In this document: one piece after another, positions 1-64,000 of the stretch | Layout: every line of letters begins with the position of its first letter | How positions within the stretch are numbered: position 1 is the first letter of the stretch | Source of the DNA: Candidatus Nomurabacteria bacterium | GTDB taxonomy: Bacteria > Patescibacteriota > Saccharimonadia > JAGOAT01 | Direction of reading: 5' to 3' | NCBI GenBank assembly: GCA_020639315.1 | Contig: JACKGM010000002.1 | Coordinates: 94,321 to 158,320 of the forward strand | DNA: 64,000 nucleotides | Position numbers and translations under genes: made by a program | The notes under the pieces: model-generated | Seen by the model: only the letters and a program-made list of their open reading frames with translations | What the model was told of the DNA's origin: nothing | The model's database searches: none

Positions 1-639
1 GGCTTTTGACTCAGCTATAGCTTCGACTATGCCTTCTGTTAGTAAGATTGTCATTAGGGAGGTGTAGAATCCTCCTGGACCGAAGACTAGTAAATCGGCA
101 CCTAGGATTGCCTCTCTCGCTCTTGGATTAAGATTAGCAGATGGAGACAGATAAAATTCGGGATTTTTTTGCTTGATGACTGTACCTAAGATATTATCTT
201 CACCACAAATGTCCTGACCATCCCTGACTAGGCAGAGGTTAGTCTGAGTAGTGGTGACAGGGAGTACCCTACCCGTAACATCTAGTATTTCCCCAGCTAC
301 TTTTAAAGCCTGCTCAAAATCTCCAGTCATATCCTCTAAAGCAGCCAGGAATAGGTTACCAAAGTTATGCCCCTTGAAAGTACTACCGCCAAAACGGTAA
401 TTGAATAGTTCTCTGACCAGATCGGAGCGATTTGCTAGCGCTACTAGGTGCTGCCTAGCGTCTCCAGGAGGCAAAGCGCCTAGCTCGTCGCGTAAGACCC
501 CTGTACTACCACCGCTATCAGTCATGTTGACGATTGTCGTGATATTTCTTAAGTATTGCTTGAGGCCAGTAATTACCGTAAATGAGCCAGTACCAGCCCC
601 AATTACTACCGCCTTGACAGATTTATCAATAGTTTGCAT
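1..639 (-). CDS. YvcK/CofD-like (UPF0052, gluconeogenesis factor family) protein, N-terminal part; C-terminus runs off the window
   Basis: Not in the ORF track because no stop lies in the window. Own translation from ATG at 639-637: MQTIDKSVKAVVIGAGTGSFTVITGLKQYLRNITTIVNMTDSGGSTGVLRDELGALPPGDARQHLVALA. This shows the GxGxG plus D-GGS-G-LR...GD-R signature typical of the YvcK family. Confidence 0.7.
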   Translation of the reverse strand, partial: MQTIDKSVKAVVIGAGTGSFTVITGLKQYLRNITTIVNMTDSGGSTGVLRDELGALPPGDARQHLVALANRSDLVRELFNYRFGGSTFKGHNFGNLFLAALEDMTGDFEQALKVAGEILDVTGRVLPVTTTQTNLCLVRDGQDICGEDNILGTVIKQKNPEFYLSPSANLNPRAREAILGADLLVFGPGGFYTSLMTILLTEGIVEAIAESKA

Positions 640-650
640 AGATGTTTATC

Positions 651-1712
651 TTACCTGATAATAGATACCGTGTCAAAGTTCGGTAGGGACTTTGCGCCAA
701 GTATCATGGGGAGCTTATATGTACCATCATTAGGTTGATTCCTCAGTATAAATGCAAGCACATTTAATATATTATGACCTGCATCTGTGCCTAGACTAGA
801 ATGCCCATTACCCCACACCTCGACAACTGGAACTCTTGCACCAAGATTAGTTCGTTTTTTTCCTGATGAGATCGCCTCAGTTAGCTGTCCTATTGGGAAT
901 AATTGATCTTGATTACCACTAACAATACTGACACCTACCCCATGCTTGATTGCGTTAATTATCTCTGGCACTACACTAACATTGGCTAGAGTGGCAAAAG
1001 CATCTGGTACTCGATTTAGTTTTCTCATCTCATAGACTATACTCAGACCTGCTAGAGCTACTTGTGGATCTTTGCGTCCTTTCTTGGCTTCGGTAAGTAA
1101 GGTCTTAAAAAAGCTTTTAGCTAGATTGTTTCTATGCTCTTTCCAGGATCTCTCATGAGCTCTAAATGAAGCTAACCTGGTAGCTAGGTCAAGTGTCCAT
1201 GCCCAATCTTTCCAGGCTTCAGATAAGTAACTTTCTGGCGTAACTGAGGCTGGGGCGAGCAGGATTGCTTTATCGACCTGAGTATGTTGATGACCATTGT
1301 CTTCATTCTGACCGATATTGGCGAGAGGACCAGCAGCAGCCGTAAAGCCACCAAGTGAATGAGCAACTAGGTCATGGGGGGTCTCTAGTATGCCAGTTTC
1401 ATTAGCAACTCTTAGGTATGCTTCTCGATGAGCATTGACAGTCTCTTTATTAATCCCAGAGCCAGCCGCTAGCAAATCAGAATTAAAAGCCACAACCCGC
1501 AATCCAAATCTAGCTAGTTCCACAATTATCCGTCGTTGCAGCCATCCAATCTCACCCACCCCGTGCTCAAACACTACTGTTCTAATATCATCAGGGCTTA
1601 AACCATCTGAGAAACCAACGGGCTTTGCTGTACAGAATTTAATATCTCGACCGTTGGCCTCTACCAAACCCCTTGAAGTACGTACTTCACCTGGATACCA
1701 TAGTTTTTCCAT
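651..1712 (-). CDS. alpha/beta-fold hydrolase (esterase/lipase-like)
   Basis: 353-aa ORF with nucleophile elbow AHSLGG (GxSxG) and a late GNGHS motif. No closer family assignment is possible. Confidence 0.6.
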   Translation of the reverse strand: MEKLWYPGEVRTSRGLVEANGRDIKFCTAKPVGFSDGLSPDDIRTVVFEHGVGEIGWLQRRIIVELARFGLRVVAFNSDLLAAGSGINKETVNAHREAYLRVANETGILETPHDLVAHSLGGFTAAAGPLANIGQNEDNGHQHTQVDKAILLAPASVTPESYLSEAWKDWAWTLDLATRLASFRAHERSWKEHRNNLAKSFFKTLLTEAKKGRKDPQVALAGLSIVYEMRKLNRVPDAFATLANVSVVPEIINAIKHGVGVSIVSGNQDQLFPIGQLTEAISSGKKRTNLGARVPVVEVWGNGHSSLGTDAGHNILNVLAFILRNQPNDGTYKLPMILGAKSLPNFDTVSIIR

Positions 1713-1783
1713 TGTCTCCCTTTTTATATCAGTATTATTTAGAATTATCTGATATTTGTCAAGACTGATGTGATCAAAGAGGC

Positions 1784-2006
1784 TGTCATCCTCCGAAAAT
1801 CCAAAGGATTTTACGGGGGATCCAGTATCCCTGCATTTCCGGGGATTAAATTCAAATACTGGATCTCCGGTATTACTCTAAAGAGTAATCCGAAGATGAC
1901 AGAGGGGGTGGATCTCCCATAATTTCCTACGGAAATTTGGAAGATGACACAAAGGGGGCATTGTCATCCTCCGAAAATCCGAAGGATTTTACGGGGGATC
2001 CAGTAT
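1784..2006. repeat. REP/BIME-like hairpin-unit cluster (4 units, orientations + - - +)
   Basis: Units TGTCATCCTCCGAAAATCC-aaa-GGATTTTACGGGGGATCCAGTAT (1784) and a near copy at 1961. Inverted units of the CTTCGG/CCGGAG and CTTCCA/TGGGAG subtypes lie at 1855-1900 and 1911-1950. Confidence 0.85.
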
Positions 2007-2011
2007 TTATA

Positions 2012-2176
2012 TATAGCAAGCTCAAAACAAAACCGGACAATTTGAGCTGTACTATAGAGAACTAGAAAGGTAGTTCTTCTTAAGAGCCATATCCAAAGAT
2101 ATGGTGAGCAAGAAAACTAGCTTTATAGACTCTAGAGTTGGGTCAAAAGTCTGGTTTTGTTTTTAACTTGCTATAT
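2012..2176 (+). mobile_element. MITE-like long-palindrome element, family 2 (~165 bp)
   Basis: Imperfect ~26-bp terminal inverted repeats, ATAGCAAGCTCAAAACAAAACCGGAC versus GTCTGGTTTTGTTTTTAACTTGCTAT, and a central hairpin CCATATCcaaaGATATGG. Further copies at 5498, 32091, 38269, 50480 and a variant at 16366. Confidence 0.6.
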
Positions 2177-2313
2177 AAGTCAAGCACTCAGTTAAAGTAA
2201 TGGATTACTGATAATTAGAGCTAGTTCAAGACCCCGCCGCTATGCAAGACTGGCTAATCAAGTGGGCAAAAGACAAGGATAAAGAATAATCTACGCCAGA
2301 TAGATCTTTTGAG

Positions 2314-5145
2314 CTAGAGCTGTAGATAGGGTTTGAGATAATGGCCAGTCTGGGATGCTTTGATCTCGGCTACTTGCTCGGGGGTACCTGTAGCAATCAC
2401 TTGCCCACCGTTTTGCCCTCCCTCTGGGCCCAAATCAATCAAATAATCAGCAGACTTGATCACATCTAAATTGTGCTCGATTACTAAAACAGTATTGTTT
2501 TGGTCAACTAAACTCTGTAAAACATCAAGTAGCTTTCTGACATCTTCAAAATGTAATCCTGTAGTAGGTTCATCTAGGACATAGAGAGTATGCCCTCTCT
2601 GACTCTTAGATAGTTCACTGGCTAGTTTAATCCTTTGAGCTTCGCCACCTGACAGAGTAGTAGCTGACTGACCAAGTGTAATATAGTCAAGACCTACTTG
2701 TCTCAAAGTGGCAAGTTTACGCTCAAGAGCAGGGTAGTTGGCAAAGAAATAATATGCCTCCTCAACTGTCATTGATAAAACATCAGCAATCGTATTAGAT
2801 TTGTACTTAATCTCGAGTGTTTCACTACTATAGCGTTTGCCCTGACAAACCTCACAAGCCACATAGACATCAGGCAGGAAATGCATTTCTATCTTAATAA
2901 TCCCATCACCTTTACAAGTTTCACAGCGTCCACCTTTGGTATTGAAGCTAAATCGCCCTGGCCTATATCCTCTCTCTCGGGCTAGAGGCGTTCTAGCAAA
3001 TATCTCTCGGATTTCCGTAAACATCTTGGTATAGGTTGCAGGATTGGAGCGGGGGGTGCGACCAATTGGACTCTGATCGATTGCAATCAATTTATTGATT
3101 TTCTCTAGACCCTTAATCTCTTGATGACTACCTACTGGATGATAAGTAGCATAAAAGTGATTGTGCAAAGCATTGACCAGAGTATCATTGATAAGAGTTG
3201 ACTTACCCGATCCAGATACACCAGTCACAGCTACAAACTTACCCAAGGGTATTTCAACATTGACTGACTTGAGATTGTGTTCACTGGCACCAATAATTTC
3301 AAGCTTACCCATGCTTTTTTTGCGTCTTTTGCTTGGTAGGTTGATCCGTTGAGCTTTACTTAGGTATTGACCAGTCAAAGACTTTGAATTGCTGGCCACT
3401 TCCTTTGGTGTGCCAATCGCTACCACTTGACCGCCATGCTTACCAGCTCCAGGACCAATATCTACTAGGTAGTCACTCGCCCAGATTGTGTCCTCGTCAT
3501 GTTCAACTACTATCACTGTATTGCCAATATCTCTAAGCCTTTTTAGGGTAGTAATCAAACGGTCGTTATCTCTTTGATGCAAACCAATCGAAGGTTCATC
3601 CAGTATATACAACACACCAGTTAATCTTGAACCAATCTGTGTAGCCAATCTAATTCTTTGTGCTTCACCACCAGCCAAAGTATTAGCACTTCGCCCTAGT
3701 TCCAAATAATTCAATCCCACATCACTAAGAAATTCCAACCTGTCAATAATCTCTTTAAGAATTTGTCTGGCAATAATGGCTTCTTGGTCAGACAATTTTA
3801 GACTTTGATAATAATTCAGAGCTATTTCGACTGTCATATCATTGATATCAGCAATAGACTTATCCTGAACAGTAATCGCTAGTACCTCAGGCTTGAGTTT
3901 TCGACCCTTGCAGGCTTGACAGCTCTTTTCCCGCATATATTTGGCTATATCATTACGAATATAATCACTATCTGTCTCTTTATACCTTCTTTCTAGATTA
4001 TTGATTATTCCTTCGTAAGATAAATTATAAACATTACCTGAATTTGTCTTGACAGCTAGCTTGGTCTCAACTCCATAAAACAATGCGTCCAGTTGGTGCT
4101 TGGTCAATTGAGCAATCGGAGTTTGCAAGCTAAAGCCTAGCTGTTCACCCAAGGCTTTAATGGCTTGCATATAGTAGCCTTGAAGATTTAGATTGCGACT
4201 CCAAGGACGAATCGCACCTTGAGAGATTGAAAGCTCAGGATTGGGAATCACAAGCTCGGGGTCAATCTCCTGCTTACTACCAAGTCCTGTACATTCTTGG
4301 CAAGCCCCATGAGGCGAGTTAAAGGAGAATAGTCTAGGCTCGATTTCTGGCAGGCTAAAGTTGTCACCATCAGCACTCATATAATTTTCACTGTACTGTG
4401 TAGTGTCAGCTATGATTTGACCGTTCCGATCCAGCTTGGCTACTCTGATAATGCCTTCTGATATTGCTAGGCCCGACTCTACTGCTTCACTCAGTCTTTG
4501 ATTATTAGATTGATTCAGCTCAAATCGATCAATTATCACTTCGATGGTGTGCTTTTTATTTTTTGCTAAAGTAGGGGCCTCATCGGTGTCGTATATTATC
4601 CCATCGACTCGAACTTTCAAATAACCATCTACTAGGAGTTTGTCAAATATTGCCTGATGTTCTCCTTTGCGATCTCGAACAATAGGGCTAAGAATTGCGA
4701 TCAAAGATTGCTGGTAATCAGACTTGATCAATTCTACTATTTCAGTAGCCGTCTTTTTGGTCAGAGGGTGACCAGTTACTGGGTGGTGGGGGATACCGAT
4801 TCTTGCAAAAATCAATCTTAGATAATCGTAAATCTCAGTGACTGTAGCTACGGTCGAGCGAGGATTGCGAGAGCTAGATTTTTGATCGATTGAGATTGCT
4901 GGTGAAAGTCCATCGATCTGATCAACATCGGGCTTATTCATTAGCCCCAGGAATTGTCTAGCATAGGCCGATAGGCTCTCAACATATCTTCTTTGACCTT
5001 CAGCATACAAAGTATCAAATGCCAAAGTTGATTTACCGGATCCCGAAAGACCAGTAATGGTTATTAACTTGTTTCTTGGTAATTCCAAATCAATGTTTTT
5101 CAAATTGTGCTCTCTAGCACCCTTGATAACAATTTTATCTTGCAT
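2314..5145 (-). CDS. uvrA: excinuclease ABC subunit A
   Basis: 943 aa. Two ABC ATPase modules (GLSGSGKST and GVSGSGKST Walker A, LSGGEAQR signatures twice) and zinc-finger Cys clusters. SD-like GAGGAGAG lies upstream. Confidence 0.95.
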   Translation of the reverse strand: MQDKIVIKGAREHNLKNIDLELPRNKLITITGLSGSGKSTLAFDTLYAEGQRRYVESLSAYARQFLGLMNKPDVDQIDGLSPAISIDQKSSSRNPRSTVATVTEIYDYLRLIFARIGIPHHPVTGHPLTKKTATEIVELIKSDYQQSLIAILSPIVRDRKGEHQAIFDKLLVDGYLKVRVDGIIYDTDEAPTLAKNKKHTIEVIIDRFELNQSNNQRLSEAVESGLAISEGIIRVAKLDRNGQIIADTTQYSENYMSADGDNFSLPEIEPRLFSFNSPHGACQECTGLGSKQEIDPELVIPNPELSISQGAIRPWSRNLNLQGYYMQAIKALGEQLGFSLQTPIAQLTKHQLDALFYGVETKLAVKTNSGNVYNLSYEGIINNLERRYKETDSDYIRNDIAKYMREKSCQACKGRKLKPEVLAITVQDKSIADINDMTVEIALNYYQSLKLSDQEAIIARQILKEIIDRLEFLSDVGLNYLELGRSANTLAGGEAQRIRLATQIGSRLTGVLYILDEPSIGLHQRDNDRLITTLKRLRDIGNTVIVVEHDEDTIWASDYLVDIGPGAGKHGGQVVAIGTPKEVASNSKSLTGQYLSKAQRINLPSKRRKKSMGKLEIIGASEHNLKSVNVEIPLGKFVAVTGVSGSGKSTLINDTLVNALHNHFYATYHPVGSHQEIKGLEKINKLIAIDQSPIGRTPRSNPATYTKMFTEIREIFARTPLARERGYRPGRFSFNTKGGRCETCKGDGIIKIEMHFLPDVYVACEVCQGKRYSSETLEIKYKSNTIADVLSMTVEEAYYFFANYPALERKLATLRQVGLDYITLGQSATTLSGGEAQRIKLASELSKSQRGHTLYVLDEPTTGLHFEDVRKLLDVLQSLVDQNNTVLVIEHNLDVIKSADYLIDLGPEGGQNGGQVIATGTPEQVAEIKASQTGHYLKPYLQL

Positions 5146-5206
5146 GGCTACTCTCCTCTATTCAAACATCTCGTAATACTCTACCGTACAAATACCGATA
5201 TGTCAA

Positions 5207-5369
5207 TAACCCTGTTGCCATATAACCTCACGGCTTCAAAACTGCCATTTTTGCCCCAGACTAGCAAAACACTTCGCAGCGTAACTCCTGTTATGCTTTG
5301 TCGTGTTTTGGTATTCTGGAATAAAAATCATCAGCTTTGACCTCGCAAGTTTATATGGCAACAGGGTTA
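5207..5369 (+). mobile_element. MITE family 1 (163 bp, 19-bp perfect TIR TAACCCTGTTGCCATATAA)
   Basis: Perfect terminal inverted repeats at 5207-5225 and 5351-5369. No coding capacity. Full copies also at 31925-32088 and 49969-50131 in inverted orientation. Confidence 0.7.
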
Positions 5370-5398
5370 ATTTATCTTCCCCGTTTTATCGGTTACAG

Positions 5399-5484
5399 AA
5401 CTCAAATACTGGAGATGACACAAAAGAGGAATTGTCATCCTCCGAAGTTCGGAGAACTTACGGGGGATCCAGCATTTTGCATTT
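5399..5484. repeat. hairpin-unit cluster (1 truncated inverted unit + 1 full unit)
   Basis: AAATACTGGaGATGACA (internally deleted unit) followed by TGTCATCCTCCGAAGTTCggaGAACTTACGGGGGATCCAGCAT. Confidence 0.8.
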
Positions 5485-5497
5485 CTTATGACCAATA

Positions 5498-5661
5498 TAT
5501 AGCAAGTTAAAAACAAAACCAGACTTTTGACCCAACTCTAGAGTCTATCAAGCTAGTTTTCTTACTCACCATATCTATGGATATGGCTCTTAAGAAGAAC
5601 TACCTTTCTAGTTCTCTATAGTACAGCTCAAATTGTCCGGTTTTGTTTTGAGCTTGCTATA
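5498..5661 (-). mobile_element. MITE-like long-palindrome element, family 2
   Basis: Reverse-complement copy of the 2012-2176 element (TATAGCAAGTTAAAAACAAAACCAGAC...GGTTTTGTTTTGAGCTTGCTATA). Confidence 0.6.
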
Positions 5662-5696
5662 ACAAGGTTAATCTATCAGGAAATGCGAAAATCCTA

Positions 5697-5702
5697 TATA
5701 AT
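5697..5702 (+). promoter_or_regulatory. -10 box TATAAT 6 nt upstream of the ATG at 5709 (leaderless-type arrangement)
   Basis: TATAAT-tactct-ATG with no SD sequence. Confidence 0.3.
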
Positions 5703-5708
5703 TACTCT

Positions 5709-6242
5709 ATGCCAATACTAAAAGAAACCCCTGCAAATCCCCTGAGTCAATACAGTAAAATCAAACTTACCCTAGATACCAATCTAAGTCAGATCAGTAA
5801 CCTAAAAGTTTTATTACAGGAAATTGAAAAAACTCCAGATCTACTTGACCGCCTTGAGCTCAAAATCATGATTACCGATACTACTGATTATATGGAGGGG
5901 ACAGGAAGTCAAATAGCTCTCCCTAGCTCCTACAGGAAAAGATTAATTAGTAACCTAAGACCAAGCTTAGGCAAGTTAAACTACCAGATACTTTTTCAGT
6001 CCGATTGGACATTGAGTGTTAATCTAGAGCAATTTTTACCCTTAATCAAACAATACCCCAAATATAGCCTAAATACCCTGTTAAAAGCCTATGACAATAT
6101 TAGCTTGCAAATTGAAGCCGAAGTCTTACTAGATACTCCGAACCTAGCTTATCAGCAATTAACTCAAATCCTTAGTGATTACTTTAGCCTAACCACTCCT
6201 GATTTTTATAGTTACCATGAAATTATCGGACCCAATCACTAA
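5709..6242 (+). CDS. hypothetical protein
   Basis: 177-aa ORF overlapping the recG start by 26 nt. No recognisable motifs. Confidence 0.4.
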   Translation: MPILKETPANPLSQYSKIKLTLDTNLSQISNLKVLLQEIEKTPDLLDRLELKIMITDTTDYMEGTGSQIALPSSYRKRLISNLRPSLGKLNYQILFQSDWTLSVNLEQFLPLIKQYPKYSLNTLLKAYDNISLQIEAEVLLDTPNLAYQQLTQILSDYFSLTTPDFYSYHEIIGPNH

Positions 6243-8247
6243 ACTCCAGGATATAGGCAAAATCAAGCAATCCTACTTTAATCAGGCAGAAATTTATACG
6301 ATTAAAGACCTGGTCGAGTATATTCCCAGAAGTTGGCAAAAAATTCCAACCCTCAAACCAATTATAGAGCTCAGACCTGGTCAAGTCGCTTTTTGCGGGA
6401 CAGTTGAGGAGCTTGAGAGTAGATATAGTCATGGTGGCAAAAAGATCCTGACCGCCACAGTACTGGATAGTTCAGGTTCGATCAAGGTGGTTTGGTTCAA
6501 TATGGAATATCTAGAAAAGTACTTCAAGCCAGATCGAATATATTACTTTCTAGGCCAACTCCAGTATGATAAAGGCTACATATCAGTAACTAACCCTCAC
6601 TATAGTGATAACCCGGGTAAGCTCGATCTAGGTAAACTCAGGCCAGTCTATAAGGCTACCTCTAAACTCAAGTCCAGTATGATTTCAAATGCAGTCAGTC
6701 AGCTGGACTTTGATAGGCTGGACTTCGATAGCGCTATTACAGATCATATTACCAAATCCAGTAATACCACAAACATTAGTCTGACCCAAGCCTTTGAGCT
6801 ATTTCATCGACCGAAAACCCTTGAGCAATTAAGTCTTGCCAAGACTAGACTAGCCTGGGAGGAAGTAATCTGGCTACTTTTGGCAGCTCAATTAACCAAA
6901 GAGGATAATCAGCAATTAAACCAAATTTGCTACAATTGTTCGAGTCAGGATCTTGCAAATTTTATATCTAATCTCAGCTTCAAACTAACAGCCGATCAAT
7001 CCAGAACGATCAAAGAAGTGATAAGTGATTTTCAGGCTAAGTACTTGATGAATCGTCTCTGTCAAGGTGATGTTGGTACTGGCAAAACTATCATCGGGAT
7101 AATTGCAAGCTACGCTATGATTCAAAGTGGCTATCAGGTAGCGATGATTGCACCGACTACAGTGCTTGCAAAACAGCATTATTTAAATGCCAAGCAACAC
7201 TTACCGAACTCAATCAAAATTGCTTTGTTGAGCTCTGAAACTAATGCCAAAGACAAACAAGTCATTTACCAGGATCTAGCTAGTCAAAAACTCGATTTTG
7301 TAATCGGTACTCATGCTATTTTCAACCCAAAATTAAAGTTTAGTAAGCTTGGACTAGTAATACTTGATGAGCAACAACGGTTTGGGGTAGAGCAGAGGTT
7401 GACTCTCAAAAAAATCAGCAAAACTACTCCCCATTATCTGAGCTTGACTGCTACGCCAATCCCAAGATCTTTGTCTTTAACCGTCTTTGCTGATCTAGAT
7501 AATAGTATTTTAAAACAAAAGCCTCTTAGTGGCCAAATGATTGAGACTGAAATCTATGATTATACAATGCGTCGCAAGGTTTTAAAGCAGATCAAGTCTA
7601 GACTTAGCAACAACCAGCAAGCCTACATCGTTTCATCGAGAAGAGTCAACCCTAGCCAAAATAGCCTGAGTGCCAAACAGCTGTTTGAGGAGATTGAATT
7701 CAATAAGCTACTCGGAGATAAGACACTTGGTTACTTGGATGGTAGCCAGCCGGAAGCCAGCAAGCAAGAGACGCTTGCAAGATTTCAGGCAGGCGAGATT
7801 GATGTCTTGGTTGCAACCAGTGTAATTGAAGTCGGAATAGATAATCCTAACGCTACAACAATCATGATTGAATCCGCCAATGACTTTGGTCTATCTAGCT
7901 TGCACCAGCTCAGAGGTCGAGTCGGAAGAGGCAGTCTAGCTTCTAAATGTTTTCTGATCAACACTAGTGATCAAATTGTAGCCAAACAACGCCTGGAAAG
8001 TCTTTCTAAGACTCAAGATGGTTTCAAATTGGCTGAATTGGATCTCAAGCTCAGGGGTCCGGGACAAATTCTCGGCTATGAGCAGACGGGAAAAATAAAC
8101 CTAAAGATTGTCAAAGCTTTTGATACGAAACTGATCTATCAGATCAAAGACGCGATTAAACCCTTTATCAATTCACCAGGCTGGAAGGCAAAAATACCAG
8201 CAGAGGAGTTGCGTAAATTCTATCAATCTGTAGAATACTTAGATTAG
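6217..8247 (+). CDS. recG: ATP-dependent DNA helicase RecG
   Basis: 676 aa with an N-terminal wedge/OB-like region. Helicase motifs GDVGTGKT (I), DEQQRFG (II), TATPIPR and QLRGRVGRG (VI). Confidence 0.85.
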   Translation: MKLSDPITKLQDIGKIKQSYFNQAEIYTIKDLVEYIPRSWQKIPTLKPIIELRPGQVAFCGTVEELESRYSHGGKKILTATVLDSSGSIKVVWFNMEYLEKYFKPDRIYYFLGQLQYDKGYISVTNPHYSDNPGKLDLGKLRPVYKATSKLKSSMISNAVSQLDFDRLDFDSAITDHITKSSNTTNISLTQAFELFHRPKTLEQLSLAKTRLAWEEVIWLLLAAQLTKEDNQQLNQICYNCSSQDLANFISNLSFKLTADQSRTIKEVISDFQAKYLMNRLCQGDVGTGKTIIGIIASYAMIQSGYQVAMIAPTTVLAKQHYLNAKQHLPNSIKIALLSSETNAKDKQVIYQDLASQKLDFVIGTHAIFNPKLKFSKLGLVILDEQQRFGVEQRLTLKKISKTTPHYLSLTATPIPRSLSLTVFADLDNSILKQKPLSGQMIETEIYDYTMRRKVLKQIKSRLSNNQQAYIVSSRRVNPSQNSLSAKQLFEEIEFNKLLGDKTLGYLDGSQPEASKQETLARFQAGEIDVLVATSVIEVGIDNPNATTIMIESANDFGLSSLHQLRGRVGRGSLASKCFLINTSDQIVAKQRLESLSKTQDGFKLAELDLKLRGPGQILGYEQTGKINLKIVKAFDTKLIYQIKDAIKPFINSPGWKAKIPAEELRKFYQSVEYLD

Positions 8248-8252
8248 AGGCT

Positions 8253-9026
8253 ATGAATTCAGGACATATTTCATTTATCACCAAAGGTAAAATTAATTCT
8301 ACCGGCATCCATCAAAAGATGGATCGGATTGCCTATCAAGTTTTTGGTGAGTATGCTGACCGTCACTTAGCGGGCAAAAAGTTCTTCTTTCCTAAGCTTA
8401 GTAAGATTATTTACTTCGAGGGATACAATGGACCAGATGGATTAAAGGTCAAGAAAGGTTCTAGCCCCTATGATAAGCATCATATGTGGGAACCCAAAAA
8501 AGCTGAAGGTCATCTGATGGATTGGATTGAATATCACTATACTGGGCTGGTGAGTGCCCTCAAAAGCAAATATGCACTAGATAGTAGCTTTGAGGCCAGC
8601 TGGCTTGCGCACTATCTCGGCGATATTGTCACTCCAGCTCACCATTACTCCAAAGATATTTTGTATCTGGAAAAAACTACCCAGCATCAGACTCTCAATA
8701 CCAAATTGTCCGAGCAATACCGTGTGACCAAAAACTTTGCCGACCATATTATCTTTGAGTCCGGTATCGCTAGTAGTTTAGTCTTAAGAAAGTTTAATCA
8801 CATCAGGTTTTCTGATCAAATCCTTAATGATATTCAGTCCAAGGGTCTCAAGACTGCAGTCAACAACCTTGCTCTAAAGATTCAAGCTCAAGGCCTGTAT
8901 GACCAATACCTCAAAAAAGGTTGGTCGCCAAAGCTCTATAAGCAAATTCGAAGTCAAGTAGTCGATCAAGGGATTCAGCTAATTGCTGCAGTCTGGTACC
9001 AAGCTGTACTTGACAGCAGAGACTAG
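8253..9026 (+). CDS. hypothetical protein (His-rich motif HYLGDIVTPAHH; possible metal-dependent hydrolase)
   Basis: 257-aa ORF tightly packed between recG and rsmD. Only weak motif evidence. Confidence 0.45.
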   Translation: MNSGHISFITKGKINSTGIHQKMDRIAYQVFGEYADRHLAGKKFFFPKLSKIIYFEGYNGPDGLKVKKGSSPYDKHHMWEPKKAEGHLMDWIEYHYTGLVSALKSKYALDSSFEASWLAHYLGDIVTPAHHYSKDILYLEKTTQHQTLNTKLSEQYRVTKNFADHIIFESGIASSLVLRKFNHIRFSDQILNDIQSKGLKTAVNNLALKIQAQGLYDQYLKKGWSPKLYKQIRSQVVDQGIQLIAAVWYQAVLDSRD

Positions 9027-9030
9027 CTTT

Positions 9031-16666: not shown

Positions 16667-19600
16667 ATGGTTAAATCTAGTAGCATAAAAAATTATTGGG
16701 CGGGTCTCACCCTCACCCTCCTACTCACCCTTAACACCTTGCTCCCAGCCCTCAGCTATGCCCAGATCACACCAATCCCCAACTCGCCCGATCAGCTAAG
16801 TAAGTCATCCCAATCATCCAGGCAAGTCAGTCAGCTAGCTCAAACAGAAGTAGATAATACTACCTCAAGTAGCCCCCTTAACCAAGCAGGTCAAGTAGCT
16901 AGTAATCTAGCTAGTCAAGTGATTGACGATCTGAGTCAAGTAGCTAGTGAGGTTTCTGATTCAGCTGAAGCAGCCTACCTCCAAAACGACTCAGATGGAT
17001 TTTACTATGTAGACTTCATTGGTAATGATGCCGGAGTAGTACCCAATGGTGGGTTTGGAGGCATTAGTAATAACTATCTAAGTAATAATATTGCTGGTAC
17101 TGTCAGTATTGATCCAGCAGGAGGCAATACTGCTACAGTCTCCACCGTCGAAATCAGACCCAACTCCTTCGATGGTTGGAATCAAGTAGAGCTAGAAGCT
17201 ACCTACTCTAGTACCAATGCCATTAAGATTAATCTCCTGACTTGTGATGATAACCTTGTCCCCAATACTCCAATCCCAGGATTTCAAAACCTCACCCTCT
17301 CTGGTGGAGTAGTAGACATCTCTAGTCTTAATCATATCCCACCGACTGGGTATGACTGCATCCGAGTCCAAGTAGTAATGGACAACCTAGCAGGTAGTAT
17401 TCCTGCTCCAGTAGTATCTAAGATCAAAGCTAGCTGGATTCCATTACCAGTCCTACTAATCGATCACTTAACCCCAGACCAAGTAGAAGTCGGTCAAGTG
17501 ATTGTCAATACCCTTAGGCTATCAGTCTCTTATGCTGAGGCTTGTGAGGTAGTAGCTTACGCACCTCTTCCTGAGACAGGAGCTACAGACCCTGATAACT
17601 ATGTCGACAATTATACTCCTAGCTATGGTCAAAACCCCAATCCCAGCTTGATCGAAGCTAGTGACAACGGAGCATATACCGCTAGTCAAATCACTATAGG
17701 GGACACTACTATCCCAGCCAACTCAGTCTACTGGGATCTAGGGTGTCTCAAGGCAGGATACACTGGCAAACTAACCTACAAGCTTAAGACCTTAAATGGT
17801 TGGGAAAATGGTATCCTTTATCATACTCAAGCCTATGCTGGAGCCGAGTCTCCAGTAGCCCCAGTCACTAGTGACAGTGACAAGACTACCAGTGGAGCCC
17901 AAAAGAACCTAACCGAACTAATCTCTACTCCCAAGCCAGTGATTGACAAGACAGTGTCGGGGACTTTTTATTACAACTATATTCACTATGTCTACGATAA
18001 TGCAACTGCTGGCTATACCCCTCAAGTCACCTACTATATCAAGATTTCCAACGCAATCAATCAGTTTACCGGTGTAGAAACTATCTTCAATGCTAGTATC
18101 AGCGATGATCTGAGTGATATCTATGATAAACTAGCCAACCAATGCGGAGTAGCTACTCCCGGTACGAGGATTAGCAATATCAGCACTGGTGGGGTGCTCG
18201 ATGATACTACTCTAGGATCTGAGGTAATTGACTGGACTGGTCTAGGTAATATGTTACCAAACCAGAGCAAATATGTAAGTTTTTCTGTCAATTATGCAGG
18301 TTGTCCTGACGATCAAGTGATCAACAATACTGCTACCTTTAGTGCTGACAATATTAGCGATATTTCAGATGCAATTGATGTGGTAATCAATTTGCCAGCA
18401 GATATTGAGCAGGTAGGGATTTACCCTAGAAAATATTTTGGAGATACTACCTACAACAATCTCTCTACTATTAGCTTGCCGATGATCAATAGTGGGACTA
18501 CTACCTTGGGTGATCTTGTCACGATTGACAAGATACCGAAGAGTTTAGCCGATGGAGATACGGTAAACAACCAACCCCACAGTACCGATTTCGTCAATGC
18601 TAGCTTACCCAACGGAGTCAATGGTAGTATTTGGTATCGTACAGACGAAGTAGATAGAAGTATGACAGATCCCCCAGGATACGATCCCCTGACTGGAGTA
18701 ATGACTGGCTGGATTGATTATTTACTGAACCCACCCGCTGATCCTAGTGATGTGACCTGGGTGGCATTTCGGGTAGATTGTCTCAATAGCAACTTATTTG
18801 ACGCTCCTACTAGTGGCAGATGTGCCAATCAGCCTACTTCTACCACTGCCAAGATAACAGTCAAGGCGATGCAAGATACGACCTGTAGTATTCGTACTCT
18901 TAGCAATCAAGCTCTCTTTTATGCTTATGAAGGTGGCAGTGAGCTACCTTTCTCTGATCCATTGACCGCACCTCAATTGCCCAGCGACCTTGCTACCCCA
19001 CTCCAAAATATCCAGTCTGATCCAGCTCTGATTAGTCCAGTCACACCGAGGGTGATTACGGATATTAGTGGTCCAGTTGGCGTGACTCCTCCTGGAGAAA
19101 TTGAATACACGATCAAGCTCTCAACCCTATTTGAAACTGCCTTAAATACCGTAGTCACCATACCGACTCCAGTAATCAATGTCGGAGGAGCCAATACCTA
19201 TCTCAAGCTAGTCAATGTCGATACTACTACCGGCTCAGTCGACCTAAGCAAGATCTATAGCTCACCCTATCAGATGACTATCAACCTAGGCAATCTACCT
19301 GCTGGTAGTTCTGAGACTATTACTATCAAGTACCTAGTGTCAGCTGGGACATTGCCATACAAAAACATTGATATTACTCCGACCACTACTTATCAAGACA
19401 ATGCCAACTGTCCAGTGGTAGGCTCGACTGATACAATTCGAACCCAAATCTACCCCGGTGTTGCCAGTCTCATCACCTACAAAGAAGTCACTGAATCCCT
19501 AATCCCCACTGGAGACAATATCCACTATGCTCTCCATTTCCAAAACATCGGTATCAACCCTACTACTCAGACTTGGGTAGTAGACAAAGTCCCTGACAAG

Positions 19601-22600
19601 ACAGTCTTAGACTACCTCTATCTCAATGGCACAGATCCAGTCGGCAATAGCTATTCCTGTACCAATTGCAAAGCCTATTTCTCTAAGAGTATCCCACCCT
19701 TGCCGAGTGATCTTTCTCCCTCTGATCCGCTTGATCCCACCATTATCAATAACAACTTTACTCTAGGTACCCAGGAAGCCAATCCCTCTGGGGGTACTCG
19801 CTGGGTCTCACCCTTCGGGATAGAGACTAGTTACTTCGCAGTATTAGTAGACAACAGTGCCTTGACTCCCTCAATGTTCCCAGTCGGAGCGATCGGTAGT
19901 GTCGGAGTAGAGGTAACTAATGATTCGAACAATACTACTCCCACAGTCGAAGGTTCTCCTGCAGGATCAATTATCTCCAACTCCAATGCAATCCTCTCAA
20001 GTGAACTACTCCAAGCGATCGCACCTCCAGTCTTTACCACTATCTTGCCTAGTCCTGGTCTAGCTATCAACAAGTATGAAGTCACTAGTAGTGGTAGTGA
20101 AGTCCTCAAGGCTGGAGAAGCCTTCCAGTGGAAGATAGACTATCTCAATGACTCAGGTACTACCAATTCAGTCACTAGAATCATTGACCACTTACCAGCC
20201 GGAGTAAGTCTAAGCTCGATTAAAAACAGCTTTAACAGTCATGCTATTAGTCAAGGTGCTAGTAGTGGAGAAGTCGACATTACGACTAACCCCGTAGTCA
20301 GTATTGTTAGCAACCTAGATGGGACAGCTACTATCACAATTGAAATCGCCAATGATGATGGTACTAGCCCTAGTCTCCGTGGCTCAGGACTAGGATTAGC
20401 TGATCGTGAGGGAGGAGTAATCACCCTAAACCTAGTAGCAGATACCGATCTAGTCACTGGCTCAATTATTACCAACAAAGCCGATGGTTACTATGAAGAC
20501 AGTAGTGGCAAGCCCGGACAAGTCACCGACACTGACACTCTAGTAGTCCGTAACCCAGACCTAGCTATCTCCAAGCAAGTCTCTAGGACTGATCCCATAC
20601 CTTCATCTGCCCCCAATCAAGACTTCTTTAACTACACCCTCCTAGTCTCCAATGAAGGTCTAGCTAGTGCCAATAATGTAGTGATCACCGATACCCTTGA
20701 TCCTGGTATTTGCTACAACTCCGCTACCCCGACTGTGATCTCAGTCTCCGGGGGTTGGAGCTTACCAGCTCCGACTGTCAGTGGTACTTGTGCTAGTGGT
20801 CAGACCCTTACTTGGAACGGGACAATCGATCATACCTCCTACCCGACTGGTACTATCCCCGCTCTCTCTGAGCAAATCCTAATCACCTACAAAGTATATA
20901 TTGATCAATCTATTGCCAATAATACTACCTTGAGTAACAATGTATCGGTCAGCTCGACTGACATAGAGAGTCCAGATAATTATCCCAATACCGCTACTAG
21001 CTCAGTCACTACTCCCGAAGCTGATCCTTACGCTATTAAAGTCGGAGAGAGAACCGTAATCCCCGGAGAGACTTGGGAGTTTAATCTAATCTATGGTAAT
21101 GACTCTAGAGCAGAAGCTACTGGAGTATACCTAATCGATACTCTACCCGACTGGGACACTACTAGTGATCCGAGTGGAGCTGGACAGAGCGATGTCACCC
21201 TCAATTTCGTCAGTGTTAGTAATGGGGAACAAGTATATTACCACTCAGGAGCAATCACTGCCTCTCCTCCAGCCTTTGATCCCAACAATCCGACCAGCAA
21301 TGGTTGGACTCTTACTCCCGGGACTGGTTCGTCCTCTCCCAACTATATTGCTATCTTACCTAATCCTAGTACTCTAGCTAGTCAAGCTGGACCATATACA
21401 GTATCTATCAACTTGACAGCTACTGATCCAGACACTGGGTTTAACCTACCCTCGGGCACTACTCTCACTAACAATGTTGACATCTATGCTGATACTGACA
21501 TCAATACTACTAACAATCATAGTAATGCTACGACCAAGACTCCTAGCTCCGACCTCGCTATCACCAAGACCTCAGACCCTTCAGGATCCTATCCTGGTAT
21601 CGCTCCTGGAGAAGCACTGACTTATACCCTCAGAGTAGAGAATAAGGGGACAGAGTCTACTTGTCAGATCGGAGTAACAGATGACTTGACTAGTAACCTA
21701 GCCTATCTAGAACCCCAGACCCCACTCCATAGTCTCGGTACAGTTGAGCTTCGTAACATTAGTGACAATAGCTCTACCGACTTCGTCAATCTAGTAGGAG
21801 ACAAGATCACTGACTTAGTCGGAGTGACAGACAACTCAACAGCATCAATGCTAGATATTGAGATAGGAGACAGCACCAATCCCCCTAATACTGTCTGTAT
21901 GCCAGCCAATACCTACTTTGAGTTTCAAGTATATACTAGAGTCCTAGATAGTACCCAGGACTCAGTAGAGATTGTCAATCAGGCTACTGTGACCAAGCTC
22001 TCTACTCCAGTAGAAGATTATCTAGACAACAATACTGACAGTAGTAGTGTAGTAGTCTGGAGAGCAGACCTCTATACTCACAAAGATGGCTTTGGTTGTG
22101 GAGCTGATAACAACTGTAATTCTACAGCTGACAATGATGATACTTACATAGATGCTGGGGAGAGAATACATTATGACGTCGAGTATGGCAATGTTGGTAA
22201 CATCTCAGCTGACAATCCTGACCTAGTCGAATCAATTCCTGTAAATACTTGCTATCGTCAAAATTCTGTCACCAATCAACCCCCCAATACTACTTTACAA
22301 TACAGCAATGACAATGGTATCACCTGGGACTATACCCCAGTCTATACCAATAGTCAGGATTGTAGTATCACAGACCTAAGATTTCACTGGAACTCTGAGC
22401 TGCCAAATTCTCGGTACTTTGGAGAGGCGGGGAGTTTTACGGGGGTTAAGAGTCAGATCAATACAATACCATCTGACTATTTAAGCCCGGGTGGAATTGA
22501 GAAGATATTGGCTAGTGATGGGGCTTCTGGTGACTTGTTTGGTTATAGCGTAGCAATCGATGGAGACCGGGTCGTGGTCGGGGCATACAGGGATGGCGAC

Positions 22601-25600
22601 AATGGCACCGACTCCGGCTCCGCCTACCTCTACGACTGGGATGGCAGCAGTTGGGTCGAGACCAAGCTACCTGTTAGTGATGGGGCGGCTGGTGATAGCC
22701 TCGGCTACAGTGTGGCAATCAATGGAGACCGGGTCGTGGTCGGGGCACTTTATGATGACGACAACGGCAGCAACTCCGGCTCCGCCTACCTCTACGACTG
22801 GGATGGCAGCAGTTGGGTCGAGACCAAGCTGACTGCTAGTGATGGGGCGGCTAATGACCGGTTCGGTCAGAGCGTAGCAATCGACGGAGACCGGGTCGTG
22901 GTCGGGGCATTTTATGATGACGACAATGGCATCTACTCCGGCTCCGCCTACATCTACGACTGGGATGGCAGCAGTTGGGTCGAGACCAAGCTGACTGCTA
23001 GTGATGGGGTGTTTAATGACTGGTTCGGCTACAGTGTAGCGATCGATGGAGACCGGGTCGTGGTCGGGGCATACAGGGATGACGACAATGGCACCGACTC
23101 CGGCTCCGCCTACCTCTACGACTGGGATGGCAGCAGTTGGGTCGAGACCAAGCTGACTGCTAGTGATGGGGCGGCTGATGACCGGTTCGGCCAGAGCGTA
23201 GCAATCAATGGAAACCGGGTCGTGGTCGGGGCACCTTATGATGATGACAATGGCACCGACTCCGGCTCCGCCTACCTCTACGACTGGGATGGCAGCAGTT
23301 GGGTCGAGACCAAGCTGACTGCTAGTGATGCGGCGGCTGATGACTGGTTCGGCTACAGTGTAGCGATCGGTGGAGACCGGGTCGTGGTCGGGGCATACAG
23401 GGATGACGACAATGGCGCCAACTCCGGCTCCGCCTACCTCTTCAGTCCCGAGGATGGAGTCTGGACCCAACAAGTTATTAAATACTACACCTCCGCTTAC
23501 TACTACAAATACACTACCGTCAGTCCCACCCTCCACGACTCCTGGAGCAAGCTCCTAATAGACTCAGAAATCCCAGAGGGTACATCGATCACCTACTCCC
23601 TCTATAGCAATAGCACCTGTACCACCTCCCTCGGTACTCAGTGGCAGAATCAGCCAGTCACCTCAGTAGTCGACATCTCTAGTATTCCTGCTACAGTGAC
23701 TAATATCTGTATCCGCTTCGACTTCGATCGGACAGCCAACCCGACTGCCGAACCTAAGATCTATGGATATACCTTTACCTATCAAGGACCAGTCACTAAG
23801 TTTGGCTTTGATGTAGTAGCAATGCAAGATACTACCTTAACTACTATAGACAACAATGTCTCTATTGCTACCGCTACTCCCGAACTCTTGACTAGCAACA
23901 ACACTGATACTGATAGAATGTTCTTACTTCAGTCAGACTTAGAGCTTAAGAAGTCAGTCGATCTCTCAGCCATCACTACGACTGAGATATCTAATGGTGA
24001 TACCCTGACCTATACTCTAGAGTTTAGTAACCTCGGACCAAATACTAGTAATGCAGTAGTAGTTACTGACCAGCTTCCTCTAGCCTTCCAGACAGATCCT
24101 CCTAGTACTCCAGTGATCGTGGCTACCCTAGACAGTGGGGCAACTATGCTCTGTAGTTTTGATTCAGCCAACCGTAAGATTTACTGTGACAATGATGGAT
24201 CCTCAGCTACTGCCTCTACTCTCACTCTAGCTCCCGGAGAGGGAGGAGTAGTGACTATCACTCAGCCAATCAATCCAGCTGATCCTGGAGCAGTCGATGG
24301 CTCAATCCTCGTAAATACTGCTAGTATTGACTCATCCACCCTCGACCCTACTCCAGAGAACAATACTGACTCAGCCTCGACTCTAGTCGGGACTGCTAGT
24401 AATGTCTATGCTGTCAAGACTGGTAGTGATATCAAAGCCAACCTCGGTCAGGAGTACACCTACACTATTGAGTTTGGTAACAATGGCAATCAAGATGCTA
24501 CTAACTTCAGTCTAGTAGATATTCTTGACAATACTCACCTCTCGACCAACCCTAGTGAGATCCCAGTAATCGATCAATCCAACCTAGCTACTGACATCCC
24601 TGGGCTAGTCTGTAGCACTGAGGGAACTGCACCAGACTACACTATCTACTGTGATGATGATGGAGATAGCTCTACTCCATCAAGCTTCACCCTGACTAGT
24701 GGCTCAGCTTCTAGTATTGATATCACAGTTGTTGTTAAGGGTGACATCAACCTCTTGACCAACCCCTACACAGTAGTAGAGAACATAGTATCAGTCGATA
24801 CTACCAGTACTGAAGTAGACATCACTGACAATACTGATACTCACGAAGTACCAATCATTCCAGCTGGTCTCTCAACTATCTCTGGTACTGTCTTCTATGA
24901 CCAAGACAAGGACATAGCGATCGATGATGGTGACTATGGGATAGAGGGAGTAGATGTCTTCCTCAGTGGAGTAGACTTGCTCGGGAATATCCTAGTGCCA
25001 GACAAGAATCAATATCCAGTAGAATACGAACAAGCTATGACCAATCTAGTCAGTCAAGGACTAATCCCAGCTGGTAGCTATAGTGCTTCAAATCCCTATC
25101 CAGCCGGATACTTGATCACTAGCCCAGTGATGACTGATCAAAATGGTCACTATGGTTTTGCTGGTCTCTATCCTGGTACTTACAATCTCTATGAAACTCA
25201 GCCCAGCCAATATGCTTCTACTGGCTCAGACAATGGCTTCCTGGGCTATGATAGTAATGGTGACCCCTTGCCTGACCCTAGTAATGGTCCAGACGGAGCT
25301 GGGACTGATCCTAGATACGGAGAAGGGAGCTTACAGACATCTGATCCACTAACAGTCAATCAGATTAACTCAATCGTACTACTTGAAAACGAAGACTCAA
25401 TAGAGAACAACTTTGGTGAAGTAGGACTATCCCTCGGCAACTACGTCTGGAATGATTTAGACAACTCCGGTACTGTCAACGGTAGTGAGACTGGTATCGA
25501 TGGTGTAGTACTAGAGCTCTATCAAGATACCAACTCCAATGGAGTCTATGATCCTGGGATAGATGCTCTAGTCTCAAGTACTGTCACTGGAGACAATCCA

Positions 25601-28600
25601 AACACCACTGGAGTGACTGAAGTAGGCTGGTATCAGTTTGATGGCCTAATCCCAGGAGATTACCTAGTCTTAGTCACTAGTACAAACTTTGATACTGGTG
25701 CAGTCCTAGAGAACTACTTTAGCTCTACTCTAGTAGTAGACCCAGATAATGACACCGACAATGATGACAATGGAGTAGTAGTCAATGGCGGAAGTGATTA
25801 CTCAGCTGGGGTAGCATCTCAAGCTATTACCCTAGAACCATTGACTGAACCAATCACTGATGAGGATACTGATAGTAATACTAATAACACATTGGACTTT
25901 GGGTTTTACCAGACAACTAGTTTGGGCAACTATGTCTGGAATGATGGTAACCACGATGGCATCCAAGACATCACTGAGTCGGGAGTAGACGGAATAACTG
26001 TCACCCTCTACAGTGCAATCGATGACAGCATAGTATCTACTACTGTCACGGGAGACAATCCAGACACTGTAGGAATCATCGAGACTGGTTGGTATCAGTT
26101 TGATGATGTTCCTGCTGGAGACTATTACATCACCTTTAGTAGTTTACCTACCAACTATGTCTTTACCTCCGCTAATCAAACTACTGATCAATACGACTCT
26201 GATGTCGAGAATCTGACTACTGGACAAACCGCTACCTTCACTCTAGCGACTGGAATAATGCCTGACAACTATTACCCAGACATTGATGCCGGGATCTATG
26301 ATACTAGCTTAAGTATTGGTAATACTGTCTGGATCGAAAATGGCAATAACTCAGTCTATGACTATATCACTGACACTGGAGTCAATGGGGTGACTCTAGA
26401 GCTTTACCTAGATACTAATGACAATGGTGTCTATGACAGTGGAGTAGACACCCTAGTCTCTACTACAATCACGGGAGACAACCCAGCTACTACCGGGGTG
26501 ACTGAATCAGGCTGGTATCAGTTTGCTGGTCTGAGCGCAGGAGACTACTTCGTCCTAATCCCAGCTAGTCAGCTAACTACTGGGGGAGCTCTATATGGAT
26601 ACAGTTCAATCTCAGGACAATCTGGAGATGATCAGATAGATAGTGATGACAATGGAGAACTGTCTAGCTATGGAGTAATCACTCAAGTAATCAGTCTTGC
26701 TACTGACTCAGAGCCGAGTAATGATGGAGATGGTAGTATCAATAGTGACCTCACTATTGACTTTGGCTTTGTGGCTCAAGAGTTAGGACTTGATATCACA
26801 AAAGACATTAATAATCTAGTACATATCTCTGATAACCTTTACTCAGCTAGTGTTACTATCACTGCTAGTAACCTCGGAGGTCAGGACCTGACCAACTTCC
26901 AGCTAGTCGATAATATTGAGACTAGTCTAAACCTCACTAGCTCGGACATCACAGTCACTACTATGCCAGTGATTGATAGTGGGTTTGTGTTATCAGACAT
27001 TACAGCCTCAGACCTAAACTCTAGCTTTAGTGCAAGTAGCTTAGACCCAGACATCTTTAGCTCCGGGCTAACCCTCCTAGATGGTGACTCAGGAGTAATC
27101 AGCTTCACGGTGGAGCTCAATATCACTGACTACTACTCAGTCTTTAGTAATGCACCGAGCTGTAACCCTGACCCAGCTTTGACTTCTACCCCTTGGATTG
27201 ATATCGATGCTTTTGGTAATGGGACAATTGTCGGTACGACTGAGGCTAATGCTACTGTAGCTATCTATGTCGATTCTTCACTGTTTGCTACTACTGTAGC
27301 TGACAGTAATGGTTGCTACCTATACAATTTCACATCAACTGATTTGCCTTGTACTGCTGGCGATCATACGATTACTGTCTATGATACTGAGAGGGAGTGG
27401 ATGAGTAGTGTTGATTTTCAGGCCAATACACCTGGGACAGATTTGGGCTTCTTCTTTGATGTCACTACTGACCCGACTACCTGGACACCACTGCCCGACT
27501 CGGCACCCGGAGATACTTTTACTGGCGGGATTGGTGATGTCGTCACTACTAGAGATGGTTCTATCACCTATTCTCCAAAGTTGATAGACCTGGACAATAT
27601 ACCCTATTCAGTAATTGATATCTATGACACTAGTGACAAGGACAACATTAGCTTACTTGGTAGTATTGATTTGGGCAGTTACGCATATGGAGCAGCAGTA
27701 GCCTTATCACCTGATCAAACAAAACTTTTTGTGGCAGAATATCGACCTGCTACATTCCCAGGAGTAATAACAGTCTACGATGTTTCAGCTGTCCCGACTA
27801 CTATTCCGACGACTCCGATCCAAACTATTAACCTACCAGGGATAACAACTGGACCAATCGATCTAGAGATAGACAACCAAGGAATTGTTTGGGTAGCAGC
27901 TGACTTCCAGACTGGTGGAGCTATCTATACCATTGACTCAAACAATCTAGGAGCTGGTGCTACTCTGGCTCACTCTCTAGCTGGGGCAATGGCTCTAGAG
28001 ATCTCTAAGAGTATGAACAAGCTCTATATATACCAATATAATTCAGTTGATCAGATCAGTGTAATCGATACACTGTCAGGCACCTTAACAACTGGAGTCC
28101 ATACTCTTGATACCAATAATACTACTAGCGACTACTTTGTATCAGCCGCAATTGATCCTTATGGGTTCTATTACTACGTACCAGATCCTTTAAATCATGA
28201 GATTGATATGCTGGATGTAGTTAGTGGGGCATATTTAGGCTCAATTGCTCTACCTAATGATCTGTTGATTACTTCAGTGTATATGACTATTGACGGAAAG
28301 TATTTAGTAGCATCTGGAGTAAATGATGGATCAATCGATCCCGGTTTAGAAAACACTAGAGAATTGGCAGTATTTGATACTTCACTAATTTCAATCAACC
28401 CTGGAGATTATATGCTACTGTCTAGGATCTCATTAGGCGTTAGTAGTGAGAGTTGGGGATATGCTACCTTCGGAGGTGGAGCACCTTCAGCTAGTCTGAC
28501 TGCCCCAGAGGGAGATTGTGTCAACACCCTCCCCAACATCGCTAGTCTGACTAGTGATCAATCTAGTGTCAGTGACCCAGCTAGTTTCGGAGCTTCTACC

Positions 28601-31600
28601 CCTAATCCAGCTCTTGATCTAGTTAAGTCAATCACTACTGTTCCAGAACTCTTAAGTCTAGACTCTTACCGCTACACTATTGATCTTCGATTGGAGAATA
28701 CTGGTAATGTCGACTTGTCTCAGCTAAATCTAGTAGATGATATTGAGACCGAGATCCCTGGAGTAGTAGTCACTGCTGTCAATAGCGTTACTGTCTCTAC
28801 TGCCCCCGCTACTGGGACTCTGACTCTCAACCCTAGCTATGATGGTAAGTCAACCAACCCTCAATTGCTTGATCCTTTGACTTCAGATCTACCGATCGGT
28901 GAATTCGCAGTGATTACAGTAGTAGTAGACTTAGACTACAGTGGAGTCACAGAATCGCCAGCTGACAATACAGCTACTGTAGACGGAGTAGATACCGTAG
29001 ACCCTGACAACACCGTGAGTGATCAGAGTACTGCTGAGATGGATCCTAGTAATATCCCTACTCCTGACTTGACTATCGTCAAAGACACCCTCCCCGCTAC
29101 CACTGACCCTGAGCTAGCTACTTGGCTCAGTGATGGAGTGACAGAGTACAGCTACAGTCTAACCCCAGCCCTGAGTGGAGCAGAGATAGTCAATAGTGGG
29201 GGTACTAGTCCAATCAGAGTACTAGACAATCTACCTCCAGAACTGACTATGACTGATTACCCAACTGGATCAGACGCAGTCAACTGGGACTGTAGTGCTT
29301 CTAGTCTAGGTAGCCCAGCAATTCTAGACTGTAACTACCTGGGTTCTTACCCAGTCTCTCCAGCTACCCTAGAGAGTATTATCGTGACAGTCACTCTTAA
29401 TCCCGGAGTAGACCCTAATACCACTATTACCAATACTGCTACTGTCTCCTCTACTGAAGAACCAGTGGTTAATCAAGACAACAATAGTGATAGTGAAGAG
29501 ATTGGTGTCCTAGGAGTAGTAGACCTAGAGCTGACTAAGTCAGTCAACAATCCTACTCCTTTACCCCTAGACCAAGTGACTTGGAGTATTACAGTCAGTA
29601 ACAATGACACAGGTAATGGACTATCAGATGCTACTGGAGTAGTAGTAGAAGATATCATCTCTGGACTAGCTCCAGACCTAGTCTACTTCTCTCACTCTAT
29701 TACCGATGCTCCTAGTGCTGGTACCATAGGAAGCTTTGATCCTCTAACAGGAGTATGGAACATTGGAGATATCCCTAGTGGAGAAGAGACTACCCTAGAA
29801 ATCACGATGGATCTCTCAGCCACTGCTACTGGTACAATCAAGAACTTGGCTCAGGTCACTGGACTCGATCAAGTAGACATTGATTCTGATCCCAATGACA
29901 ATACTTCAGCCCCAGACCCAGATAGTCCTAGTGACCCCGGTAGTAAGCCAGTCACAACTACCAACCCTACTGGTCTAGACCTCCATGATGATGAAGACAA
30001 TGCCGAGATCACCCTCTTGCCTACTCCTGACTTGACCATCGTCAAAGACACCCTACCCGCTACCACTGACCCTGAGCTAGCTACTTGGATCAGTGATGGA
30101 GTGACAGAGTACAGCTACAGTCTAACCCCAGCCCTGAGTGGAGCAGAGATAGTCAATAGTGGGGGTACTAGTCCAATCAGAGTACTAGACAATCTACCTC
30201 CAGAACTGACTATGACTGATTACCCAACTGGATCAGACGCAGTCAACTGGGACTGTAGTGCTTCTAGTCTAGGTAGCCCAGCAATTCTAGACTGTAACTA
30301 CCTGGGTTCTTACCCAGTCTCTCCAGCTACCCTAGAGAGTATTATTCTGACAGTCACTCTTAATCCCGGAGTAGACCCTAATACCACTATTACCAATACT
30401 GCTACTGTCTCCTCTACTGAAGAACCAGTGGTTAATCAAGATAACAATAGTGATACTGAAGAGATTCTGACTGAAGATCCGATCCTTCCCCCTGACCCTA
30501 CCCCAATGGTCGGGATAGCCAAGAGCATCGGAGCTATCACTCAGACTACAGACCCATTAGATCCAGGACAGCTGATAGCTAATAGCTATGATATCCCAGT
30601 CACCCTGACAGTCAGAAACTATGGCCTAGGACAAGCCTTAATGGTTGATGTCACTGATGACCTAGTAGCTACTTTCCCTGACTTAGACCCAACTCAAATA
30701 GTAGTCTCTACCCCAGTCTCAATCACTACTACTCCAGACTCAGTAGTAGCCAATCCAAACTATGATGGAGTAACTGATACTAGTCTAACTATCCCAGCAG
30801 ACTCTAGTCTAGCTCCAGACCAAGTAGCAGTCCTAAGCTTTACTCTGACTTTGACTAGTCCTACCCTAGACCATGACTACTTCAATACAGCTCTAGTCAC
30901 TAGTACTGATACTAATGACAATACCTACACTGATGACTCCCAAGACGGACTAGACCCAGACAATGGCTCAGATGATCCAGCTAGCAATGGCAATGATGAT
31001 CCTACAGACAATACAGAGCCTAGCCTAATCCTGATCCCAGACACCACCCAACCCCTCCCCATTTCCGACCTCTCCCTGACTAAGTCCCTTGAGACCACCG
31101 AAGAGATTAGGATAGGAGATACAGTCACCTTCGCTCTCAAGCTAACCAACAATAGTACCACCACCTCAGCCCCAGGACCAATCACTGTGACTGATACCCT
31201 CCCCACAGGACTAACCTTCATAGGATTTACTAGTGCCAACCCCAACTTCAACTGTAGTGGTACTACTACAGTAACCTGCACTCTAGATGATAGTATTCTT
31301 CCTACTCTTAGTGAGACAGTATATATCAATACCTACATAGGAGAAGACACCTCAGACACTATCTCCAACATCGCTACTCTAGCCACCACCACCTCAACCG
31401 ACCCAGACCAAACCAACAACACAGGTCTAGTCAGTGGTATTAGTATTACCACCCCAGAGCCAGAACCCGAACCTACCCCCACCCCAGAACCCACCCCAAC
31501 CAACTCCAATACCAAAGACATCACTTCAAACTCTATCTTGCCTAATACTGGTATCCTCTCTCATCCAGTCACCCAATTACTCTTACTAATCTCTATAATC

Positions 31601-31645
31601 TCTATACCAGTCCTAGTGATCAGACGACAAAGAAGGGTGGAGTAA
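16667..31645 (+). CDS. giant (4,992 aa) LPXTG-anchored cell-surface protein with multiple repeat and adhesin-like domains
   Basis: SD AGGAGGG upstream. Signal peptide MVKSSSIKNYWAGLTLTLLLTLNTLLPALSYA-Q. Many DUF11-like repeat domains (for example DLAISKQVS...YTLLVSNEGLASANNVVITDTLD). Six FG-GAP-like repeats, four SdrD-B/CnaB-like modules (GNYVWND.D..G) and a probable beta-propeller region. PEPEPTPTPEP linker, then LPNTG + hydrophobic helix + RRQRRVE. Confidence 0.9.
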   Translation: MVKSSSIKNYWAGLTLTLLLTLNTLLPALSYAQITPIPNSPDQLSKSSQSSRQVSQLAQTEVDNTTSSSPLNQAGQVASNLASQVIDDLSQVASEVSDSAEAAYLQNDSDGFYYVDFIGNDAGVVPNGGFGGISNNYLSNNIAGTVSIDPAGGNTATVSTVEIRPNSFDGWNQVELEATYSSTNAIKINLLTCDDNLVPNTPIPGFQNLTLSGGVVDISSLNHIPPTGYDCIRVQVVMDNLAGSIPAPVVSKIKASWIPLPVLLIDHLTPDQVEVGQVIVNTLRLSVSYAEACEVVAYAPLPETGATDPDNYVDNYTPSYGQNPNPSLIEASDNGAYTASQITIGDTTIPANSVYWDLGCLKAGYTGKLTYKLKTLNGWENGILYHTQAYAGAESPVAPVTSDSDKTTSGAQKNLTELISTPKPVIDKTVSGTFYYNYIHYVYDNATAGYTPQVTYYIKISNAINQFTGVETIFNASISDDLSDIYDKLANQCGVATPGTRISNISTGGVLDDTTLGSEVIDWTGLGNMLPNQSKYVSFSVNYAGCPDDQVINNTATFSADNISDISDAIDVVINLPADIEQVGIYPRKYFGDTTYNNLSTISLPMINSGTTTLGDLVTIDKIPKSLADGDTVNNQPHSTDFVNASLPNGVNGSIWYRTDEVDRSMTDPPGYDPLTGVMTGWIDYLLNPPADPSDVTWVAFRVDCLNSNLFDAPTSGRCANQPTSTTAKITVKAMQDTTCSIRTLSNQALFYAYEGGSELPFSDPLTAPQLPSDLATPLQNIQSDPALISPVTPRVITDISGPVGVTPPGEIEYTIKLSTLFETALNTVVTIPTPVINVGGANTYLKLVNVDTTTGSVDLSKIYSSPYQMTINLGNLPAGSSETITIKYLVSAGTLPYKNIDITPTTTYQDNANCPVVGSTDTIRTQIYPGVASLITYKEVTESLIPTGDNIHYALHFQNIGINPTTQTWVVDKVPDKTVLDYLYLNGTDPVGNSYSCTNCKAYFSKSIPPLPSDLSPSDPLDPTIINNNFTLGTQEANPSGGTRWVSPFGIETSYFAVLVDNSALTPSMFPVGAIGSVGVEVTNDSNNTTPTVEGSPAGSIISNSNAILSSELLQAIAPPVFTTILPSPGLAINKYEVTSSGSEVLKAGEAFQWKIDYLNDSGTTNSVTRIIDHLPAGVSLSSIKNSFNSHAISQGASSGEVDITTNPVVSIVSNLDGTATITIEIANDDGTSPSLRGSGLGLADREGGVITLNLVADTDLVTGSIITNKADGYYEDSSGKPGQVTDTDTLVVRNPDLAISKQVSRTDPIPSSAPNQDFFNYTLLVSNEGLASANNVVITDTLDPGICYNSATPTVISVSGGWSLPAPTVSGTCASGQTLTWNGTIDHTSYPTGTIPALSEQILITYKVYIDQSIANNTTLSNNVSVSSTDIESPDNYPNTATSSVTTPEADPYAIKVGERTVIPGETWEFNLIYGNDSRAEATGVYLIDTLPDWDTTSDPSGAGQSDVTLNFVSVSNGEQVYYHSGAITASPPAFDPNNPTSNGWTLTPGTGSSSPNYIAILPNPSTLASQAGPYTVSINLTATDPDTGFNLPSGTTLTNNVDIYADTDINTTNNHSNATTKTPSSDLAITKTSDPSGSYPGIAPGEALTYTLRVENKGTESTCQIGVTDDLTSNLAYLEPQTPLHSLGTVELRNISDNSSTDFVNLVGDKITDLVGVTDNSTASMLDIEIGDSTNPPNTVCMPANTYFEFQVYTRVLDSTQDSVEIVNQATVTKLSTPVEDYLDNNTDSSSVVVWRADLYTHKDGFGCGADNNCNSTADNDDTYIDAGERIHYDVEYGNVGNISADNPDLVESIPVNTCYRQNSVTNQPPNTTLQYSNDNGITWDYTPVYTNSQDCSITDLRFHWNSELPNSRYFGEAGSFTGVKSQINTIPSDYLSPGGIEKILASDGASGDLFGYSVAIDGDRVVVGAYRDGDNGTDSGSAYLYDWDGSSWVETKLPVSDGAAGDSLGYSVAINGDRVVVGALYDDDNGSNSGSAYLYDWDGSSWVETKLTASDGAANDRFGQSVAIDGDRVVVGAFYDDDNGIYSGSAYIYDWDGSSWVETKLTASDGVFNDWFGYSVAIDGDRVVVGAYRDDDNGTDSGSAYLYDWDGSSWVETKLTASDGAADDRFGQSVAINGNRVVVGAPYDDDNGTDSGSAYLYDWDGSSWVETKLTASDAAADDWFGYSVAIGGDRVVVGAYRDDDNGANSGSAYLFSPEDGVWTQQVIKYYTSAYYYKYTTVSPTLHDSWSKLLIDSEIPEGTSITYSLYSNSTCTTSLGTQWQNQPVTSVVDISSIPATVTNICIRFDFDRTANPTAEPKIYGYTFTYQGPVTKFGFDVVAMQDTTLTTIDNNVSIATATPELLTSNNTDTDRMFLLQSDLELKKSVDLSAITTTEISNGDTLTYTLEFSNLGPNTSNAVVVTDQLPLAFQTDPPSTPVIVATLDSGATMLCSFDSANRKIYCDNDGSSATASTLTLAPGEGGVVTITQPINPADPGAVDGSILVNTASIDSSTLDPTPENNTDSASTLVGTASNVYAVKTGSDIKANLGQEYTYTIEFGNNGNQDATNFSLVDILDNTHLSTNPSEIPVIDQSNLATDIPGLVCSTEGTAPDYTIYCDDDGDSSTPSSFTLTSGSASSIDITVVVKGDINLLTNPYTVVENIVSVDTTSTEVDITDNTDTHEVPIIPAGLSTISGTVFYDQDKDIAIDDGDYGIEGVDVFLSGVDLLGNILVPDKNQYPVEYEQAMTNLVSQGLIPAGSYSASNPYPAGYLITSPVMTDQNGHYGFAGLYPGTYNLYETQPSQYASTGSDNGFLGYDSNGDPLPDPSNGPDGAGTDPRYGEGSLQTSDPLTVNQINSIVLLENEDSIENNFGEVGLSLGNYVWNDLDNSGTVNGSETGIDGVVLELYQDTNSNGVYDPGIDALVSSTVTGDNPNTTGVTEVGWYQFDGLIPGDYLVLVTSTNFDTGAVLENYFSSTLVVDPDNDTDNDDNGVVVNGGSDYSAGVASQAITLEPLTEPITDEDTDSNTNNTLDFGFYQTTSLGNYVWNDGNHDGIQDITESGVDGITVTLYSAIDDSIVSTTVTGDNPDTVGIIETGWYQFDDVPAGDYYITFSSLPTNYVFTSANQTTDQYDSDVENLTTGQTATFTLATGIMPDNYYPDIDAGIYDTSLSIGNTVWIENGNNSVYDYITDTGVNGVTLELYLDTNDNGVYDSGVDTLVSTTITGDNPATTGVTESGWYQFAGLSAGDYFVLIPASQLTTGGALYGYSSISGQSGDDQIDSDDNGELSSYGVITQVISLATDSEPSNDGDGSINSDLTIDFGFVAQELGLDITKDINNLVHISDNLYSASVTITASNLGGQDLTNFQLVDNIETSLNLTSSDITVTTMPVIDSGFVLSDITASDLNSSFSASSLDPDIFSSGLTLLDGDSGVISFTVELNITDYYSVFSNAPSCNPDPALTSTPWIDIDAFGNGTIVGTTEANATVAIYVDSSLFATTVADSNGCYLYNFTSTDLPCTAGDHTITVYDTEREWMSSVDFQANTPGTDLGFFFDVTTDPTTWTPLPDSAPGDTFTGGIGDVVTTRDGSITYSPKLIDLDNIPYSVIDIYDTSDKDNISLLGSIDLGSYAYGAAVALSPDQTKLFVAEYRPATFPGVITVYDVSAVPTTIPTTPIQTINLPGITTGPIDLEIDNQGIVWVAADFQTGGAIYTIDSNNLGAGATLAHSLAGAMALEISKSMNKLYIYQYNSVDQISVIDTLSGTLTTGVHTLDTNNTTSDYFVSAAIDPYGFYYYVPDPLNHEIDMLDVVSGAYLGSIALPNDLLITSVYMTIDGKYLVASGVNDGSIDPGLENTRELAVFDTSLISINPGDYMLLSRISLGVSSESWGYATFGGGAPSASLTAPEGDCVNTLPNIASLTSDQSSVSDPASFGASTPNPALDLVKSITTVPELLSLDSYRYTIDLRLENTGNVDLSQLNLVDDIETEIPGVVVTAVNSVTVSTAPATGTLTLNPSYDGKSTNPQLLDPLTSDLPIGEFAVITVVVDLDYSGVTESPADNTATVDGVDTVDPDNTVSDQSTAEMDPSNIPTPDLTIVKDTLPATTDPELATWLSDGVTEYSYSLTPALSGAEIVNSGGTSPIRVLDNLPPELTMTDYPTGSDAVNWDCSASSLGSPAILDCNYLGSYPVSPATLESIIVTVTLNPGVDPNTTITNTATVSSTEEPVVNQDNNSDSEEIGVLGVVDLELTKSVNNPTPLPLDQVTWSITVSNNDTGNGLSDATGVVVEDIISGLAPDLVYFSHSITDAPSAGTIGSFDPLTGVWNIGDIPSGEETTLEITMDLSATATGTIKNLAQVTGLDQVDIDSDPNDNTSAPDPDSPSDPGSKPVTTTNPTGLDLHDDEDNAEITLLPTPDLTIVKDTLPATTDPELATWISDGVTEYSYSLTPALSGAEIVNSGGTSPIRVLDNLPPELTMTDYPTGSDAVNWDCSASSLGSPAILDCNYLGSYPVSPATLESIILTVTLNPGVDPNTTITNTATVSSTEEPVVNQDNNSDTEEILTEDPILPPDPTPMVGIAKSIGAITQTTDPLDPGQLIANSYDIPVTLTVRNYGLGQALMVDVTDDLVATFPDLDPTQIVVSTPVSITTTPDSVVANPNYDGVTDTSLTIPADSSLAPDQVAVLSFTLTLTSPTLDHDYFNTALVTSTDTNDNTYTDDSQDGLDPDNGSDDPASNGNDDPTDNTEPSLILIPDTTQPLPISDLSLTKSLETTEEIRIGDTVTFALKLTNNSTTTSAPGPITVTDTLPTGLTFIGFTSANPNFNCSGTTTVTCTLDDSILPTLSETVYINTYIGEDTSDTISNIATLATTTSTDPDQTNNTGLVSGISITTPEPEPEPTPTPEPTPTNSNTKDITSNSILPNTGILSHPVTQLLLLISIISIPVLVIRRQRRVE
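22511..23480 (+). repeat. six tandem 162-bp (54-aa) FG-GAP-like repeats, locally GC-rich, inside the giant gene
   Basis: Repeat consensus SDGAA.D.FGYSVAIDGDRVVVGAY.DDDNG.DSGSAYLYDWDGSSWVETKLTA, six copies. Generates shadow ORFs in other frames and on the other strand. Confidence 0.85.
24880..26760 (+). repeat. four diverged SdrD-B/CnaB-like modules within the giant gene
   Basis: Module starts: ISGTVFYDQDKD (24880), LGNYVWNDLDNSG (25433), LGNYVWNDGNHDG (25921), IGNTVWIENGNNS (26316). Three contain TGDNP...GWYQF..L/V.(A/P)GDY. Confidence 0.7.
29057..29493 (+). repeat. intragenic 437-bp duplication, copy 1
   Basis: About 98% identical (7 substitutions seen) to 30020-30456, offset 963 bp, in frame. 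Confidence 0.9.
30020..30456 (+). repeat. intragenic 437-bp duplication, copy 2
   Basis: See 29057-29493. Confidence 0.9.
31538..31645 (+). other. LPXTG-type sortase sorting signal of the giant protein
   Basis: LPNTG, then hydrophobic ILSHPVTQLLLLISIISIPVLVI, then RRQRRVE-stop. Confidence 0.85.
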
Positions 31646-31653
31646 CCCTGTAT

Positions 31654-31908
31654 TGTCATCCTCCGAAGTTCAGAGAACTTACGGGGGATCCAGAGCATTA
31701 GTCATCCTCCGAAACCCAGAGGGTTTACGGGGGATCCAGTATTCCCGCATTTGCATTGTCATCCTCCGAATTCTCCTTGAGAGAATTACGGGGGATCCAG
31801 TATTTAGTATTTATGGGGCTCAACTCAAATACTGGATCTCCGGTATTTCTCTTTTAGAGAAATCCGAAGATGACAAGAGAAGGGGGCATTGTCATCCTCC
31901 AAGATAAA
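31654..31908. repeat. hairpin-unit cluster starting 9 nt after the giant-gene stop
   Basis: Units with stems GAAGTTC/GAACTTA, GAAACCC/GGGTTTA and GAATTCTC/GAGAATTA, an inverted CTTCGG-type unit, and a terminal half unit. Confidence 0.85.
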
Positions 31909-31924
31909 AACAGTTTTTGTGTAA

Positions 31925-32088
31925 TAACCCTGTTGCCATATAAACTTGCGAGGTCAAAGCTGATGATTTTTATTCCCGACTAGCAAAACACGACAAAGCA
32001 TAACAGGAGTTACGCTGCGAAGTGTTTTGCTAGTCTGGGGCAAAAAATGGCAGTTTTGAAGCCGTGAGGTTATATGGCAACAGGGTTA
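31925..32088 (-). mobile_element. MITE family 1 copy (inverted relative to 5207)
   Basis: TIRs TAACCCTGTTGCCATATAA / TTATATGGCAACAGGGTTA. Directly abuts a family 2 element. Confidence 0.7.
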
Positions 32089-32090
32089 AT

Positions 32091-32253
32091 ATAGCAAGCT
32101 CAAAACAAAACCAGACAATTTGAGCTGTACTATAGAGGACTAGAAAGGTAGTTCTTCTTAAGAGCCATATCCATAGATATGGTGAGTAAGAAAACTAGCT
32201 TTATAGACTCTAGAGTTGGGTCAAAAGTCTGATTTTGTTTTTAACTTGCTATA
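32091..32253 (+). mobile_element. MITE-like long-palindrome element, family 2
   Basis: Near-identical to 2012-2176. Confidence 0.6.
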
Positions 32254-32283
32254 ACTAAGATTATTTTATTTCACAAGCTAAAA

Positions 32284-32292
32284 TGCTATAAT
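32284..32292 (+). promoter_or_regulatory. extended -10 (TGcTATAAT) 9 nt upstream of the mnmG ATG
   Basis: TGCTATAAT-tcatctgat-ATG with no SD. Confidence 0.35.
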
Positions 32293-32301
32293 TCATCTGA
32301 T

Positions 32302-34155
32302 ATGGCAAAAAGTCAATACCAAGTAATCATTATTGGGGCCGGTCATGCTGGCTGTGAAGCGGCAATCGCTAGTGCCAAGATTGGTGCTAAGACTGCCCTG
32401 ATCACCACTGATTTAAGCAAGGTAGCTACTACACCTTGCAACCCCTCGATTGGCGGTCCCGGCAAGGGCAATCTGGTCAGAGAAGTCGGTGCCCTTGGAG
32501 GCATAATGGCAACGATTACTGATCAGTCTGCAATTCAAATCAAAATTCTCAATAGCGGTAAAGGCAAGGCTGTCCAAGCCTACCGAGCACAGCTAGACAA
32601 AACTCTCTACAATCAAAATATGCTTGCCTTACTCAAAAGCACAGAAGGACTTGACTTGATTGAGGCTCAAGTAGCGGAGATTGTGAGCCGAGATAATCAA
32701 ATTACGGGGGTAAGGCTAGTAGGTGGTCAATCAATCCTGACTGAATCGGTCGTGATTACAGCCGGAACTTTCCTTAATGGTGAGATTGTAATCGGAGACC
32801 GAGTAGTACGCAAGGGAGGCAGAATCGATGAGGATAGTGTCTATAGTCTGAGTGATAGTATCAAAAGGCTGGGTGTCTTGTCTGGACGCCTCAAAACAGG
32901 TACTCCTCCCAGGATTGCCAGAGATAGCATTGATTATGACCAAATGGAACTTTCCCCTGGCTCTGACGCAGCAATCAGCTTCTGTTACCCAAACCATCAA
33001 ATCTTGCCTCTCTCCATGCAAGAACCTTGTTATCTAACTTATACTAACCATCAGACACATCAGGTAATCATGGACAATCTCAAGCAGTCCCCAGTATTTT
33101 CTGGCATGATCAATCAACGGTCTCCCCGTAGTTGCCCCAGTCTAGACAAAAAAGTAGCAAATTTCCCAGACAAATCTCGACATCCAATCTTTATCGAGCC
33201 AGAAGGTAGACCAGACGGAGTGGATGGAGAAAGAATGTATATCCAGGGCGCGTCTCTAGCTTTCCCAGAGGAGATTCAAGAACAAATCATCAAAACTATC
33301 CCCGGACTAGAAAATGCTAGATTTATCCGTCATGGCTACGCAGTGGTTTATGACTATTTCTTGCCGAGTCAGCTAGACAAGACCCTGATGGTTCGTAACC
33401 AATCTGGACTCTATCTCGCAGGTCAATTGATTGGGACTACGGGTTATGAGGAAGCTGCTGCCCTCGGTCTGATGGCTGGCATCAATGCTAGCCTCAAAGT
33501 ACTGGGCAAGCCTAGATTTGTCCTAGAACGAGATCAAGCCTACATCGGAGTACTAATCTCTGATTTGATTAGCAAAGTACATGTCGAACCTTATCGAATG
33601 TTTACCTCGAGAGCTGAATACCGTCTGAGCCTGAGAAACGACAATGCCGATCTTAGGCTGGCTAAGCTTGGTTATCGGTTAGGTCTACAGCCAAAATCTT
33701 ACTTGAGTCAAGTCAATCATCGAAGACAGATGATTGACCAAGCTATCGAATTACTCAGGACTAGCTCAGTCAAATATCAAGGTCACCCTACTACGGGATA
33801 CCAACTCCTAAGAATGCCCAAAACGACTTTGGCTCAGACTTTAGAAATTCTCGGGATAAGATCTGAAGTAATCGACCCTAGTATCTATGACACAGTTGAG
33901 TCAGAGATCAAATATAGTGGCTACCTGGATAAACAAGAACAAATCATCGAGAAGCAGAGAAGACAAGCCGAGATCAAGCTGGGATCGGGGATGGATTATA
34001 CAAAGATCAAGAGCCTAAGAAATGAGGCAGTCGAGAGGCTGAGAGAAGTAATGCCCGAGACTATAGCTGACGCAATGAATATCCAAGGTATCACCCCAGC
34101 TGATCTTGAGGTATTGACTTTTAGCGTCAGGAAGTGTAGAGTTAGCTTGTATTAA
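32302..34155 (+). CDS. mnmG: tRNA uridine 5-carboxymethylaminomethyl modification enzyme MnmG (GidA)
   Basis: 617 aa. FAD motif [13 protein letters not shown] and conserved [19 protein letters not shown]-like ([13 protein letters not shown]) and RAEYRL motifs. Confidence 0.9.
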
Positions 34156-34400
34156 TATCATGTTATGTCTGTAAAACAACCGAGCTGTCTAGGAAATTGT
34201 TCATACTTTTATAACTCCTGCTGCAAAATGGAGTCTCGTTAATGGTAAATAAACAACCTATGCTCGGTCTGACCCACCCACACTTTTCTAATCTGTAACT
34301 AACAGTTACTGTATTAGACAGGGAGTAATAAGTTACTTTTTTGCATTCAATCAAAAAGCGACCTAAAATCAAGGTGTAAACACTTAAACAAAAGGTCGCT

Positions 34401-34722
34401 ATGAATAAACTACAAAAAATACAAGCAGATGTAAAGAGTTTAGGGGAAAATACATACCTCAGGCTAAACTAAAAAGATACAATACGGCAGTAGCCACAAT
34501 CTCTCTTCGTCCCCTGATCTCTCTTAACTCTGCTGGTAGGAGTCTAGGATTAAAAAGATCTACAGGTGAGAGAAGGTTAGAGAGAATTGCTAGTGACAGT
34601 GCCTTATCCAAGTCCGTATTAAGAGGACTCTTTTATCAAGCATTATCCCAGTTCAAGAACGGTAGCTACATTTATCTATCTTTAGACCATTCTCAGTTTG
34701 GTACCTTCTCTGTAGAGATGTA
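34401..34722 (+). pseudogene. possible frameshifted N-terminal fragment of a DDE transposase (family uncertain)
   Basis: MNKLQKIQADVKSLGENTYLRLN-stop. After a frameshift it continues KRYNTAVATISLRP...RLERIASDSALSKSVLRGLFYQALSQFKNGSYIYLSLDHSQFG, where the LSLDHS motif resembles the first catalytic D region. Truncated at 34722. Confidence 0.3.
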
Positions 34723-34737
34723 AGTCTTGTAGTAAGG

Positions 34738-34743
34738 TATAAT
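34738..34743 (+). promoter_or_regulatory. -10 box TATAAT 5-8 nt upstream of ATGs 34749/34752
   Basis: GGTATAATaggtgATGATGAATG with no SD. Confidence 0.3.
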
Positions 34744-34745
34744 AG

Positions 34746-35792
34746 GTGATGATGAATGATTTTGTAAACTTGCCAAAATTATCTTGCGGGGATCAGGTCG
34801 CTGTAATATCTCCATCTTCAGGTCTTCCTGGCTTATTCCCTTGGGTACAAGATCTTGGCATACAAAGGCTTCAGACCAACTTTGGACTATTTGCTAAAGA
34901 GTACCCAACAACACGACTAATGGGCTCATCTCTGGAAGCTCGAGCACGTGATATAATGGATGCTTTTGGAGATTCGAAAAATAAAGCGGTATTTGCTTCA
35001 ATAGGAGGCAATGATCAGATAAAACTTATAAAGCTGCTAGATCCAAAGGTATTTACTAGCAATCCAAAACCATTTTTTGGCTATAGTGACAATACACATC
35101 TACATAATTTTTTATGGAACCTAGGCATACCTTCATACTATGGAAGCTGTATAATGACCGAGCTAGCATTCCAGGTAAAGATACCTGATCTAACAGATAA
35201 ATATCTTAGACAAGCATTATTTAAGAGAGGTAAATTAACAGTCAAAGACTCAAGTACTTTTAATGACATAGGACTTAACTGGTCTATTAAAAATAATCTC
35301 AGTAAAAATAGAATTTTTGAAGCTAATGAGGGAACATATTGGGATGGCCATGAGGATGCAACTGGTATTCTGTGGGGAGGATGTGTAGAGTCATTAATCG
35401 CGCAAGTCAGTGCAGAAGTATACTTACCTTCTCCCAGTATCATGAATAGTACGATTCTCTTCATTGAGACGGCCGAGGATATACCAGATCACTGGGTAGT
35501 TGAGTATTTGTTAACTGGTCTTGGGGAACGAGGCTGGCTTAGTAAGATACAGGCTATTCTGGTTGGAAGACCTAAGACATGGGACTTTGATAAACCATTA
35601 TCGAAAAAAGCAAGAGTAGAATACAGAAAAAAGCAAAGATCAACCATTATAAAGACAATAAGAAGTTATAATAAAGACTTAACAATCGTACAAAATGTTG
35701 ATTTTGGACATACGGCTCCACAAATAACATTACCCTATGGAGGTAAATGTAGCATAAGACCAGATACAAAAGAGATAGTGCTGTACTACTGA
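34746..35792 (+). CDS. S66-family LD-carboxypeptidase (LdcA/MccF-like)
   Basis: Motifs VAVISPSSG, SIGGND, GYSDNTHLH (Ser nucleophile context) and DFGHT. The true start is probably ATG 34749 or 34752. Confidence 0.7.
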   Translation: MMMNDFVNLPKLSCGDQVAVISPSSGLPGLFPWVQDLGIQRLQTNFGLFAKEYPTTRLMGSSLEARARDIMDAFGDSKNKAVFASIGGNDQIKLIKLLDPKVFTSNPKPFFGYSDNTHLHNFLWNLGIPSYYGSCIMTELAFQVKIPDLTDKYLRQALFKRGKLTVKDSSTFNDIGLNWSIKNNLSKNRIFEANEGTYWDGHEDATGILWGGCVESLIAQVSAEVYLPSPSIMNSTILFIETAEDIPDHWVVEYLLTGLGERGWLSKIQAILVGRPKTWDFDKPLSKKARVEYRKKQRSTIIKTIRSYNKDLTIVQNVDFGHTAPQITLPYGGKCSIRPDTKEIVLYY

Positions 35793-35837
35793 TTAATATT
35801 ACTGTACTCCATAATACGAGTATATATTTATAGTGCA

Positions 35838-36311
35838 TTGTGGTATATTGGGTTGGTACTTTCATGCAAAGTAGGGGTAGGTATTCTAATTATTAACGAC
35901 CGAGGCAAAATACTAATCAGAGAGCGTAACGACCCCAAAGACCCTGACAATCTAGGTAGGAAAGAATTATTGGGCGGATACATTAAACCTGGTGAAACAC
36001 CAGCCCAAGCGATTACAAGAATCTTGATCGAGGAAGCTGGTGATGACCTCAAAGTAGAGATCATTGCTCCGTTTACCACACTATCCTCGGAACCAGTGTC
36101 TGATCCAAGCATCTGGAGTATCGGAATACCCCACGTATGCAAACTGATATCTGGAAAACCTAAGATCAACCCTGACTATAATCGAGTCACAAACTTTTGG
36201 TGGATTAGTCTCGAGCAAGCCTTAGATGACCCCAACCTTACCCCCGGTACCCGCACCCAGCTCGAGGATTTTTTAGAATGGCTAAGTATTGTAATCGATA
36301 CTATTGAATAA
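35838..36311 (+). CDS. NUDIX hydrolase
   Basis: Nudix box GGYIKPGETPAQAITRILIEEAG. TTG start is uncertain. The stop codon TAA (36309-36311) coincides with a degenerate MITE family 1 terminus. Confidence 0.7.
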   Translation: MWYIGLVLSCKVGVGILIINDRGKILIRERNDPKDPDNLGRKELLGGYIKPGETPAQAITRILIEEAGDDLKVEIIAPFTTLSSEPVSDPSIWSIGIPHVCKLISGKPKINPDYNRVTNFWWISLEQALDDPNLTPGTRTQLEDFLEWLSIVIDTIE

Positions 36312-36400
36312 CCCTGTTGCCAGATAGCTTGATGTCTCCAAAACTACCATTTCATTTGTCCTAACTTGACAAAACAGTTTTTGACCAACAGATAAGAGCT
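36309..36400. mobile_element. degenerate MITE family 1 remnant
   Basis: TAACCCTGTTGCCAGATAG..., with weak similarity to the family 1 interior beyond the TIR. Confidence 0.3.
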
Positions 36401-36413
36401 AAAAAACTGTTTT

Positions 36414-37070
36414 TTAATAAACCGCCAAAAACTGCCGATTTGGAATAAATTGTTTGTAATGCTCCAGAAGCCCAGCTGGCAAGTTGCTATCTGCTACCTC
36501 ACTACCAAAGATCGCATAGAGCTCAGTGTCAAAATCTTGACCTGTTTGATCCCGATATGCATCAAATCTGTCAGGGTAGACATTGGTATTATAAAACTGG
36601 TAATACTCCCTAAGACCGAGAGCCAATTGCTCTCTAGCTCGGTCATCAAGTAGCTGAGAGTATACATAGTGCAAATACTCGTGGGCGATCGTAGTAGCCA
36701 GACCAGTTGCACCCAACTCAAAGGCTTCTGGTCTAATATAAATATTACTAGGAGGCTCAATATAGCACCCGAGGACTTTGCCATCTGGATGACTGGCTTG
36801 ATTGAGACACAAATCAGGGTTGATCAAGATATCAGGTAATGAGCTTTTATCAATCCCCAGGTCATTGACGGTATCAACGACTTGACTATCGAGATACTGG
36901 TACCCTTCAATGCTCTGACTAGGTGGGTCAATTGGATGAAGCTGAGATAAAATAGTATTAAACAATCGATAGTTATCTTGACTATGGCTGATAAGCCCTA
37001 TCCCGACTATTGCCATAATACCAGTGGCAAAAATCATTGCACTGATCAAGCGCCAAAACAGTCTAATCAT
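36414..37070 (-). CDS. membrane-anchored hypothetical protein with HExxH motif (putative zinc metallopeptidase)
   Basis: N-terminal TM (LISAMIFATGIMAIVGIGLI) and TIAHEYLHYV. Overlaps the upstream gene by 4 nt. Confidence 0.45.
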   Translation of the reverse strand: MIRLFWRLISAMIFATGIMAIVGIGLISHSQDNYRLFNTILSQLHPIDPPSQSIEGYQYLDSQVVDTVNDLGIDKSSLPDILINPDLCLNQASHPDGKVLGCYIEPPSNIYIRPEAFELGATGLATTIAHEYLHYVYSQLLDDRAREQLALGLREYYQFYNTNVYPDRFDAYRDQTGQDFDTELYAIFGSEVADSNLPAGLLEHYKQFIPNRQFLAVY

Positions 37071-38143
37071 TCAGTAGAAAAGCTTTTACCTACTAGCTCT
37101 AAATTGAGGCTCTGTATCACCTCCAGTAGTTGCTCAGTCACTAGCTGACGAGTCTGCAAATGTTTGACAAAGTCTCGATCCGACAAAAAATAAACCAATT
37201 TATATCCTATACCAAATTGATCAAGATTATTCAGATAGCAATCTTGATACTCAATCTCGGAGACACTTGATAATGCTTTTCTAATCTCAATTGGCAGCTT
37301 AGATCTTTTTGACTTACTAGATTGGTAGTCCAGATAAAATACCAGTTCGACTCGTCGACGGTTGAGTTTGGCATAATTGTAAAGTCGGATATTAGTCAGC
37401 TCCTTATTTGGAGCAATAATCTGTTCTCCATTGATTGATTCAATGCGGGTAGACTTGATACCAATCTTTTTTACTACACCACTATCTAGACGATCTTTTC
37501 CCAGTACCACATAGTCATCCAATTCAAATGGTCGATCAAAAATAATTGAGAAATAAGCCAAAATATCAATCAGGATAGACTGAATGCCAAATGCCAGAGC
37601 TACCCCCAAAATACCCAGAGAACCAATCAAGGCTGTCAATTCTACTCCGACATTCTGTAATACTACCAAACCAACGACAATCCAGATCACTACACTCAAG
37701 ATATGACCAATAATATTACTAATCAACCTAGCTGTACTATGCTTAAGATGTTGAGCTAGCAACCTCTCCAGGATGATATGAGAGATAATACCAATAAACT
37801 CTTTAGTCAGTAGAATGATTAGCGCTACCCAGGCTAGCTTTTGCAAGAAGTAATTTTCAGCTGGATACCTGACAATATGGGTAGCTAGAAGAAAAGCAAT
37901 ACCGATAATAATCAAGTTTTTACCCTGAATCAACCTAGTCATGAAGTAGTACTTCTCGGCCTTACTAGTCTGGTAAGCTGTAGTCAGCTTTGCTAAGAAA
38001 TAAGATTGGGCGAGCTTGAGCAGGATTATCATCAGGATAAAAATCACTGTCAGGTTTGCAATCGTCTGCCAACTTATTTGTCCAAAAATCATCCCTCTTA
38101 TGATTACATATTTATAATCTACTGTCCATAGATTTACTACCAT
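37067..38143 (-). CDS. MscS-family mechanosensitive ion channel
   Basis: Multiple TM helices followed by the MscS beta-domain pattern RPFELDDYVVLG...GVVKKIGIKSTRIESINGEQIIAPNKEL. Start uncertain. Confidence 0.7.
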   Translation of the reverse strand: MVVNLWTVDYKYVIIRGMIFGQISWQTIANLTVIFILMIILLKLAQSYFLAKLTTAYQTSKAEKYYFMTRLIQGKNLIIIGIAFLLATHIVRYPAENYFLQKLAWVALIILLTKEFIGIISHIILERLLAQHLKHSTARLISNIIGHILSVVIWIVVGLVVLQNVGVELTALIGSLGILGVALAFGIQSILIDILAYFSIIFDRPFELDDYVVLGKDRLDSGVVKKIGIKSTRIESINGEQIIAPNKELTNIRLYNYAKLNRRRVELVFYLDYQSSKSKRSKLPIEIRKALSSVSEIEYQDCYLNNLDQFGIGYKLVYFLSDRDFVKHLQTRQLVTEQLLEVIQSLNLELVGKSFSTE

Positions 38144-38168
38144 CTAATCACCCCATTATCAGGCTTTG

Positions 38169-38185
38169 TCGCGAACAGTTCGCGA
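38169..38185. promoter_or_regulatory. perfect 17-bp palindrome TCGCGAACAGTTCGCGA, copy 1
   Basis: Located in the divergent mscS/dnaE intergenic region. Extends to 19 bp (GTCGCGAACAGTTCGCGAC). Confidence 0.35.
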
Positions 38186-38213
38186 CATCTCTAATCTGGA
38201 AAGATGTCAAAAT

Positions 38214-38230
38214 TCGCGAACAGTTCGCGA
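38214..38230. promoter_or_regulatory. perfect 17-bp palindrome TCGCGAACAGTTCGCGA, copy 2
   Basis: Exact repeat 45 bp downstream of copy 1. GACATCT...AGATGTC inverted repeat lies between them. Confidence 0.35.
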
Positions 38231-38268
38231 CAATGGCAAGTCCTCTTGCAAGCACTAGCAGGGGGATA

Positions 38269-38357
38269 TATAGCAAGCTCAAAACAAAAGAACTAACTTT
38301 CTAGCTTTTTATTATTAGTAGTAGCAAATTGTCCGATTTTGTTTTTAACTTGCTATA
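38269..38357 (+). mobile_element. short (89 bp) internally deleted family 2 MITE-like element
   Basis: Same TIRs (TATAGCAAGCTCAAAACAAAAG...GATTTTGTTTTTAACTTGCTATA) with a different, shorter interior. Confidence 0.5.
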
Positions 38358-38359
38358 AT
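38351..38359 (+). promoter_or_regulatory. extended -10 (TGcTATAAT) 7 nt upstream of the dnaE ATG, formed partly by the MITE terminus
   Basis: CTTGCTATAAT-actagtt-ATG with no SD. Confidence 0.35.
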
Positions 38360-38366
38360 ACTAGTT

Positions 38367-41300
38367 ATGGCAAAAACCCCAGAGCTAGTTCACCTTCACA
38401 ATCATACCCATTATAGTATTTTGGACGGTCTACAAAAAATACCAGCCATGCTTGATCGGGTCCAAGAATTAGGACAAAAAGCTGTAGCCATCACTGACCA
38501 CGGATCAATGTCTGGGGCAATCGAATTCTACCTGGAAGCCAAAAAACGAGATATCAAGCCAATCATTGGAATCGAGACTTATATGGCTCGTAGAAGTCAT
38601 CTGGATAAATCTGGTAAACAAGATGCCAACCCCTACCACCTGATTTTGCTTGCCAAAAACTATCAAGGCTATCAAAACCTCTGCAAGCTCTCAACCATCG
38701 CTTGGCTAGATGGTTTTTACTACAAGCCAAGGATAGATAGAAAACTGCTCGAGCAATACAGTGAGGGACTAATCTGTCTCTCAGGCTGTGCTGGCGGCGA
38801 GCTAGCCAAGGCAATCGAAGCCAACGACTTTGATAAAGCAACAGAAATTGCCAAATGGTACAAGCGAGTCTTTGGCGATGATTACTATTTGGAACTTCAA
38901 GATCATGGTGACTGGGAGTTAGGCAAGATTATCAATCAAGGCAATCTAAAGCTAGCAAAAGAGCTTGGTATCAAATATGTGATCACCAAAGACTGCCACT
39001 ATACACTTAGAGAGCAAGACAAAGCCCATGATATCTTGCTCTGCATCCAGACTGCTAGCAATCTTGATGACAAGGATAGGTTTCGAATTGATCTGCCTCT
39101 TTATCTAACCAGTACCGATGAGACGATTGCTAGTACTCAATTAGAACCAGATGTTATCTTAGAAGCAATCAGACAGACTGACCAAATCGCTGATAAAGTA
39201 GATCTGGAAATCCCAATGGGTCAAATCTTGATCCCGACCTTCCCAGTACCAGACTCCGAGACCGAAGAAAGTTACCTAGAATCCTTGGTACTAGCTGGAG
39301 CGAACAGACTCTACAAGAATAACCAGTCCGATCTACCGAGTGAAGTCACTGATAGAATCAAGTTTGAGCTAGGTGTGATCAAGCGGATGGGTTATTGCGG
39401 GTATATGTTAATCGTTTGGGATCTAATCAATTGGAGTAAATCCCAGGGAATTATCACCGGTCCAGGTCGAGGGAGTGCCGCTGGTTCAATAGTTTGCTAC
39501 TGTATCGGCATCACAGATATAGATCCGCTCAAATACCAGTTGCTCTTTGAACGCTTCCTCAACCCAGAGCGAATCAGTATGCCCGATATTGATATGGATT
39601 TTCCAGATGATAGACGAGATGAAGTGATTGATTACGCTAGTCAGAAATATGGTTCTGATCGAGTAGCTCACATCGTAACCTTTGGCGTAATGGCTGCTCG
39701 CAATGCTGTCAGGGATACTGGAAGAGTACTGGGCTATGATTACAATTCGATTGATAGTATTGCCAAAAAAATTCCTGCCCCAGTCCAGGGTCGTCATATT
39801 CCACTAGCAGATTCTATCAAAAATGATCCTGAACTCAAGACCGAATACGAGACTAACCCAATTGCCAAACACGTGATTGACAATGCCCTAAATCTTGAAG
39901 GGACTATTCGCAATTCAGGAGTCCATGCTGCTGGGGTGGTGATCGCACCCGAGCCACTAGTCAAACGATTACCCTTGATGAATGCTGCCAAAGGGGTAAT
40001 CTCTACCCAATACTCGATGAATTATGTCGAAGGTCTTGGCCTACTAAAGTTTGACTTCCTAGGCCTTTCAAACCTGACTATTATTAAAAATACCTTAAGG
40101 ATTATTAAAAAAGTCTATAAAAAGGAGATTGACGCAACGAATATTCCCCTGGATGACTCTGACACTTATCGGCTTTTTCAGGAAGGCAAGACCATGGGCA
40201 TCTTCCAATTCGAATCCAGCGGTATGCGTAGCTATCTTAGACAGCTCAAGCCCACAGTCTTTGAGGATATTGTCGCAATGGTAGCCCTCTATCGACCCGG
40301 CCCTCTGGGGGGTGGTTTTACTGATCAATTCATTAGGCGCAAAAATAACCCAGACCTAATAGAGTATGGTCACCCCAAGCTCGAATCTATCCTAAAGCCA
40401 ACCTATGGAGTAGTAGTTTATCAAGAACAGGTAATGGACATCAGTAAAGTCTTATCTGGATTCAGTGGTGGTGAAGCTGATACTCTGCGTAAGGCCATGG
40501 GGAAAAAACAACGCGATACTTTGGCAAAAATGAAAGATAAATTTATCAAAGGAGCCAAGACTCATAGCCAAGTCGATGATAAATATATTAATGACTTGTG
40601 GTCTAGTCTTGAGGACTTTGCCGACTATGGCTTCAACAAGTCCCATGCTGCCAGCTATGCTTTGATCTCTATCTGGACTGCCTACTTGAAGGCTCACTAT
40701 CCAGCTGCTTTCATGGCGGCTCTAATGACCAATCACTTCGAAGAGACAGAAAAACTAACAATTGCTATCAAGGAATGTAAAGATATGGGGATTAAGATTC
40801 TTCCCCCAGATATCAATCAAAGCTACACTGAGTTTGCCATCACTCCGGACAAGCAGGCAATTCGTTTCGGCCTGATGGCGATTAAAAATGTTGGTGAAAA
40901 AAGCATTGACCAACTAATTGAGATCCGAAACCAATCTGGACAGTTTACTGACCTAGATGACTTTTTGACCAAAATCCCAACTGGCGTAATCAATAAGAAA
41001 ATCCTAGAAAGTCTAGTCAAGGTAGGGGCACTTGACTCACTAGGTGATAGGCAAATCTTGCTTGCCAATATCGAACAAATAGTCAGCTATCACTCAACCC
41101 TCCAAAAAACTATTAATTCCCAGCAAAACAGCCTGTTTGCCGGTACTGAGTCTGCCCAATCAATCCATAAGATTAGGCTGAGTCCAGCTCGAGAGATTAT
41201 CAGTGACAAGACAATACTGACTTGGGAAAAAGAACTAACCGGTCACTATATTAGCAAGCACCCCCTAGAAGAGTTTATTGAAGAAATTGAGAGTAAGACC

Positions 41301-41882
41301 CAATCCATACCAAGTCTAAATCCTAGTCAGGAGGGTCAGCTAGTAGTGGTGGCCGGTATCATAAGCTCAATCAAAAAAATTACCACAAAAAAGGGTCAAA
41401 CCATGGCAATAGTTGGCTTATCTGGAGTAGAAGATGATATCGAGGTGGTAGTATTTCCTAATAGCTATCAAGCCTATCAGGCATTGATTGAAGAAAATCA
41501 TACGGTAATAGTCAAAGCTAAAGTCAACTATCAAGACCGAGGTAGGCAGCTAGACAAACCTAAACTAATTGCTGAAAAAATCGGACAACTAGACAAAAAA
41601 ACACTTTCCAGAATCAGAGCACCAAAGCAGTCTAGCTCCAGTACTAAGGAGGATATTAGCTATAAGCCACTAGAGAAGCTAATCATTACCCTCAATCAAC
41701 CAGGCAAAAATCAGCTAATCAAGCTCAAACAGCTACTCGATCACTATCCCGGAGAGCACCCAGTCCTGTTAAAAATCCAGACTGATTACAAGATTCAACC
41801 CCTTGAATTATCAATCAAGGTATCCAAAGATCCCGAACTAATCTCAACTTTGGAGCAAGACTATAGCCTCGGGTATAACTAG
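38367..41882 (+). CDS. dnaE: DNA polymerase III alpha subunit
   Basis: 1171 aa. PHP domain HLHNHTHYSILDG, polymerase core motifs (PDIDMDF, GLLKFDFLGL) and a C-terminal OB region. Confidence 0.95.
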   Translation: MAKTPELVHLHNHTHYSILDGLQKIPAMLDRVQELGQKAVAITDHGSMSGAIEFYLEAKKRDIKPIIGIETYMARRSHLDKSGKQDANPYHLILLAKNYQGYQNLCKLSTIAWLDGFYYKPRIDRKLLEQYSEGLICLSGCAGGELAKAIEANDFDKATEIAKWYKRVFGDDYYLELQDHGDWELGKIINQGNLKLAKELGIKYVITKDCHYTLREQDKAHDILLCIQTASNLDDKDRFRIDLPLYLTSTDETIASTQLEPDVILEAIRQTDQIADKVDLEIPMGQILIPTFPVPDSETEESYLESLVLAGANRLYKNNQSDLPSEVTDRIKFELGVIKRMGYCGYMLIVWDLINWSKSQGIITGPGRGSAAGSIVCYCIGITDIDPLKYQLLFERFLNPERISMPDIDMDFPDDRRDEVIDYASQKYGSDRVAHIVTFGVMAARNAVRDTGRVLGYDYNSIDSIAKKIPAPVQGRHIPLADSIKNDPELKTEYETNPIAKHVIDNALNLEGTIRNSGVHAAGVVIAPEPLVKRLPLMNAAKGVISTQYSMNYVEGLGLLKFDFLGLSNLTIIKNTLRIIKKVYKKEIDATNIPLDDSDTYRLFQEGKTMGIFQFESSGMRSYLRQLKPTVFEDIVAMVALYRPGPLGGGFTDQFIRRKNNPDLIEYGHPKLESILKPTYGVVVYQEQVMDISKVLSGFSGGEADTLRKAMGKKQRDTLAKMKDKFIKGAKTHSQVDDKYINDLWSSLEDFADYGFNKSHAASYALISIWTAYLKAHYPAAFMAALMTNHFEETEKLTIAIKECKDMGIKILPPDINQSYTEFAITPDKQAIRFGLMAIKNVGEKSIDQLIEIRNQSGQFTDLDDFLTKIPTGVINKKILESLVKVGALDSLGDRQILLANIEQIVSYHSTLQKTINSQQNSLFAGTESAQSIHKIRLSPAREIISDKTILTWEKELTGHYISKHPLEEFIEEIESKTQSIPSLNPSQEGQLVVVAGIISSIKKITTKKGQTMAIVGLSGVEDDIEVVVFPNSYQAYQALIEENHTVIVKAKVNYQDRGRQLDKPKLIAEKIGQLDKKTLSRIRAPKQSSSSTKEDISYKPLEKLIITLNQPGKNQLIKLKQLLDHYPGEHPVLLKIQTDYKIQPLELSIKVSKDPELISTLEQDYSLGYN

Positions 41883-41884
41883 TA

Positions 41885-41996
41885 TGTCATCCTCCGAAAC
41901 CCACCCTTCTCCTGTCATCCTCCGAAACCCACCCTTCTCCTGTCATCCTCCGAAACCCACCCTTCTCCTGTCATCCTCCGAAACCCACCCTTCTCC
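41885..41996 (+). repeat. tandem array of four identical 28-bp half units (TGTCATCCTCCGAAACCCACCCTTCTCC)
   Basis: Starts 3 nt after the dnaE stop. No spacers. Followed by one complete hairpin unit at 41997-42039. Confidence 0.9.
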
Positions 41997-42047
41997 TGTC
42001 ATCCTCCGAAACCCAGAGGGTTTACGGGGGATCCAGTATCTCCGCAT

Positions 42048-42117
42048 TACCCTATTACCACATAACCTCACGGCTTCAAAGCTGCCCTTCTTGACCTCGC
42101 ATTGTTTGATGCCTTAG
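42048..42117 (+). mobile_element. truncated/degenerate MITE family 1 remnant
   Basis: TACCCTATTACCACATAACCTCACGGCTTCAAAGCTGCC matches the first ~45 bp of the 5207 copy with mismatches. Confidence 0.4.
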
Positions 42118-42126
42118 ATTGAATAG

Positions 42127-42135
42127 TGTTATAAT
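42127..42135 (+). promoter_or_regulatory. extended -10 (TGtTATAAT) 6 nt upstream of the ATG at 42142
   Basis: GTGTTATAAT-ctactt-ATG with no SD. Confidence 0.35.
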
Positions 42136-42141
42136 CTACTT

Positions 42142-43257
42142 ATGCTTAAAAAATCCAAAACCAATGACCCAATCCTCAGGATAATATCTATCCTGATTTT
42201 AATCTGTCTACTGATAATTGCTTTTTTACTAGGCAGAAACTTCCAAACTAACAATCCCAGTTCCTCATCCCAGTCTCAATCAATCACTCTAGAAGAAGAC
42301 TCGATCGTTATCGATATCGCCGAAAAAATCTCGCCAAGCGTAGTCAGTATCCAGACCTCTGCCGACAGATCAAACCTTTTTGGTGAAAGTGAGCTAACCC
42401 CAGTCGGCGCAGGCACCGGCATTGTGATCGACCAAAACGGTTTAATCCTAACTAATCGTCATGTAGTATCTGATGCTGATGAGCTAACTATCTATACGAG
42501 CGATGGAGTGTCCCACCCAGCTGAACTAATTGATATAGATAGCTTTAATGATTTGGCATTTATCCAAGCCGAAGGTGAGGGCTACACACCTGCAGAGCTA
42601 GGCTCATCAGATCAGATGAAAATTGGTCAACAAGTGATAGCGATTGGTAATGCCTTGGGACAATTTGACAATACCGTCACTACTGGAATTATTAGCGGTA
42701 AGGGTCGAGATATAGTGGCCGGGGATGGTACGGGAGCAAGCTCGGACTCATTATCAAACTTACTCCAGACTGACGCTGCAATCAACTCTGGCAATTCAGG
42801 CGGACCACTGCTAAATTACGCAGGTCAGGTGATCGGTATCAATACGGCAGTTGCTAGCTATAGTGAAAATATTGGCTTTGCAATCCCGATTGATGATGCT
42901 AAAGGCCTGGTAGAATCAATCAAAGCGCAAGGGAGGATTATCAGACCTTACCTAGGAATTCGCTACCTTAATCTTACTCCCGAACTTGCCGAACAGTATG
43001 ATCTGAATACTTCAGGTGGAGTGCTGATCAGAGGCGACGAATCAAATCCTGGGGTGCTAGCTGATAGTCCAGCTGCCAAAGCTGGCCTAGAATCAGGCGA
43101 TATTATTATCAAAGTCGATAATCAAGATATTGACCAGAATACTAATCTATCTAGTATTATTAATAGCCACAAGGTAGGAGACAAAATCAAGCTGACTATC
43201 ATTCGTGACAACGATGAGCAGGAGCTAACCGTGACTCTAGAGGAATTTGCAAGCTAA
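42142..43257 (+). CDS. htrA: HtrA/DegP-family serine protease with PDZ domain
   Basis: N-terminal TM. Catalytic triad contexts TNRHVV, DLAFIQ and GNSGGPLL. C-terminal PDZ (ADSPAAKAGLESGDIIIKVD). Confidence 0.8.
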   Translation: MLKKSKTNDPILRIISILILICLLIIAFLLGRNFQTNNPSSSSQSQSITLEEDSIVIDIAEKISPSVVSIQTSADRSNLFGESELTPVGAGTGIVIDQNGLILTNRHVVSDADELTIYTSDGVSHPAELIDIDSFNDLAFIQAEGEGYTPAELGSSDQMKIGQQVIAIGNALGQFDNTVTTGIISGKGRDIVAGDGTGASSDSLSNLLQTDAAINSGNSGGPLLNYAGQVIGINTAVASYSENIGFAIPIDDAKGLVESIKAQGRIIRPYLGIRYLNLTPELAEQYDLNTSGGVLIRGDESNPGVLADSPAAKAGLESGDIIIKVDNQDIDQNTNLSSIINSHKVGDKIKLTIIRDNDEQELTVTLEEFAS

Positions 43258-43290
43258 CAAGCTAAGTAGTTTGTATCAAATCAACTTTAG

Positions 43291-43299
43291 TGTTATAAT
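43291..43299 (+). promoter_or_regulatory. extended -10 (TGtTATAAT) 10 nt upstream of the rpmE ATG
   Basis: GTGTTATAAT-accctaagtt-ATG. Confidence 0.3.
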
Positions 43300-43309
43300 A
43301 CCCTAAGTT

Positions 43310-43633
43310 ATGAAAAAAGATATTCACCCAAAAATCCATCAAACCAAGATTCACTGTGCAGGTTGCAATACTGATCGGATTACTGAATCTGTGGTCAGTA
43401 ATATCAACATTGATGTTTGTAGCAACTGTCATCCATTTTATACTGGCACTGACAGGCTACTAGATGCCACTGGTAGAGTAGACCGCTTTAAGCAACGAGC
43501 CAGCAAATCAGAACAATTAAGACAGCAAGCCAAACCCAAACAACCCCGTACCAAATCTGAGCAACCTGATAAAACTCCAGAGTTAGCTGAATCCCCAGTC
43601 ATCGAATCAGAAGTCCAACCTGTAGAAAAATAA
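43310..43633 (+). CDS. rpmE: 50S ribosomal protein L31 (Zn-ribbon type) with a ~40-aa charged C-terminal extension
   Basis: MKKDIHPK...CAGC...[10 protein letters not shown] core, then a Q/K/P/E-rich tail. Confidence 0.85.
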
Positions 43634-44730
43634 TGCAAATCGACTACCAAGCGATAGAAGCTGCTTGGTCTTCTGATTTGGCAACCTTAAATCAACAGCT
43701 TCAGACTGCTACTGATTACAACTCCGATCAATACATTAGTAGCCTCAGGCGTCAGAAAAAACTTTCTACTAAACTCCAAACAATTCAAGATTATAATCAG
43801 CTAGTTAAAGACTTGGAAGAACTAAGCTCACTACTAGAAGATCCCGAATTTGTCGAACTAGCAAAAGAAGAGCAAGCAGAAAAATCCAAGCTAAGAACCG
43901 AGCTCAAACAAAAGCTAGAGTTAATGATTCTGCCTGAAGACCCGGATGATGATAAGTCCGTCATTCTCGAGCTTCGAGCTGGGGCAGGCGGTGACGAAGC
44001 AAGTCTATTTGCTTCAGAGCTACTACGGGGCTATGGTCGTTGGCTTGAGTCCAAGGGGCTTAGTGTCGAATTACTCTCAAGTAGCGAAAATCCAGTCGGT
44101 GGATACAAGGAAGTAGTTTGTGAGGTTAAATCCAGCCGAGACCTCGGAGCTTACAACCTTCTCAAATACGAATCTGGCGTACACCGAGTCCAAAGAGTAC
44201 CGACTACCGAATCTGGTGGCAGGATTCATACTTCGACTGTCACAGTAGCAGTCTTACCAGAAGTAGAAGAGAACGAACTGGAGATTGACCCAAATGACCT
44301 CAGAATCGATACCTATAGGTCAAGTGGACATGGAGGTCAAAGTGTAAACACGACTGACTCAGCTGTTAGGATTACCCACCTACCGAGTGGGGTAGTCGTT
44401 ACCTGCCAAGATGAGAAATCCCAACTTAAAAATAAAATCAAAGCTATGACTATCTTGCGCAGTAGACTTCAGGCTATCTGGCAAGCCGAGCAACAAGCAA
44501 AGCTAGATCAAAACAGACTAGTTCAAGTCGGTACTGGGGATAGATCTGAAAAAATTCGTACCTACAATTACCCCCAAGACCGAATCACCGATCATCGCAT
44601 TAACCAATCCTGGCACGGTTTAGAACAAATTATCAATGGAGACTTCGACAAAATATGGCAAACCCTAGATTCCGACTACCACCAGCAACGGTTAGCTCAA
44701 CTGCTCAAAGACAAGCCAGAGACTACCTAG
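43633..44730 (+). CDS. prfA: peptide chain release factor 1
   Basis: GGQ motif ([11 protein letters not shown]) and [17 protein letters not shown] with a PxT tripeptide typical of RF1. Confidence 0.9.
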
Positions 44731-45497
44731 CCAACCAAGGTATTGTGTCAGCTAGCCTCGATAGTCAGTTATTGCTAGCGCATAGTCTTGGCGTGAGCAA
44801 ATCTAGGCTAGCCACTTCAGAGGATAAATCTCTAAACAATAATCAAATCAAAAACTTTGAGATATTAATCAATCTCAGAGCAGCTAACCAACCCTTGGCA
44901 TACCTGATCCGACAGCTTGAATTTGCCAATCTAGAGTTTTTTGTAGACCCTAGAGTATTGAAACCAAGGGCAGAGACCGAAGTAATTGTCGAAAAACTAG
45001 TCAAAGAATTAGCCCAAAATAGCCGAGTCTTAGACCTTGGTACAGGCAGTGGTAATCTAGCAATTAGTCTCAAATATCATCGTCCAGATCTAAGAGTGAC
45101 TGGTAGTGACTATTCACCAGAAGCTCTAGAAGTAGCAAAAATTAACCAGATTAGACTGATTCCAGATCATAAGATCGATTGGCTAGTATCTGATATATTT
45201 GACCAGCTTCCACCTCAAAAGTTTGATGCAATCGTTGCAAACCTCCCTTACTTGCCAGATGGGATTGAGGTGATGCCAGAAACAAGCTTTGAACCAGCTG
45301 TGGCTCTATACGGAGGTAAGACTGGATTAGAACTCTACCAAAAAATGTTTGATGGTATTACTGAGTACCTTAATCCAGGGGCCAAAGTGTGGGTAGAATC
45401 AGATCGCTGGCAACAACCAACTCTTGAACTTTTGGCTCAACCAAGCAAGCTAGAAGTTTATTACCAAGATTATTTTATTACTGGATTTAGATATTAA
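44655..45497 (+). CDS. prmC: release factor glutamine-N5 methyltransferase PrmC/HemK
   Basis: SAM motif [13 protein letters not shown] and NLPY (NPPY-like). The only ATG gives a 76-nt overlap with prfA, so the start is uncertain. Confidence 0.7.
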
Positions 45498-45783
45498 ATT
45501 GGCTAAACCCCAAAGCCTCTAGATTTTTGATCAAATACTGATTCCAGTCTGTAAACCCCTGTCCCTCAAGCACTGGACAGAATTGATTGAGCTGACTAAG
45601 CTGGCTATTGACACTTCCAGCATACATCTTGGCTTCTTCTTTGTTTTTGCCAAGCATCAGATCTACTATGCACTCAAGTGACAAAACCAAATCCTCGATC
45701 AGAATTGATTTGGCGTTTTTATACATCGGTAGTGACTGCTCGGGAATCACGACATTCCCTGATATTAATTTAAATCCTGACAT
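45487..45783 (-). CDS. hypothetical protein
   Basis: 98-aa ORF preceded by a strong SD (AGGAGGGATAATG). No motifs recognised. Confidence 0.45.
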   Translation of the reverse strand: MSGFKLISGNVVIPEQSLPMYKNAKSILIEDLVLSLECIVDLMLGKNKEEAKMYAGSVNSQLSQLNQFCPVLEGQGFTDWNQYLIKNLEALGFSQFNI

Positions 45784-45977
45784 TATCCCTCCTAGTATTA
45801 TTTACCCTAGTGCCCAGACACCAAAAAGGACACTTACTTCGACTTGCCTATTTCACAACAAGTAATACTAGATCAATGTTGTAGTGTCTATGTAAGTGTC
45901 CTTACTGCGATCTAATATACTTTTTTGTGAAATAGGCTACTTAGCATCATAACATATTTTGTATTTTTATTCTTTTG

Positions 45978-45986
45978 TGTTAAAAT
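45978..45986 (+). promoter_or_regulatory. extended -10-like TGtTAAAAT 7 nt upstream of the rpsB ATG
   Basis: TGTTAAAAT-tacagct-ATG with no SD. Confidence 0.3.
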
Positions 45987-45993
45987 TACAGCT

Positions 45994-46725
45994 ATGTCTA
46001 AACAATTATCCAAGTCAATCACCCTGAGCGTAACCGTTGAAGAACTTTTTCAATCTGGTGCACATATTGGTCACAAAACAAGTCACTGGAATCCGAGTAT
46101 CAAAAATTTTTTACATTCAAGCAAGTCAAATACTCATATCATAGATCTTTTTCAGTCAATCGAGCAGCTCGAAGCAGCCTGTCAGGCAGTCTATAGCCTT
46201 GGTAAAAAAGGTCAAAAGCTTCTATTTGTCGGAACCAAATCTCAAGCCGCACCAGTCCTGACTGCTTTAGCCAAAGAGATTGATGCTCCATATGTGACAA
46301 AGCGTTGGCCGGGTGGACTTTTGACCAACTTTGAAACTATTTCTTCAAGATTAAAGAAGCTAACCGAGATGGAAAAAACCCTTGATGATCAGAGCCTCAG
46401 AGCAAAGTATACCAAAAGGGAGCTAGGCAAGATGGAGCAGTCAATCAAAAAGCTCAATACAATGCTCGGTGGGATCAAGGGTATCAAGCGACCACCACAG
46501 GCAGTATTTGTAGTCGACACAAATCTAGAAAAAACTGCTGTTCAAGAAGCAACCAAGCTTGGCTTGACCACAATCGCTATTGTCGACACCAATTCTAGCC
46601 CCAAGGGCATTGATTACCCAATAGTAGCCAGTGATGACAATCTCAAAGTAATTGAACTAATAGCCAGAGAAATCCAAGTAGCTTATCAAACTGGCTACCG
46701 AGAATACTTGACCAGACAAAAGTAG
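45994..46725 (+). CDS. rpsB: 30S ribosomal protein S2
   Basis: GAHIGHKTSHWNP motif and conserved operon position upstream of tsf. Confidence 0.9.
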   Translation: MSKQLSKSITLSVTVEELFQSGAHIGHKTSHWNPSIKNFLHSSKSNTHIIDLFQSIEQLEAACQAVYSLGKKGQKLLFVGTKSQAAPVLTALAKEIDAPYVTKRWPGGLLTNFETISSRLKKLTEMEKTLDDQSLRAKYTKRELGKMEQSIKKLNTMLGGIKGIKRPPQAVFVVDTNLEKTAVQEATKLGLTTIAIVDTNSSPKGIDYPIVASDDNLKVIELIAREIQVAYQTGYREYLTRQK

Positions 46726-46767
46726 CAATTACCCTTAGAGTAATTTTAAATAATCAGGAGACAACAA

Positions 46768-47352
46768 ATGAGTATCAACCTAGCAGATATCAAAAGGATT
46801 CGAGAAGAAACTGGAGCTGGAATGATGGATGTCAAATCAGCTTTAACTGACGCCAATGGAGACATCACAAAGGCCAAAGAACTTTTGCAACAAAGGGGAA
46901 TAGCCAAGGCCAGCAAAAAAAGTGACCGCAATACCGACCAAGGGTTGATTGAAACCTACAACCATCTAGGCAAAGTCGGAGTTTTGCTCGAGTTAAACTG
47001 TGAGACCGATTTCGTTGCAAGGACTGATGACTTCAAGGCATTAGCCAAAGAAATAGCAATGCAGATCGCTGCTAGTGATCCTCAATATCTGAGTGATCAA
47101 GATATCGACAAACAAACTCTAGCCGAGTGGAAATCAGAAGTATCAGACCAAGTTGATACCACTAAGCCCCAAGAGATCCAAGACAAGATTATCGAGGGCA
47201 AACTTGATAAATACCGAGACGAACTAGTCCTAATGCGAATCAAGACTCTCAAAGATCCAGACAAATCTATATCTGATTTGATTAAAGCTAATATTGCCAA
47301 GCTTGGAGAAAATATCACTATCAAGCGTTTTGTACGCTACCAGTTGGGCTAG
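46768..47352 (+). CDS. tsf: elongation factor Ts (short, 194-aa form)
   Basis: N-terminal UBA-like IKRIREETGAGMMDVKSAL and the LELNCETDFVAR motif. SD AGGAG upstream. Confidence 0.85.
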   Translation: MSINLADIKRIREETGAGMMDVKSALTDANGDITKAKELLQQRGIAKASKKSDRNTDQGLIETYNHLGKVGVLLELNCETDFVARTDDFKALAKEIAMQIAASDPQYLSDQDIDKQTLAEWKSEVSDQVDTTKPQEIQDKIIEGKLDKYRDELVLMRIKTLKDPDKSISDLIKANIAKLGENITIKRFVRYQLG

Positions 47353-47354
47353 CT

Positions 47355-47906
47355 ATGAACTCCCAGACTCTTGCAAATGAGCTAGACAAAACCTTAGCTT
47401 TCCTAGATCAGGAGCTAGGTCAAATTCGTGACGGCAGAGCTAATACTAGCCTAGTCGATAGTCTCAAGGTGCCAGTCTATGGTCAACAACTACCCCTAAA
47501 CCAGACCAGCAATATCTCAGTACCGGACTCGCAGACAATTTTTATCGAGCCTTGGGACAAAAGCAACCTCGAAGCGATCGAGAAAGCAATCTCGGAAAAT
47601 AACACTCTAGGCATTAATCCCAGTAGTGATGGCAACCGAATTATTTTAAAAATTCCAGCCATGACTGAGGAGGTTAGAGTAGGTCTTGTCAAGCTAATTA
47701 GTGAGAAGCAAGAGCAAGCCTTGGTAGCTCTGCGCCAACAGCGTCAAACAGCCCACAAAAGCATCAAAACTCAAGAAAAGGATAAACTAATTAGTGAAGA
47801 TCAAGCATCAGACCTCAAAGATCAGATTGAAAAAACCTGTCAAGACTATACTACCAAGATCAAACAAATGATTGAGGTCAAACAAACCGCTATCAAATCT
47901 ATCTAA
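47355..47906 (+). CDS. frr: ribosome recycling factor
   Basis: 183 aa of typical RRF length, with a typical sequence pattern (GRANTSLVDSLKV...IPAMTEE.R) and operon context. Confidence 0.9.
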   Translation: MNSQTLANELDKTLAFLDQELGQIRDGRANTSLVDSLKVPVYGQQLPLNQTSNISVPDSQTIFIEPWDKSNLEAIEKAISENNTLGINPSSDGNRIILKIPAMTEEVRVGLVKLISEKQEQALVALRQQRQTAHKSIKTQEKDKLISEDQASDLKDQIEKTCQDYTTKIKQMIEVKQTAIKSI

Positions 47907-47907
47907 A

Positions 47908-48588
47908 ATGAACCTACCTAGTCATATTGCCTTTATCCTAGATGGACATCGCAGATGGGCAAGGGCAAACGGCAAACCAGCTCTATTTGGCCACCAAGCT
48001 GGCTATGACAACTTTATTGATATCGCAACAGTTTGTTACGACCAAGGTATCAAAGTCGTATCAGCCTATGCCTTCTCGCAAAAAAACTGGAAGCGAAGTC
48101 AAGAAGAAGTTGGCTACCTGATGAGATTATTTGCAAAATCTTTTAGCCACCAGAGACTTGAGGAGATTATCAAAAGGGGCATAAGAATTATCTTCGTCGG
48201 TCGGAGAAGTGAGCTAAGCTCTAAATTGGTCAAAAAAATGGAAGAGCTAGAACAAAAAACCAAAGATTATTCCAATGGAATACTTGCAATCTTGATAGAT
48301 TACGATGGTAGGGCCGAAATCCTTGATGCGACCAAGAGACTAGCCGAGTCTGGTCAGGAGCCGACTGAAGACAATCTCAGACAAATGATGTGGAGCTCAG
48401 ATATACCAGACCCAGATCTGATAGTCAGGACTTCAGGTGAACAGAGACTATCAGGGTTTTGGCTCTGGGGGAGTAGCTATAGTGAACTAGCTTTTATCGA
48501 CAAAAACTGGCCTGATTTCAATAAAGATGATCTTAGTCAGGTTTTAGAAAACTTCAATTCTCGTGAACGAAGATATGGAGGGAACTAA
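47908..48588 (+). CDS. uppS: isoprenyl transferase (undecaprenyl diphosphate synthase family)
   Basis: Start moved to ATG 47908. Motifs FILDGHRRWA, AFSQKNWKRSQEEV and RTSGEQRLSGFWLW. Confidence 0.85.
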   Translation: MNLPSHIAFILDGHRRWARANGKPALFGHQAGYDNFIDIATVCYDQGIKVVSAYAFSQKNWKRSQEEVGYLMRLFAKSFSHQRLEEIIKRGIRIIFVGRRSELSSKLVKKMEELEQKTKDYSNGILAILIDYDGRAEILDATKRLAESGQEPTEDNLRQMMWSSDIPDPDLIVRTSGEQRLSGFWLWGSSYSELAFIDKNWPDFNKDDLSQVLENFNSRERRYGGN

Positions 48589-49673
48589 TGCTTAGTATAC
48601 TAGTCGCAATTTTTACTTTTTCGCTACTTGTACTTTTACACGAATTTGGTCACTTTATTTCTGCTAGGAGGGCAGGAATACGAGTAGACGAATTTGGGAT
48701 TGGCTTCCCTCCTAGGATTTGGGGAATAAAACGTAAGGGAACAATCTATAGCATTAACCTTCTACCGATCGGAGGGTTTGTCAAAATTGCTGGTGAAGAT
48801 AATCAAGAGTCTGGGCCTGATAGCTTCGTCGCTGCGAGCACCTATCACAAGCTTCGGACTCTACTAGCTGGAGTAATGATCAACTTCCTGATTGGCTGGT
48901 TAATTTTGACTGGTCTTTTAATCAGTGGTCTGCCCTCACTAATCTTTCCGTTTGATATTAGTCAGCTTGATCAAACCAAGGGTCAGTTGGTTGAAACTAC
49001 TCAGCCAAAAGTGATCTATGTAGCTCCTGACTCTCCAGCTAGCCAAATCGGACTGATGCCTGGTGATCAGATTGTCAAAATCAATAATCAATTAGTCAAT
49101 AATCAAAACCTTAGTCAACTGACCGAGCAATTTGCTGGTAAGAATATCCAACTGGAGTATCTCACTCAAAAGCAAGAGGTCAAGCAAGATCTGACCCTAG
49201 CTAGCCCCGAAGCAGACTCTGGTAAGCTAGGAGTGATAATCGAACAAAAATGGAGCTATCATCCTCTAGATGCAGTCTATGGGGGGCTAGTTATCATTGC
49301 CAAATCTTTCAAACTGACTTTGGACACAATTGGCTCACTGATTGTTGGGATCTTCCGAGATAACCCCAATGATAATCAATTAGCCGATTCTGTGACTGGT
49401 CCAGTCGGCATCGTATCAGTATTTCGTAGTAGTCTAGCCCTTGGTAGTAGCTATGTATTAGCCTTGACCGCCGCTATCTCGATCTCGCTTGGGATCATGA
49501 ATACCTTACCATTGCCTGCACTTGATGGAGGAAGAGCATTGATCGTAATCTTAAGAAAATTGGGAATCAAAATTAGTGATAAATTTGAGCTTTACTACCA
49601 CGGATCTGGTATGGTGATCCTATTAATCCTGATGGCCTTAATCACTATTAGAGATATTAACAACATTTTCTAA
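48588..49673 (+). CDS. rseP: RseP/RIP-type M50 site-2 zinc metalloprotease with PDZ domain
   Basis: HEFGHF (HExxH), PDZ (PDSPASQIGLMPGDQIVKIN) and NTLPLPALDGG. Confidence 0.8.
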   Translation: MLSILVAIFTFSLLVLLHEFGHFISARRAGIRVDEFGIGFPPRIWGIKRKGTIYSINLLPIGGFVKIAGEDNQESGPDSFVAASTYHKLRTLLAGVMINFLIGWLILTGLLISGLPSLIFPFDISQLDQTKGQLVETTQPKVIYVAPDSPASQIGLMPGDQIVKINNQLVNNQNLSQLTEQFAGKNIQLEYLTQKQEVKQDLTLASPEADSGKLGVIIEQKWSYHPLDAVYGGLVIIAKSFKLTLDTIGSLIVGIFRDNPNDNQLADSVTGPVGIVSVFRSSLALGSSYVLALTAAISISLGIMNTLPLPALDGGRALIVILRKLGIKISDKFELYYHGSGMVILLILMALITIRDINNIF

Positions 49674-49686
49674 CCCAAACCTATTA

Positions 49687-49971
49687 ATGGCAGCCGAAAT
49701 AGATCCAACTAGCTTGCCTGACGGGCAAAAACCAACTGATGAGCTTGATTCTGACCAATTACCAACAAAACTTTTAACTCATCAAATTATTGTGCCTGAC
49801 AATGGCGACTGCAATTACTGCCTAGTGCCAATTACCGAGAGGGGTACTAGTACTAGTGGCGTTGAGCCATATCACCCGAGAGATTTACTGGAATTAATTA
49901 GAGCTAATCATAGACCCGACTGTGAGGACACCCCGGCTGATACAGTAGCTCAACTGGTCCAAGAGTATTAA
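49687..49971 (+). CDS. hypothetical acidic protein
   Basis: 94-aa ORF. Its stop codon TAA (49969-49971) is the first three bases of the MITE family 1 TIR. Confidence 0.35.
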   Translation: MAAEIDPTSLPDGQKPTDELDSDQLPTKLLTHQIIVPDNGDCNYCLVPITERGTSTSGVEPYHPRDLLELIRANHRPDCEDTPADTVAQLVQEY

Positions 49972-50131
49972 CCTTGTTGCCATATAAACTTGCGAGGTCA
50001 AAGCTAATGGTTTTTATTCCAGACTACCAAAACACGACAAAGCATAACAGGAGTTACGCTGCGAAGTGTTTTGCTAGTCTGGGGCAAAAATGGCAGTTTT
50101 GAAGCCGTGAGGTTATATGGCAACAGGGTTA
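49969..50131 (-). mobile_element. MITE family 1 copy
   Basis: TAACCTTGTTGCCATATAA...TTATATGGCAACAGGGTTA, same orientation as 31925. Confidence 0.7.
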
Positions 50132-50150
50132 TTGTCAATCAGACCTGGAA

Positions 50151-50498
50151 TTGGCAATTCGACTAGCCCTATTCCTCCAACCCTTTGTCAATATTGATCC
50201 AAAAAATAATGACCGTACTAGTCATACTTTACTTTCAATAGAAGACTTACGAAAAGATCTCCAAGCCAACCAGGGTGACAAATTGATAAGTGGTTACCAC
50301 GATGTAGTCTATTGGAAAATTGATTTAGAATACTTAAAATTAAAAATTAAATTCTTGATTAATAATATTGACCAAGATAAATTGAACACTTTTATTAGTA
50401 GATTGTCAGATATATTAGATAATCCTAATACCCACCGACATCCCGGACAAGTAGCTAGGCAAAGCTTTTTTAGAAGACTTATAGCAAGCTCAAAATAA
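50151..50498 (+). CDS. hypothetical protein (doubtful)
   Basis: TTG-initiated ORF wedged between two MITEs. Its 3' end and stop lie inside the family 2 element at 50480. Confidence 0.25.
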   Translation: MAIRLALFLQPFVNIDPKNNDRTSHTLLSIEDLRKDLQANQGDKLISGYHDVVYWKIDLEYLKLKIKFLINNIDQDKLNTFISRLSDILDNPNTHRHPGQVARQSFFRRLIASSK

Positions 50499-50588
50499 AA
50501 CCGGACAATTTGAGCTGTACTATAGAGAACTACCTTTATAGACTCTAGGGTTGGGTCAAAAGTCTGGTTTTGTTTTCAACTTGCTATA
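50480..50588 (+). mobile_element. internally deleted (109 bp) family 2 MITE-like element
   Basis: Same termini as 2012-2176, but the central ~55 bp is missing. Confidence 0.55.
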
Positions 50589-50641
50589 CATCTCGAATAC
50601 TCGGAGCTTTATCTAGGTAATTACCTAGACAGCATTACACA

Positions 50642-50748
50642 TTGTCATCCTCCGAAACCCACCCCTCTCTTGTCATCCTCCGAAGTTCGAAGAACTTACG
50701 GGGGATCCAGAGCATTAGTCATCCTCCGAAACCCAGAGGGTTTACGGG
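50642..50748 (+). repeat. hairpin units (half unit + 2 units) ending at the IS110 copy 2 junction
   Basis: The last unit, GTCATCCTCCGAAACCCagaGGGTTTACGGG, is interrupted by the IS at 50748/50749. Confidence 0.85.
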
Positions 50749-50788
50749 ACCCTTTTGTAAGAAAAATCAACCCCAATATTGTCATGGC

Positions 50789-51967
50789 TCAGGCTAAGTT
50801 TACACAGTTTTCTAGTTTTTTGAATAGACTTCTGGCTAGGTATCTTTTTAGTGATCTTTTAATATCCCTAATATCTAACCCTTCTTTAGTTCTTTTAGCG
50901 ACATATTCTTGAGTTCTTTGATCTGTCCTTATTCTAGATATGACAATTGTTGTTAGTGAACAGTTAAGCTGTCTATCCCCATAATGATTTAGTCTGTATC
51001 TAGTAGTATTACCTGAGGATGCTGGGATTGGTGCAGCCCCTGCAAGCATCACAAAAGCATCAGCTGACTTTATCCTCCCTTTGTGAGAGTAAGCACAGAT
51101 AATCTGAGCTAAGGATACTGGTCCTATACCTGGCTCAAGTAATAGCTCTGGGGATAACTTAATAGTTATCACTTCCAGTCTTTGACGGTTGAAGTCTAGA
51201 TTATTAGATAGTTCAATAATACTAGTAGCTAACCTCTTGGCTTCTGATTTAATATCATAATGCCTATCACTTTTCTTAACTCTCCAGTTAGCAATTACTT
51301 GGTATTGCTTGAGGGTTAAGGCCCTTCTGACATCTATCCCTAAGTCAACACCTCTCAAAAGGGCTATTAGGGCATTCTTATTCATGGTTCGTTGACTCAC
51401 CATGCTTCTTCTACTACTCAGTAATACTCTGAGGTTTTTACGCAACTCTCCTGTCCTGGGAATAATTAACTTTGATACCGGTAGCCTCAAGACGCTTAAG
51501 GCAGCTAATTCTGAATCTATTTGATCAGTCTTACCTCTAGCCCCACGACTCTTGAGCTTAGGGGGCTTAACCTCTACTACTTCAAGTCCTCTGGATAGTA
51601 GTAAATTGGTTAGAGTCTCCCCATAGGACGAAGTACCTTCTATTGCGAAAAGGAGATGGCTAGATTGAGGGTTAGATTGAGGACTAGGATGATGGTTAGG
51701 CTGGTCTGGCTTGTTACTAGACTGATCTGATTTATTGCTAGACCGGTCTAGTTTGCTGGATGGGGTTAGTAGTTGATTACCTGAGAGATGGTTCTTAGTA
51801 ATCTCTTTTGCCCAATCAATAAATTTACAGAACTCTTTTTCTAGTACCCTAAACTCTCTTTGGTCTAAGACAACTCCTTTATTACTGATGGCTGTAGCTA
51901 CATGCTTTTTAGCATGGGTATCTACACCAATTACAAAATCATACTTTTCTGATACAATAGGGAACAT
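50789..51967 (-). CDS. IS110-family transposase/recombinase
   Basis: Translation identical to 14545-15723. ATG at 51967 preceded by AAAGGAGAAG. Confidence 0.85.
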   Translation of the reverse strand: MFPIVSEKYDFVIGVDTHAKKHVATAISNKGVVLDQREFRVLEKEFCKFIDWAKEITKNHLSGNQLLTPSSKLDRSSNKSDQSSNKPDQPNHHPSPQSNPQSSHLLFAIEGTSSYGETLTNLLLSRGLEVVEVKPPKLKSRGARGKTDQIDSELAALSVLRLPVSKLIIPRTGELRKNLRVLLSSRRSMVSQRTMNKNALIALLRGVDLGIDVRRALTLKQYQVIANWRVKKSDRHYDIKSEAKRLATSIIELSNNLDFNRQRLEVITIKLSPELLLEPGIGPVSLAQIICAYSHKGRIKSADAFVMLAGAAPIPASSGNTTRYRLNHYGDRQLNCSLTTIVISRIRTDQRTQEYVAKRTKEGLDIRDIKRSLKRYLARSLFKKLENCVNLA

Positions 51968-52013
51968 AGCACTTCTCCTTTCATAGTAAAGTGTTATTAA
52001 GTAAATATGACAA

Positions 52014-52201
52014 GCTAGGGCAGTTCTTAAATGAGCCACGATCAATCACTATTTACTAGTAAAATTGAGATTGATTCGGACAACCTTTTGTCAAGCCACT
52101 GCTTGTTTTAATAGATATAGCCCATAGTGGACAGGTCCCATTAAGGACAATAGCTCATTGAGAGCTATGTCAAGAGATCCAAGAGCCACACTGATGGGCT
52201 A
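52014..52201 (-). ncRNA. candidate IS110 bridge RNA, copy 2
   Basis: Identical to 15770-15957. Confidence 0.6.
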
Positions 52202-52248
52202 TTTTCTATTATATTCGATAAGTATGCACTTACCTATTACTATTTAAG

Positions 52249-52835
52249 GGATCCAGTATTCTAGCATTGTGCATTGTCATCCTCCGAAGTTCAGAGAACT
52301 TACGGGGGATCCAGTATTTTGCATTGTGTATTGTCATCCTCCGAAGTTCGGAGAACTTACGGGGGATCCAGCATTTTGCATTTCTGGAATTCAATTCAAA
52401 TACTGGATCTCCGGTATTACTCTTTTAGAGAAATCCGAAGATGACAGGAGAGGGTGGATCTCCGGTATCCCCCTCCGGGTAATCCGAAGATGACAGGAGG
52501 AGGTGGATCTTCGGATTTCCCCAAGGGGAAATCCGAAGATGACTGGAGGGAGGGGATTGTCATCCTCCGAAACCCACCCCCCTCCTGTCATCCTCCGAAG
52601 TTCGAAGAACTTACGGGGGATCCAGAGCATTAGTCATCCTCCGAAACCCAGAGGGTTTACGGGGGATCCAGTATCTCTGTATTACTGGGCAACTAACCCA
52701 AATACTGGATCTCCAATAATTTCCTAAAGGAAATTTGGTTTGGTGACGGAGAAGAGACGGAAATTTGGTTTGGTGACAGGGGAGAGGTGGGTCTTCCATA
52801 AATCCTTACAGTATTTTGGAAGATGATGCGAAAGG
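52249..52835. repeat. large hairpin-unit cluster (about 12 units and half units, both orientations)
   Basis: Includes subtypes CCTCCG/CGGGGG, CTTCGG/CCGGAG and CTTCGGATTTCCCC/GGGGAAATCCGAAG, plus GTCACCAAACCAAATTTCC half units. Confidence 0.85.
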
Positions 52836-53046
52836 AGACAAGCTTTTGGAATATGACCCTGAAAAACCTATGGTGGCCCAGTGGCTAGAAAGACCAGAGC
52901 TAGATGATATAGCCTGGGAGCTTAATAATAACAAGCCTAGAAAAAGACTAGGGTGGCATACACCTCAAGAGGTTTACGATTGGCTTGCTTCTAACCCTAA
53001 TAGTGAGTTAGACTTAGCTAAGGTTGCATTTGGAAATAGAATCTAG
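52816..53046 (+). pseudogene. C-terminal remnant of an IS30-family transposase
   Basis: ...IAWELNNNKPRKRLGWHTPQEVYDWL matches the conserved IS30 C-terminal LN.RPRK.LG..TP.E motif. There is no N-terminal or catalytic region, and the first codons derive from a hairpin unit. Confidence 0.55.
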
Positions 53047-53159
53047 GAAGATTATTATAGTCCAAGATAGGTGATTTGGTGTCAGAAACCTTAACTTAAG
53101 GAACAAGTCTACTGGTCATAAGGTTGGTTAAGGCAAAGGACTGATCTCAAAAAATACTA

Positions 53160-53188
53160 TTGACCAGACTATAAATACCCTGTATACT
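53160..53188 (+). promoter_or_regulatory. sigma70-like promoter (TTGACC-17 nt-TATACT) upstream of secE
   Basis: Spacing counted directly. About 40 nt upstream of the ATG at 53232. Confidence 0.4.
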
Positions 53189-53231
53189 TGACATCAGGCC
53201 TTAGAAGGCTTTTTTTATTGGTACAATTATT

Positions 53232-53453
53232 ATGAGTAGCAAAGCCAGTCAAGCAAACATCTTTAAGAGAATCGGAGATTTTTTCTCTACTTATATTGAA
53301 GAGGCACGCAAAGTTACCTGGCCAAGTCGTCCCGAAATTGTACGGGTGACAATCATGGTAATAATTGTCACCATCATTAGTGCAATAATTATTTTTGTCC
53401 TAAATCGAATTTTCGACATATCATTAACGAGGTTTATCGAACTAAATGGCTAA
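53232..53453 (+). CDS. secE: preprotein translocase subunit SecE
   Basis: 73 aa with a single C-terminal TM and a KVTWPSRPE motif. Lies immediately upstream of and overlapping nusG. Confidence 0.75.
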   Translation: MSSKASQANIFKRIGDFFSTYIEEARKVTWPSRPEIVRVTIMVIIVTIISAIIIFVLNRIFDISLTRFIELNG

Positions 53454-54009
53454 ATATAGATTCAAAGAGCGCTCAATCAGAGACAACAACCCCCACTGGT
53501 ACATTGTCCATACCTACTCAGGCTATGAAGATGTAGTCAAAACAAACTTGGAACAAAGAATAGAATCAATGGACATGTCTGAAAAAATTTTTGAAGTAAT
53601 CGTCCCCAAAGAAAAACGGATTGAAATCAAAAATGGCAAGCGCAAAGTAGTCGAGAGAAAAATCTTCCCAGGATACATCATGGTCTACATGGTGATTAAT
53701 GATGACTCTTGGTATGTTGTTCGCAATACCCCAAATGTCACTGGTTTTGTTGGCTCTGGAGTCGATCCTACTCCAATGGCTGAATCTGAAGTCAAGTCGA
53801 TTCGTAAAAGAATGGGGATTGAAAATCCGGTCTATGATATAGAATTTAGCGTAGGGGATTTGGTACATATTATCGATGGTCCCTTCAAGGGATTTGATGG
53901 AACTATCTCGGAAGTAGACCAACAAAAAGGCAAGCTAACAGTCCTAGTCAATATGTTTGGGCGTGAGACACCAGTGGAATTAGATTCATTACAAGTAAAG
54001 AAGGTATAA
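53446..54009 (+). CDS. nusG: transcription termination/antitermination factor NusG
   Basis: NGN domain (WYIVHTYSGYE) and KOW motif (GDLVHIIDGPFKGFDGTI). Confidence 0.9.
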   Translation: MAKYRFKERSIRDNNPHWYIVHTYSGYEDVVKTNLEQRIESMDMSEKIFEVIVPKEKRIEIKNGKRKVVERKIFPGYIMVYMVINDDSWYVVRNTPNVTGFVGSGVDPTPMAESEVKSIRKRMGIENPVYDIEFSVGDLVHIIDGPFKGFDGTISEVDQQKGKLTVLVNMFGRETPVELDSLQVKKV

Positions 54010-54013
54010 TAAT

Positions 54014-54442
54014 ATGGCAAGTAAAAAAGTTATCGCAAATCTCAAAATGGTTATCCCCGGTGGTGGCGCAACCCCGGCACCCCCAGTCGGCTCTAGTCTT
54101 GGTCAATATGGTGTCAATATGATGGAATTTATTCAGGCATTCAATGACGCTACCTCGAGCCACAAGGGCCAACAACTTCCCGTCAAGATCAAAATATTCG
54201 AAGACAAATCTTTTAGTTTTAGCTATAGTCTTACCCCAGCTGACCAGATGATCCTATCTGAGCTAGGGATCAAAAAAGGCTCTGGTGAGCCAAATAAGAA
54301 TAAAGTTGCAAGTCTGACTGACCTACAATTGACCAAGATTGCTGAAGCCAAGATGTCTGATCTCAATGCCAACGACCTAGAAGCTGCCAAGAAAATAATC
54401 GCTGGGACAGCTCGATCAATGGGAATAGAAATCAAAGGGTAA
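54014..54442 (+). CDS. rplK: 50S ribosomal protein L11
   Basis: GGGATPAPPVGSSLGQYGVNMMEF motif. Confidence 0.9.
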   Translation: MASKKVIANLKMVIPGGGATPAPPVGSSLGQYGVNMMEFIQAFNDATSSHKGQQLPVKIKIFEDKSFSFSYSLTPADQMILSELGIKKGSGEPNKNKVASLTDLQLTKIAEAKMSDLNANDLEAAKKIIAGTARSMGIEIKG

Positions 54443-54502
54443 ACTATTAATAATCAGTGGGAGATTCAGTCGAGAATCGCTATCACCACATAAGGAAATC
54501 AA

Positions 54503-55345
54503 ATGGCAGAAGAAAATAGCCAACCAGAAGTAATTATAGAAGAAGAAGTAGTAGAAGTAATAGAAGTGGTTGAAGAACCAGTTGTCACAAAAGAGCCACA
54601 ACAATCAAACCCCACCAAACAAGCCAAACCCGGAAAACCCCGAGACCTTTTGTCCAAGAAGTCCAAGCGTTATCGTAAGTCGGTAGAGAAATTAGGCAAG
54701 AATCTTGATTCACCTCAGACCCTAGCTTCAGCGATCAAGCTTCTAAAAAGTCTTGATCAGCCAAAATTTGACTCGACTGTGGAGCTTCATATCCGTCTTG
54801 GTGTGGATGTCAAACACGCTGATCAGATAGTGCGTGGGACTGTAGCTTTGCCTCACGGTACTGGTAAAGCCGTCAAAATCTATGCCTTAGTAGAGTCTGG
54901 GGACATAGAATCAGCAATGAAGGCTGGAGCAATTGAAGCCGAAGAAGAAAAGATTATTGAACAACTCGAAAAAGGACAGCTAGAGTTTGATATTTTAGTA
55001 GCTACTCCAGCTAAGATGCCACTCTTGGGTAAGTACGCCAGAGTGCTTGGACCTAGAGGGTTAATGCCCTCGCCCAAAGCCGGTACAGTTACTCAAAACC
55101 CAATCGATACTATTGGCGAACTACTCAAAGGTCGAGTAGAATACAAGACCGACTCCTATGGTATCATCCATATACCAGTTGGCAAAATTAGCTTCGAAGA
55201 CCAATCATTGACTGATAATGCCCACGCTGTGATCAGTGCTGTCAAATCAGCCAAGCCCAGCTCAAGCAAAGGGAAGTATCTGATTAGTGCTTACCTGACA
55301 TCAACCATGTCTCCCAGCCTTGAGCTTGATACCACAACACTCTAA
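54503..55345 (+). CDS. rplA: 50S ribosomal protein L1 with a ~50-aa acidic N-terminal extension
   Basis: FDSTVELHIRLGVDVKHADQIVRGTVALPHGTGK core. N-terminal EENSQPEVIIEEEVVEVIEVVEEP. Confidence 0.9.
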   Translation: MAEENSQPEVIIEEEVVEVIEVVEEPVVTKEPQQSNPTKQAKPGKPRDLLSKKSKRYRKSVEKLGKNLDSPQTLASAIKLLKSLDQPKFDSTVELHIRLGVDVKHADQIVRGTVALPHGTGKAVKIYALVESGDIESAMKAGAIEAEEEKIIEQLEKGQLEFDILVATPAKMPLLGKYARVLGPRGLMPSPKAGTVTQNPIDTIGELLKGRVEYKTDSYGIIHIPVGKISFEDQSLTDNAHAVISAVKSAKPSSSKGKYLISAYLTSTMSPSLELDTTTL

Positions 55346-55377
55346 CTATATTCTGTAAAATAAGCTAAGATAGTAAT

Positions 55378-56013
55378 ATGGTTAATAAACCCAATCCAAA
55401 TCCTCAGTATATTGTGATCGAAGGAGCCGAAGGATCTGGTAAATCTACTCAAGTAGAAAGGTTAGCTCAATACCTTACTGATCAGGGGATTCTTACCAAG
55501 GTGGTTAGGGAACCTGGATCAACTCCAGCCGGTGAAGCAATCCGTAATCTCAATCAGCATAGCAAGTTTGACCTAGACCCAAAAACTGGGCTATTGCTGG
55601 TTTATGCAGCGCGAGTAGAACTCCTAAACTATATATCCCAACTGACCAAATCTGGACAATGGGTGATCAGTGACCGCAACTACCTATCTACCTATGCCTA
55701 CCAAGGCTATGGCCAAGGGATGGATATATCCACAATCGACCAAGTGCACCGGGCTGTAATGCCTGATAATCTAGTACCTGATCATACTTTTGTGATCGAT
55801 ACAAGCTTTGCTACCAATCAAGCTAGACTTGGATCCCAAGCAGCAGAATTAGATCGTTTTGAGCGCATGGGTCCAGATTTTCATACTAGAGTCCATCAAG
55901 GATACCAAAAATTAATTAAGAATCAACCAAATATTACTCGGGTCAATGGCGACCAGACTATTGCAGCAATCCATGCTGATATTGTTGAGCATCTAGATAC
56001 TAGTCATAGATAG
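55378..56013 (+). CDS. tmk: thymidylate kinase
   Basis: P-loop IVIEGAEGSGKSTQ and a DR(N)Y..S..AYQ motif. Confidence 0.85.
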   Translation: MVNKPNPNPQYIVIEGAEGSGKSTQVERLAQYLTDQGILTKVVREPGSTPAGEAIRNLNQHSKFDLDPKTGLLLVYAARVELLNYISQLTKSGQWVISDRNYLSTYAYQGYGQGMDISTIDQVHRAVMPDNLVPDHTFVIDTSFATNQARLGSQAAELDRFERMGPDFHTRVHQGYQKLIKNQPNITRVNGDQTIAAIHADIVEHLDTSHR

Positions 56014-56017
56014 GTAA

Positions 56018-56569
56018 TTGATGAACTTTACAAAGGACCAAGTCCAGCTTTTGATTGATGGTGCAGTTGCAGTAATCCCCACGGATACTATCTATGGGTT
56101 TAGTGCGAGCATCTTTAAACCTGAAGCAATTGAAAGAATTAAAGCAATCAAGTCTAGGCAGAACGATAAGTCTTTTATTATTTTGATTGGCGAAATCTCG
56201 GAGCTAGCTGAGCTAGGGATAGATTATAAACCCTATCTGAAATATATTGCCGAGCTCTGGCCTGGGCCAAACACCTTAGTATTACCATCTAGGTCAAACC
56301 ATCTAGACTATCTAAACCCTACTGGAGATACTCTAGCAATCCGTTTACCAAACAATCTAGCCTTGCGAAAACTACTAGTAGAGACTGGCCCCCTAGTCTC
56401 CACTAGTATCAATCTAAATCAAAAACCTCCCTTCAATGACCCAGGACTAATTGACCAATTTTTCTCAGACCAGATTGATTTTATGATTTCAGTCGGTAAG
56501 CTTACGGCTAATCCTTCAAACATCTATCACATTGACCTCCAATCAGACAAGCTAATCAAGCTCCGTTAA
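56018..56569 (+). CDS. tsaC: L-threonylcarbamoyladenylate synthase, YrdC/TsaC type
   Basis: YrdC-domain motifs VIPTDTIYGFSA and LAIRLPN...TSINL. Confidence 0.75.
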   Translation: MMNFTKDQVQLLIDGAVAVIPTDTIYGFSASIFKPEAIERIKAIKSRQNDKSFIILIGEISELAELGIDYKPYLKYIAELWPGPNTLVLPSRSNHLDYLNPTGDTLAIRLPNNLALRKLLVETGPLVSTSINLNQKPPFNDPGLIDQFFSDQIDFMISVGKLTANPSNIYHIDLQSDKLIKLR

Positions 56570-56613
56570 GTTCTTATAGCTCCCTAGGATTTCGCGCTTC
56601 CTGGGCTCCCAAC

Positions 56614-56860
56614 CCAAATACTGGATATCCCATAAATCCCTCCGAAAACCCCTTGTATTGTCATCCTCCGAATTCTCATAGAGAATTACGGGGGATCCAG
56701 TATCCTGTATTACTTTAATACTAAACTCAAATACTGGATATCCCATAAATCCTTACAGGATTTTGGAATATGACAGGGAGAGTATTGTCATCCTCCGAAA
56801 CCCAGAGGGTTTACGGGGGATCCAGTATTTCTGTATTTCCTATGAAAATTTGGATTGGCA
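56614..56860. repeat. hairpin-unit cluster
   Basis: Units with stems GAATTCTC/GAGAATTA and GAAACCC/GGGTTTA, plus inverted diverged units (ATACTGGATATCCCATAAATCC...). Confidence 0.8.
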
Positions 56861-56861
56861 G

Positions 56862-56945
56862 TAACCCTGTTGTCATATAGCAAGCTCAAAACTAATGATT
56901 TTTTTTGTATTAGCAAAGCACGACAAAGCATAAAGGAAATGAATG
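56862..56945. mobile_element. degenerate chimeric MITE remnant (family 1 TIR fused to family 2 TIR-like sequence)
   Basis: TAACCCTGTTGTCATA followed by TAGCAAGCTCAAAAC, then family 1 interior-like AGCAAAGCACGACAAAGCATAA. Confidence 0.3.
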
Positions 56946-57020
56946 AGTGTTTTCAGGAGGGATCAGAAGTGTAATACTTTGACATCACCATAATTTATAT
57001 TATAGACTAATAACATAAAT

Positions 57021-57569
57021 ATTGTAATCACTACAAAAAATCAAGCAAAAATTAATGCAGTTAAAGACGCATTTAACAATCCTCCTTGGTCTGATTTCTT
57101 GCCAATAAGATACACCCTAAGTACTATCTCCGTTAATAGCAATGTATCCGAAACCCCCTCTAATGACACTGAAGGGAAGCAGGGGGTACTCAACCGTATT
57201 GCAGCAGCCCGATTACAAATACAAAGCAGTGATATCATAATTGCCATGGAGGGTATAGTAGAGAATTCTAATAATTACCCACAAATAAGAGGCTGGGTAG
57301 GTGTATATCAAAAGTCTACAAATAGATTAGTGATTGCTAGCGGTTGTTCTACCCCTATACCTAATAAATATATTAGCTTGACCAAGAATTCTAGTAAAAA
57401 TTTTGGTGAATTAATCCAAAAAAAATACCCCAAGATCAAGGGTATAGAGGGGATAAAACTGATAGGTGCAAACGGCCTATTTACCAATGGTAAATACCCA
57501 AGGGATAGGTCATTTACTGATGCGCTTGAAATTGCTGGATCAGTACTGTTGCTTGAAAGCAATTGGTAA
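57021..57569 (+). CDS. yjjX: inosine/xanthosine triphosphatase, YjjX (DUF84) family; no canonical start codon
   Basis: The ORF-track TTG at 57099 truncates a conserved N-terminus. In-frame upstream sequence reads NIVITTKNQAKINAVKDAF (compare family N-terminus xxNPxKIxAV). Other matches: SVNSNVSETP...NR...AR, IAMEG, GANG.FT.G. Only ATA/ATT codons are available between the stop at 57003 and this region. Confidence 0.55.
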   Translation: MVITTKNQAKINAVKDAFNNPPWSDFLPIRYTLSTISVNSNVSETPSNDTEGKQGVLNRIAAARLQIQSSDIIIAMEGIVENSNNYPQIRGWVGVYQKSTNRLVIASGCSTPIPNKYISLTKNSSKNFGELIQKKYPKIKGIEGIKLIGANGLFTNGKYPRDRSFTDALEIAGSVLLLESNW

Positions 57570-57732
57570 ACTCGACTTACGCAAAATCCCTAAGTCCCCA
57601 GGATCGCCTCCGAAGTCCAAACTACTTTTTAATGCTGTCAACGATGCATCAGCATCGCTTCCATCAGATGAAAGAACTTCCAGGTCTGCGGAAGGCAAGC
57701 CTGGAGTATCCGAGGTTTTGCGTAAGTTGAGT
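57570..57732 (+). ncRNA. ~163-nt highly structured intergenic element of unknown class (candidate ncRNA or cis-regulatory leader of glyA); strand not established
   Basis: 19-bp closing helix ACTCGACTTACGCAAAATC / GGTTTTGCGTAAGTTGAGT. Inner helices CCAGG/CCTGG, GCCTCCG/CGGAAGGC and AAGT/ACTT. Apical hairpin CGATGC-atca-GCATCG. Confidence 0.4.
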
Positions 57733-57802
57733 AAATATTCAACACATTTGATACTTTAAGTCAAGGTTTTATAATCTTTAAAACTAAGTTAAACTAATAA
57801 TA

Positions 57803-59005
57803 GTGGATAAAGAGGTAGCAGAGTTAATCCGACTGGAAGCGGAGCGTCAAAGAAATACGCTCAATCTGATTGCCTCCGAAAATCATACCTCCAGGGCAGT
57901 TAGAGAAGCCAATGGCTCAGTTTTTACCGAAAAATATTCTGAAGGCTACCCAGGCAAACGTTATTATGCAGGTTGCGAAATAGTTGATCAGCTTGAAAAT
58001 CATGCGATTAATCTAGCAAAAAAACTATTCGATGTCGATTATGTCAATCTCCAGCCCTACTCTGGCTCTAGTGCAAACCTTGCTACTTACGCTGCCCTGG
58101 CTGGAGTAGGTGGCAAGATCATGGGTCAAGCCTTATCGGATGGTGGACACCTGACTCATGGATCGAAAGCGAGTCTAGTCTCTAGCTTTTTTCAGTTTAA
58201 ACAATACGGAGTCGACCAACAAGGCTGGATTGATTATGACAAGCTTGAAAAATTGGCCAAGAAATTTCAACCTAAAGTAATAGTTGCTGGTACTAGTGCA
58301 TACCCCAGACTAATTGACTGGGACAGACTAAGACAGATTGCAGATCAAATCAACGCCTATTTAATGGCAGATATTGCTCATTTGTCTGGCCTAGTAGCTG
58401 GCAAAGCTATTCCTAGTCCAGTAGGAATAGCAGATGTCGTGACTTCCACTACTCAAAAGAGTATCCGAGGTCCCAGGGGTGGGATGATCATGACTAATAA
58501 TCAAGAATTGGCTATCAAGATTGATCGAGCGGTATTCCCAGGGCTCCAAGGTGGGCCTCATCAACATAGTATTGCCGCCAAAGCTCAGGCCTTCTACGAA
58601 GCTCTCCAGCCAGAATTTGCCGCTTATGCCAATCAGGTTTTAAGTAATGCCAATACCCTAGCAAGATCTTTACAAGACCACGGAGTAGAGCTCTGGAGCG
58701 ACGGTACCGACACCCACCTCTTGGTATTCAATAGTTACCAAGCTTTTGGACTCAATGGGCTAGAAAGCAAAGATCTCTTAGCGGAGCAGGGGATTATTAC
58801 CTCTCAGAGCCAAGTACCAAATGACCCACTTCCACCTATGCTATCATCTGGGGTTAGACTTGGAACATCGGCCTTGAGCACCCGTGGTATGCAAGAAGAT
58901 CAAATGCAAGAAATTGCAGAAGTTATTGTCAGAATATTGAGAGACAAGGCCAACCTCAGATCAGAGATACTGGGTATGGCCAAACAGTTTAAATTGCCAG
59001 AATAA
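57803..59005 (+). CDS. glyA: serine hydroxymethyltransferase
   Basis: GTG start. Motifs LIASENHTS and TSTTQKSIRGPRGG (PLP lysine context). Confidence 0.9.
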   Translation: MDKEVAELIRLEAERQRNTLNLIASENHTSRAVREANGSVFTEKYSEGYPGKRYYAGCEIVDQLENHAINLAKKLFDVDYVNLQPYSGSSANLATYAALAGVGGKIMGQALSDGGHLTHGSKASLVSSFFQFKQYGVDQQGWIDYDKLEKLAKKFQPKVIVAGTSAYPRLIDWDRLRQIADQINAYLMADIAHLSGLVAGKAIPSPVGIADVVTSTTQKSIRGPRGGMIMTNNQELAIKIDRAVFPGLQGGPHQHSIAAKAQAFYEALQPEFAAYANQVLSNANTLARSLQDHGVELWSDGTDTHLLVFNSYQAFGLNGLESKDLLAEQGIITSQSQVPNDPLPPMLSSGVRLGTSALSTRGMQEDQMQEIAEVIVRILRDKANLRSEILGMAKQFKLPE

Positions 59006-59036
59006 TTATTAGCACAAAAGCACAAAGGAGGGTACT

Positions 59037-60659
59037 ATGAATAATGATCTGATTCAAGTGGTAAATCAGCCTACAGACAAGGGTAGAGAGCTACTCAAGA
59101 GTGTCGTGACAAATATTTCTGGTAATGTCTATGGTTTTTGGCCATTTGTACCTGCTAGTACTGTAGCAGCTGCTATGGCCAGGCTATCCAGAAGCCCTGA
59201 AGACTTAAGAAATAACTTACTTTTAGAGTTTCCTGATGAGATAAAGGAGCTTGATCAGATCAAACTACTATATGAAAAAGTCGATCAAAACAAATCGTCT
59301 GATCTAATGAAGAGGGTACTGACGGCCTATGGTGATGACTCAGTCCAACAATTACTACCCATCCAGCTAGTAATCGAGAATACCTCCAATCTAATGACCA
59401 AAACTATTGAGTGGCATCGATTAGGAGCTTATCTTGAGCAATCCACCAGATATATCTATTTTGACCAAAAACAAAATGGCAGATACCGTTATCATACCCC
59501 TGAAGAACTATCTCAAGCTGATCAAAAATTTTATAATTCCTCAATGGATCTGATATTTGATAATTATTCTAGTTTAGTCACTCAGCTTACAAATTACATT
59601 AGAGTCAAAAATCCGAAACCAATTGACAAAACTGAGATTCTTGCCTGGACTGGAGCCACTAGAGCTCAAGCCTGTGACGCTGCTAGGCCTTTGTTCCCAG
59701 TAGCTACGACTTCTACAGTAGGTGTCGTTGCCAATGCTCAGACTATTGAATATATGATCGTTTCATTACTATCAAACCCCCTGACAGAAGCTCAAAAATT
59801 AGGACTGTCCATCCTCAAAGAAGTTCGTAAGATTTATCCAGTATTTTTTGAGCGAGCTGATATGCCCGGCAGGGGGCTTGCATTGTCTGCTTACAAATCA
59901 GAAATAGCAAGGGAACTATCTGAGCTTTCCAAGAGTTTACCCTTGACTAGAGGAGCCAACTTTAGACCAGTCAGGCTCTTAAACACCTGGCCAGACTTTG
60001 ATCAGATTTACAGTAATATTCTTTTTGATCAGACCAAGCTTGACAATTTGGAGATCAAAAATATAACCGATAATTACTCACCTGAAGAAAAGCAAAACCT
60101 ATGGGATACTTTTGTTGGCAAACGGATGAATCGTAGACACAAACCCGGTAGAGCTCTTGAGCTAATTCATTATGAATGGGAGATTGTTGGAGATTATGGC
60201 ACTTTTAGAGACCTTCAAAGACACAGAATAGTTGACGACATGAGATGGCAGAAACTTTCTCCAAATCTAGGCTACCAGATACCCGAGCTAGTGATAGAAT
60301 CGGGTCTTGAAAATCTATATCGATCAACCGTAGACTTATCCGAACGACTCTACAACCATCTGATACAAAACTATAATCAAACTATTGCCCAATATGCTTG
60401 CCTTTTGACTCACAATATGCGCTATCGTTTTGTGATCAATGCTCGAAGTCTAACCCATCTACTTGAAATCCGTACTACACCCCAGGGACACCCCGGGTAT
60501 CGCAAAATCTGTCAAGAGATGTATAATCAAGTAATGCAAGCTACACCAGAAGTCGCCAAAATGATGAAATTTGTCAATAAAGGTGAAGACCCTGAGCTGA
60601 CTAGACTAGCAAGTGAGCAAGCAACTGTAAAAAGATTGGAGGAGCTAACCAGACAATGA
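59037..60659 (+). CDS. thyX: double-length (540 aa) ThyX-like FAD-dependent thymidylate synthase family protein
   Basis: SD AAGGAGGG. N-half has ...WHRLGAYLEQSTRY (ThyX-motif-like). C-half has GTFRDLQRHR and NARSLTHLLEIRT (R..l.hf...R pattern). About twice the usual ThyX length. Confidence 0.6.
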   Translation: MNNDLIQVVNQPTDKGRELLKSVVTNISGNVYGFWPFVPASTVAAAMARLSRSPEDLRNNLLLEFPDEIKELDQIKLLYEKVDQNKSSDLMKRVLTAYGDDSVQQLLPIQLVIENTSNLMTKTIEWHRLGAYLEQSTRYIYFDQKQNGRYRYHTPEELSQADQKFYNSSMDLIFDNYSSLVTQLTNYIRVKNPKPIDKTEILAWTGATRAQACDAARPLFPVATTSTVGVVANAQTIEYMIVSLLSNPLTEAQKLGLSILKEVRKIYPVFFERADMPGRGLALSAYKSEIARELSELSKSLPLTRGANFRPVRLLNTWPDFDQIYSNILFDQTKLDNLEIKNITDNYSPEEKQNLWDTFVGKRMNRRHKPGRALELIHYEWEIVGDYGTFRDLQRHRIVDDMRWQKLSPNLGYQIPELVIESGLENLYRSTVDLSERLYNHLIQNYNQTIAQYACLLTHNMRYRFVINARSLTHLLEIRTTPQGHPGYRKICQEMYNQVMQATPEVAKMMKFVNKGEDPELTRLASEQATVKRLEELTRQ

Positions 60660-62278
60660 CTAAATATATCTTCGTGACCGGAGGAGTAATGTCCGGCCTA
60701 GGTAAGGGGATTACAGCAGCCGGGATTGGAGCAAACCTCAAGGCTGCCGGTTATAATGTCGGGATACTCAAGTGCGATCCTTACCTCAACTACGATGCAG
60801 GGACCCTCAACCCAAGTGAACATGGCGAAGTCTTTGTCACCAAAGACGGGGCTGAGACCGACCTAGATCTTGGTCATTACGAAAGATTCCTCAATATCGA
60901 ACTCGAACAAAGCTCATCACTAATGAGTGGAAGAATTCTCAGTCAAGTAATCCAAGATGAAAGAAAAGGTAAGTATTTGGGCAAGACTGTTCAGGTCATT
61001 CCCCATGTCACCAATAAGATTCAAGATGAAATCATCAAATCAGCCCAAGGTTATCAGATAATGATTGTTGAGATTGGTGGTACCATCGGTGATATTGAAG
61101 GTCTAGCATTTGTCGAAGCAATCAGACAGATGCGGAGAAGGGTAGGGCAAAATAATGTTGCCTATATCCACCTGGTCTACCTACCCTATCTAGAAGCTAG
61201 TCAGGAAATCAAAACCAAGCCTGCTCAAAATAGCCTCAAGGTTTTGCAATCATACGGGATCAAGCCAGATCTAGTCTGTGCTAGGTCAGATCATCAAATC
61301 CCGGCTTCTAGCCTTGAAAAGCTCAGTATTTTCGCCGACCTTGATCAGGAATACATTATACCTTTACCAACTCTAGACAATGTCTATAAAGTACCGTCTT
61401 ATCTCAGTCAATTCTCTATCACTAAAATTCTCAGTGATATTCTCAATCTAAATCAATCTCAAGCTGACTTTTCAGACTGGGAGGATTTGATTGACAAAAT
61501 TAATAATGCTACCAAACCTATTAAGGTTGCCATAGTAGCCAAATACCTTGATAATCAAGATACATATGCTAGTATTGTCGAGGCACTTAAGTCAGCTGGC
61601 TGGCAGCTCGGGAGCAAGATTGAAATTGTCTGGGTCGATAGTGAAGATCTTGATCATTTGAAGTCTAGACTCAAGGGTAGTCAAGCTATTCTAGTGCCGG
61701 GAGGCTTTGGCTCTAGAGGCATAGAAGGTAAAATTATTGCTAGTCAATATGCTAGAGAGAATTTGATACCTTACCTCGGTATTTGCTTGGGGATGCAGAC
61801 TGCAATCATTGAATTGTCCAGGAATCAATTAGGACTTGACCAAGCTAATAGTGCCGAATTTGATTCTAGCTCTAGTGATCAAGTGATCCATCTGATGGAT
61901 CAACAGCACCACGTAACCGAAAAGGGAGGTACTATGAGACTGGGAGACTATCCAGCAATCCTTGATCCTGACTCATTAACCTATCAACTATACCAAAACC
62001 TCAATGTTACAGAGCGACATCGACACCGTTATGAAGTCAACAACCAATACAAGAATAAGCTTGAGGCTGTCGGGGTCAGATTCTCAGGACTCTCACCAGA
62101 TAAGAAACTAGTAGAATTTATTGAATTGGACCAAGATATCCATCCATTTTTTGTCGCTACCCAGGCTCACCCCGAATTTCGCTCTCGACCAATGAATCCT
62201 CACCCCTTATTTTTAGGCCTGATTTCGAGCGCTCTTGCCTCTGAAGCTAGACCTAATACTTTATCTCGCCATAAATAA
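60656..62278 (+). CDS. pyrG: CTP synthase
   Basis: MTKYIFVTGGVMSGLGKGI N-terminus and glutamine amidotransferase GICLGMQ. ATGA overlap with thyX. Confidence 0.95.
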   Translation: MTKYIFVTGGVMSGLGKGITAAGIGANLKAAGYNVGILKCDPYLNYDAGTLNPSEHGEVFVTKDGAETDLDLGHYERFLNIELEQSSSLMSGRILSQVIQDERKGKYLGKTVQVIPHVTNKIQDEIIKSAQGYQIMIVEIGGTIGDIEGLAFVEAIRQMRRRVGQNNVAYIHLVYLPYLEASQEIKTKPAQNSLKVLQSYGIKPDLVCARSDHQIPASSLEKLSIFADLDQEYIIPLPTLDNVYKVPSYLSQFSITKILSDILNLNQSQADFSDWEDLIDKINNATKPIKVAIVAKYLDNQDTYASIVEALKSAGWQLGSKIEIVWVDSEDLDHLKSRLKGSQAILVPGGFGSRGIEGKIIASQYARENLIPYLGICLGMQTAIIELSRNQLGLDQANSAEFDSSSSDQVIHLMDQQHHVTEKGGTMRLGDYPAILDPDSLTYQLYQNLNVTERHRHRYEVNNQYKNKLEAVGVRFSGLSPDKKLVEFIELDQDIHPFFVATQAHPEFRSRPMNPHPLFLGLISSALASEARPNTLSRHK

Positions 62279-62304
62279 ATTCTTGATCCTAGGCTAGACA
62301 ATGC

Positions 62305-62690
62305 CGTCATCCTCGACAATTCCCGCCCCTTTTCATGTCGTCTTCCAAATTTCCATCCCCTTATTCCGTCACCAAACCAAATTCCCCCTATTCACGTCAT
62401 CTTCCAAATTTCCGTCCCCTCTTCACGTCATCTTCCAAATTTCCGTCCCCTCTTCACGTCATCTTCCAAATTTCCGTAGGAAATTATGGGAGATCTAGTA
62501 TTTGAATTAAACCCCAGAAATGCAAAATACTGGATCCTCCGTAAACTCCTTCGGAGTTTACGGAGGATGACAGAAGAGGGACAGGTTTCGGAGAATGACA
62601 ATCCCCTCCTGTCATCTTCCAAATTTCGTCCTCCTTTTCTTAGTCATCTTCGGATTACCCGAAAGGTAATACCGGAGATCCAGTATTTGA
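62305..62690. repeat. hairpin-unit cluster beginning with a tandem array of five half units (62306-62457; periods 31/31/28/31/31 bp)
   Basis: GTCATCTTCCAAATTTCCGTCCCCTCTTCAC occurs twice exactly, plus three diverged half units. These are followed by the complete unit GTCATCTTCCAAATTTCCgtagGAAATTATGGGAGATC and further units in both orientations. Confidence 0.85.
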
Positions 62691-62748
62691 ATTGAGACCT
62701 TAGGAGGACGACAATAACCATCGGTCTATTGGGGAACCAGTCTATCCA

Positions 62749-62757
62749 TGATACAAT
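62749..62757 (+). promoter_or_regulatory. extended -10-like TGaTACAAT 9 nt upstream of the ATG at 62767
   Basis: TGATACAAT-acgaccaag-ATG with no SD. Confidence 0.3.
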
Positions 62758-62766
62758 ACGACCAAG

Positions 62767-63138
62767 ATGAAACCACAAAAGAAAATCCTTTTAGTCGAGG
62801 ATGACGATCAGCTAAGCAAGATCTATCAGACTAGGCTCAAAGCAGAAGGTTTTGACCTCAAAGTGGCTCAAGATGGTGAGGAGGGGCTAGCTACTGCCTT
62901 GGACTTCAAGCCTGATCTAATCCTGCTCGACATCATGATGCCCAAAATCTCTGGCTATGATGTATTGGATATTCTCAAAAATACTCCCGAATTCAAGTCA
63001 AAAATTGTGATCATTAGTGCTTTATCACAACCTAGTGATATTCAAAAAGCCAAATCACTTGGTGCCGACCTATACTTAGTCAAATCCCAAGTCAGCATTG
63101 CTGAAGTCGTAGACAGTATCAAATCCCTGGTCAGCTGA
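62767..63138 (+). CDS. single-domain response regulator (CheY-like receiver)
   Basis: ILLVEDDD...DLILLDIMMPKISGYDVL...ALSQP...KSLGADLYLVK. No output domain. Confidence 0.8.
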   Translation: MKPQKKILLVEDDDQLSKIYQTRLKAEGFDLKVAQDGEEGLATALDFKPDLILLDIMMPKISGYDVLDILKNTPEFKSKIVIISALSQPSDIQKAKSLGADLYLVKSQVSIAEVVDSIKSLVS

Positions 63139-63141
63139 TTG

Positions 63142-64000
63142 ATGCCAATCTATCTTGCCCAAGTAGGGAAATCTCTTGATCTTACATTAGCTGAGATTAG
63201 AGCAGTCTACAAGAACGCAGAAGTTTTTTCTAATGAATTTGTCAGATTCCAAACTGATTTAACTATTTCGATTAATCAGCTTGGATCTACCCCAAGGATA
63301 GTAGAAGTAGTGAAGGCTACTAATCCTTCACAGAATATACTTTCTATTGCCAAGCAAATCATTACAGATAGTCTACGGACTAATCAAAAGTTTAACCTGG
63401 CAATTTCAAACTATACCAATAGTCAAATTAACTCGGCCCAACTCCTCAGACTAAAAAAACAATTAAAGCAGGCTGGGCTCAAACCGAGACTAGTCTTACC
63501 CAGCTCTGACAAGCAAGCCCTTACTAGTGTCCAAACTTTCCACAATCAGCTCGACCAGTCGCCCAACCTAGAATTGTTGATCTTAAAGTCAAATCGTGAA
63601 ATATTCTTAGCCAAAACAATTGGCATTCAAAACCCTGACCAATACAGCCTCAGGGACTATCACAAACCGGGTAGAGACAGCAAGGTAGGAATGTTGCCCC
63701 CAAAGCTTGCTCAAATCATGATCAATCTAGCAGAACCTCAGCCAGAGGATTTGATTTACGATCCATTTTGTGGGACTGGCACTATTAATATTGAAGCTAG
63801 TCTACTAGGACTACACAATGCTGGATCTGACAATTCAGAATCAATTCTAAAAAAAGCCAAACAAAATCTAACTTGGGTATTTGAACAAAAAAGTCTATTA
63901 AGGCTTCAATCCAATCCTGCTAACCCAGTCACGAAATCACTAATTGAAAATCTATATCTAGCAGATGCTACCACTGAGCAATCCCTAGATCAATTGAACT
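63142..64000 (+). CDS. class I SAM-dependent methyltransferase (UPF0020/Trm11-like), N-terminal part; runs off the window
   Basis: Not in the ORF track (no stop). Own translation MPIYLAQVGKSL...MLPPKLAQIMINLAEPQPEDLIYDPFCGTGTINIEASLLG, with motif I DPFCGTGT. Confidence 0.55.
   Translation, partial: MPIYLAQVGKSLDLTLAEIRAVYKNAEVFSNEFVRFQTDLTISINQLGSTPRIVEVVKATNPSQNILSIAKQIITDSLRTNQKFNLAISNYTNSQINSAQLLRLKKQLKQAGLKPRLVLPSSDKQALTSVQTFHNQLDQSPNLELLILKSNREIFLAKTIGIQNPDQYSLRDYHKPGRDSKVGMLPPKLAQIMINLAEPQPEDLIYDPFCGTGTINIEASLLGLHNAGSDNSESILKKAKQNLTWVFEQKSLLRLQSNPANPVTKSLIENLYLADATTEQSLDQLN

Follow-up and report, generated by a model that had tools for sequence, protein, structure and literature searches.

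Strongly structured hairpin repeats in a CPR bacterium, probably a long-stem variant of the Ssn-related motifs

The window, i.e. the whole stretch of 64,000 nucleotides analysed here, contains a family of intergenic hairpin repeats that is real and strongly structured. Judged from the sequence of the units, these repeats are probably a long-stem variant of the Ssn-related motifs (SRM), thus of the NTS/dRS3 class, in a CPR bacterium, arranged in mosaics of the kind known as NIMEs and BIMEs.

The 13-mer GTCATCCTCCGAA was found 41 times in the window with up to two mismatches, compared to 1.3 occurrences expected from shuffled sequences. In total, 35 full hairpin units were counted, 23 on the + strand and 12 on the - strand; 33 of them result from a structural parse and two were added by eye and alignment. 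Besides these, an insertion sequence (IS) interrupts two further units, and about 15 half-units are present. All full units and half-units are located outside of ORFs, in the non-coding 16% of the window (coding fraction 0.84). The initial annotation had listed ten clusters, and the unit it described was found in each of them at the expected positions. The clusters are composed as follows:

Cluster 1, 1784-2006: composite module of four full units, 1784-1825 (+, type ATCCTCCG), 1859-1901 (-, type ATCTTCGG), 1908-1949 (-, type ATCTTCCA) and 1962-2003 (+).
Cluster 2, 5399-5484: internally deleted remnant of a - strand unit at about 5399-5420; full unit 5433-5472 (+).
Cluster 3, 13905-14504, full units: 13952-13991 (+), 14023-14066 (-), 14078-14119 (+), 14337-14390 (-, CGA/TTG type) and 14398-14437 (+).
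Cluster 3, other elements: half-units 13923-13950 (+) and 14444-14472 (+); short-form unit 14249-14280 (+); unit 14473-14504 (+), truncated by an IS after ACGGG.
Cluster 4, 16005-16360: 3' remainder of the split unit, 16005-16012; full units 16031-16070 (+), 16088-16127 (+), 16159-16200 (-), 16207-16248 (-), 16260-16299 (+) and 16305-16344 (+).
Cluster 5, 31654-31908: full units 31654-31693 (+), 31700-31739 (+), 31757-31800 (+) and 31832-31875 (-); lone 5' half 31890-31903 (+).
Cluster 6, 41885-42039 (+): four identical 28-nt half-units (TGTCATCCTCCGAAACCC followed by ACCCTTCTCC), 41885-41996, then full unit 41997-42036.
Cluster 7, 50642-50748 (+): half-unit 50643-50670; full unit 50671-50710; unit 50717-50748, truncated after ACGGG by the second IS copy.
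Cluster 8, 52249-52835, full units: 52275-52314 (+), 52332-52371 (+), 52403-52446 (-), 52454-52495 (-), 52503-52544 (-, perfect palindrome), 52586-52625 (+) and 52632-52671 (+).
Cluster 8, other elements: half-unit 52558-52585 (+); degenerate - strand copies up to about 52835.
Cluster 9, 56614-56860: 3' remnant (-) at about 56598-56641; full units 56659-56700 (+), 56734-56775 (-) and 56786-56825 (+).
Cluster 10, 62305-62712, full units: 62457-62498 (+), 62530-62572 (-, perfect palindrome) and 62642-62683 (+).
Cluster 10, half-units: array of 28-31-nt half-units 62305-62456 (+); 62590-62599 (-), 62610-62641 (+) and 62703-62712 (-).

The units of the window, i.e. those of the form TGTCATCCTCCG..., consist in 5' to 3' order of (T/A/C)GTC, an 8-bp basal arm, an upper arm of 6-8 nt, a loop of 3-5 nt, the second upper arm, a single A, the second basal arm and CCAG. 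The 8-bp basal helix could be found in all units and occurs in three main types, ATCCTCCG/CGGGGGAT, ATCTTCGG/CCGGAGAT and ATCTTCCA/TGGGAGAT, next to a fourth type, CGA/TTG; rarely, the 5' basal arm reads ATCCTCGA. Between these types, basal pair 4 switches between C-G and T-A, pair 7 between C-G and G-C, and pair 8 between G-C and A-T; the structural parse thus contains both the covariation of the basal subfamilies and the pair-4 switch that had been described before. At least nine different upper stem sequences, each perfectly paired, were counted, where the initial annotation had given at least six compensated ones.

For a quantification of the covariation, the 15 pairs of the hairpin were evaluated in 22 distinct aligned units. 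In this alignment, 97.0% of the cells are paired, compared to 78.3% in column shuffles, and none of 500 shuffles reached the observed value. Changes on both sides were found at 10 of the 15 pairs, and slid registers of the alignment gave at most 56% pairing. The earlier description as a REP/BIME-like family of extragenic hairpins with real compensatory variation is thereby supported.

Some positions do not follow this pattern of compensated exchange. Across the 23 units aligned at these positions, no variation was found at G2, T3, C4, A5 and T6 or at the C that follows the helix. The lead sequence is TGTC, AGTC or CGTC in 33 of 33 parsed units, and the tail is CCAG in 28, CCAC in three and CCAT or CTAG in the remaining two. 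Basal pair 5 is a T.G pair in 31 of the 33 parsed units (20 of the 22 distinct ones), and a single unpaired A precedes the 3' basal arm in 29 of 33. Both features had been called fixed, which holds for most copies but not for the units at 52503-52544 (-) and 62530-62572 (-): these are perfect palindromes without wobble and without bulge, in which the T has an A as partner and the extra A pairs with a T. When folded as ssDNA, the TGTCAT strand adopts the proposed continuous bulged hairpin as its MFE structure, with -8.3 to -9.4 kcal/mol. The complementary strand, with a C.A mismatch and a bulged T, folds 1.3-1.6 kcal/mol more weakly.

Regarding the position relative to genes, the arrays had been described as usually starting 3-30 nt past stop codons with the TGTCAT strand in the mRNA sense. 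This applies to the arrays after mnmE, the giant ORF (9 nt), dnaE (3 nt) and pyrG (27 nt), which start 3-27 nt downstream of the stop codon in sense orientation, but not to the interior of the clusters, where both strands carry units. Seven convergent doublets with spacers of 31-33 nt were identified, which are often followed by a third unit type. A composite module of the order type A (+), 31-nt spacer, type B (-), type C (-) and type A (+) recurs at 1784, 13952, 16088, 31757 and 52332. As the units are organised in such recurring modules, their copies cannot be counted as independent events.

The half-units comprise the 5' flank, the basal arm, the 5' upper arm and a C/T-rich linker. They immediately precede a full unit that has the same orientation, with the lone 5' half at 31890 as the sole exception, and form a perfect tandem array of 4 x 28 nt at 41885-41996. 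They may have arisen through a deletion between short CCA repeats and subsequent slippage, or else when cleaved DNA was repaired.

The assignment to the SRM is based on the comparison with the Neisseria NTS, which reads CGTCATTCCCGCGMAVGCGGGAATCYRG (Chenal et al., 2025, Nat Commun, PMC11893778). NTS-like SRM are distributed across bacterial phyla and flank ssnA, the product of which is a 94-aa single-domain GIY-YIG (cd10448) ssDNA endonuclease (PMC11893778). SsnA binds exclusively ssDNA and only one of the strands, does not bind RNA, and cuts a few nucleotides upstream of the motif (PMC11893778). In the mutagenesis of the NTS, cleavage was chiefly influenced by the three nucleotides 5' of the palindrome, and the most crucial base for binding was the C immediately 3' of it (PMC11893778). 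dRS3 was described in 2000, the SRM class and its enzyme in 2025.

In the window units, HGTC(W)(Y) is located directly 5' of the palindrome, the palindrome has the form AT(T/C)C...G(A/G)AT and forms a hairpin, a C with a CYRG tail follows immediately, and the copies are extragenic, clustered and highly repeated. These are defining flank and palindrome features of the NTS/dRS3 class of SRM (PMC11893778). The initial annotation had not recognised the unit as a described repeat and had named a match to a described family as the result that would remove the novelty; with the SRM, such a match has largely been found. The published SRM string, HGTCWYN(0-2)YYVSBRHN(0-5)WNVSBRGN(0-2)RNCYNB, gave 0 matches in the window in an implementation that does match canonical NTS-like test sequences. 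Changing only the loop limit from 5 to 22 nt resulted in 32 matches, compared to 0.7 in shuffled sequences. The strict string misses the window units because it allows just 0-5 nt between the halves of the palindrome. What appears to be new within the literature searched is the long-stem subclass with T.G pair and bulged A, its density in a CPR genome, the arrays of half-units and the invisibility to the published string; literature searches with the unit sequence strings and with peptides of spurious ORFs gave no match.

The same unit type could be detected in other lineages. One genome per species was scanned for the two flanks with a free middle part, a pattern with fixed flanks and with pair 5 set to T and G; the loose flank pattern also gave many chance matches in high-GC coding DNA. 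Among the matches listed, at least about 35 loci from very distant lineages share the architecture of the window units, i.e. a C/T-rich stretch, (C/T)GTCATCCTCG, a variable perfect hairpin and CGGGGATCCAG, where the agreement at the flanks and the T.G pair is partly given by construction because the search pattern fixed these positions. In many of the loci, the 3' basal arm is also preceded by an unpaired purine, which is A in most cases. The lineages among the listed matches include Patescibacteria, Saccharibacteria, Peribacteria, Rickettsiales, Hyphomicrobium, Methyloligella, other Alpha- and Gammaproteobacteria, Nitrospira and Phycisphaerae. Shorter copies outside the search pattern likewise read ATCCTCGC(G)/(C)GCGGGGAT (L021, L063, L100, L111, L118), and versions with C-G co-occur in the same genomes (L020, L027). 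Canonical short NTS-like copies were found in the same loci, namely TGTCATTCCCGCGCAGGCGGGAATCTAG, which is the Neisseria dRS3/NTS sequence, in L012 and others in L027 and L100. The succession of half-unit, C/T-rich linker and full unit also occurs in L022, L027, L034, L118 and L126. A covariance model built from the window units only detected long-stem units in Patescibacteria, Rickettsiales, Methyloligella and others with E-values of 1e-7 to 1e-5. For the exact subfamily, a metagenome scan yielded two short contigs only.

An arrangement of SRM, ssn gene and SRM was independently re-observed in four loci:

L027, Phycisphaerae: ssn 3604-3897; SRMs at 3559 and 3961, half-unit and full unit at 4104/4124.
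L016, Hyphomicrobium: ssn 275-535; short form at 152, long form at 852-898.
L126, Daviesbacteria (CPR): ssn 2962-3243; half-units and full units on both sides.
L127, Daviesbacteria (CPR): ssn 3001-3282; canonical NTS-like units on both sides.

With the covariance model derived from the window alone, the CPR ssn gene of L126 was found to be preceded by an SRM at a distance of 68 nt (E about 1e-3); this locus had been fetched via its protein and not via the DNA pattern. Ssn proteins are 70-80% identical between phyla, which fits a joint horizontal spread of enzyme and site. Within the 64-kb window, no GIY-YIG/Ssn gene was detected by tblastn and hmmsearch --max, and in the Ssn homology searches the contig of the window was absent among the best 120 of 8000 scored candidates each. 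Of the genomes with more than 200 SRMs, 19% have no detectable ssn, and symbionts were reported to be enriched for high SRM loads (PMC11893778). From the likeness of the sites, and with support from the gene arrangement in the four loci above, we infer that the window units have a partner enzyme of the Ssn family, which would be encoded elsewhere in the genome.

In the proposed mechanism, the TGTCAT strand would become single-stranded during replication, repair or competence uptake and would fold into the 8-bp basal helix, the one-nucleotide A bulge and the 6-8-bp upper stem. A small Ssn-family nuclease (cd10448, about 95 aa, a single GIY-YIG domain), with its gene in another part of the genome, would bind this fold by means of the non-palindromic GTC that precedes the helix and the C that follows it. 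The nuclease would then nick the C/T-rich 5' flank of the TGTCAT strand, with a predicted cut site a few nucleotides 5' of TGTCAT, and the complement, which has a bulged T and a C.A mismatch where this strand has T.G, would not be a substrate. The upper stem would drift by compensated changes because only pairing is required there. Where sequence or shape is read, which would apply to the flanks, to the two bases T and G of pair 5 and to the bulged A, the units would stay fixed. Such a reading would also account for the persistence of T.G and bulged A through the three subfamilies of the basal helix with their compensated pairs 4, 7 and 8. The spread of the family probably took place as a selfish or domesticated SRM-ssn-SRM element, combined with block duplication of composite modules. 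Split sites made of two half-sites are cut by SsnA (PMC11893778), and for this reason the half-units could provide one 3' arm with alternative 5' partners. In a naturally competent CPR episymbiont, the units would modulate how ssDNA, incoming or the cell's own, recombines. Natural competence occurs in Saccharibacteria (PMC10633639) and transformation of Neisseria is modulated by SsnA, which makes a role in the handling of imported ssDNA a reasonable idea.

A stronger version of the SRM assignment is possible, though unlikely: the units may constitute a distinct, undescribed SRM subclass with an 8-bp basal helix, obligatory T.G, bulged A and free upper stem, which would be read by a divergent Ssn lineage via the helix junction or, if the genome has no ssn, by a different enzyme. 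If this were true, the tandem 5' half-units would be alternative pairing partners for one 3' arm and thus alternative cut sites, and this dense system of about 0.8 elements per kb could be a main controller of imported-DNA recombination in a genome-reduced competent episymbiont.

An action at the RNA level has to be considered as well, with the units as 3'-UTR hairpins that stabilise mRNAs or as terminators or attenuators, and with U.G and bulged A as features of an RNA fold. The strong covariation of the hairpin would suit this explanation, T.G would become a stable U.G in RNA, and, of the six clusters located after a + strand gene, five have their first element in sense orientation, four of them starting 3-27 nt past the stop codon. 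However, one third of the units are antisense within the same arrays, and divergent promoter regions harbour clusters as well (5399-5484). There is no enrichment of terminator-like sites (20 versus 16.3 +/- 5.3 in shuffles), and of the 35 units a single one, among those of 44500-64000, was flagged as terminator-like. The Rfam search that had been suggested for the units gave no match to them even with permissive thresholds; at gathering thresholds the tRNA-Leu was the only match in the window, and a permissive scan of 13800-16700 gave only a spurious miRNA match on a different repeat. Furthermore, SsnA does not bind RNA, and what it recognises in DNA corresponds to the non-palindromic flanks of the units. 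Taken together, this makes a function in RNA rather unlikely. The initial annotation had left open whether the strand-specific folded form is RNA or ssDNA. Its strand specificity is supported by the asymmetric constants, i.e. T.G, the bulged A and the GTC...CCAG flanks, and the best-supported interpretation is that one strand is read in the folded state, with ssDNA favoured over RNA.

It is improbable that the units are REPs or REPINs which owe their mobility to a RAYT (Y1 HUH transposase) gene in another part of the genome, with the convergent doublets as transposing REPINs. The window elements are indeed extragenic, clustered and hairpin-forming, and CPR bacteria do have Y1_Tnp genes (L127). 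The seven convergent doublets with their 31-33-nt spacers are REPIN-like, although inverted doublets are not exclusive to REPINs. On the other hand, the absence of a RAYT gene from the window, already noted in the initial annotation, was confirmed by Pfam and NCBIfam scans, with no Y1_Tnp detected in any of the window ORFs scanned. The Y1_Tnp gene of L127 lies 1.8 kb from ssn and has a different palindrome, ATATCACACCCTTGGGGTGTGATAT, on its flanks, whereas ssn is flanked by NTS-like units. The RAYT-associated REP of N. punctiforme, the only published one that was checked, is unrelated in sequence. Finally, REP sequences are lineage-specific, while the flanks of the window units are common to several phyla together with ssn.

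Two copies of an IS110-family element are inserted into the repeats:

Copy 1, 14505-16004 (-): transposase 14545-15801, 418 aa.
Copy 2, 50749-52248 (-): transposase 50789-52045.

Both split a unit at the identical position, ACGGG^GGATCCAG, in the same orientation and without target duplication. The block 50718-52463 is 99% identical to 14474-16216, including about 210 bp of the right flank; because both copies have this flank in common, they may go back to one insertion event followed by recombination. IS110-family and Piv-like recombinases target dRS3 repeats, and REP repeats are targeted by them as well; dRS3 likewise serves as target of a phage recombinase, comparable to the window units as targets of the IS110-family element. 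That the repeats themselves are attachment or target sites or decayed ends of this element, maintained or spread by an RNA-guided recombinase, is very improbable, as two IS copies, maybe from a single insertion, face about 50 units, the similarity between IS ends and unit does not exceed chance, and many loci with this unit class have no IS110 element. A search for bridge-RNA-like complementarity between the non-coding ends of the IS and its target revealed only 6-mers at chance level. The element seems to make use of the repeats and not to have given rise to them; it is associated with the family but not a member of it.

Further candidates were dropped in the course of the analysis. Elhai-type SDR/STRR repeats of cyanobacteria (Nostocaceae) were discarded as the window proteins are annotated as CPR, under the names Candidatus Saccharibacteria or Nomurabacteria bacterium. 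By eye, the required conserved cores of hammerhead or twister-type ribozymes, of a tRNA-like minihelix with 3' CCA, and of oriT/nic sites and Tn7- or IS21-type multi-site ends are absent.

If the units are indeed long-stem SRM, the Ssn/SRM system extends to a CPR (Patescibacteria) genome in which the repeats fill most of the intergenic space. SRM abundance and the association of Ssn with SRM would then probably be underestimated, since the long-stem subclass, which would also be present in Alpha- and Gammaproteobacteria, Rickettsiales and other Patescibacteria, is missed by the published motif. The natural variation, with a free upper stem and fixed T.G, bulged A and GTC/C flanks, would provide a ready mutational map of the likely determinants of the nuclease, which is of relevance for Ssn enzymes as ssDNA tools. 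Short contigs that are 100% identical to the window end inside repeat arrays, so that such arrays break short-read assemblies of CPR genomes.

Several known systems resemble the window units to different degrees. Integron attC sites are read as folded single strands, in which the stem covaries while extrahelical bases and short boxes fix the strand; the window units have no R/L boxes, cassette context or integrase, and the analogy is one of principle only. REPIN/RAYT systems and the subterminal hairpins of IS200/IS605 also are ssDNA hairpins with strand-specific imperfections, inverted doublets and intragenomic spread which are read by a small nuclease or transposase. This enzyme is an HUH Y1 protein there, whereas a GIY-YIG enzyme is inferred for the window units, which also lack the 5' GTAG-type signature of REPs. 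The Neisseria intergenic mosaic elements (NIMEs) and the enterobacterial REP/PU mosaics (BIMEs) share short hairpin subtypes, fixed spacers and recurring composite modules with the window units, but differ in unit sequences and spacers, and BIMEs are linked to RAYT and to IHF, gyrase and Pol I binding, not to a GIY-YIG nuclease.

The closest likeness is that to NTS/dRS3 and the SRM. Both have (C/T)GTCAT 5' of a palindrome that starts with AT(T/C)C, ends with G(A/G)AT and is followed by C-Y-R-G, and both are extragenic, oriented and clustered around genes, with both orientations present. Compared to NTS/SRM, the window units have an additional, freely covarying upper stem of 6-8 bp that is set off by the fixed unpaired A, a basal pair 5 that is T.G and not C-G, a hairpin of about 32-36 nt instead of about 20 nt, tandem arrays of 5' half-units and a CPR host. 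In other genomes, the same unit type co-occurs with canonical NTS-like copies and flanks ssn genes.

Perfect-palindrome and short-form variants of the hairpin unit occur in the window:

52503-52544, minus strand: perfect-palindrome unit
62530-62572, minus strand: perfect-palindrome unit
14249-14280, plus strand: short-form unit, CGTCATACTCAGAGCTTGCTCTGGGTATCCAG

In both perfect-palindrome units, the T.G pair is replaced by T-A and the A that is bulged in the other units is paired, and it looks as if one arm was copied from the other via snap-back or hairpin-templated repair. The short-form unit has neither the upper stem nor the bulge and retains T.G at pair 5 of the helix. The exact hairpin subfamily was found in metagenome contigs only on L123 (1189-1346) and L124 (994-1033), where the units carry another version of the compensated upper stem, AAGCTC/GAGCTT versus AAGTTC/GAACTT.

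Two repeat units are interrupted by an insertion sequence of the IS110 family ('RNA-guided transposase'):

14505-16004: copy 1, inside a repeat unit
50749-52248: copy 2, inside a repeat unit

Both are inserted at ACGGG^GGATCCAG in identical orientation, and neither insertion has duplicated its target. The copies share 99% identity across 1746 bp, and since this includes about 210 bp of the right flank, they may not represent independent insertions.

Repeats of a second family, about 165 bp long and with the terminal inverted repeats TATAGCAAGCTCAAAACAAAACC...GGTTTTGTTTTnAnCTTGCTATA, are MITE-like and often directly adjoin the hairpin clusters; an Rfam match of this family to a plant miRNA was rejected as spurious. 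A third dispersed repeat (about 167 bp, 5′ start ATAACCCTGTTGCCATATAAC) is also present on L124 (813-982) with 95-98% identity.

2011-2175, 5498-5662, 16367-16534, 32089-32253, 38269-38358, 50480-50602: 165-bp MITE-like repeat
5204-5369, 31924-32090, 49969-50138: 167-bp repeat
36308, 42046: 167-bp repeat, shorter copies
16667-31645: giant ORF, 4992 aa

The giant ORF contains a 162-nt tandem repeat array (22511-23458, local GC 51%) and a 300-nt duplicate (29057/30020), whose copies are 99% identical and 963 nt apart.

Short-read contigs of the same strain, corresponding to window positions 56318-62492 (L120), 57698-62420 (L121), 59756-62504 (L122) and 38174-41914 (L125), match the window at 100% identity and end within repeat arrays; CPR MAGs are fragmented by these repeats.

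Ssn-family GIY-YIG proteins (P0006-P0224, about 95 aa) were listed from Phycisphaerae, Daviesbacteria, Deltaproteobacteria, Gemmatimonadota, Chloroflexi and others. The interphylum identity among the matches listed is 70-80%, and many of the genes lie on very short contigs; both observations would fit genes that are often transferred horizontally and are flanked by repeats. On the Daviesbacteria contig L127, NTS-like units flank ssn, and a RAYT-like gene is located 1.8 kb away:

5132-5782: Y1_Tnp (RAYT-like) gene
5060-5110, 5790-5815: its flanks, with a palindrome of their own, ATATCACACCCTTGGGGTGTGATAT

The flanking palindromes of Y1_Tnp and ssn differ, and therefore this one CPR genome hosts two separate hairpin/enzyme systems side by side.

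Follow-up and report, generated by a model that had tools for sequence, protein, structure and literature searches.

Our analysis of a 64-kb stretch of DNA (hereafter, the window) from Candidatus Saccharibacteria (TM7, CPR/Patescibacteria), together with related loci totalling about 250 kb, indicated that translation very probably starts here under a mixed leaderless/SD regime of the GeneMarkS-2 group C type (an assignment by analogy, from equivalent statistics obtained by hand), which would result from sigma-70 -10 boxes abutting ATG codons. Judging by sequence, leaderless mRNAs are probably produced from about 40% of the operon-first genes, dnaE and ribosomal-protein genes among them. A mixed regime had been proposed in a preliminary description of the window, and it was supported by the enrichment of the spacing, the restriction to first genes, the exclusion of SDs and conservation. 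SDs matching the canonical anti-SD occur on other genes, so the regime is correctly described as mixed.

The eight boxes listed earlier, with their gaps and start codons, each match the sequence exactly (Table 1), and the identities of the flagged genes agreed with NCBIfam and Pfam. The box was of the extended form (TGn) at six of the eight window sites and at 16 of 44 pooled sites. In htrA, the spacer between -35 and -10 measured 18 nt (15 nt to TGn). The absence of SDs from these genes, also asserted earlier, held throughout: the SD core was missing in all eight, and the anti-SD duplex dG was between +1.0 and -0.8 kcal/mol in seven of them (+0.4 for htrA) and -3.9 for the LD-carboxypeptidase-like gene, whose start is likely one of its two ATG codons. 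ORF 5709, located upstream of recG, is lineage-specific and 177 aa long; among 1.8 billion representatives, its homologues formed one cluster only, of equal length and aligned over residues 1-177.

Table 1. Promoter boxes, SDs, start codons and the dnaE-associated MITE in the window (window positions; gap, nucleotides between box and start codon).
Feature	Extent	Strand	Elements	Gap (nt)	Start codon	Remarks
htrA promoter and start	42106..42144	+	-35 TTGATG 42106-42111; TGTTATAAT 42127-42135	6	ATG 42142	
dnaE	38351..38369	+	extended -10 TGCTATAAT 38351-38359	7	ATG 38367	
mnmG	32284..32304	+	extended -10 TGCTATAAT 32284-32292	9	ATG 32302	
rpmE	43271..43312	+	-35 TTGTAT 43271-43276; 17-nt spacer; TGTTATAAT 43291-43299	10	ATG 43310	MKKDIHP...
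rpsB	45978..45996	+	extended -10 TGTTAAAAT 45978-45986	7	ATG 45994	
Single-domain response regulator	62749..62769	+	extended -10 TGATACAAT 62749-62757	9	ATG 62767	
ORF 5709	5697..5711	+	TATAAT 5697-5702	6	ATG 5709	
LD-carboxypeptidase-like	34738..34754	+	TATAAT 34738-34743	2; 5; 8	GTG 34746; ATG 34749; ATG 34752	
secE-nusG-rplK-rplA operon	53219..53234	+	extended -10 TGGTACAAT 53219-53227	4	ATG 53232	extra possible case
tmk	55366..55380	+	TAAGAT (4/6 matches)	6	ATG 55378	extra weak case
Giant gene	16557..16669	+	TGATATAAT 16557-16565; SD AGGAGGG 16657-16663		ATG 16667	leadered, SD-led contrast
tsf	46756..46770	+	SD AGGAG 46756-46760		ATG 46768	operon-internal contrast; dG -7.4
thyX	59025..59039	+	SD AAGGAGGG 59025-59032		ATG 59037	contrast; dG -12.1
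MITE upstream of dnaE	38269..38357	+	TIRs TATAGCAAGCTCAAAAC...GTTTTTAACTTGCTATA			internally deleted copy, ~89 nt (full 166 nt)

To count the boxes, we used a sample of 39 window genes (21 operon-first and 18 operon-internal) and scored a TATAAT-like box at a gap of 5-10 nt, with 1000 dinucleotide shuffles as the control. Such a box preceded 8 of the 21 operon-first genes, versus 1.66 +/- 1.2 in the shuffles, none of which reached eight, and it preceded 0 of the 18 operon-internal genes. The recurrent box-to-ATG spacing claimed in the preliminary description is thus strongly enriched over the shuffled control, on the scale of the window and the related loci rather than genome-wide. The window contained 42 matches to TGnTAnnnT, 26 inside genes and 16 intergenic, and seven of the intergenic ones lay 4-10 nt upstream of an annotated ATG (binomial p = 9.5e-10). 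In a test independent of annotation, a long ORF was opened by six of the eight ATGs at a gap of 6-10 nt after an extended -10 box, compared with 1 of 17 at other gaps (Fisher p = 1e-3); the annotation-free scan recovered exactly the eight flagged genes.

The same pattern was seen when 120 operon-first genes from eight Saccharibacteria lineages were pooled: the gap histogram had a sharp peak at gaps of 6, 7, 8 and 9 nt (11, 10, 7 and 9 boxes, respectively) against a background of 0-2 boxes at each gap length, and the pooled internal genes gave no gap peak. When only the distant lineages were considered, a box preceded 23 of their 88 first genes, versus 5.3 in shuffles, and the annotation-free comparison gave 28/107 versus 30/570 (p = 8e-10); among internal genes of the other loci, a box was found in 4 of 38. 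The annotation-free test on L001, L002 and L003, where the samples are small, showed no enrichment of the box spacing.

These data bear directly on the possibility that the boxes are ordinary TATAAT-like words which happen to fall near starts in AT-rich intergenic DNA. The intergenic DNA is indeed AT-rich, most TGnTAnnnT matches lie inside genes, and a plain scan for two promoter hexamers was unenriched, with 41 hits compared with 33 +/- 5 in shuffles, and recovered only htrA of the eight genes. However, with -35 elements as weak as these (the best hexamer matches in the window are 2-4 of 6), that scan fails to discriminate, and statistics anchored on the -10 box were used instead. The shuffle counts, the binomial test and the sharpness of the gap peak all speak against coincidence, as does the retention of the spacing in relatives, some of them with genomes of 57-60% GC. 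The shuffles and the conservation already refute the chance reading, to which we assign a practically negligible probability.

Among the first genes, 39 had a box and no SD, none had both, and 42 had an SD and no box. This exclusion is partly structural, since the box sits at the position of the SD. Among the candidates, 37 of 39 started with ATG, compared with 115 of 149 other genes (p = 0.007), and the first 35 nt of the candidate mRNAs were weakly structured (median folding energy -1.15 versus -2.9 kcal/mol, p = 8e-6).

To characterize the signal itself, we aligned 44 pooled sites chosen by the hexamer alone. T was present at -35 in 36 of them (p = 1e-10) and at -34 in 25, and G at -14 in 25 (p = 9e-9), giving an overall pattern of TTG-17 bp-TGnTAnnnT; the invariant positions of the hexamer were A2 and T6, which is the signature of RNA polymerase. 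As the TTG at -35 and the G at -14 emerged although the selection was on the hexamer alone, we conclude that the boxes are sigma-70 promoters and not ribosome-binding sites. The motif was also located far upstream of SD-led genes (at -101 for the giant gene, -60 for PBP1, and -17 to -27 for parA), with TGnTATAAT 60-160 nt upstream of such genes, and this distance from SD-led starts again identifies it as a promoter rather than a ribosome-binding site.

Alternatively, the motif could act in translation as a non-SD signal, such as an A/U-rich enhancer or an S1 site of the Bacteroidetes (group B) type, on leadered mRNAs whose 5' ends lie further upstream. It does occupy the place of a ribosome-binding site, and many internal genes lack an SD (e.g., prfA, frr, recG, uppS), which means that SD-independent initiation exists in this genome; the SD-less start regions with an A/T-rich upstream motif also resemble group B. 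However, in group B the motif is found ahead of all genes, operon-internal ones too (PMC6028130), whereas the motif seen here was confined to first genes, was accompanied by -35 and TG signals, and coexisted with canonical SDs elsewhere. A TTG at -35, a 17-bp spacer and a TG at -15/-14 would be meaningless to a ribosome, and the occurrence of the same TGnTATAAT well above SD-led genes and the invariance of A2 and T6 also speak against a translational role. We therefore regard such a signal as very improbable and retain the promoter interpretation.

Strong GGAGG-type SDs were found on at least ten genes, and for tsf, thyX, the giant gene, uvrA, rseP, pyrG and orf45487 the anti-SD dG ranged from -7.4 to -12.1 kcal/mol (-10.7 for the giant gene). 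No rRNA is present within the 64-kb window, and a canonical anti-SD was deduced from the GGAGG-type SDs found there. The preliminary description assigned clear SDs to operon-internal and IS genes; all the SDs it quoted were found, and the one in the IS110 ORF, AAAGGAG, lies 7 nt ahead of an internal ATG, but uvrA and the giant gene proved to be operon-first rather than operon-internal. The alpha/beta hydrolase gene and orf45487 are likewise operon-first and SD-bearing.

Next, we compared the six flagged genes with retrievable orthologues (htrA, rpsB, dnaE, rpmE, mnmG and ORF 5709) with relatives at 71-92% protein identity. In all six the box and its spacing were kept while the flanks had diverged, the gap here versus in the relative being 6 and 6 nt for htrA, 7 and 7 for rpsB, 7 and 6 for dnaE, 10 and 9 for rpmE, 9 and 9 for mnmG, and 6 and 6 for ORF 5709. 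In relative L006, htrA has TGTTATAAT followed by 6 nt and ATG, with the sequence above the box unalignable, rpsB has TGTTAGAAT with the 7-nt gap, and dnaE has TATAAT 6 nt before the homologous ATG. The mnmG gene of L016 has TATAAT, 9 nt (TAATCTGAT) and ATG, and the ORF 5709 locus L019 has TATATAAT, 6 nt and ATG. A search with prfA over representative genome contigs returned only three distant loci, at 39-53% identity, so that collection contains no close GTDB representative of this genome.

Over larger distances, rpmE carried TTGnnn-17-TAnnnT 8-10 nt before its ATG in eight Saccharibacteria lineages of 40-60% GC, and lepB had a gap of 7-9 nt in six of six lineages; in six distant Saccharibacteria (41-60% GC), a -35/-10 promoter lies 7-10 nt before the ATG of both genes. 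No clear rpmE box was seen in L001 or L002, which are small samples, too few to judge other CPR. The mode of initiation appears to switch between lineages, as rpsB and htrA are of the leaderless type here and SD-led elsewhere (rpsB in the distant lineages L012, L013 and L015). Leaderless or near-leaderless initiation may be ancient, conserved across much of Saccharibacteria and used by core housekeeping operons, those with ribosomal-protein genes among them; the distance from promoter to AUG has stayed at 8-10 nt for rpmE and at 7-9 nt for lepB in lineages ranging from 41 to 60% GC, and we put the probability of this broader proposal at somewhat below even.

The argument depends on the start codons being correctly placed. 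If the promoters were real and the annotated starts misplaced, the ribosome would initiate at a codon further downstream and the supposed N-terminal codons would form a 5' leader. Start calls in such MAGs are error-prone: in L006, a close relative, dnaE is called 36 codons early, at a repeat mimicking GGAGG and ATG. Moreover, rpsB has 11 residues ahead of the profile match, and the N-termini of htrA, ORF 5709 and the LD-carboxypeptidase lie beyond the reach of a profile check. On the other hand, the L31 profile aligns with rpmE from residue 1, at the family N-terminus, and the starts of dnaE (alignment from residue 4), mnmG (from residue 6) and the response regulator are within 3-6 residues of profile position 1. 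The rpmE and mnmG calls are matched by proteins of the same sequence at NCBI, and for mnmG the identical 617-aa protein implies the same start. The ATG and the N-terminal residues are kept in relatives, a further in-frame Met within the first 30 codons occurs only at the LD-carboxypeptidase start (two), and no SD-like word was seen by eye within those 30 codons. A general misplacement of the starts is thus highly unlikely in our estimation.

Another explanation would be that these are minor or secondary promoters, and that most of the mRNA comes from upstream read-through and is translated without an SD, by coupling or 70S scanning. Read-through transcripts into rpmE may exist, since htrA ends only 52 nt ahead of it in the same orientation and no terminator was predicted in the interval, and tmk is similarly placed 32 nt behind rplA. 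However, the flagged genes other than rpmE, seven of the eight, are preceded by a repeat-rich gap of 210-660 nt or by a divergent gene, and where rpmE itself is divergent, from rpsB in L012, L013 and L015 and from another gene in L014, it still keeps its promoter 8-9 nt before the ATG. This explanation is improbable, if less so than the other three alternatives.

In our interpretation, the boxes are -10 elements belonging to promoters of the housekeeping sigma-70 type, most of them in the extended TGnTATAAT form and with a weak TTG at -35. From them we infer the exact transcription start as well as the mode of ribosome recruitment. With gaps of 6-7 nt (htrA, ORF 5709, dnaE, rpsB), transcription would begin from the A of the ATG, as predicted for htrA; mRNAs starting there would have no room for an SD, and the ribosome with initiator tRNA would bind the 5'-terminal AUG. 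The operon-internal genes and a second set of leadered first genes would use canonical GGAGG-type SDs. For mnmG, the response regulator and rpmE, whose gaps of 9-10 nt exceed the usual -10-to-TSS distance of 6-7 nt, transcription would start 2-4 nt before the ATG; a leader of 2-4 nt and a strictly leaderless mRNA are equally likely for these genes.

In Caulobacter crescentus reporters, leaderless initiation was favoured by an AUG, weak 5' structure and a minimal leader, and each extra 5' nucleotide roughly halved it (PMC8459731). Our candidates follow these rules in their AUG starts, weak 5' structure and minimal leaders. They differ in that three of the eight genes would have leaders of 2-4 nt if transcription started 7 nt after the -10 box, a length inhibitory in Caulobacter. 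This may indicate either a longer -10-to-TSS distance here or less efficient initiation of these genes.

The leaderless mechanism is well known in other bacteria; for the phylum Saccharibacteria, we found neither a mapped TSS nor a leaderless report in the searchable literature. In GeneMarkS-2 group C, 25-50% of first genes are leaderless (PMC6028130), and the share affected in the window is about 40%; both have a TAnnnT 6-10 nt before first-gene starts, no SD there, and SDs on internal or leadered genes. The present case differs in belonging to CPR/Saccharibacteria, which are absent from the main text of that paper (PMC6028130), and in slightly broader gaps (6-9 nt, some 10). The leaderless transcriptomes of Mycobacterium tuberculosis (PMC3898074) and Deinococcus deserti (PMC4007540) were mapped experimentally, and they resemble our set in the dominance of a TANNNT -10, a weak or absent -35, a TSS within 5 nt of the start codon (predicted here), and the lack of an SD. 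In M. tuberculosis, however, just 7% of the -10 boxes have TGn, and genes for ribosomal proteins or translation factors are absent from the leaderless set (PMC3898074), whereas here, with starts predicted from sequence, six of the eight boxes have TGn and the set includes rpmE, rpsB, dnaE, mnmG and possibly secE-nusG-rplK-rplA. Given these ribosomal-protein and replication genes, leaderless initiation would be a mainstream route and not a stress route; any relation to the reduced CPR ribosome is a matter of speculation.

If leaderless initiation is indeed an ancient feature conserved across much of the phylum, Saccharibacteria would be the first CPR/Patescibacteria phylum shown with group C gene organisation, and the trait would be common to Saccharibacteria, the Actinobacteria hosts that they parasitise, and other Terrabacteria. 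The starts of CPR MAG genes are called by tools that look for SDs, and allowing for about 40% leaderless first genes would correct errors. The design of CPR promoters, start codons and genetic tools would have to take leaderless genes into account as well. Saccharibacteria have only recently become transformable, with tuf and rpsJ promoters (PMC10633639), and a catalogue of TGnTATAAT-N6-7-ATG sites would supply minimal expression cassettes.

Apart from the eight genes, the secE operon is a possible further case; its gap equals or falls under the usual -10-to-TSS distance, and L006 has TGGTAAAAT with a gap of 5 nt. The weaker tmk case corresponds to TAAAAT with a gap of 6 nt in L006. We rejected the TATAAT found 3 nt before rplK as a leaderless promoter because its gap is 0 in the relative and a GAAGG SD adjoins it; with its shift from 3 to 0 nt between relatives, this box serves as a negative control. 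The nudix gene of the window was left uncounted, as it has a TTG start with no ATG nearby.

Mobile elements are known to provide outward promoters, for instance hybrid promoters at IS ends and promoter-carrying MITEs such as the Neisseria Correia elements. The suggestion that a MITE terminus contributes part of the dnaE -10 box was confirmed: the right end of the copy gives TGCTATA, and the flank gives the final AT. The family has three full-length copies of about 166 nt, which we aligned (2012-2177, 5496-5661 and 32090-32253), and two internally deleted ones (50480-50602 and the copy upstream of dnaE). All copies end in TA|TAGCAAGC...GCTTGCTA|TA, are short and without coding capacity, and have TIRs and a flanking TA, as is characteristic of MITEs. 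The arrangement resembles promoters borne by mobile elements in that the terminus ...AACTTGCTATA provides the TG and TATA of the extended -10; it is unlike them in that the promoter abuts the start codon and would make an essential gene leaderless. A relative sharing 92% protein identity has the arrangement too, which makes it old rather than the product of a recent activation, and the contribution of a MITE end to the -10 box suggests that such promoters are easily rebuilt. A look-up of the left flank of the window retrieved no match; the right-flank contig (+2.5 kb) carries one more MITE, followed by TGGTATAAT, 8 nt and an ATG.

All eight boxes (TATAAT-like -10 hexamers) that the preliminary description placed before htrA, dnaE, mnmG, rpmE (L31), rpsB, a response regulator, ORF 5709 and an LD-carboxypeptidase were present in the sequence exactly as listed, as were the gaps (nucleotides between box end and start codon) and the start codons, and none of the eight genes had an SD core. 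The duplex with the canonical anti-SD had an energy of +1.0 to -0.8 kcal/mol in seven of them and -3.9 kcal/mol for the LD-carboxypeptidase; for the SD-bearing genes named earlier, together with several others, it was -7.4 to -12.1 kcal/mol. In the shuffle test, starts were taken by the longest-ORF rule, independently of the boxes, and a TATAAT-like hexamer counted as a box when it had A2, T6 and at least 5/6 matches and its end lay 5-10 nt upstream of the start. Within our set of 39 genes, annotated by NCBIfam and Pfam, 8 of 21 operon-first and 0 of 18 operon-internal genes had such a box, and 1000 dinucleotide shuffles of the same upstream regions gave 1.66 +/- 1.2 boxes and never reached 8; the spacing is thus enriched over the shuffled control proposed earlier.

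The extended form (TGnTAnnnT) occurred 42 times on both strands of the window. Sixteen of these matches were intergenic and seven of the sixteen lay 4-10 nt before an annotated ATG, with 0.2 expected (p = 9.5e-10). In an annotation-free scan, ATGs located 6-10 nt after an extended -10 opened an ORF of at least 100 codons in 6/8 cases, compared with 1/17 for ATGs at other distances (p = 1e-3), and when any TATAAT-like box was allowed the ORFs recovered were exactly the eight genes. In the pooled distant Saccharibacteria loci (L010-L015), 23 of 88 first genes had a box ending 5-10 nt before the start, where shuffles gave 5.3. Plotted for all 120 first genes, the gaps peaked at 6-9 (11, 10, 7 and 9 boxes); gap 10 had 4 boxes, and the background was 0-2 per position. 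No box signal was detected in the small samples from L001 (Parcubacteria), L002 (labelled Saccharibacteria, 50% GC) and L003.

For 44 sites drawn from the window and seven related loci, with hexamer and gap as the only criteria, an alignment on the hexamer showed T at -35 in 36 (p = 1e-10) and at -34 in 25 (p = 2e-3), and G at -14 in 25 (p = 9e-9). The boxes therefore match the sigma-70 layout TTG-17 bp-TGnTAnnnT, which is meaningless to a ribosome. TGnTATAAT was also found 60-160 nt 5' of leadered genes with strong SDs (the giant gene, PBP1, orf45487), and parA of other lineages had it 17-27 nt ahead of a GTG or TTG start, with GAGG in between. For glyA, which starts with GTG in the window and with ATG in the relative, a conserved TATAAT lay 25-27 nt before the start; the predicted leader of about 19 nt has no SD, and initiation of this gene is explained by neither the leaderless nor the SD mode.

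Among first genes, 39 had a box and no SD, none had both and 42 had an SD and no box (Fisher p = 5e-10), an exclusion that is partly structural because the box takes up the SD position. The start was ATG in 37/39 candidates versus 115/149 other genes (p = 0.007), and the first 35 nt folded more weakly (median -1.15 vs -2.9 kcal/mol, p = 8e-6). These three properties all agree with the rules measured in Caulobacter (PMC8459731). The SDs of the contrast genes, earlier described as operon-internal or IS genes, were indeed present, but uvrA, the giant gene, the alpha/beta hydrolase and orf45487 turned out to be SD-led and operon-first, so the contrast is between leaderless and leadered genes rather than first and internal ones. 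The giant gene encodes 4992 aa, with its promoter about 100 nt upstream, and contains internal repeats. The reported AAAGGAG of IS110 was confirmed 7 nt 5' of an internal ATG. The two nearly identical IS110-family copies (98-100%) have a longest ORF opening at TTG; the real start is probably this ATG, 26 codons downstream. Many internal genes (prfA, frr, recG, uppS, tsaC and orf36414) had neither SD nor box. Their starts overlapped or abutted the stop codon of the preceding gene, so that a third mode of initiation, by translational coupling or re-initiation, is suggested for this genome.

The start codons are sound where they could be checked. Profile alignments began at residue 1 for L31 (MKKDIHP), 4 for dnaE, 6 for mnmG and 4-7 for the response regulator, and NCBI proteins identical to the called rpmE and mnmG sequences exist. 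The public dnaE call of the close relative (locus L006, GCA_017983775.1) starts at 4085, 36 codons too early, at GGAGGATGAC inside a REP-like repeat; the ATG homologous to the window start is at about 4199, 6 nt after TATAAT. This is SD-biased start calling gone wrong in this lineage.

In the close relative (L006 and L016, 92% identity), box and spacing were kept while the flanks were diverged or unalignable. For the rplK TATAAT, our negative control, which adjoins a GAAGG SD, the gap changed from 3 to 0. In the six distant loci (prfA about 55% identical, GC 41-60%), rpmE always had TTGnnn-17-TAnnnT ending 8-9 nt before the ATG encoding MK..., and lepB had a box 7-9 nt before the ATG in 6/6; the arrangement was also found for LytR, LOG and other genes in several of them. 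Several of these lineages have an SD-led rpsB and htrA, so genes switch initiation mode over time.

In sigma-70 promoters, the usual distance from the -10 hexamer to the start site is 6-7 nt. Transcripts of htrA and ORF 5709 (gap 6) and of dnaE and rpsB (gap 7) would then start at the A of AUG or one base earlier. For mnmG and the response regulator (both gap 9) and for rpmE (gap 10), a leader of 2-4 nt is predicted if the start site is not further out. All these predicted starts would fall within the distance used for leaderless genes in M. tuberculosis, 'TSS within 5 bp' (PMC3898074). Since short leaders are inhibitory in Caulobacter (PMC8459731), the subgroup with gaps 9-10 is the least certain. 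The analysis shows the motif together with its position, enrichment and conservation, the promoter signature, the SD absence and the ATG bias; where the transcripts actually begin, and that ribosomes are recruited at a 5'-terminal AUG, we infer. The mixed leaderless/SD regime proposed earlier is supported as far as sequence analysis goes.

The pattern matches GeneMarkS-2 group C, in which a Pribnow box precedes an operon's first gene by 6-8 nt and SDs are used elsewhere; 25-50% of operons are leaderless in this group, which is common in Actinobacteria and Deinococcus-Thermus (PMC6028130). In M. tuberculosis, 7% of boxes are extended TGn and no ribosomal-protein gene is leaderless (PMC3898074), whereas most boxes in the window are extended and the set includes ribosomal-protein and replication genes. 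A Bacteroidetes-type non-SD regime was ruled out, as internal genes lacked the motif and canonical SDs were used. Our literature search found no discussion of leaderless mRNA in Saccharibacteria, Patescibacteria, the candidate phyla radiation or TM7, and no TSS-mapping study of TM7x; a paper on genetic manipulation of Saccharibacteria used tuf and rpsJ promoters and did not discuss leaders. The organisation appears to be of a known kind, newly recognised in a CPR phylum. It is of practical use in annotating start codons and designing expression, and of moderate interest for evolution.

The dnaE box had been ascribed partly to a MITE terminus, and this held: the right end of an internally deleted MITE copy gives TGCTATA and the flank the final AT. 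Right-arm homology is still recognisable in the relative, hence the arrangement is old. The 166-nt MITE is flanked by TA and bounded by terminal inverted repeats TATAGCAAGCTCAAAAC/GTTTTTAACTTGCTATA, and its ends (...TTGCTATA) resemble outward-facing partial extended -10 boxes. Copies lie just upstream of the promoters of dnaE, mnmG and ORF 5709 (the latter two full-length, at 30-45 nt) and of a gene past the window end, where the copy precedes TGGTATAAT-8 nt-ATG. Another MITE-like family, about 170 nt long (ATAACCCTGTTGCCATATAACCTCACGGCTTCAAA...), has some copies nested beside the first. At least 16 copies of a REP-like palindrome, about 45 nt long (TGTCATCCTCCGAAGTTCGGAGAACTTACGGGGGATCCAG), occur in the window and, with related tandem 28-nt arrays, occupy most long intergenic regions; the other strand of the unit, CTTCGGAGGATGACA, mimics SD+ATG.

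Boxes conserved in relatives, and positions of repeats and other features (window coordinates unless a locus is named)
Feature	Position	Gap in window (nt)	Box and gap in relative
htrA		6	TGTTATAAT, gap 6
rpsB		7	TGTTAGAAT, gap 7
rpmE (L31)	43310-43633	10	gap 9
dnaE		7	TATAAT, gap 6
mnmG		9	gap 9
ORF 5709		6	TATATAAT, gap 6 (L019, only homologue, 71% identity)
166-nt MITE, full copies	2012-2177, 5496-5661, 32090-32253
166-nt MITE, partial copy	50480-50602
166-nt MITE beyond right end of window	L018 3320-3487
166-nt MITE, internally deleted, upstream of dnaE	38269-38357
MITE-like family, ~170 nt	5201-5371, 31925-32091, 49967-50137, 42046-42096, 36308-36358
REP-like unit	5422-5483, 13941-14002, 16020-16138, 31643-31750, 41885-42047, 50660-50721, 52264-52382, 56775-56836, 62305-62475 and others
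Tandem 28-nt arrays	41885-42024, 62305-62475
Internal starts, neither SD nor box	43633, 47355, 6217, 47872, 56018, 37070 (-)
glyA upstream region	57770-57805; L006 20395-20436
IS110-family copies	14474-16020, 50718-52264
Giant gene	16667-31645
Giant gene, 162-nt tandem repeat	22511-23458
Giant gene, other repeats	25486-26560, 29057-30319
prmC	44655-45497
L1	54503-55345
DUF84/NTPase ORF	57099-57569
thyX	59037-60659

Proteins identical to prfA, mnmG and L31 of the window are encoded on a 371-kb NCBI contig and in MAGs that NCBI lists as Candidatus Saccharibacteria (GCA_020428505.1). The nearest other genome is GCA_017983775.1 (92% protein identity for prfA, 90% for mnmG); beyond it, identities fall to about 57%, with named matches in Saccharimonadia and Saccharibacteria. 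GC along the window is 40-48%, and tRNA-Leu was the only RNA gene found in it. The start of prmC is ambiguous: the longest ORF (280 aa) overlaps prfA by 76 nt, and public calls of identical or near-identical sequence have 250 or 242 aa. L31 (107 aa) extends about 40 aa C-terminally past the family profile, as in other Saccharibacteria loci (99-122 aa), and L1 (280 aa) is extended N-terminally by an acidic stretch of about 80 aa. ThyX, with 540 aa and two Thy1-domain stretches, is about twice the usual length and looks like a tandem-duplicated or fused protein. The DUF84/NTPase ORF starts at TTG, aligns to its profile only from position 22 and follows a repeat-filled gap of 529 nt with neither box nor SD, and so may be a pseudogene or a truncated gene.
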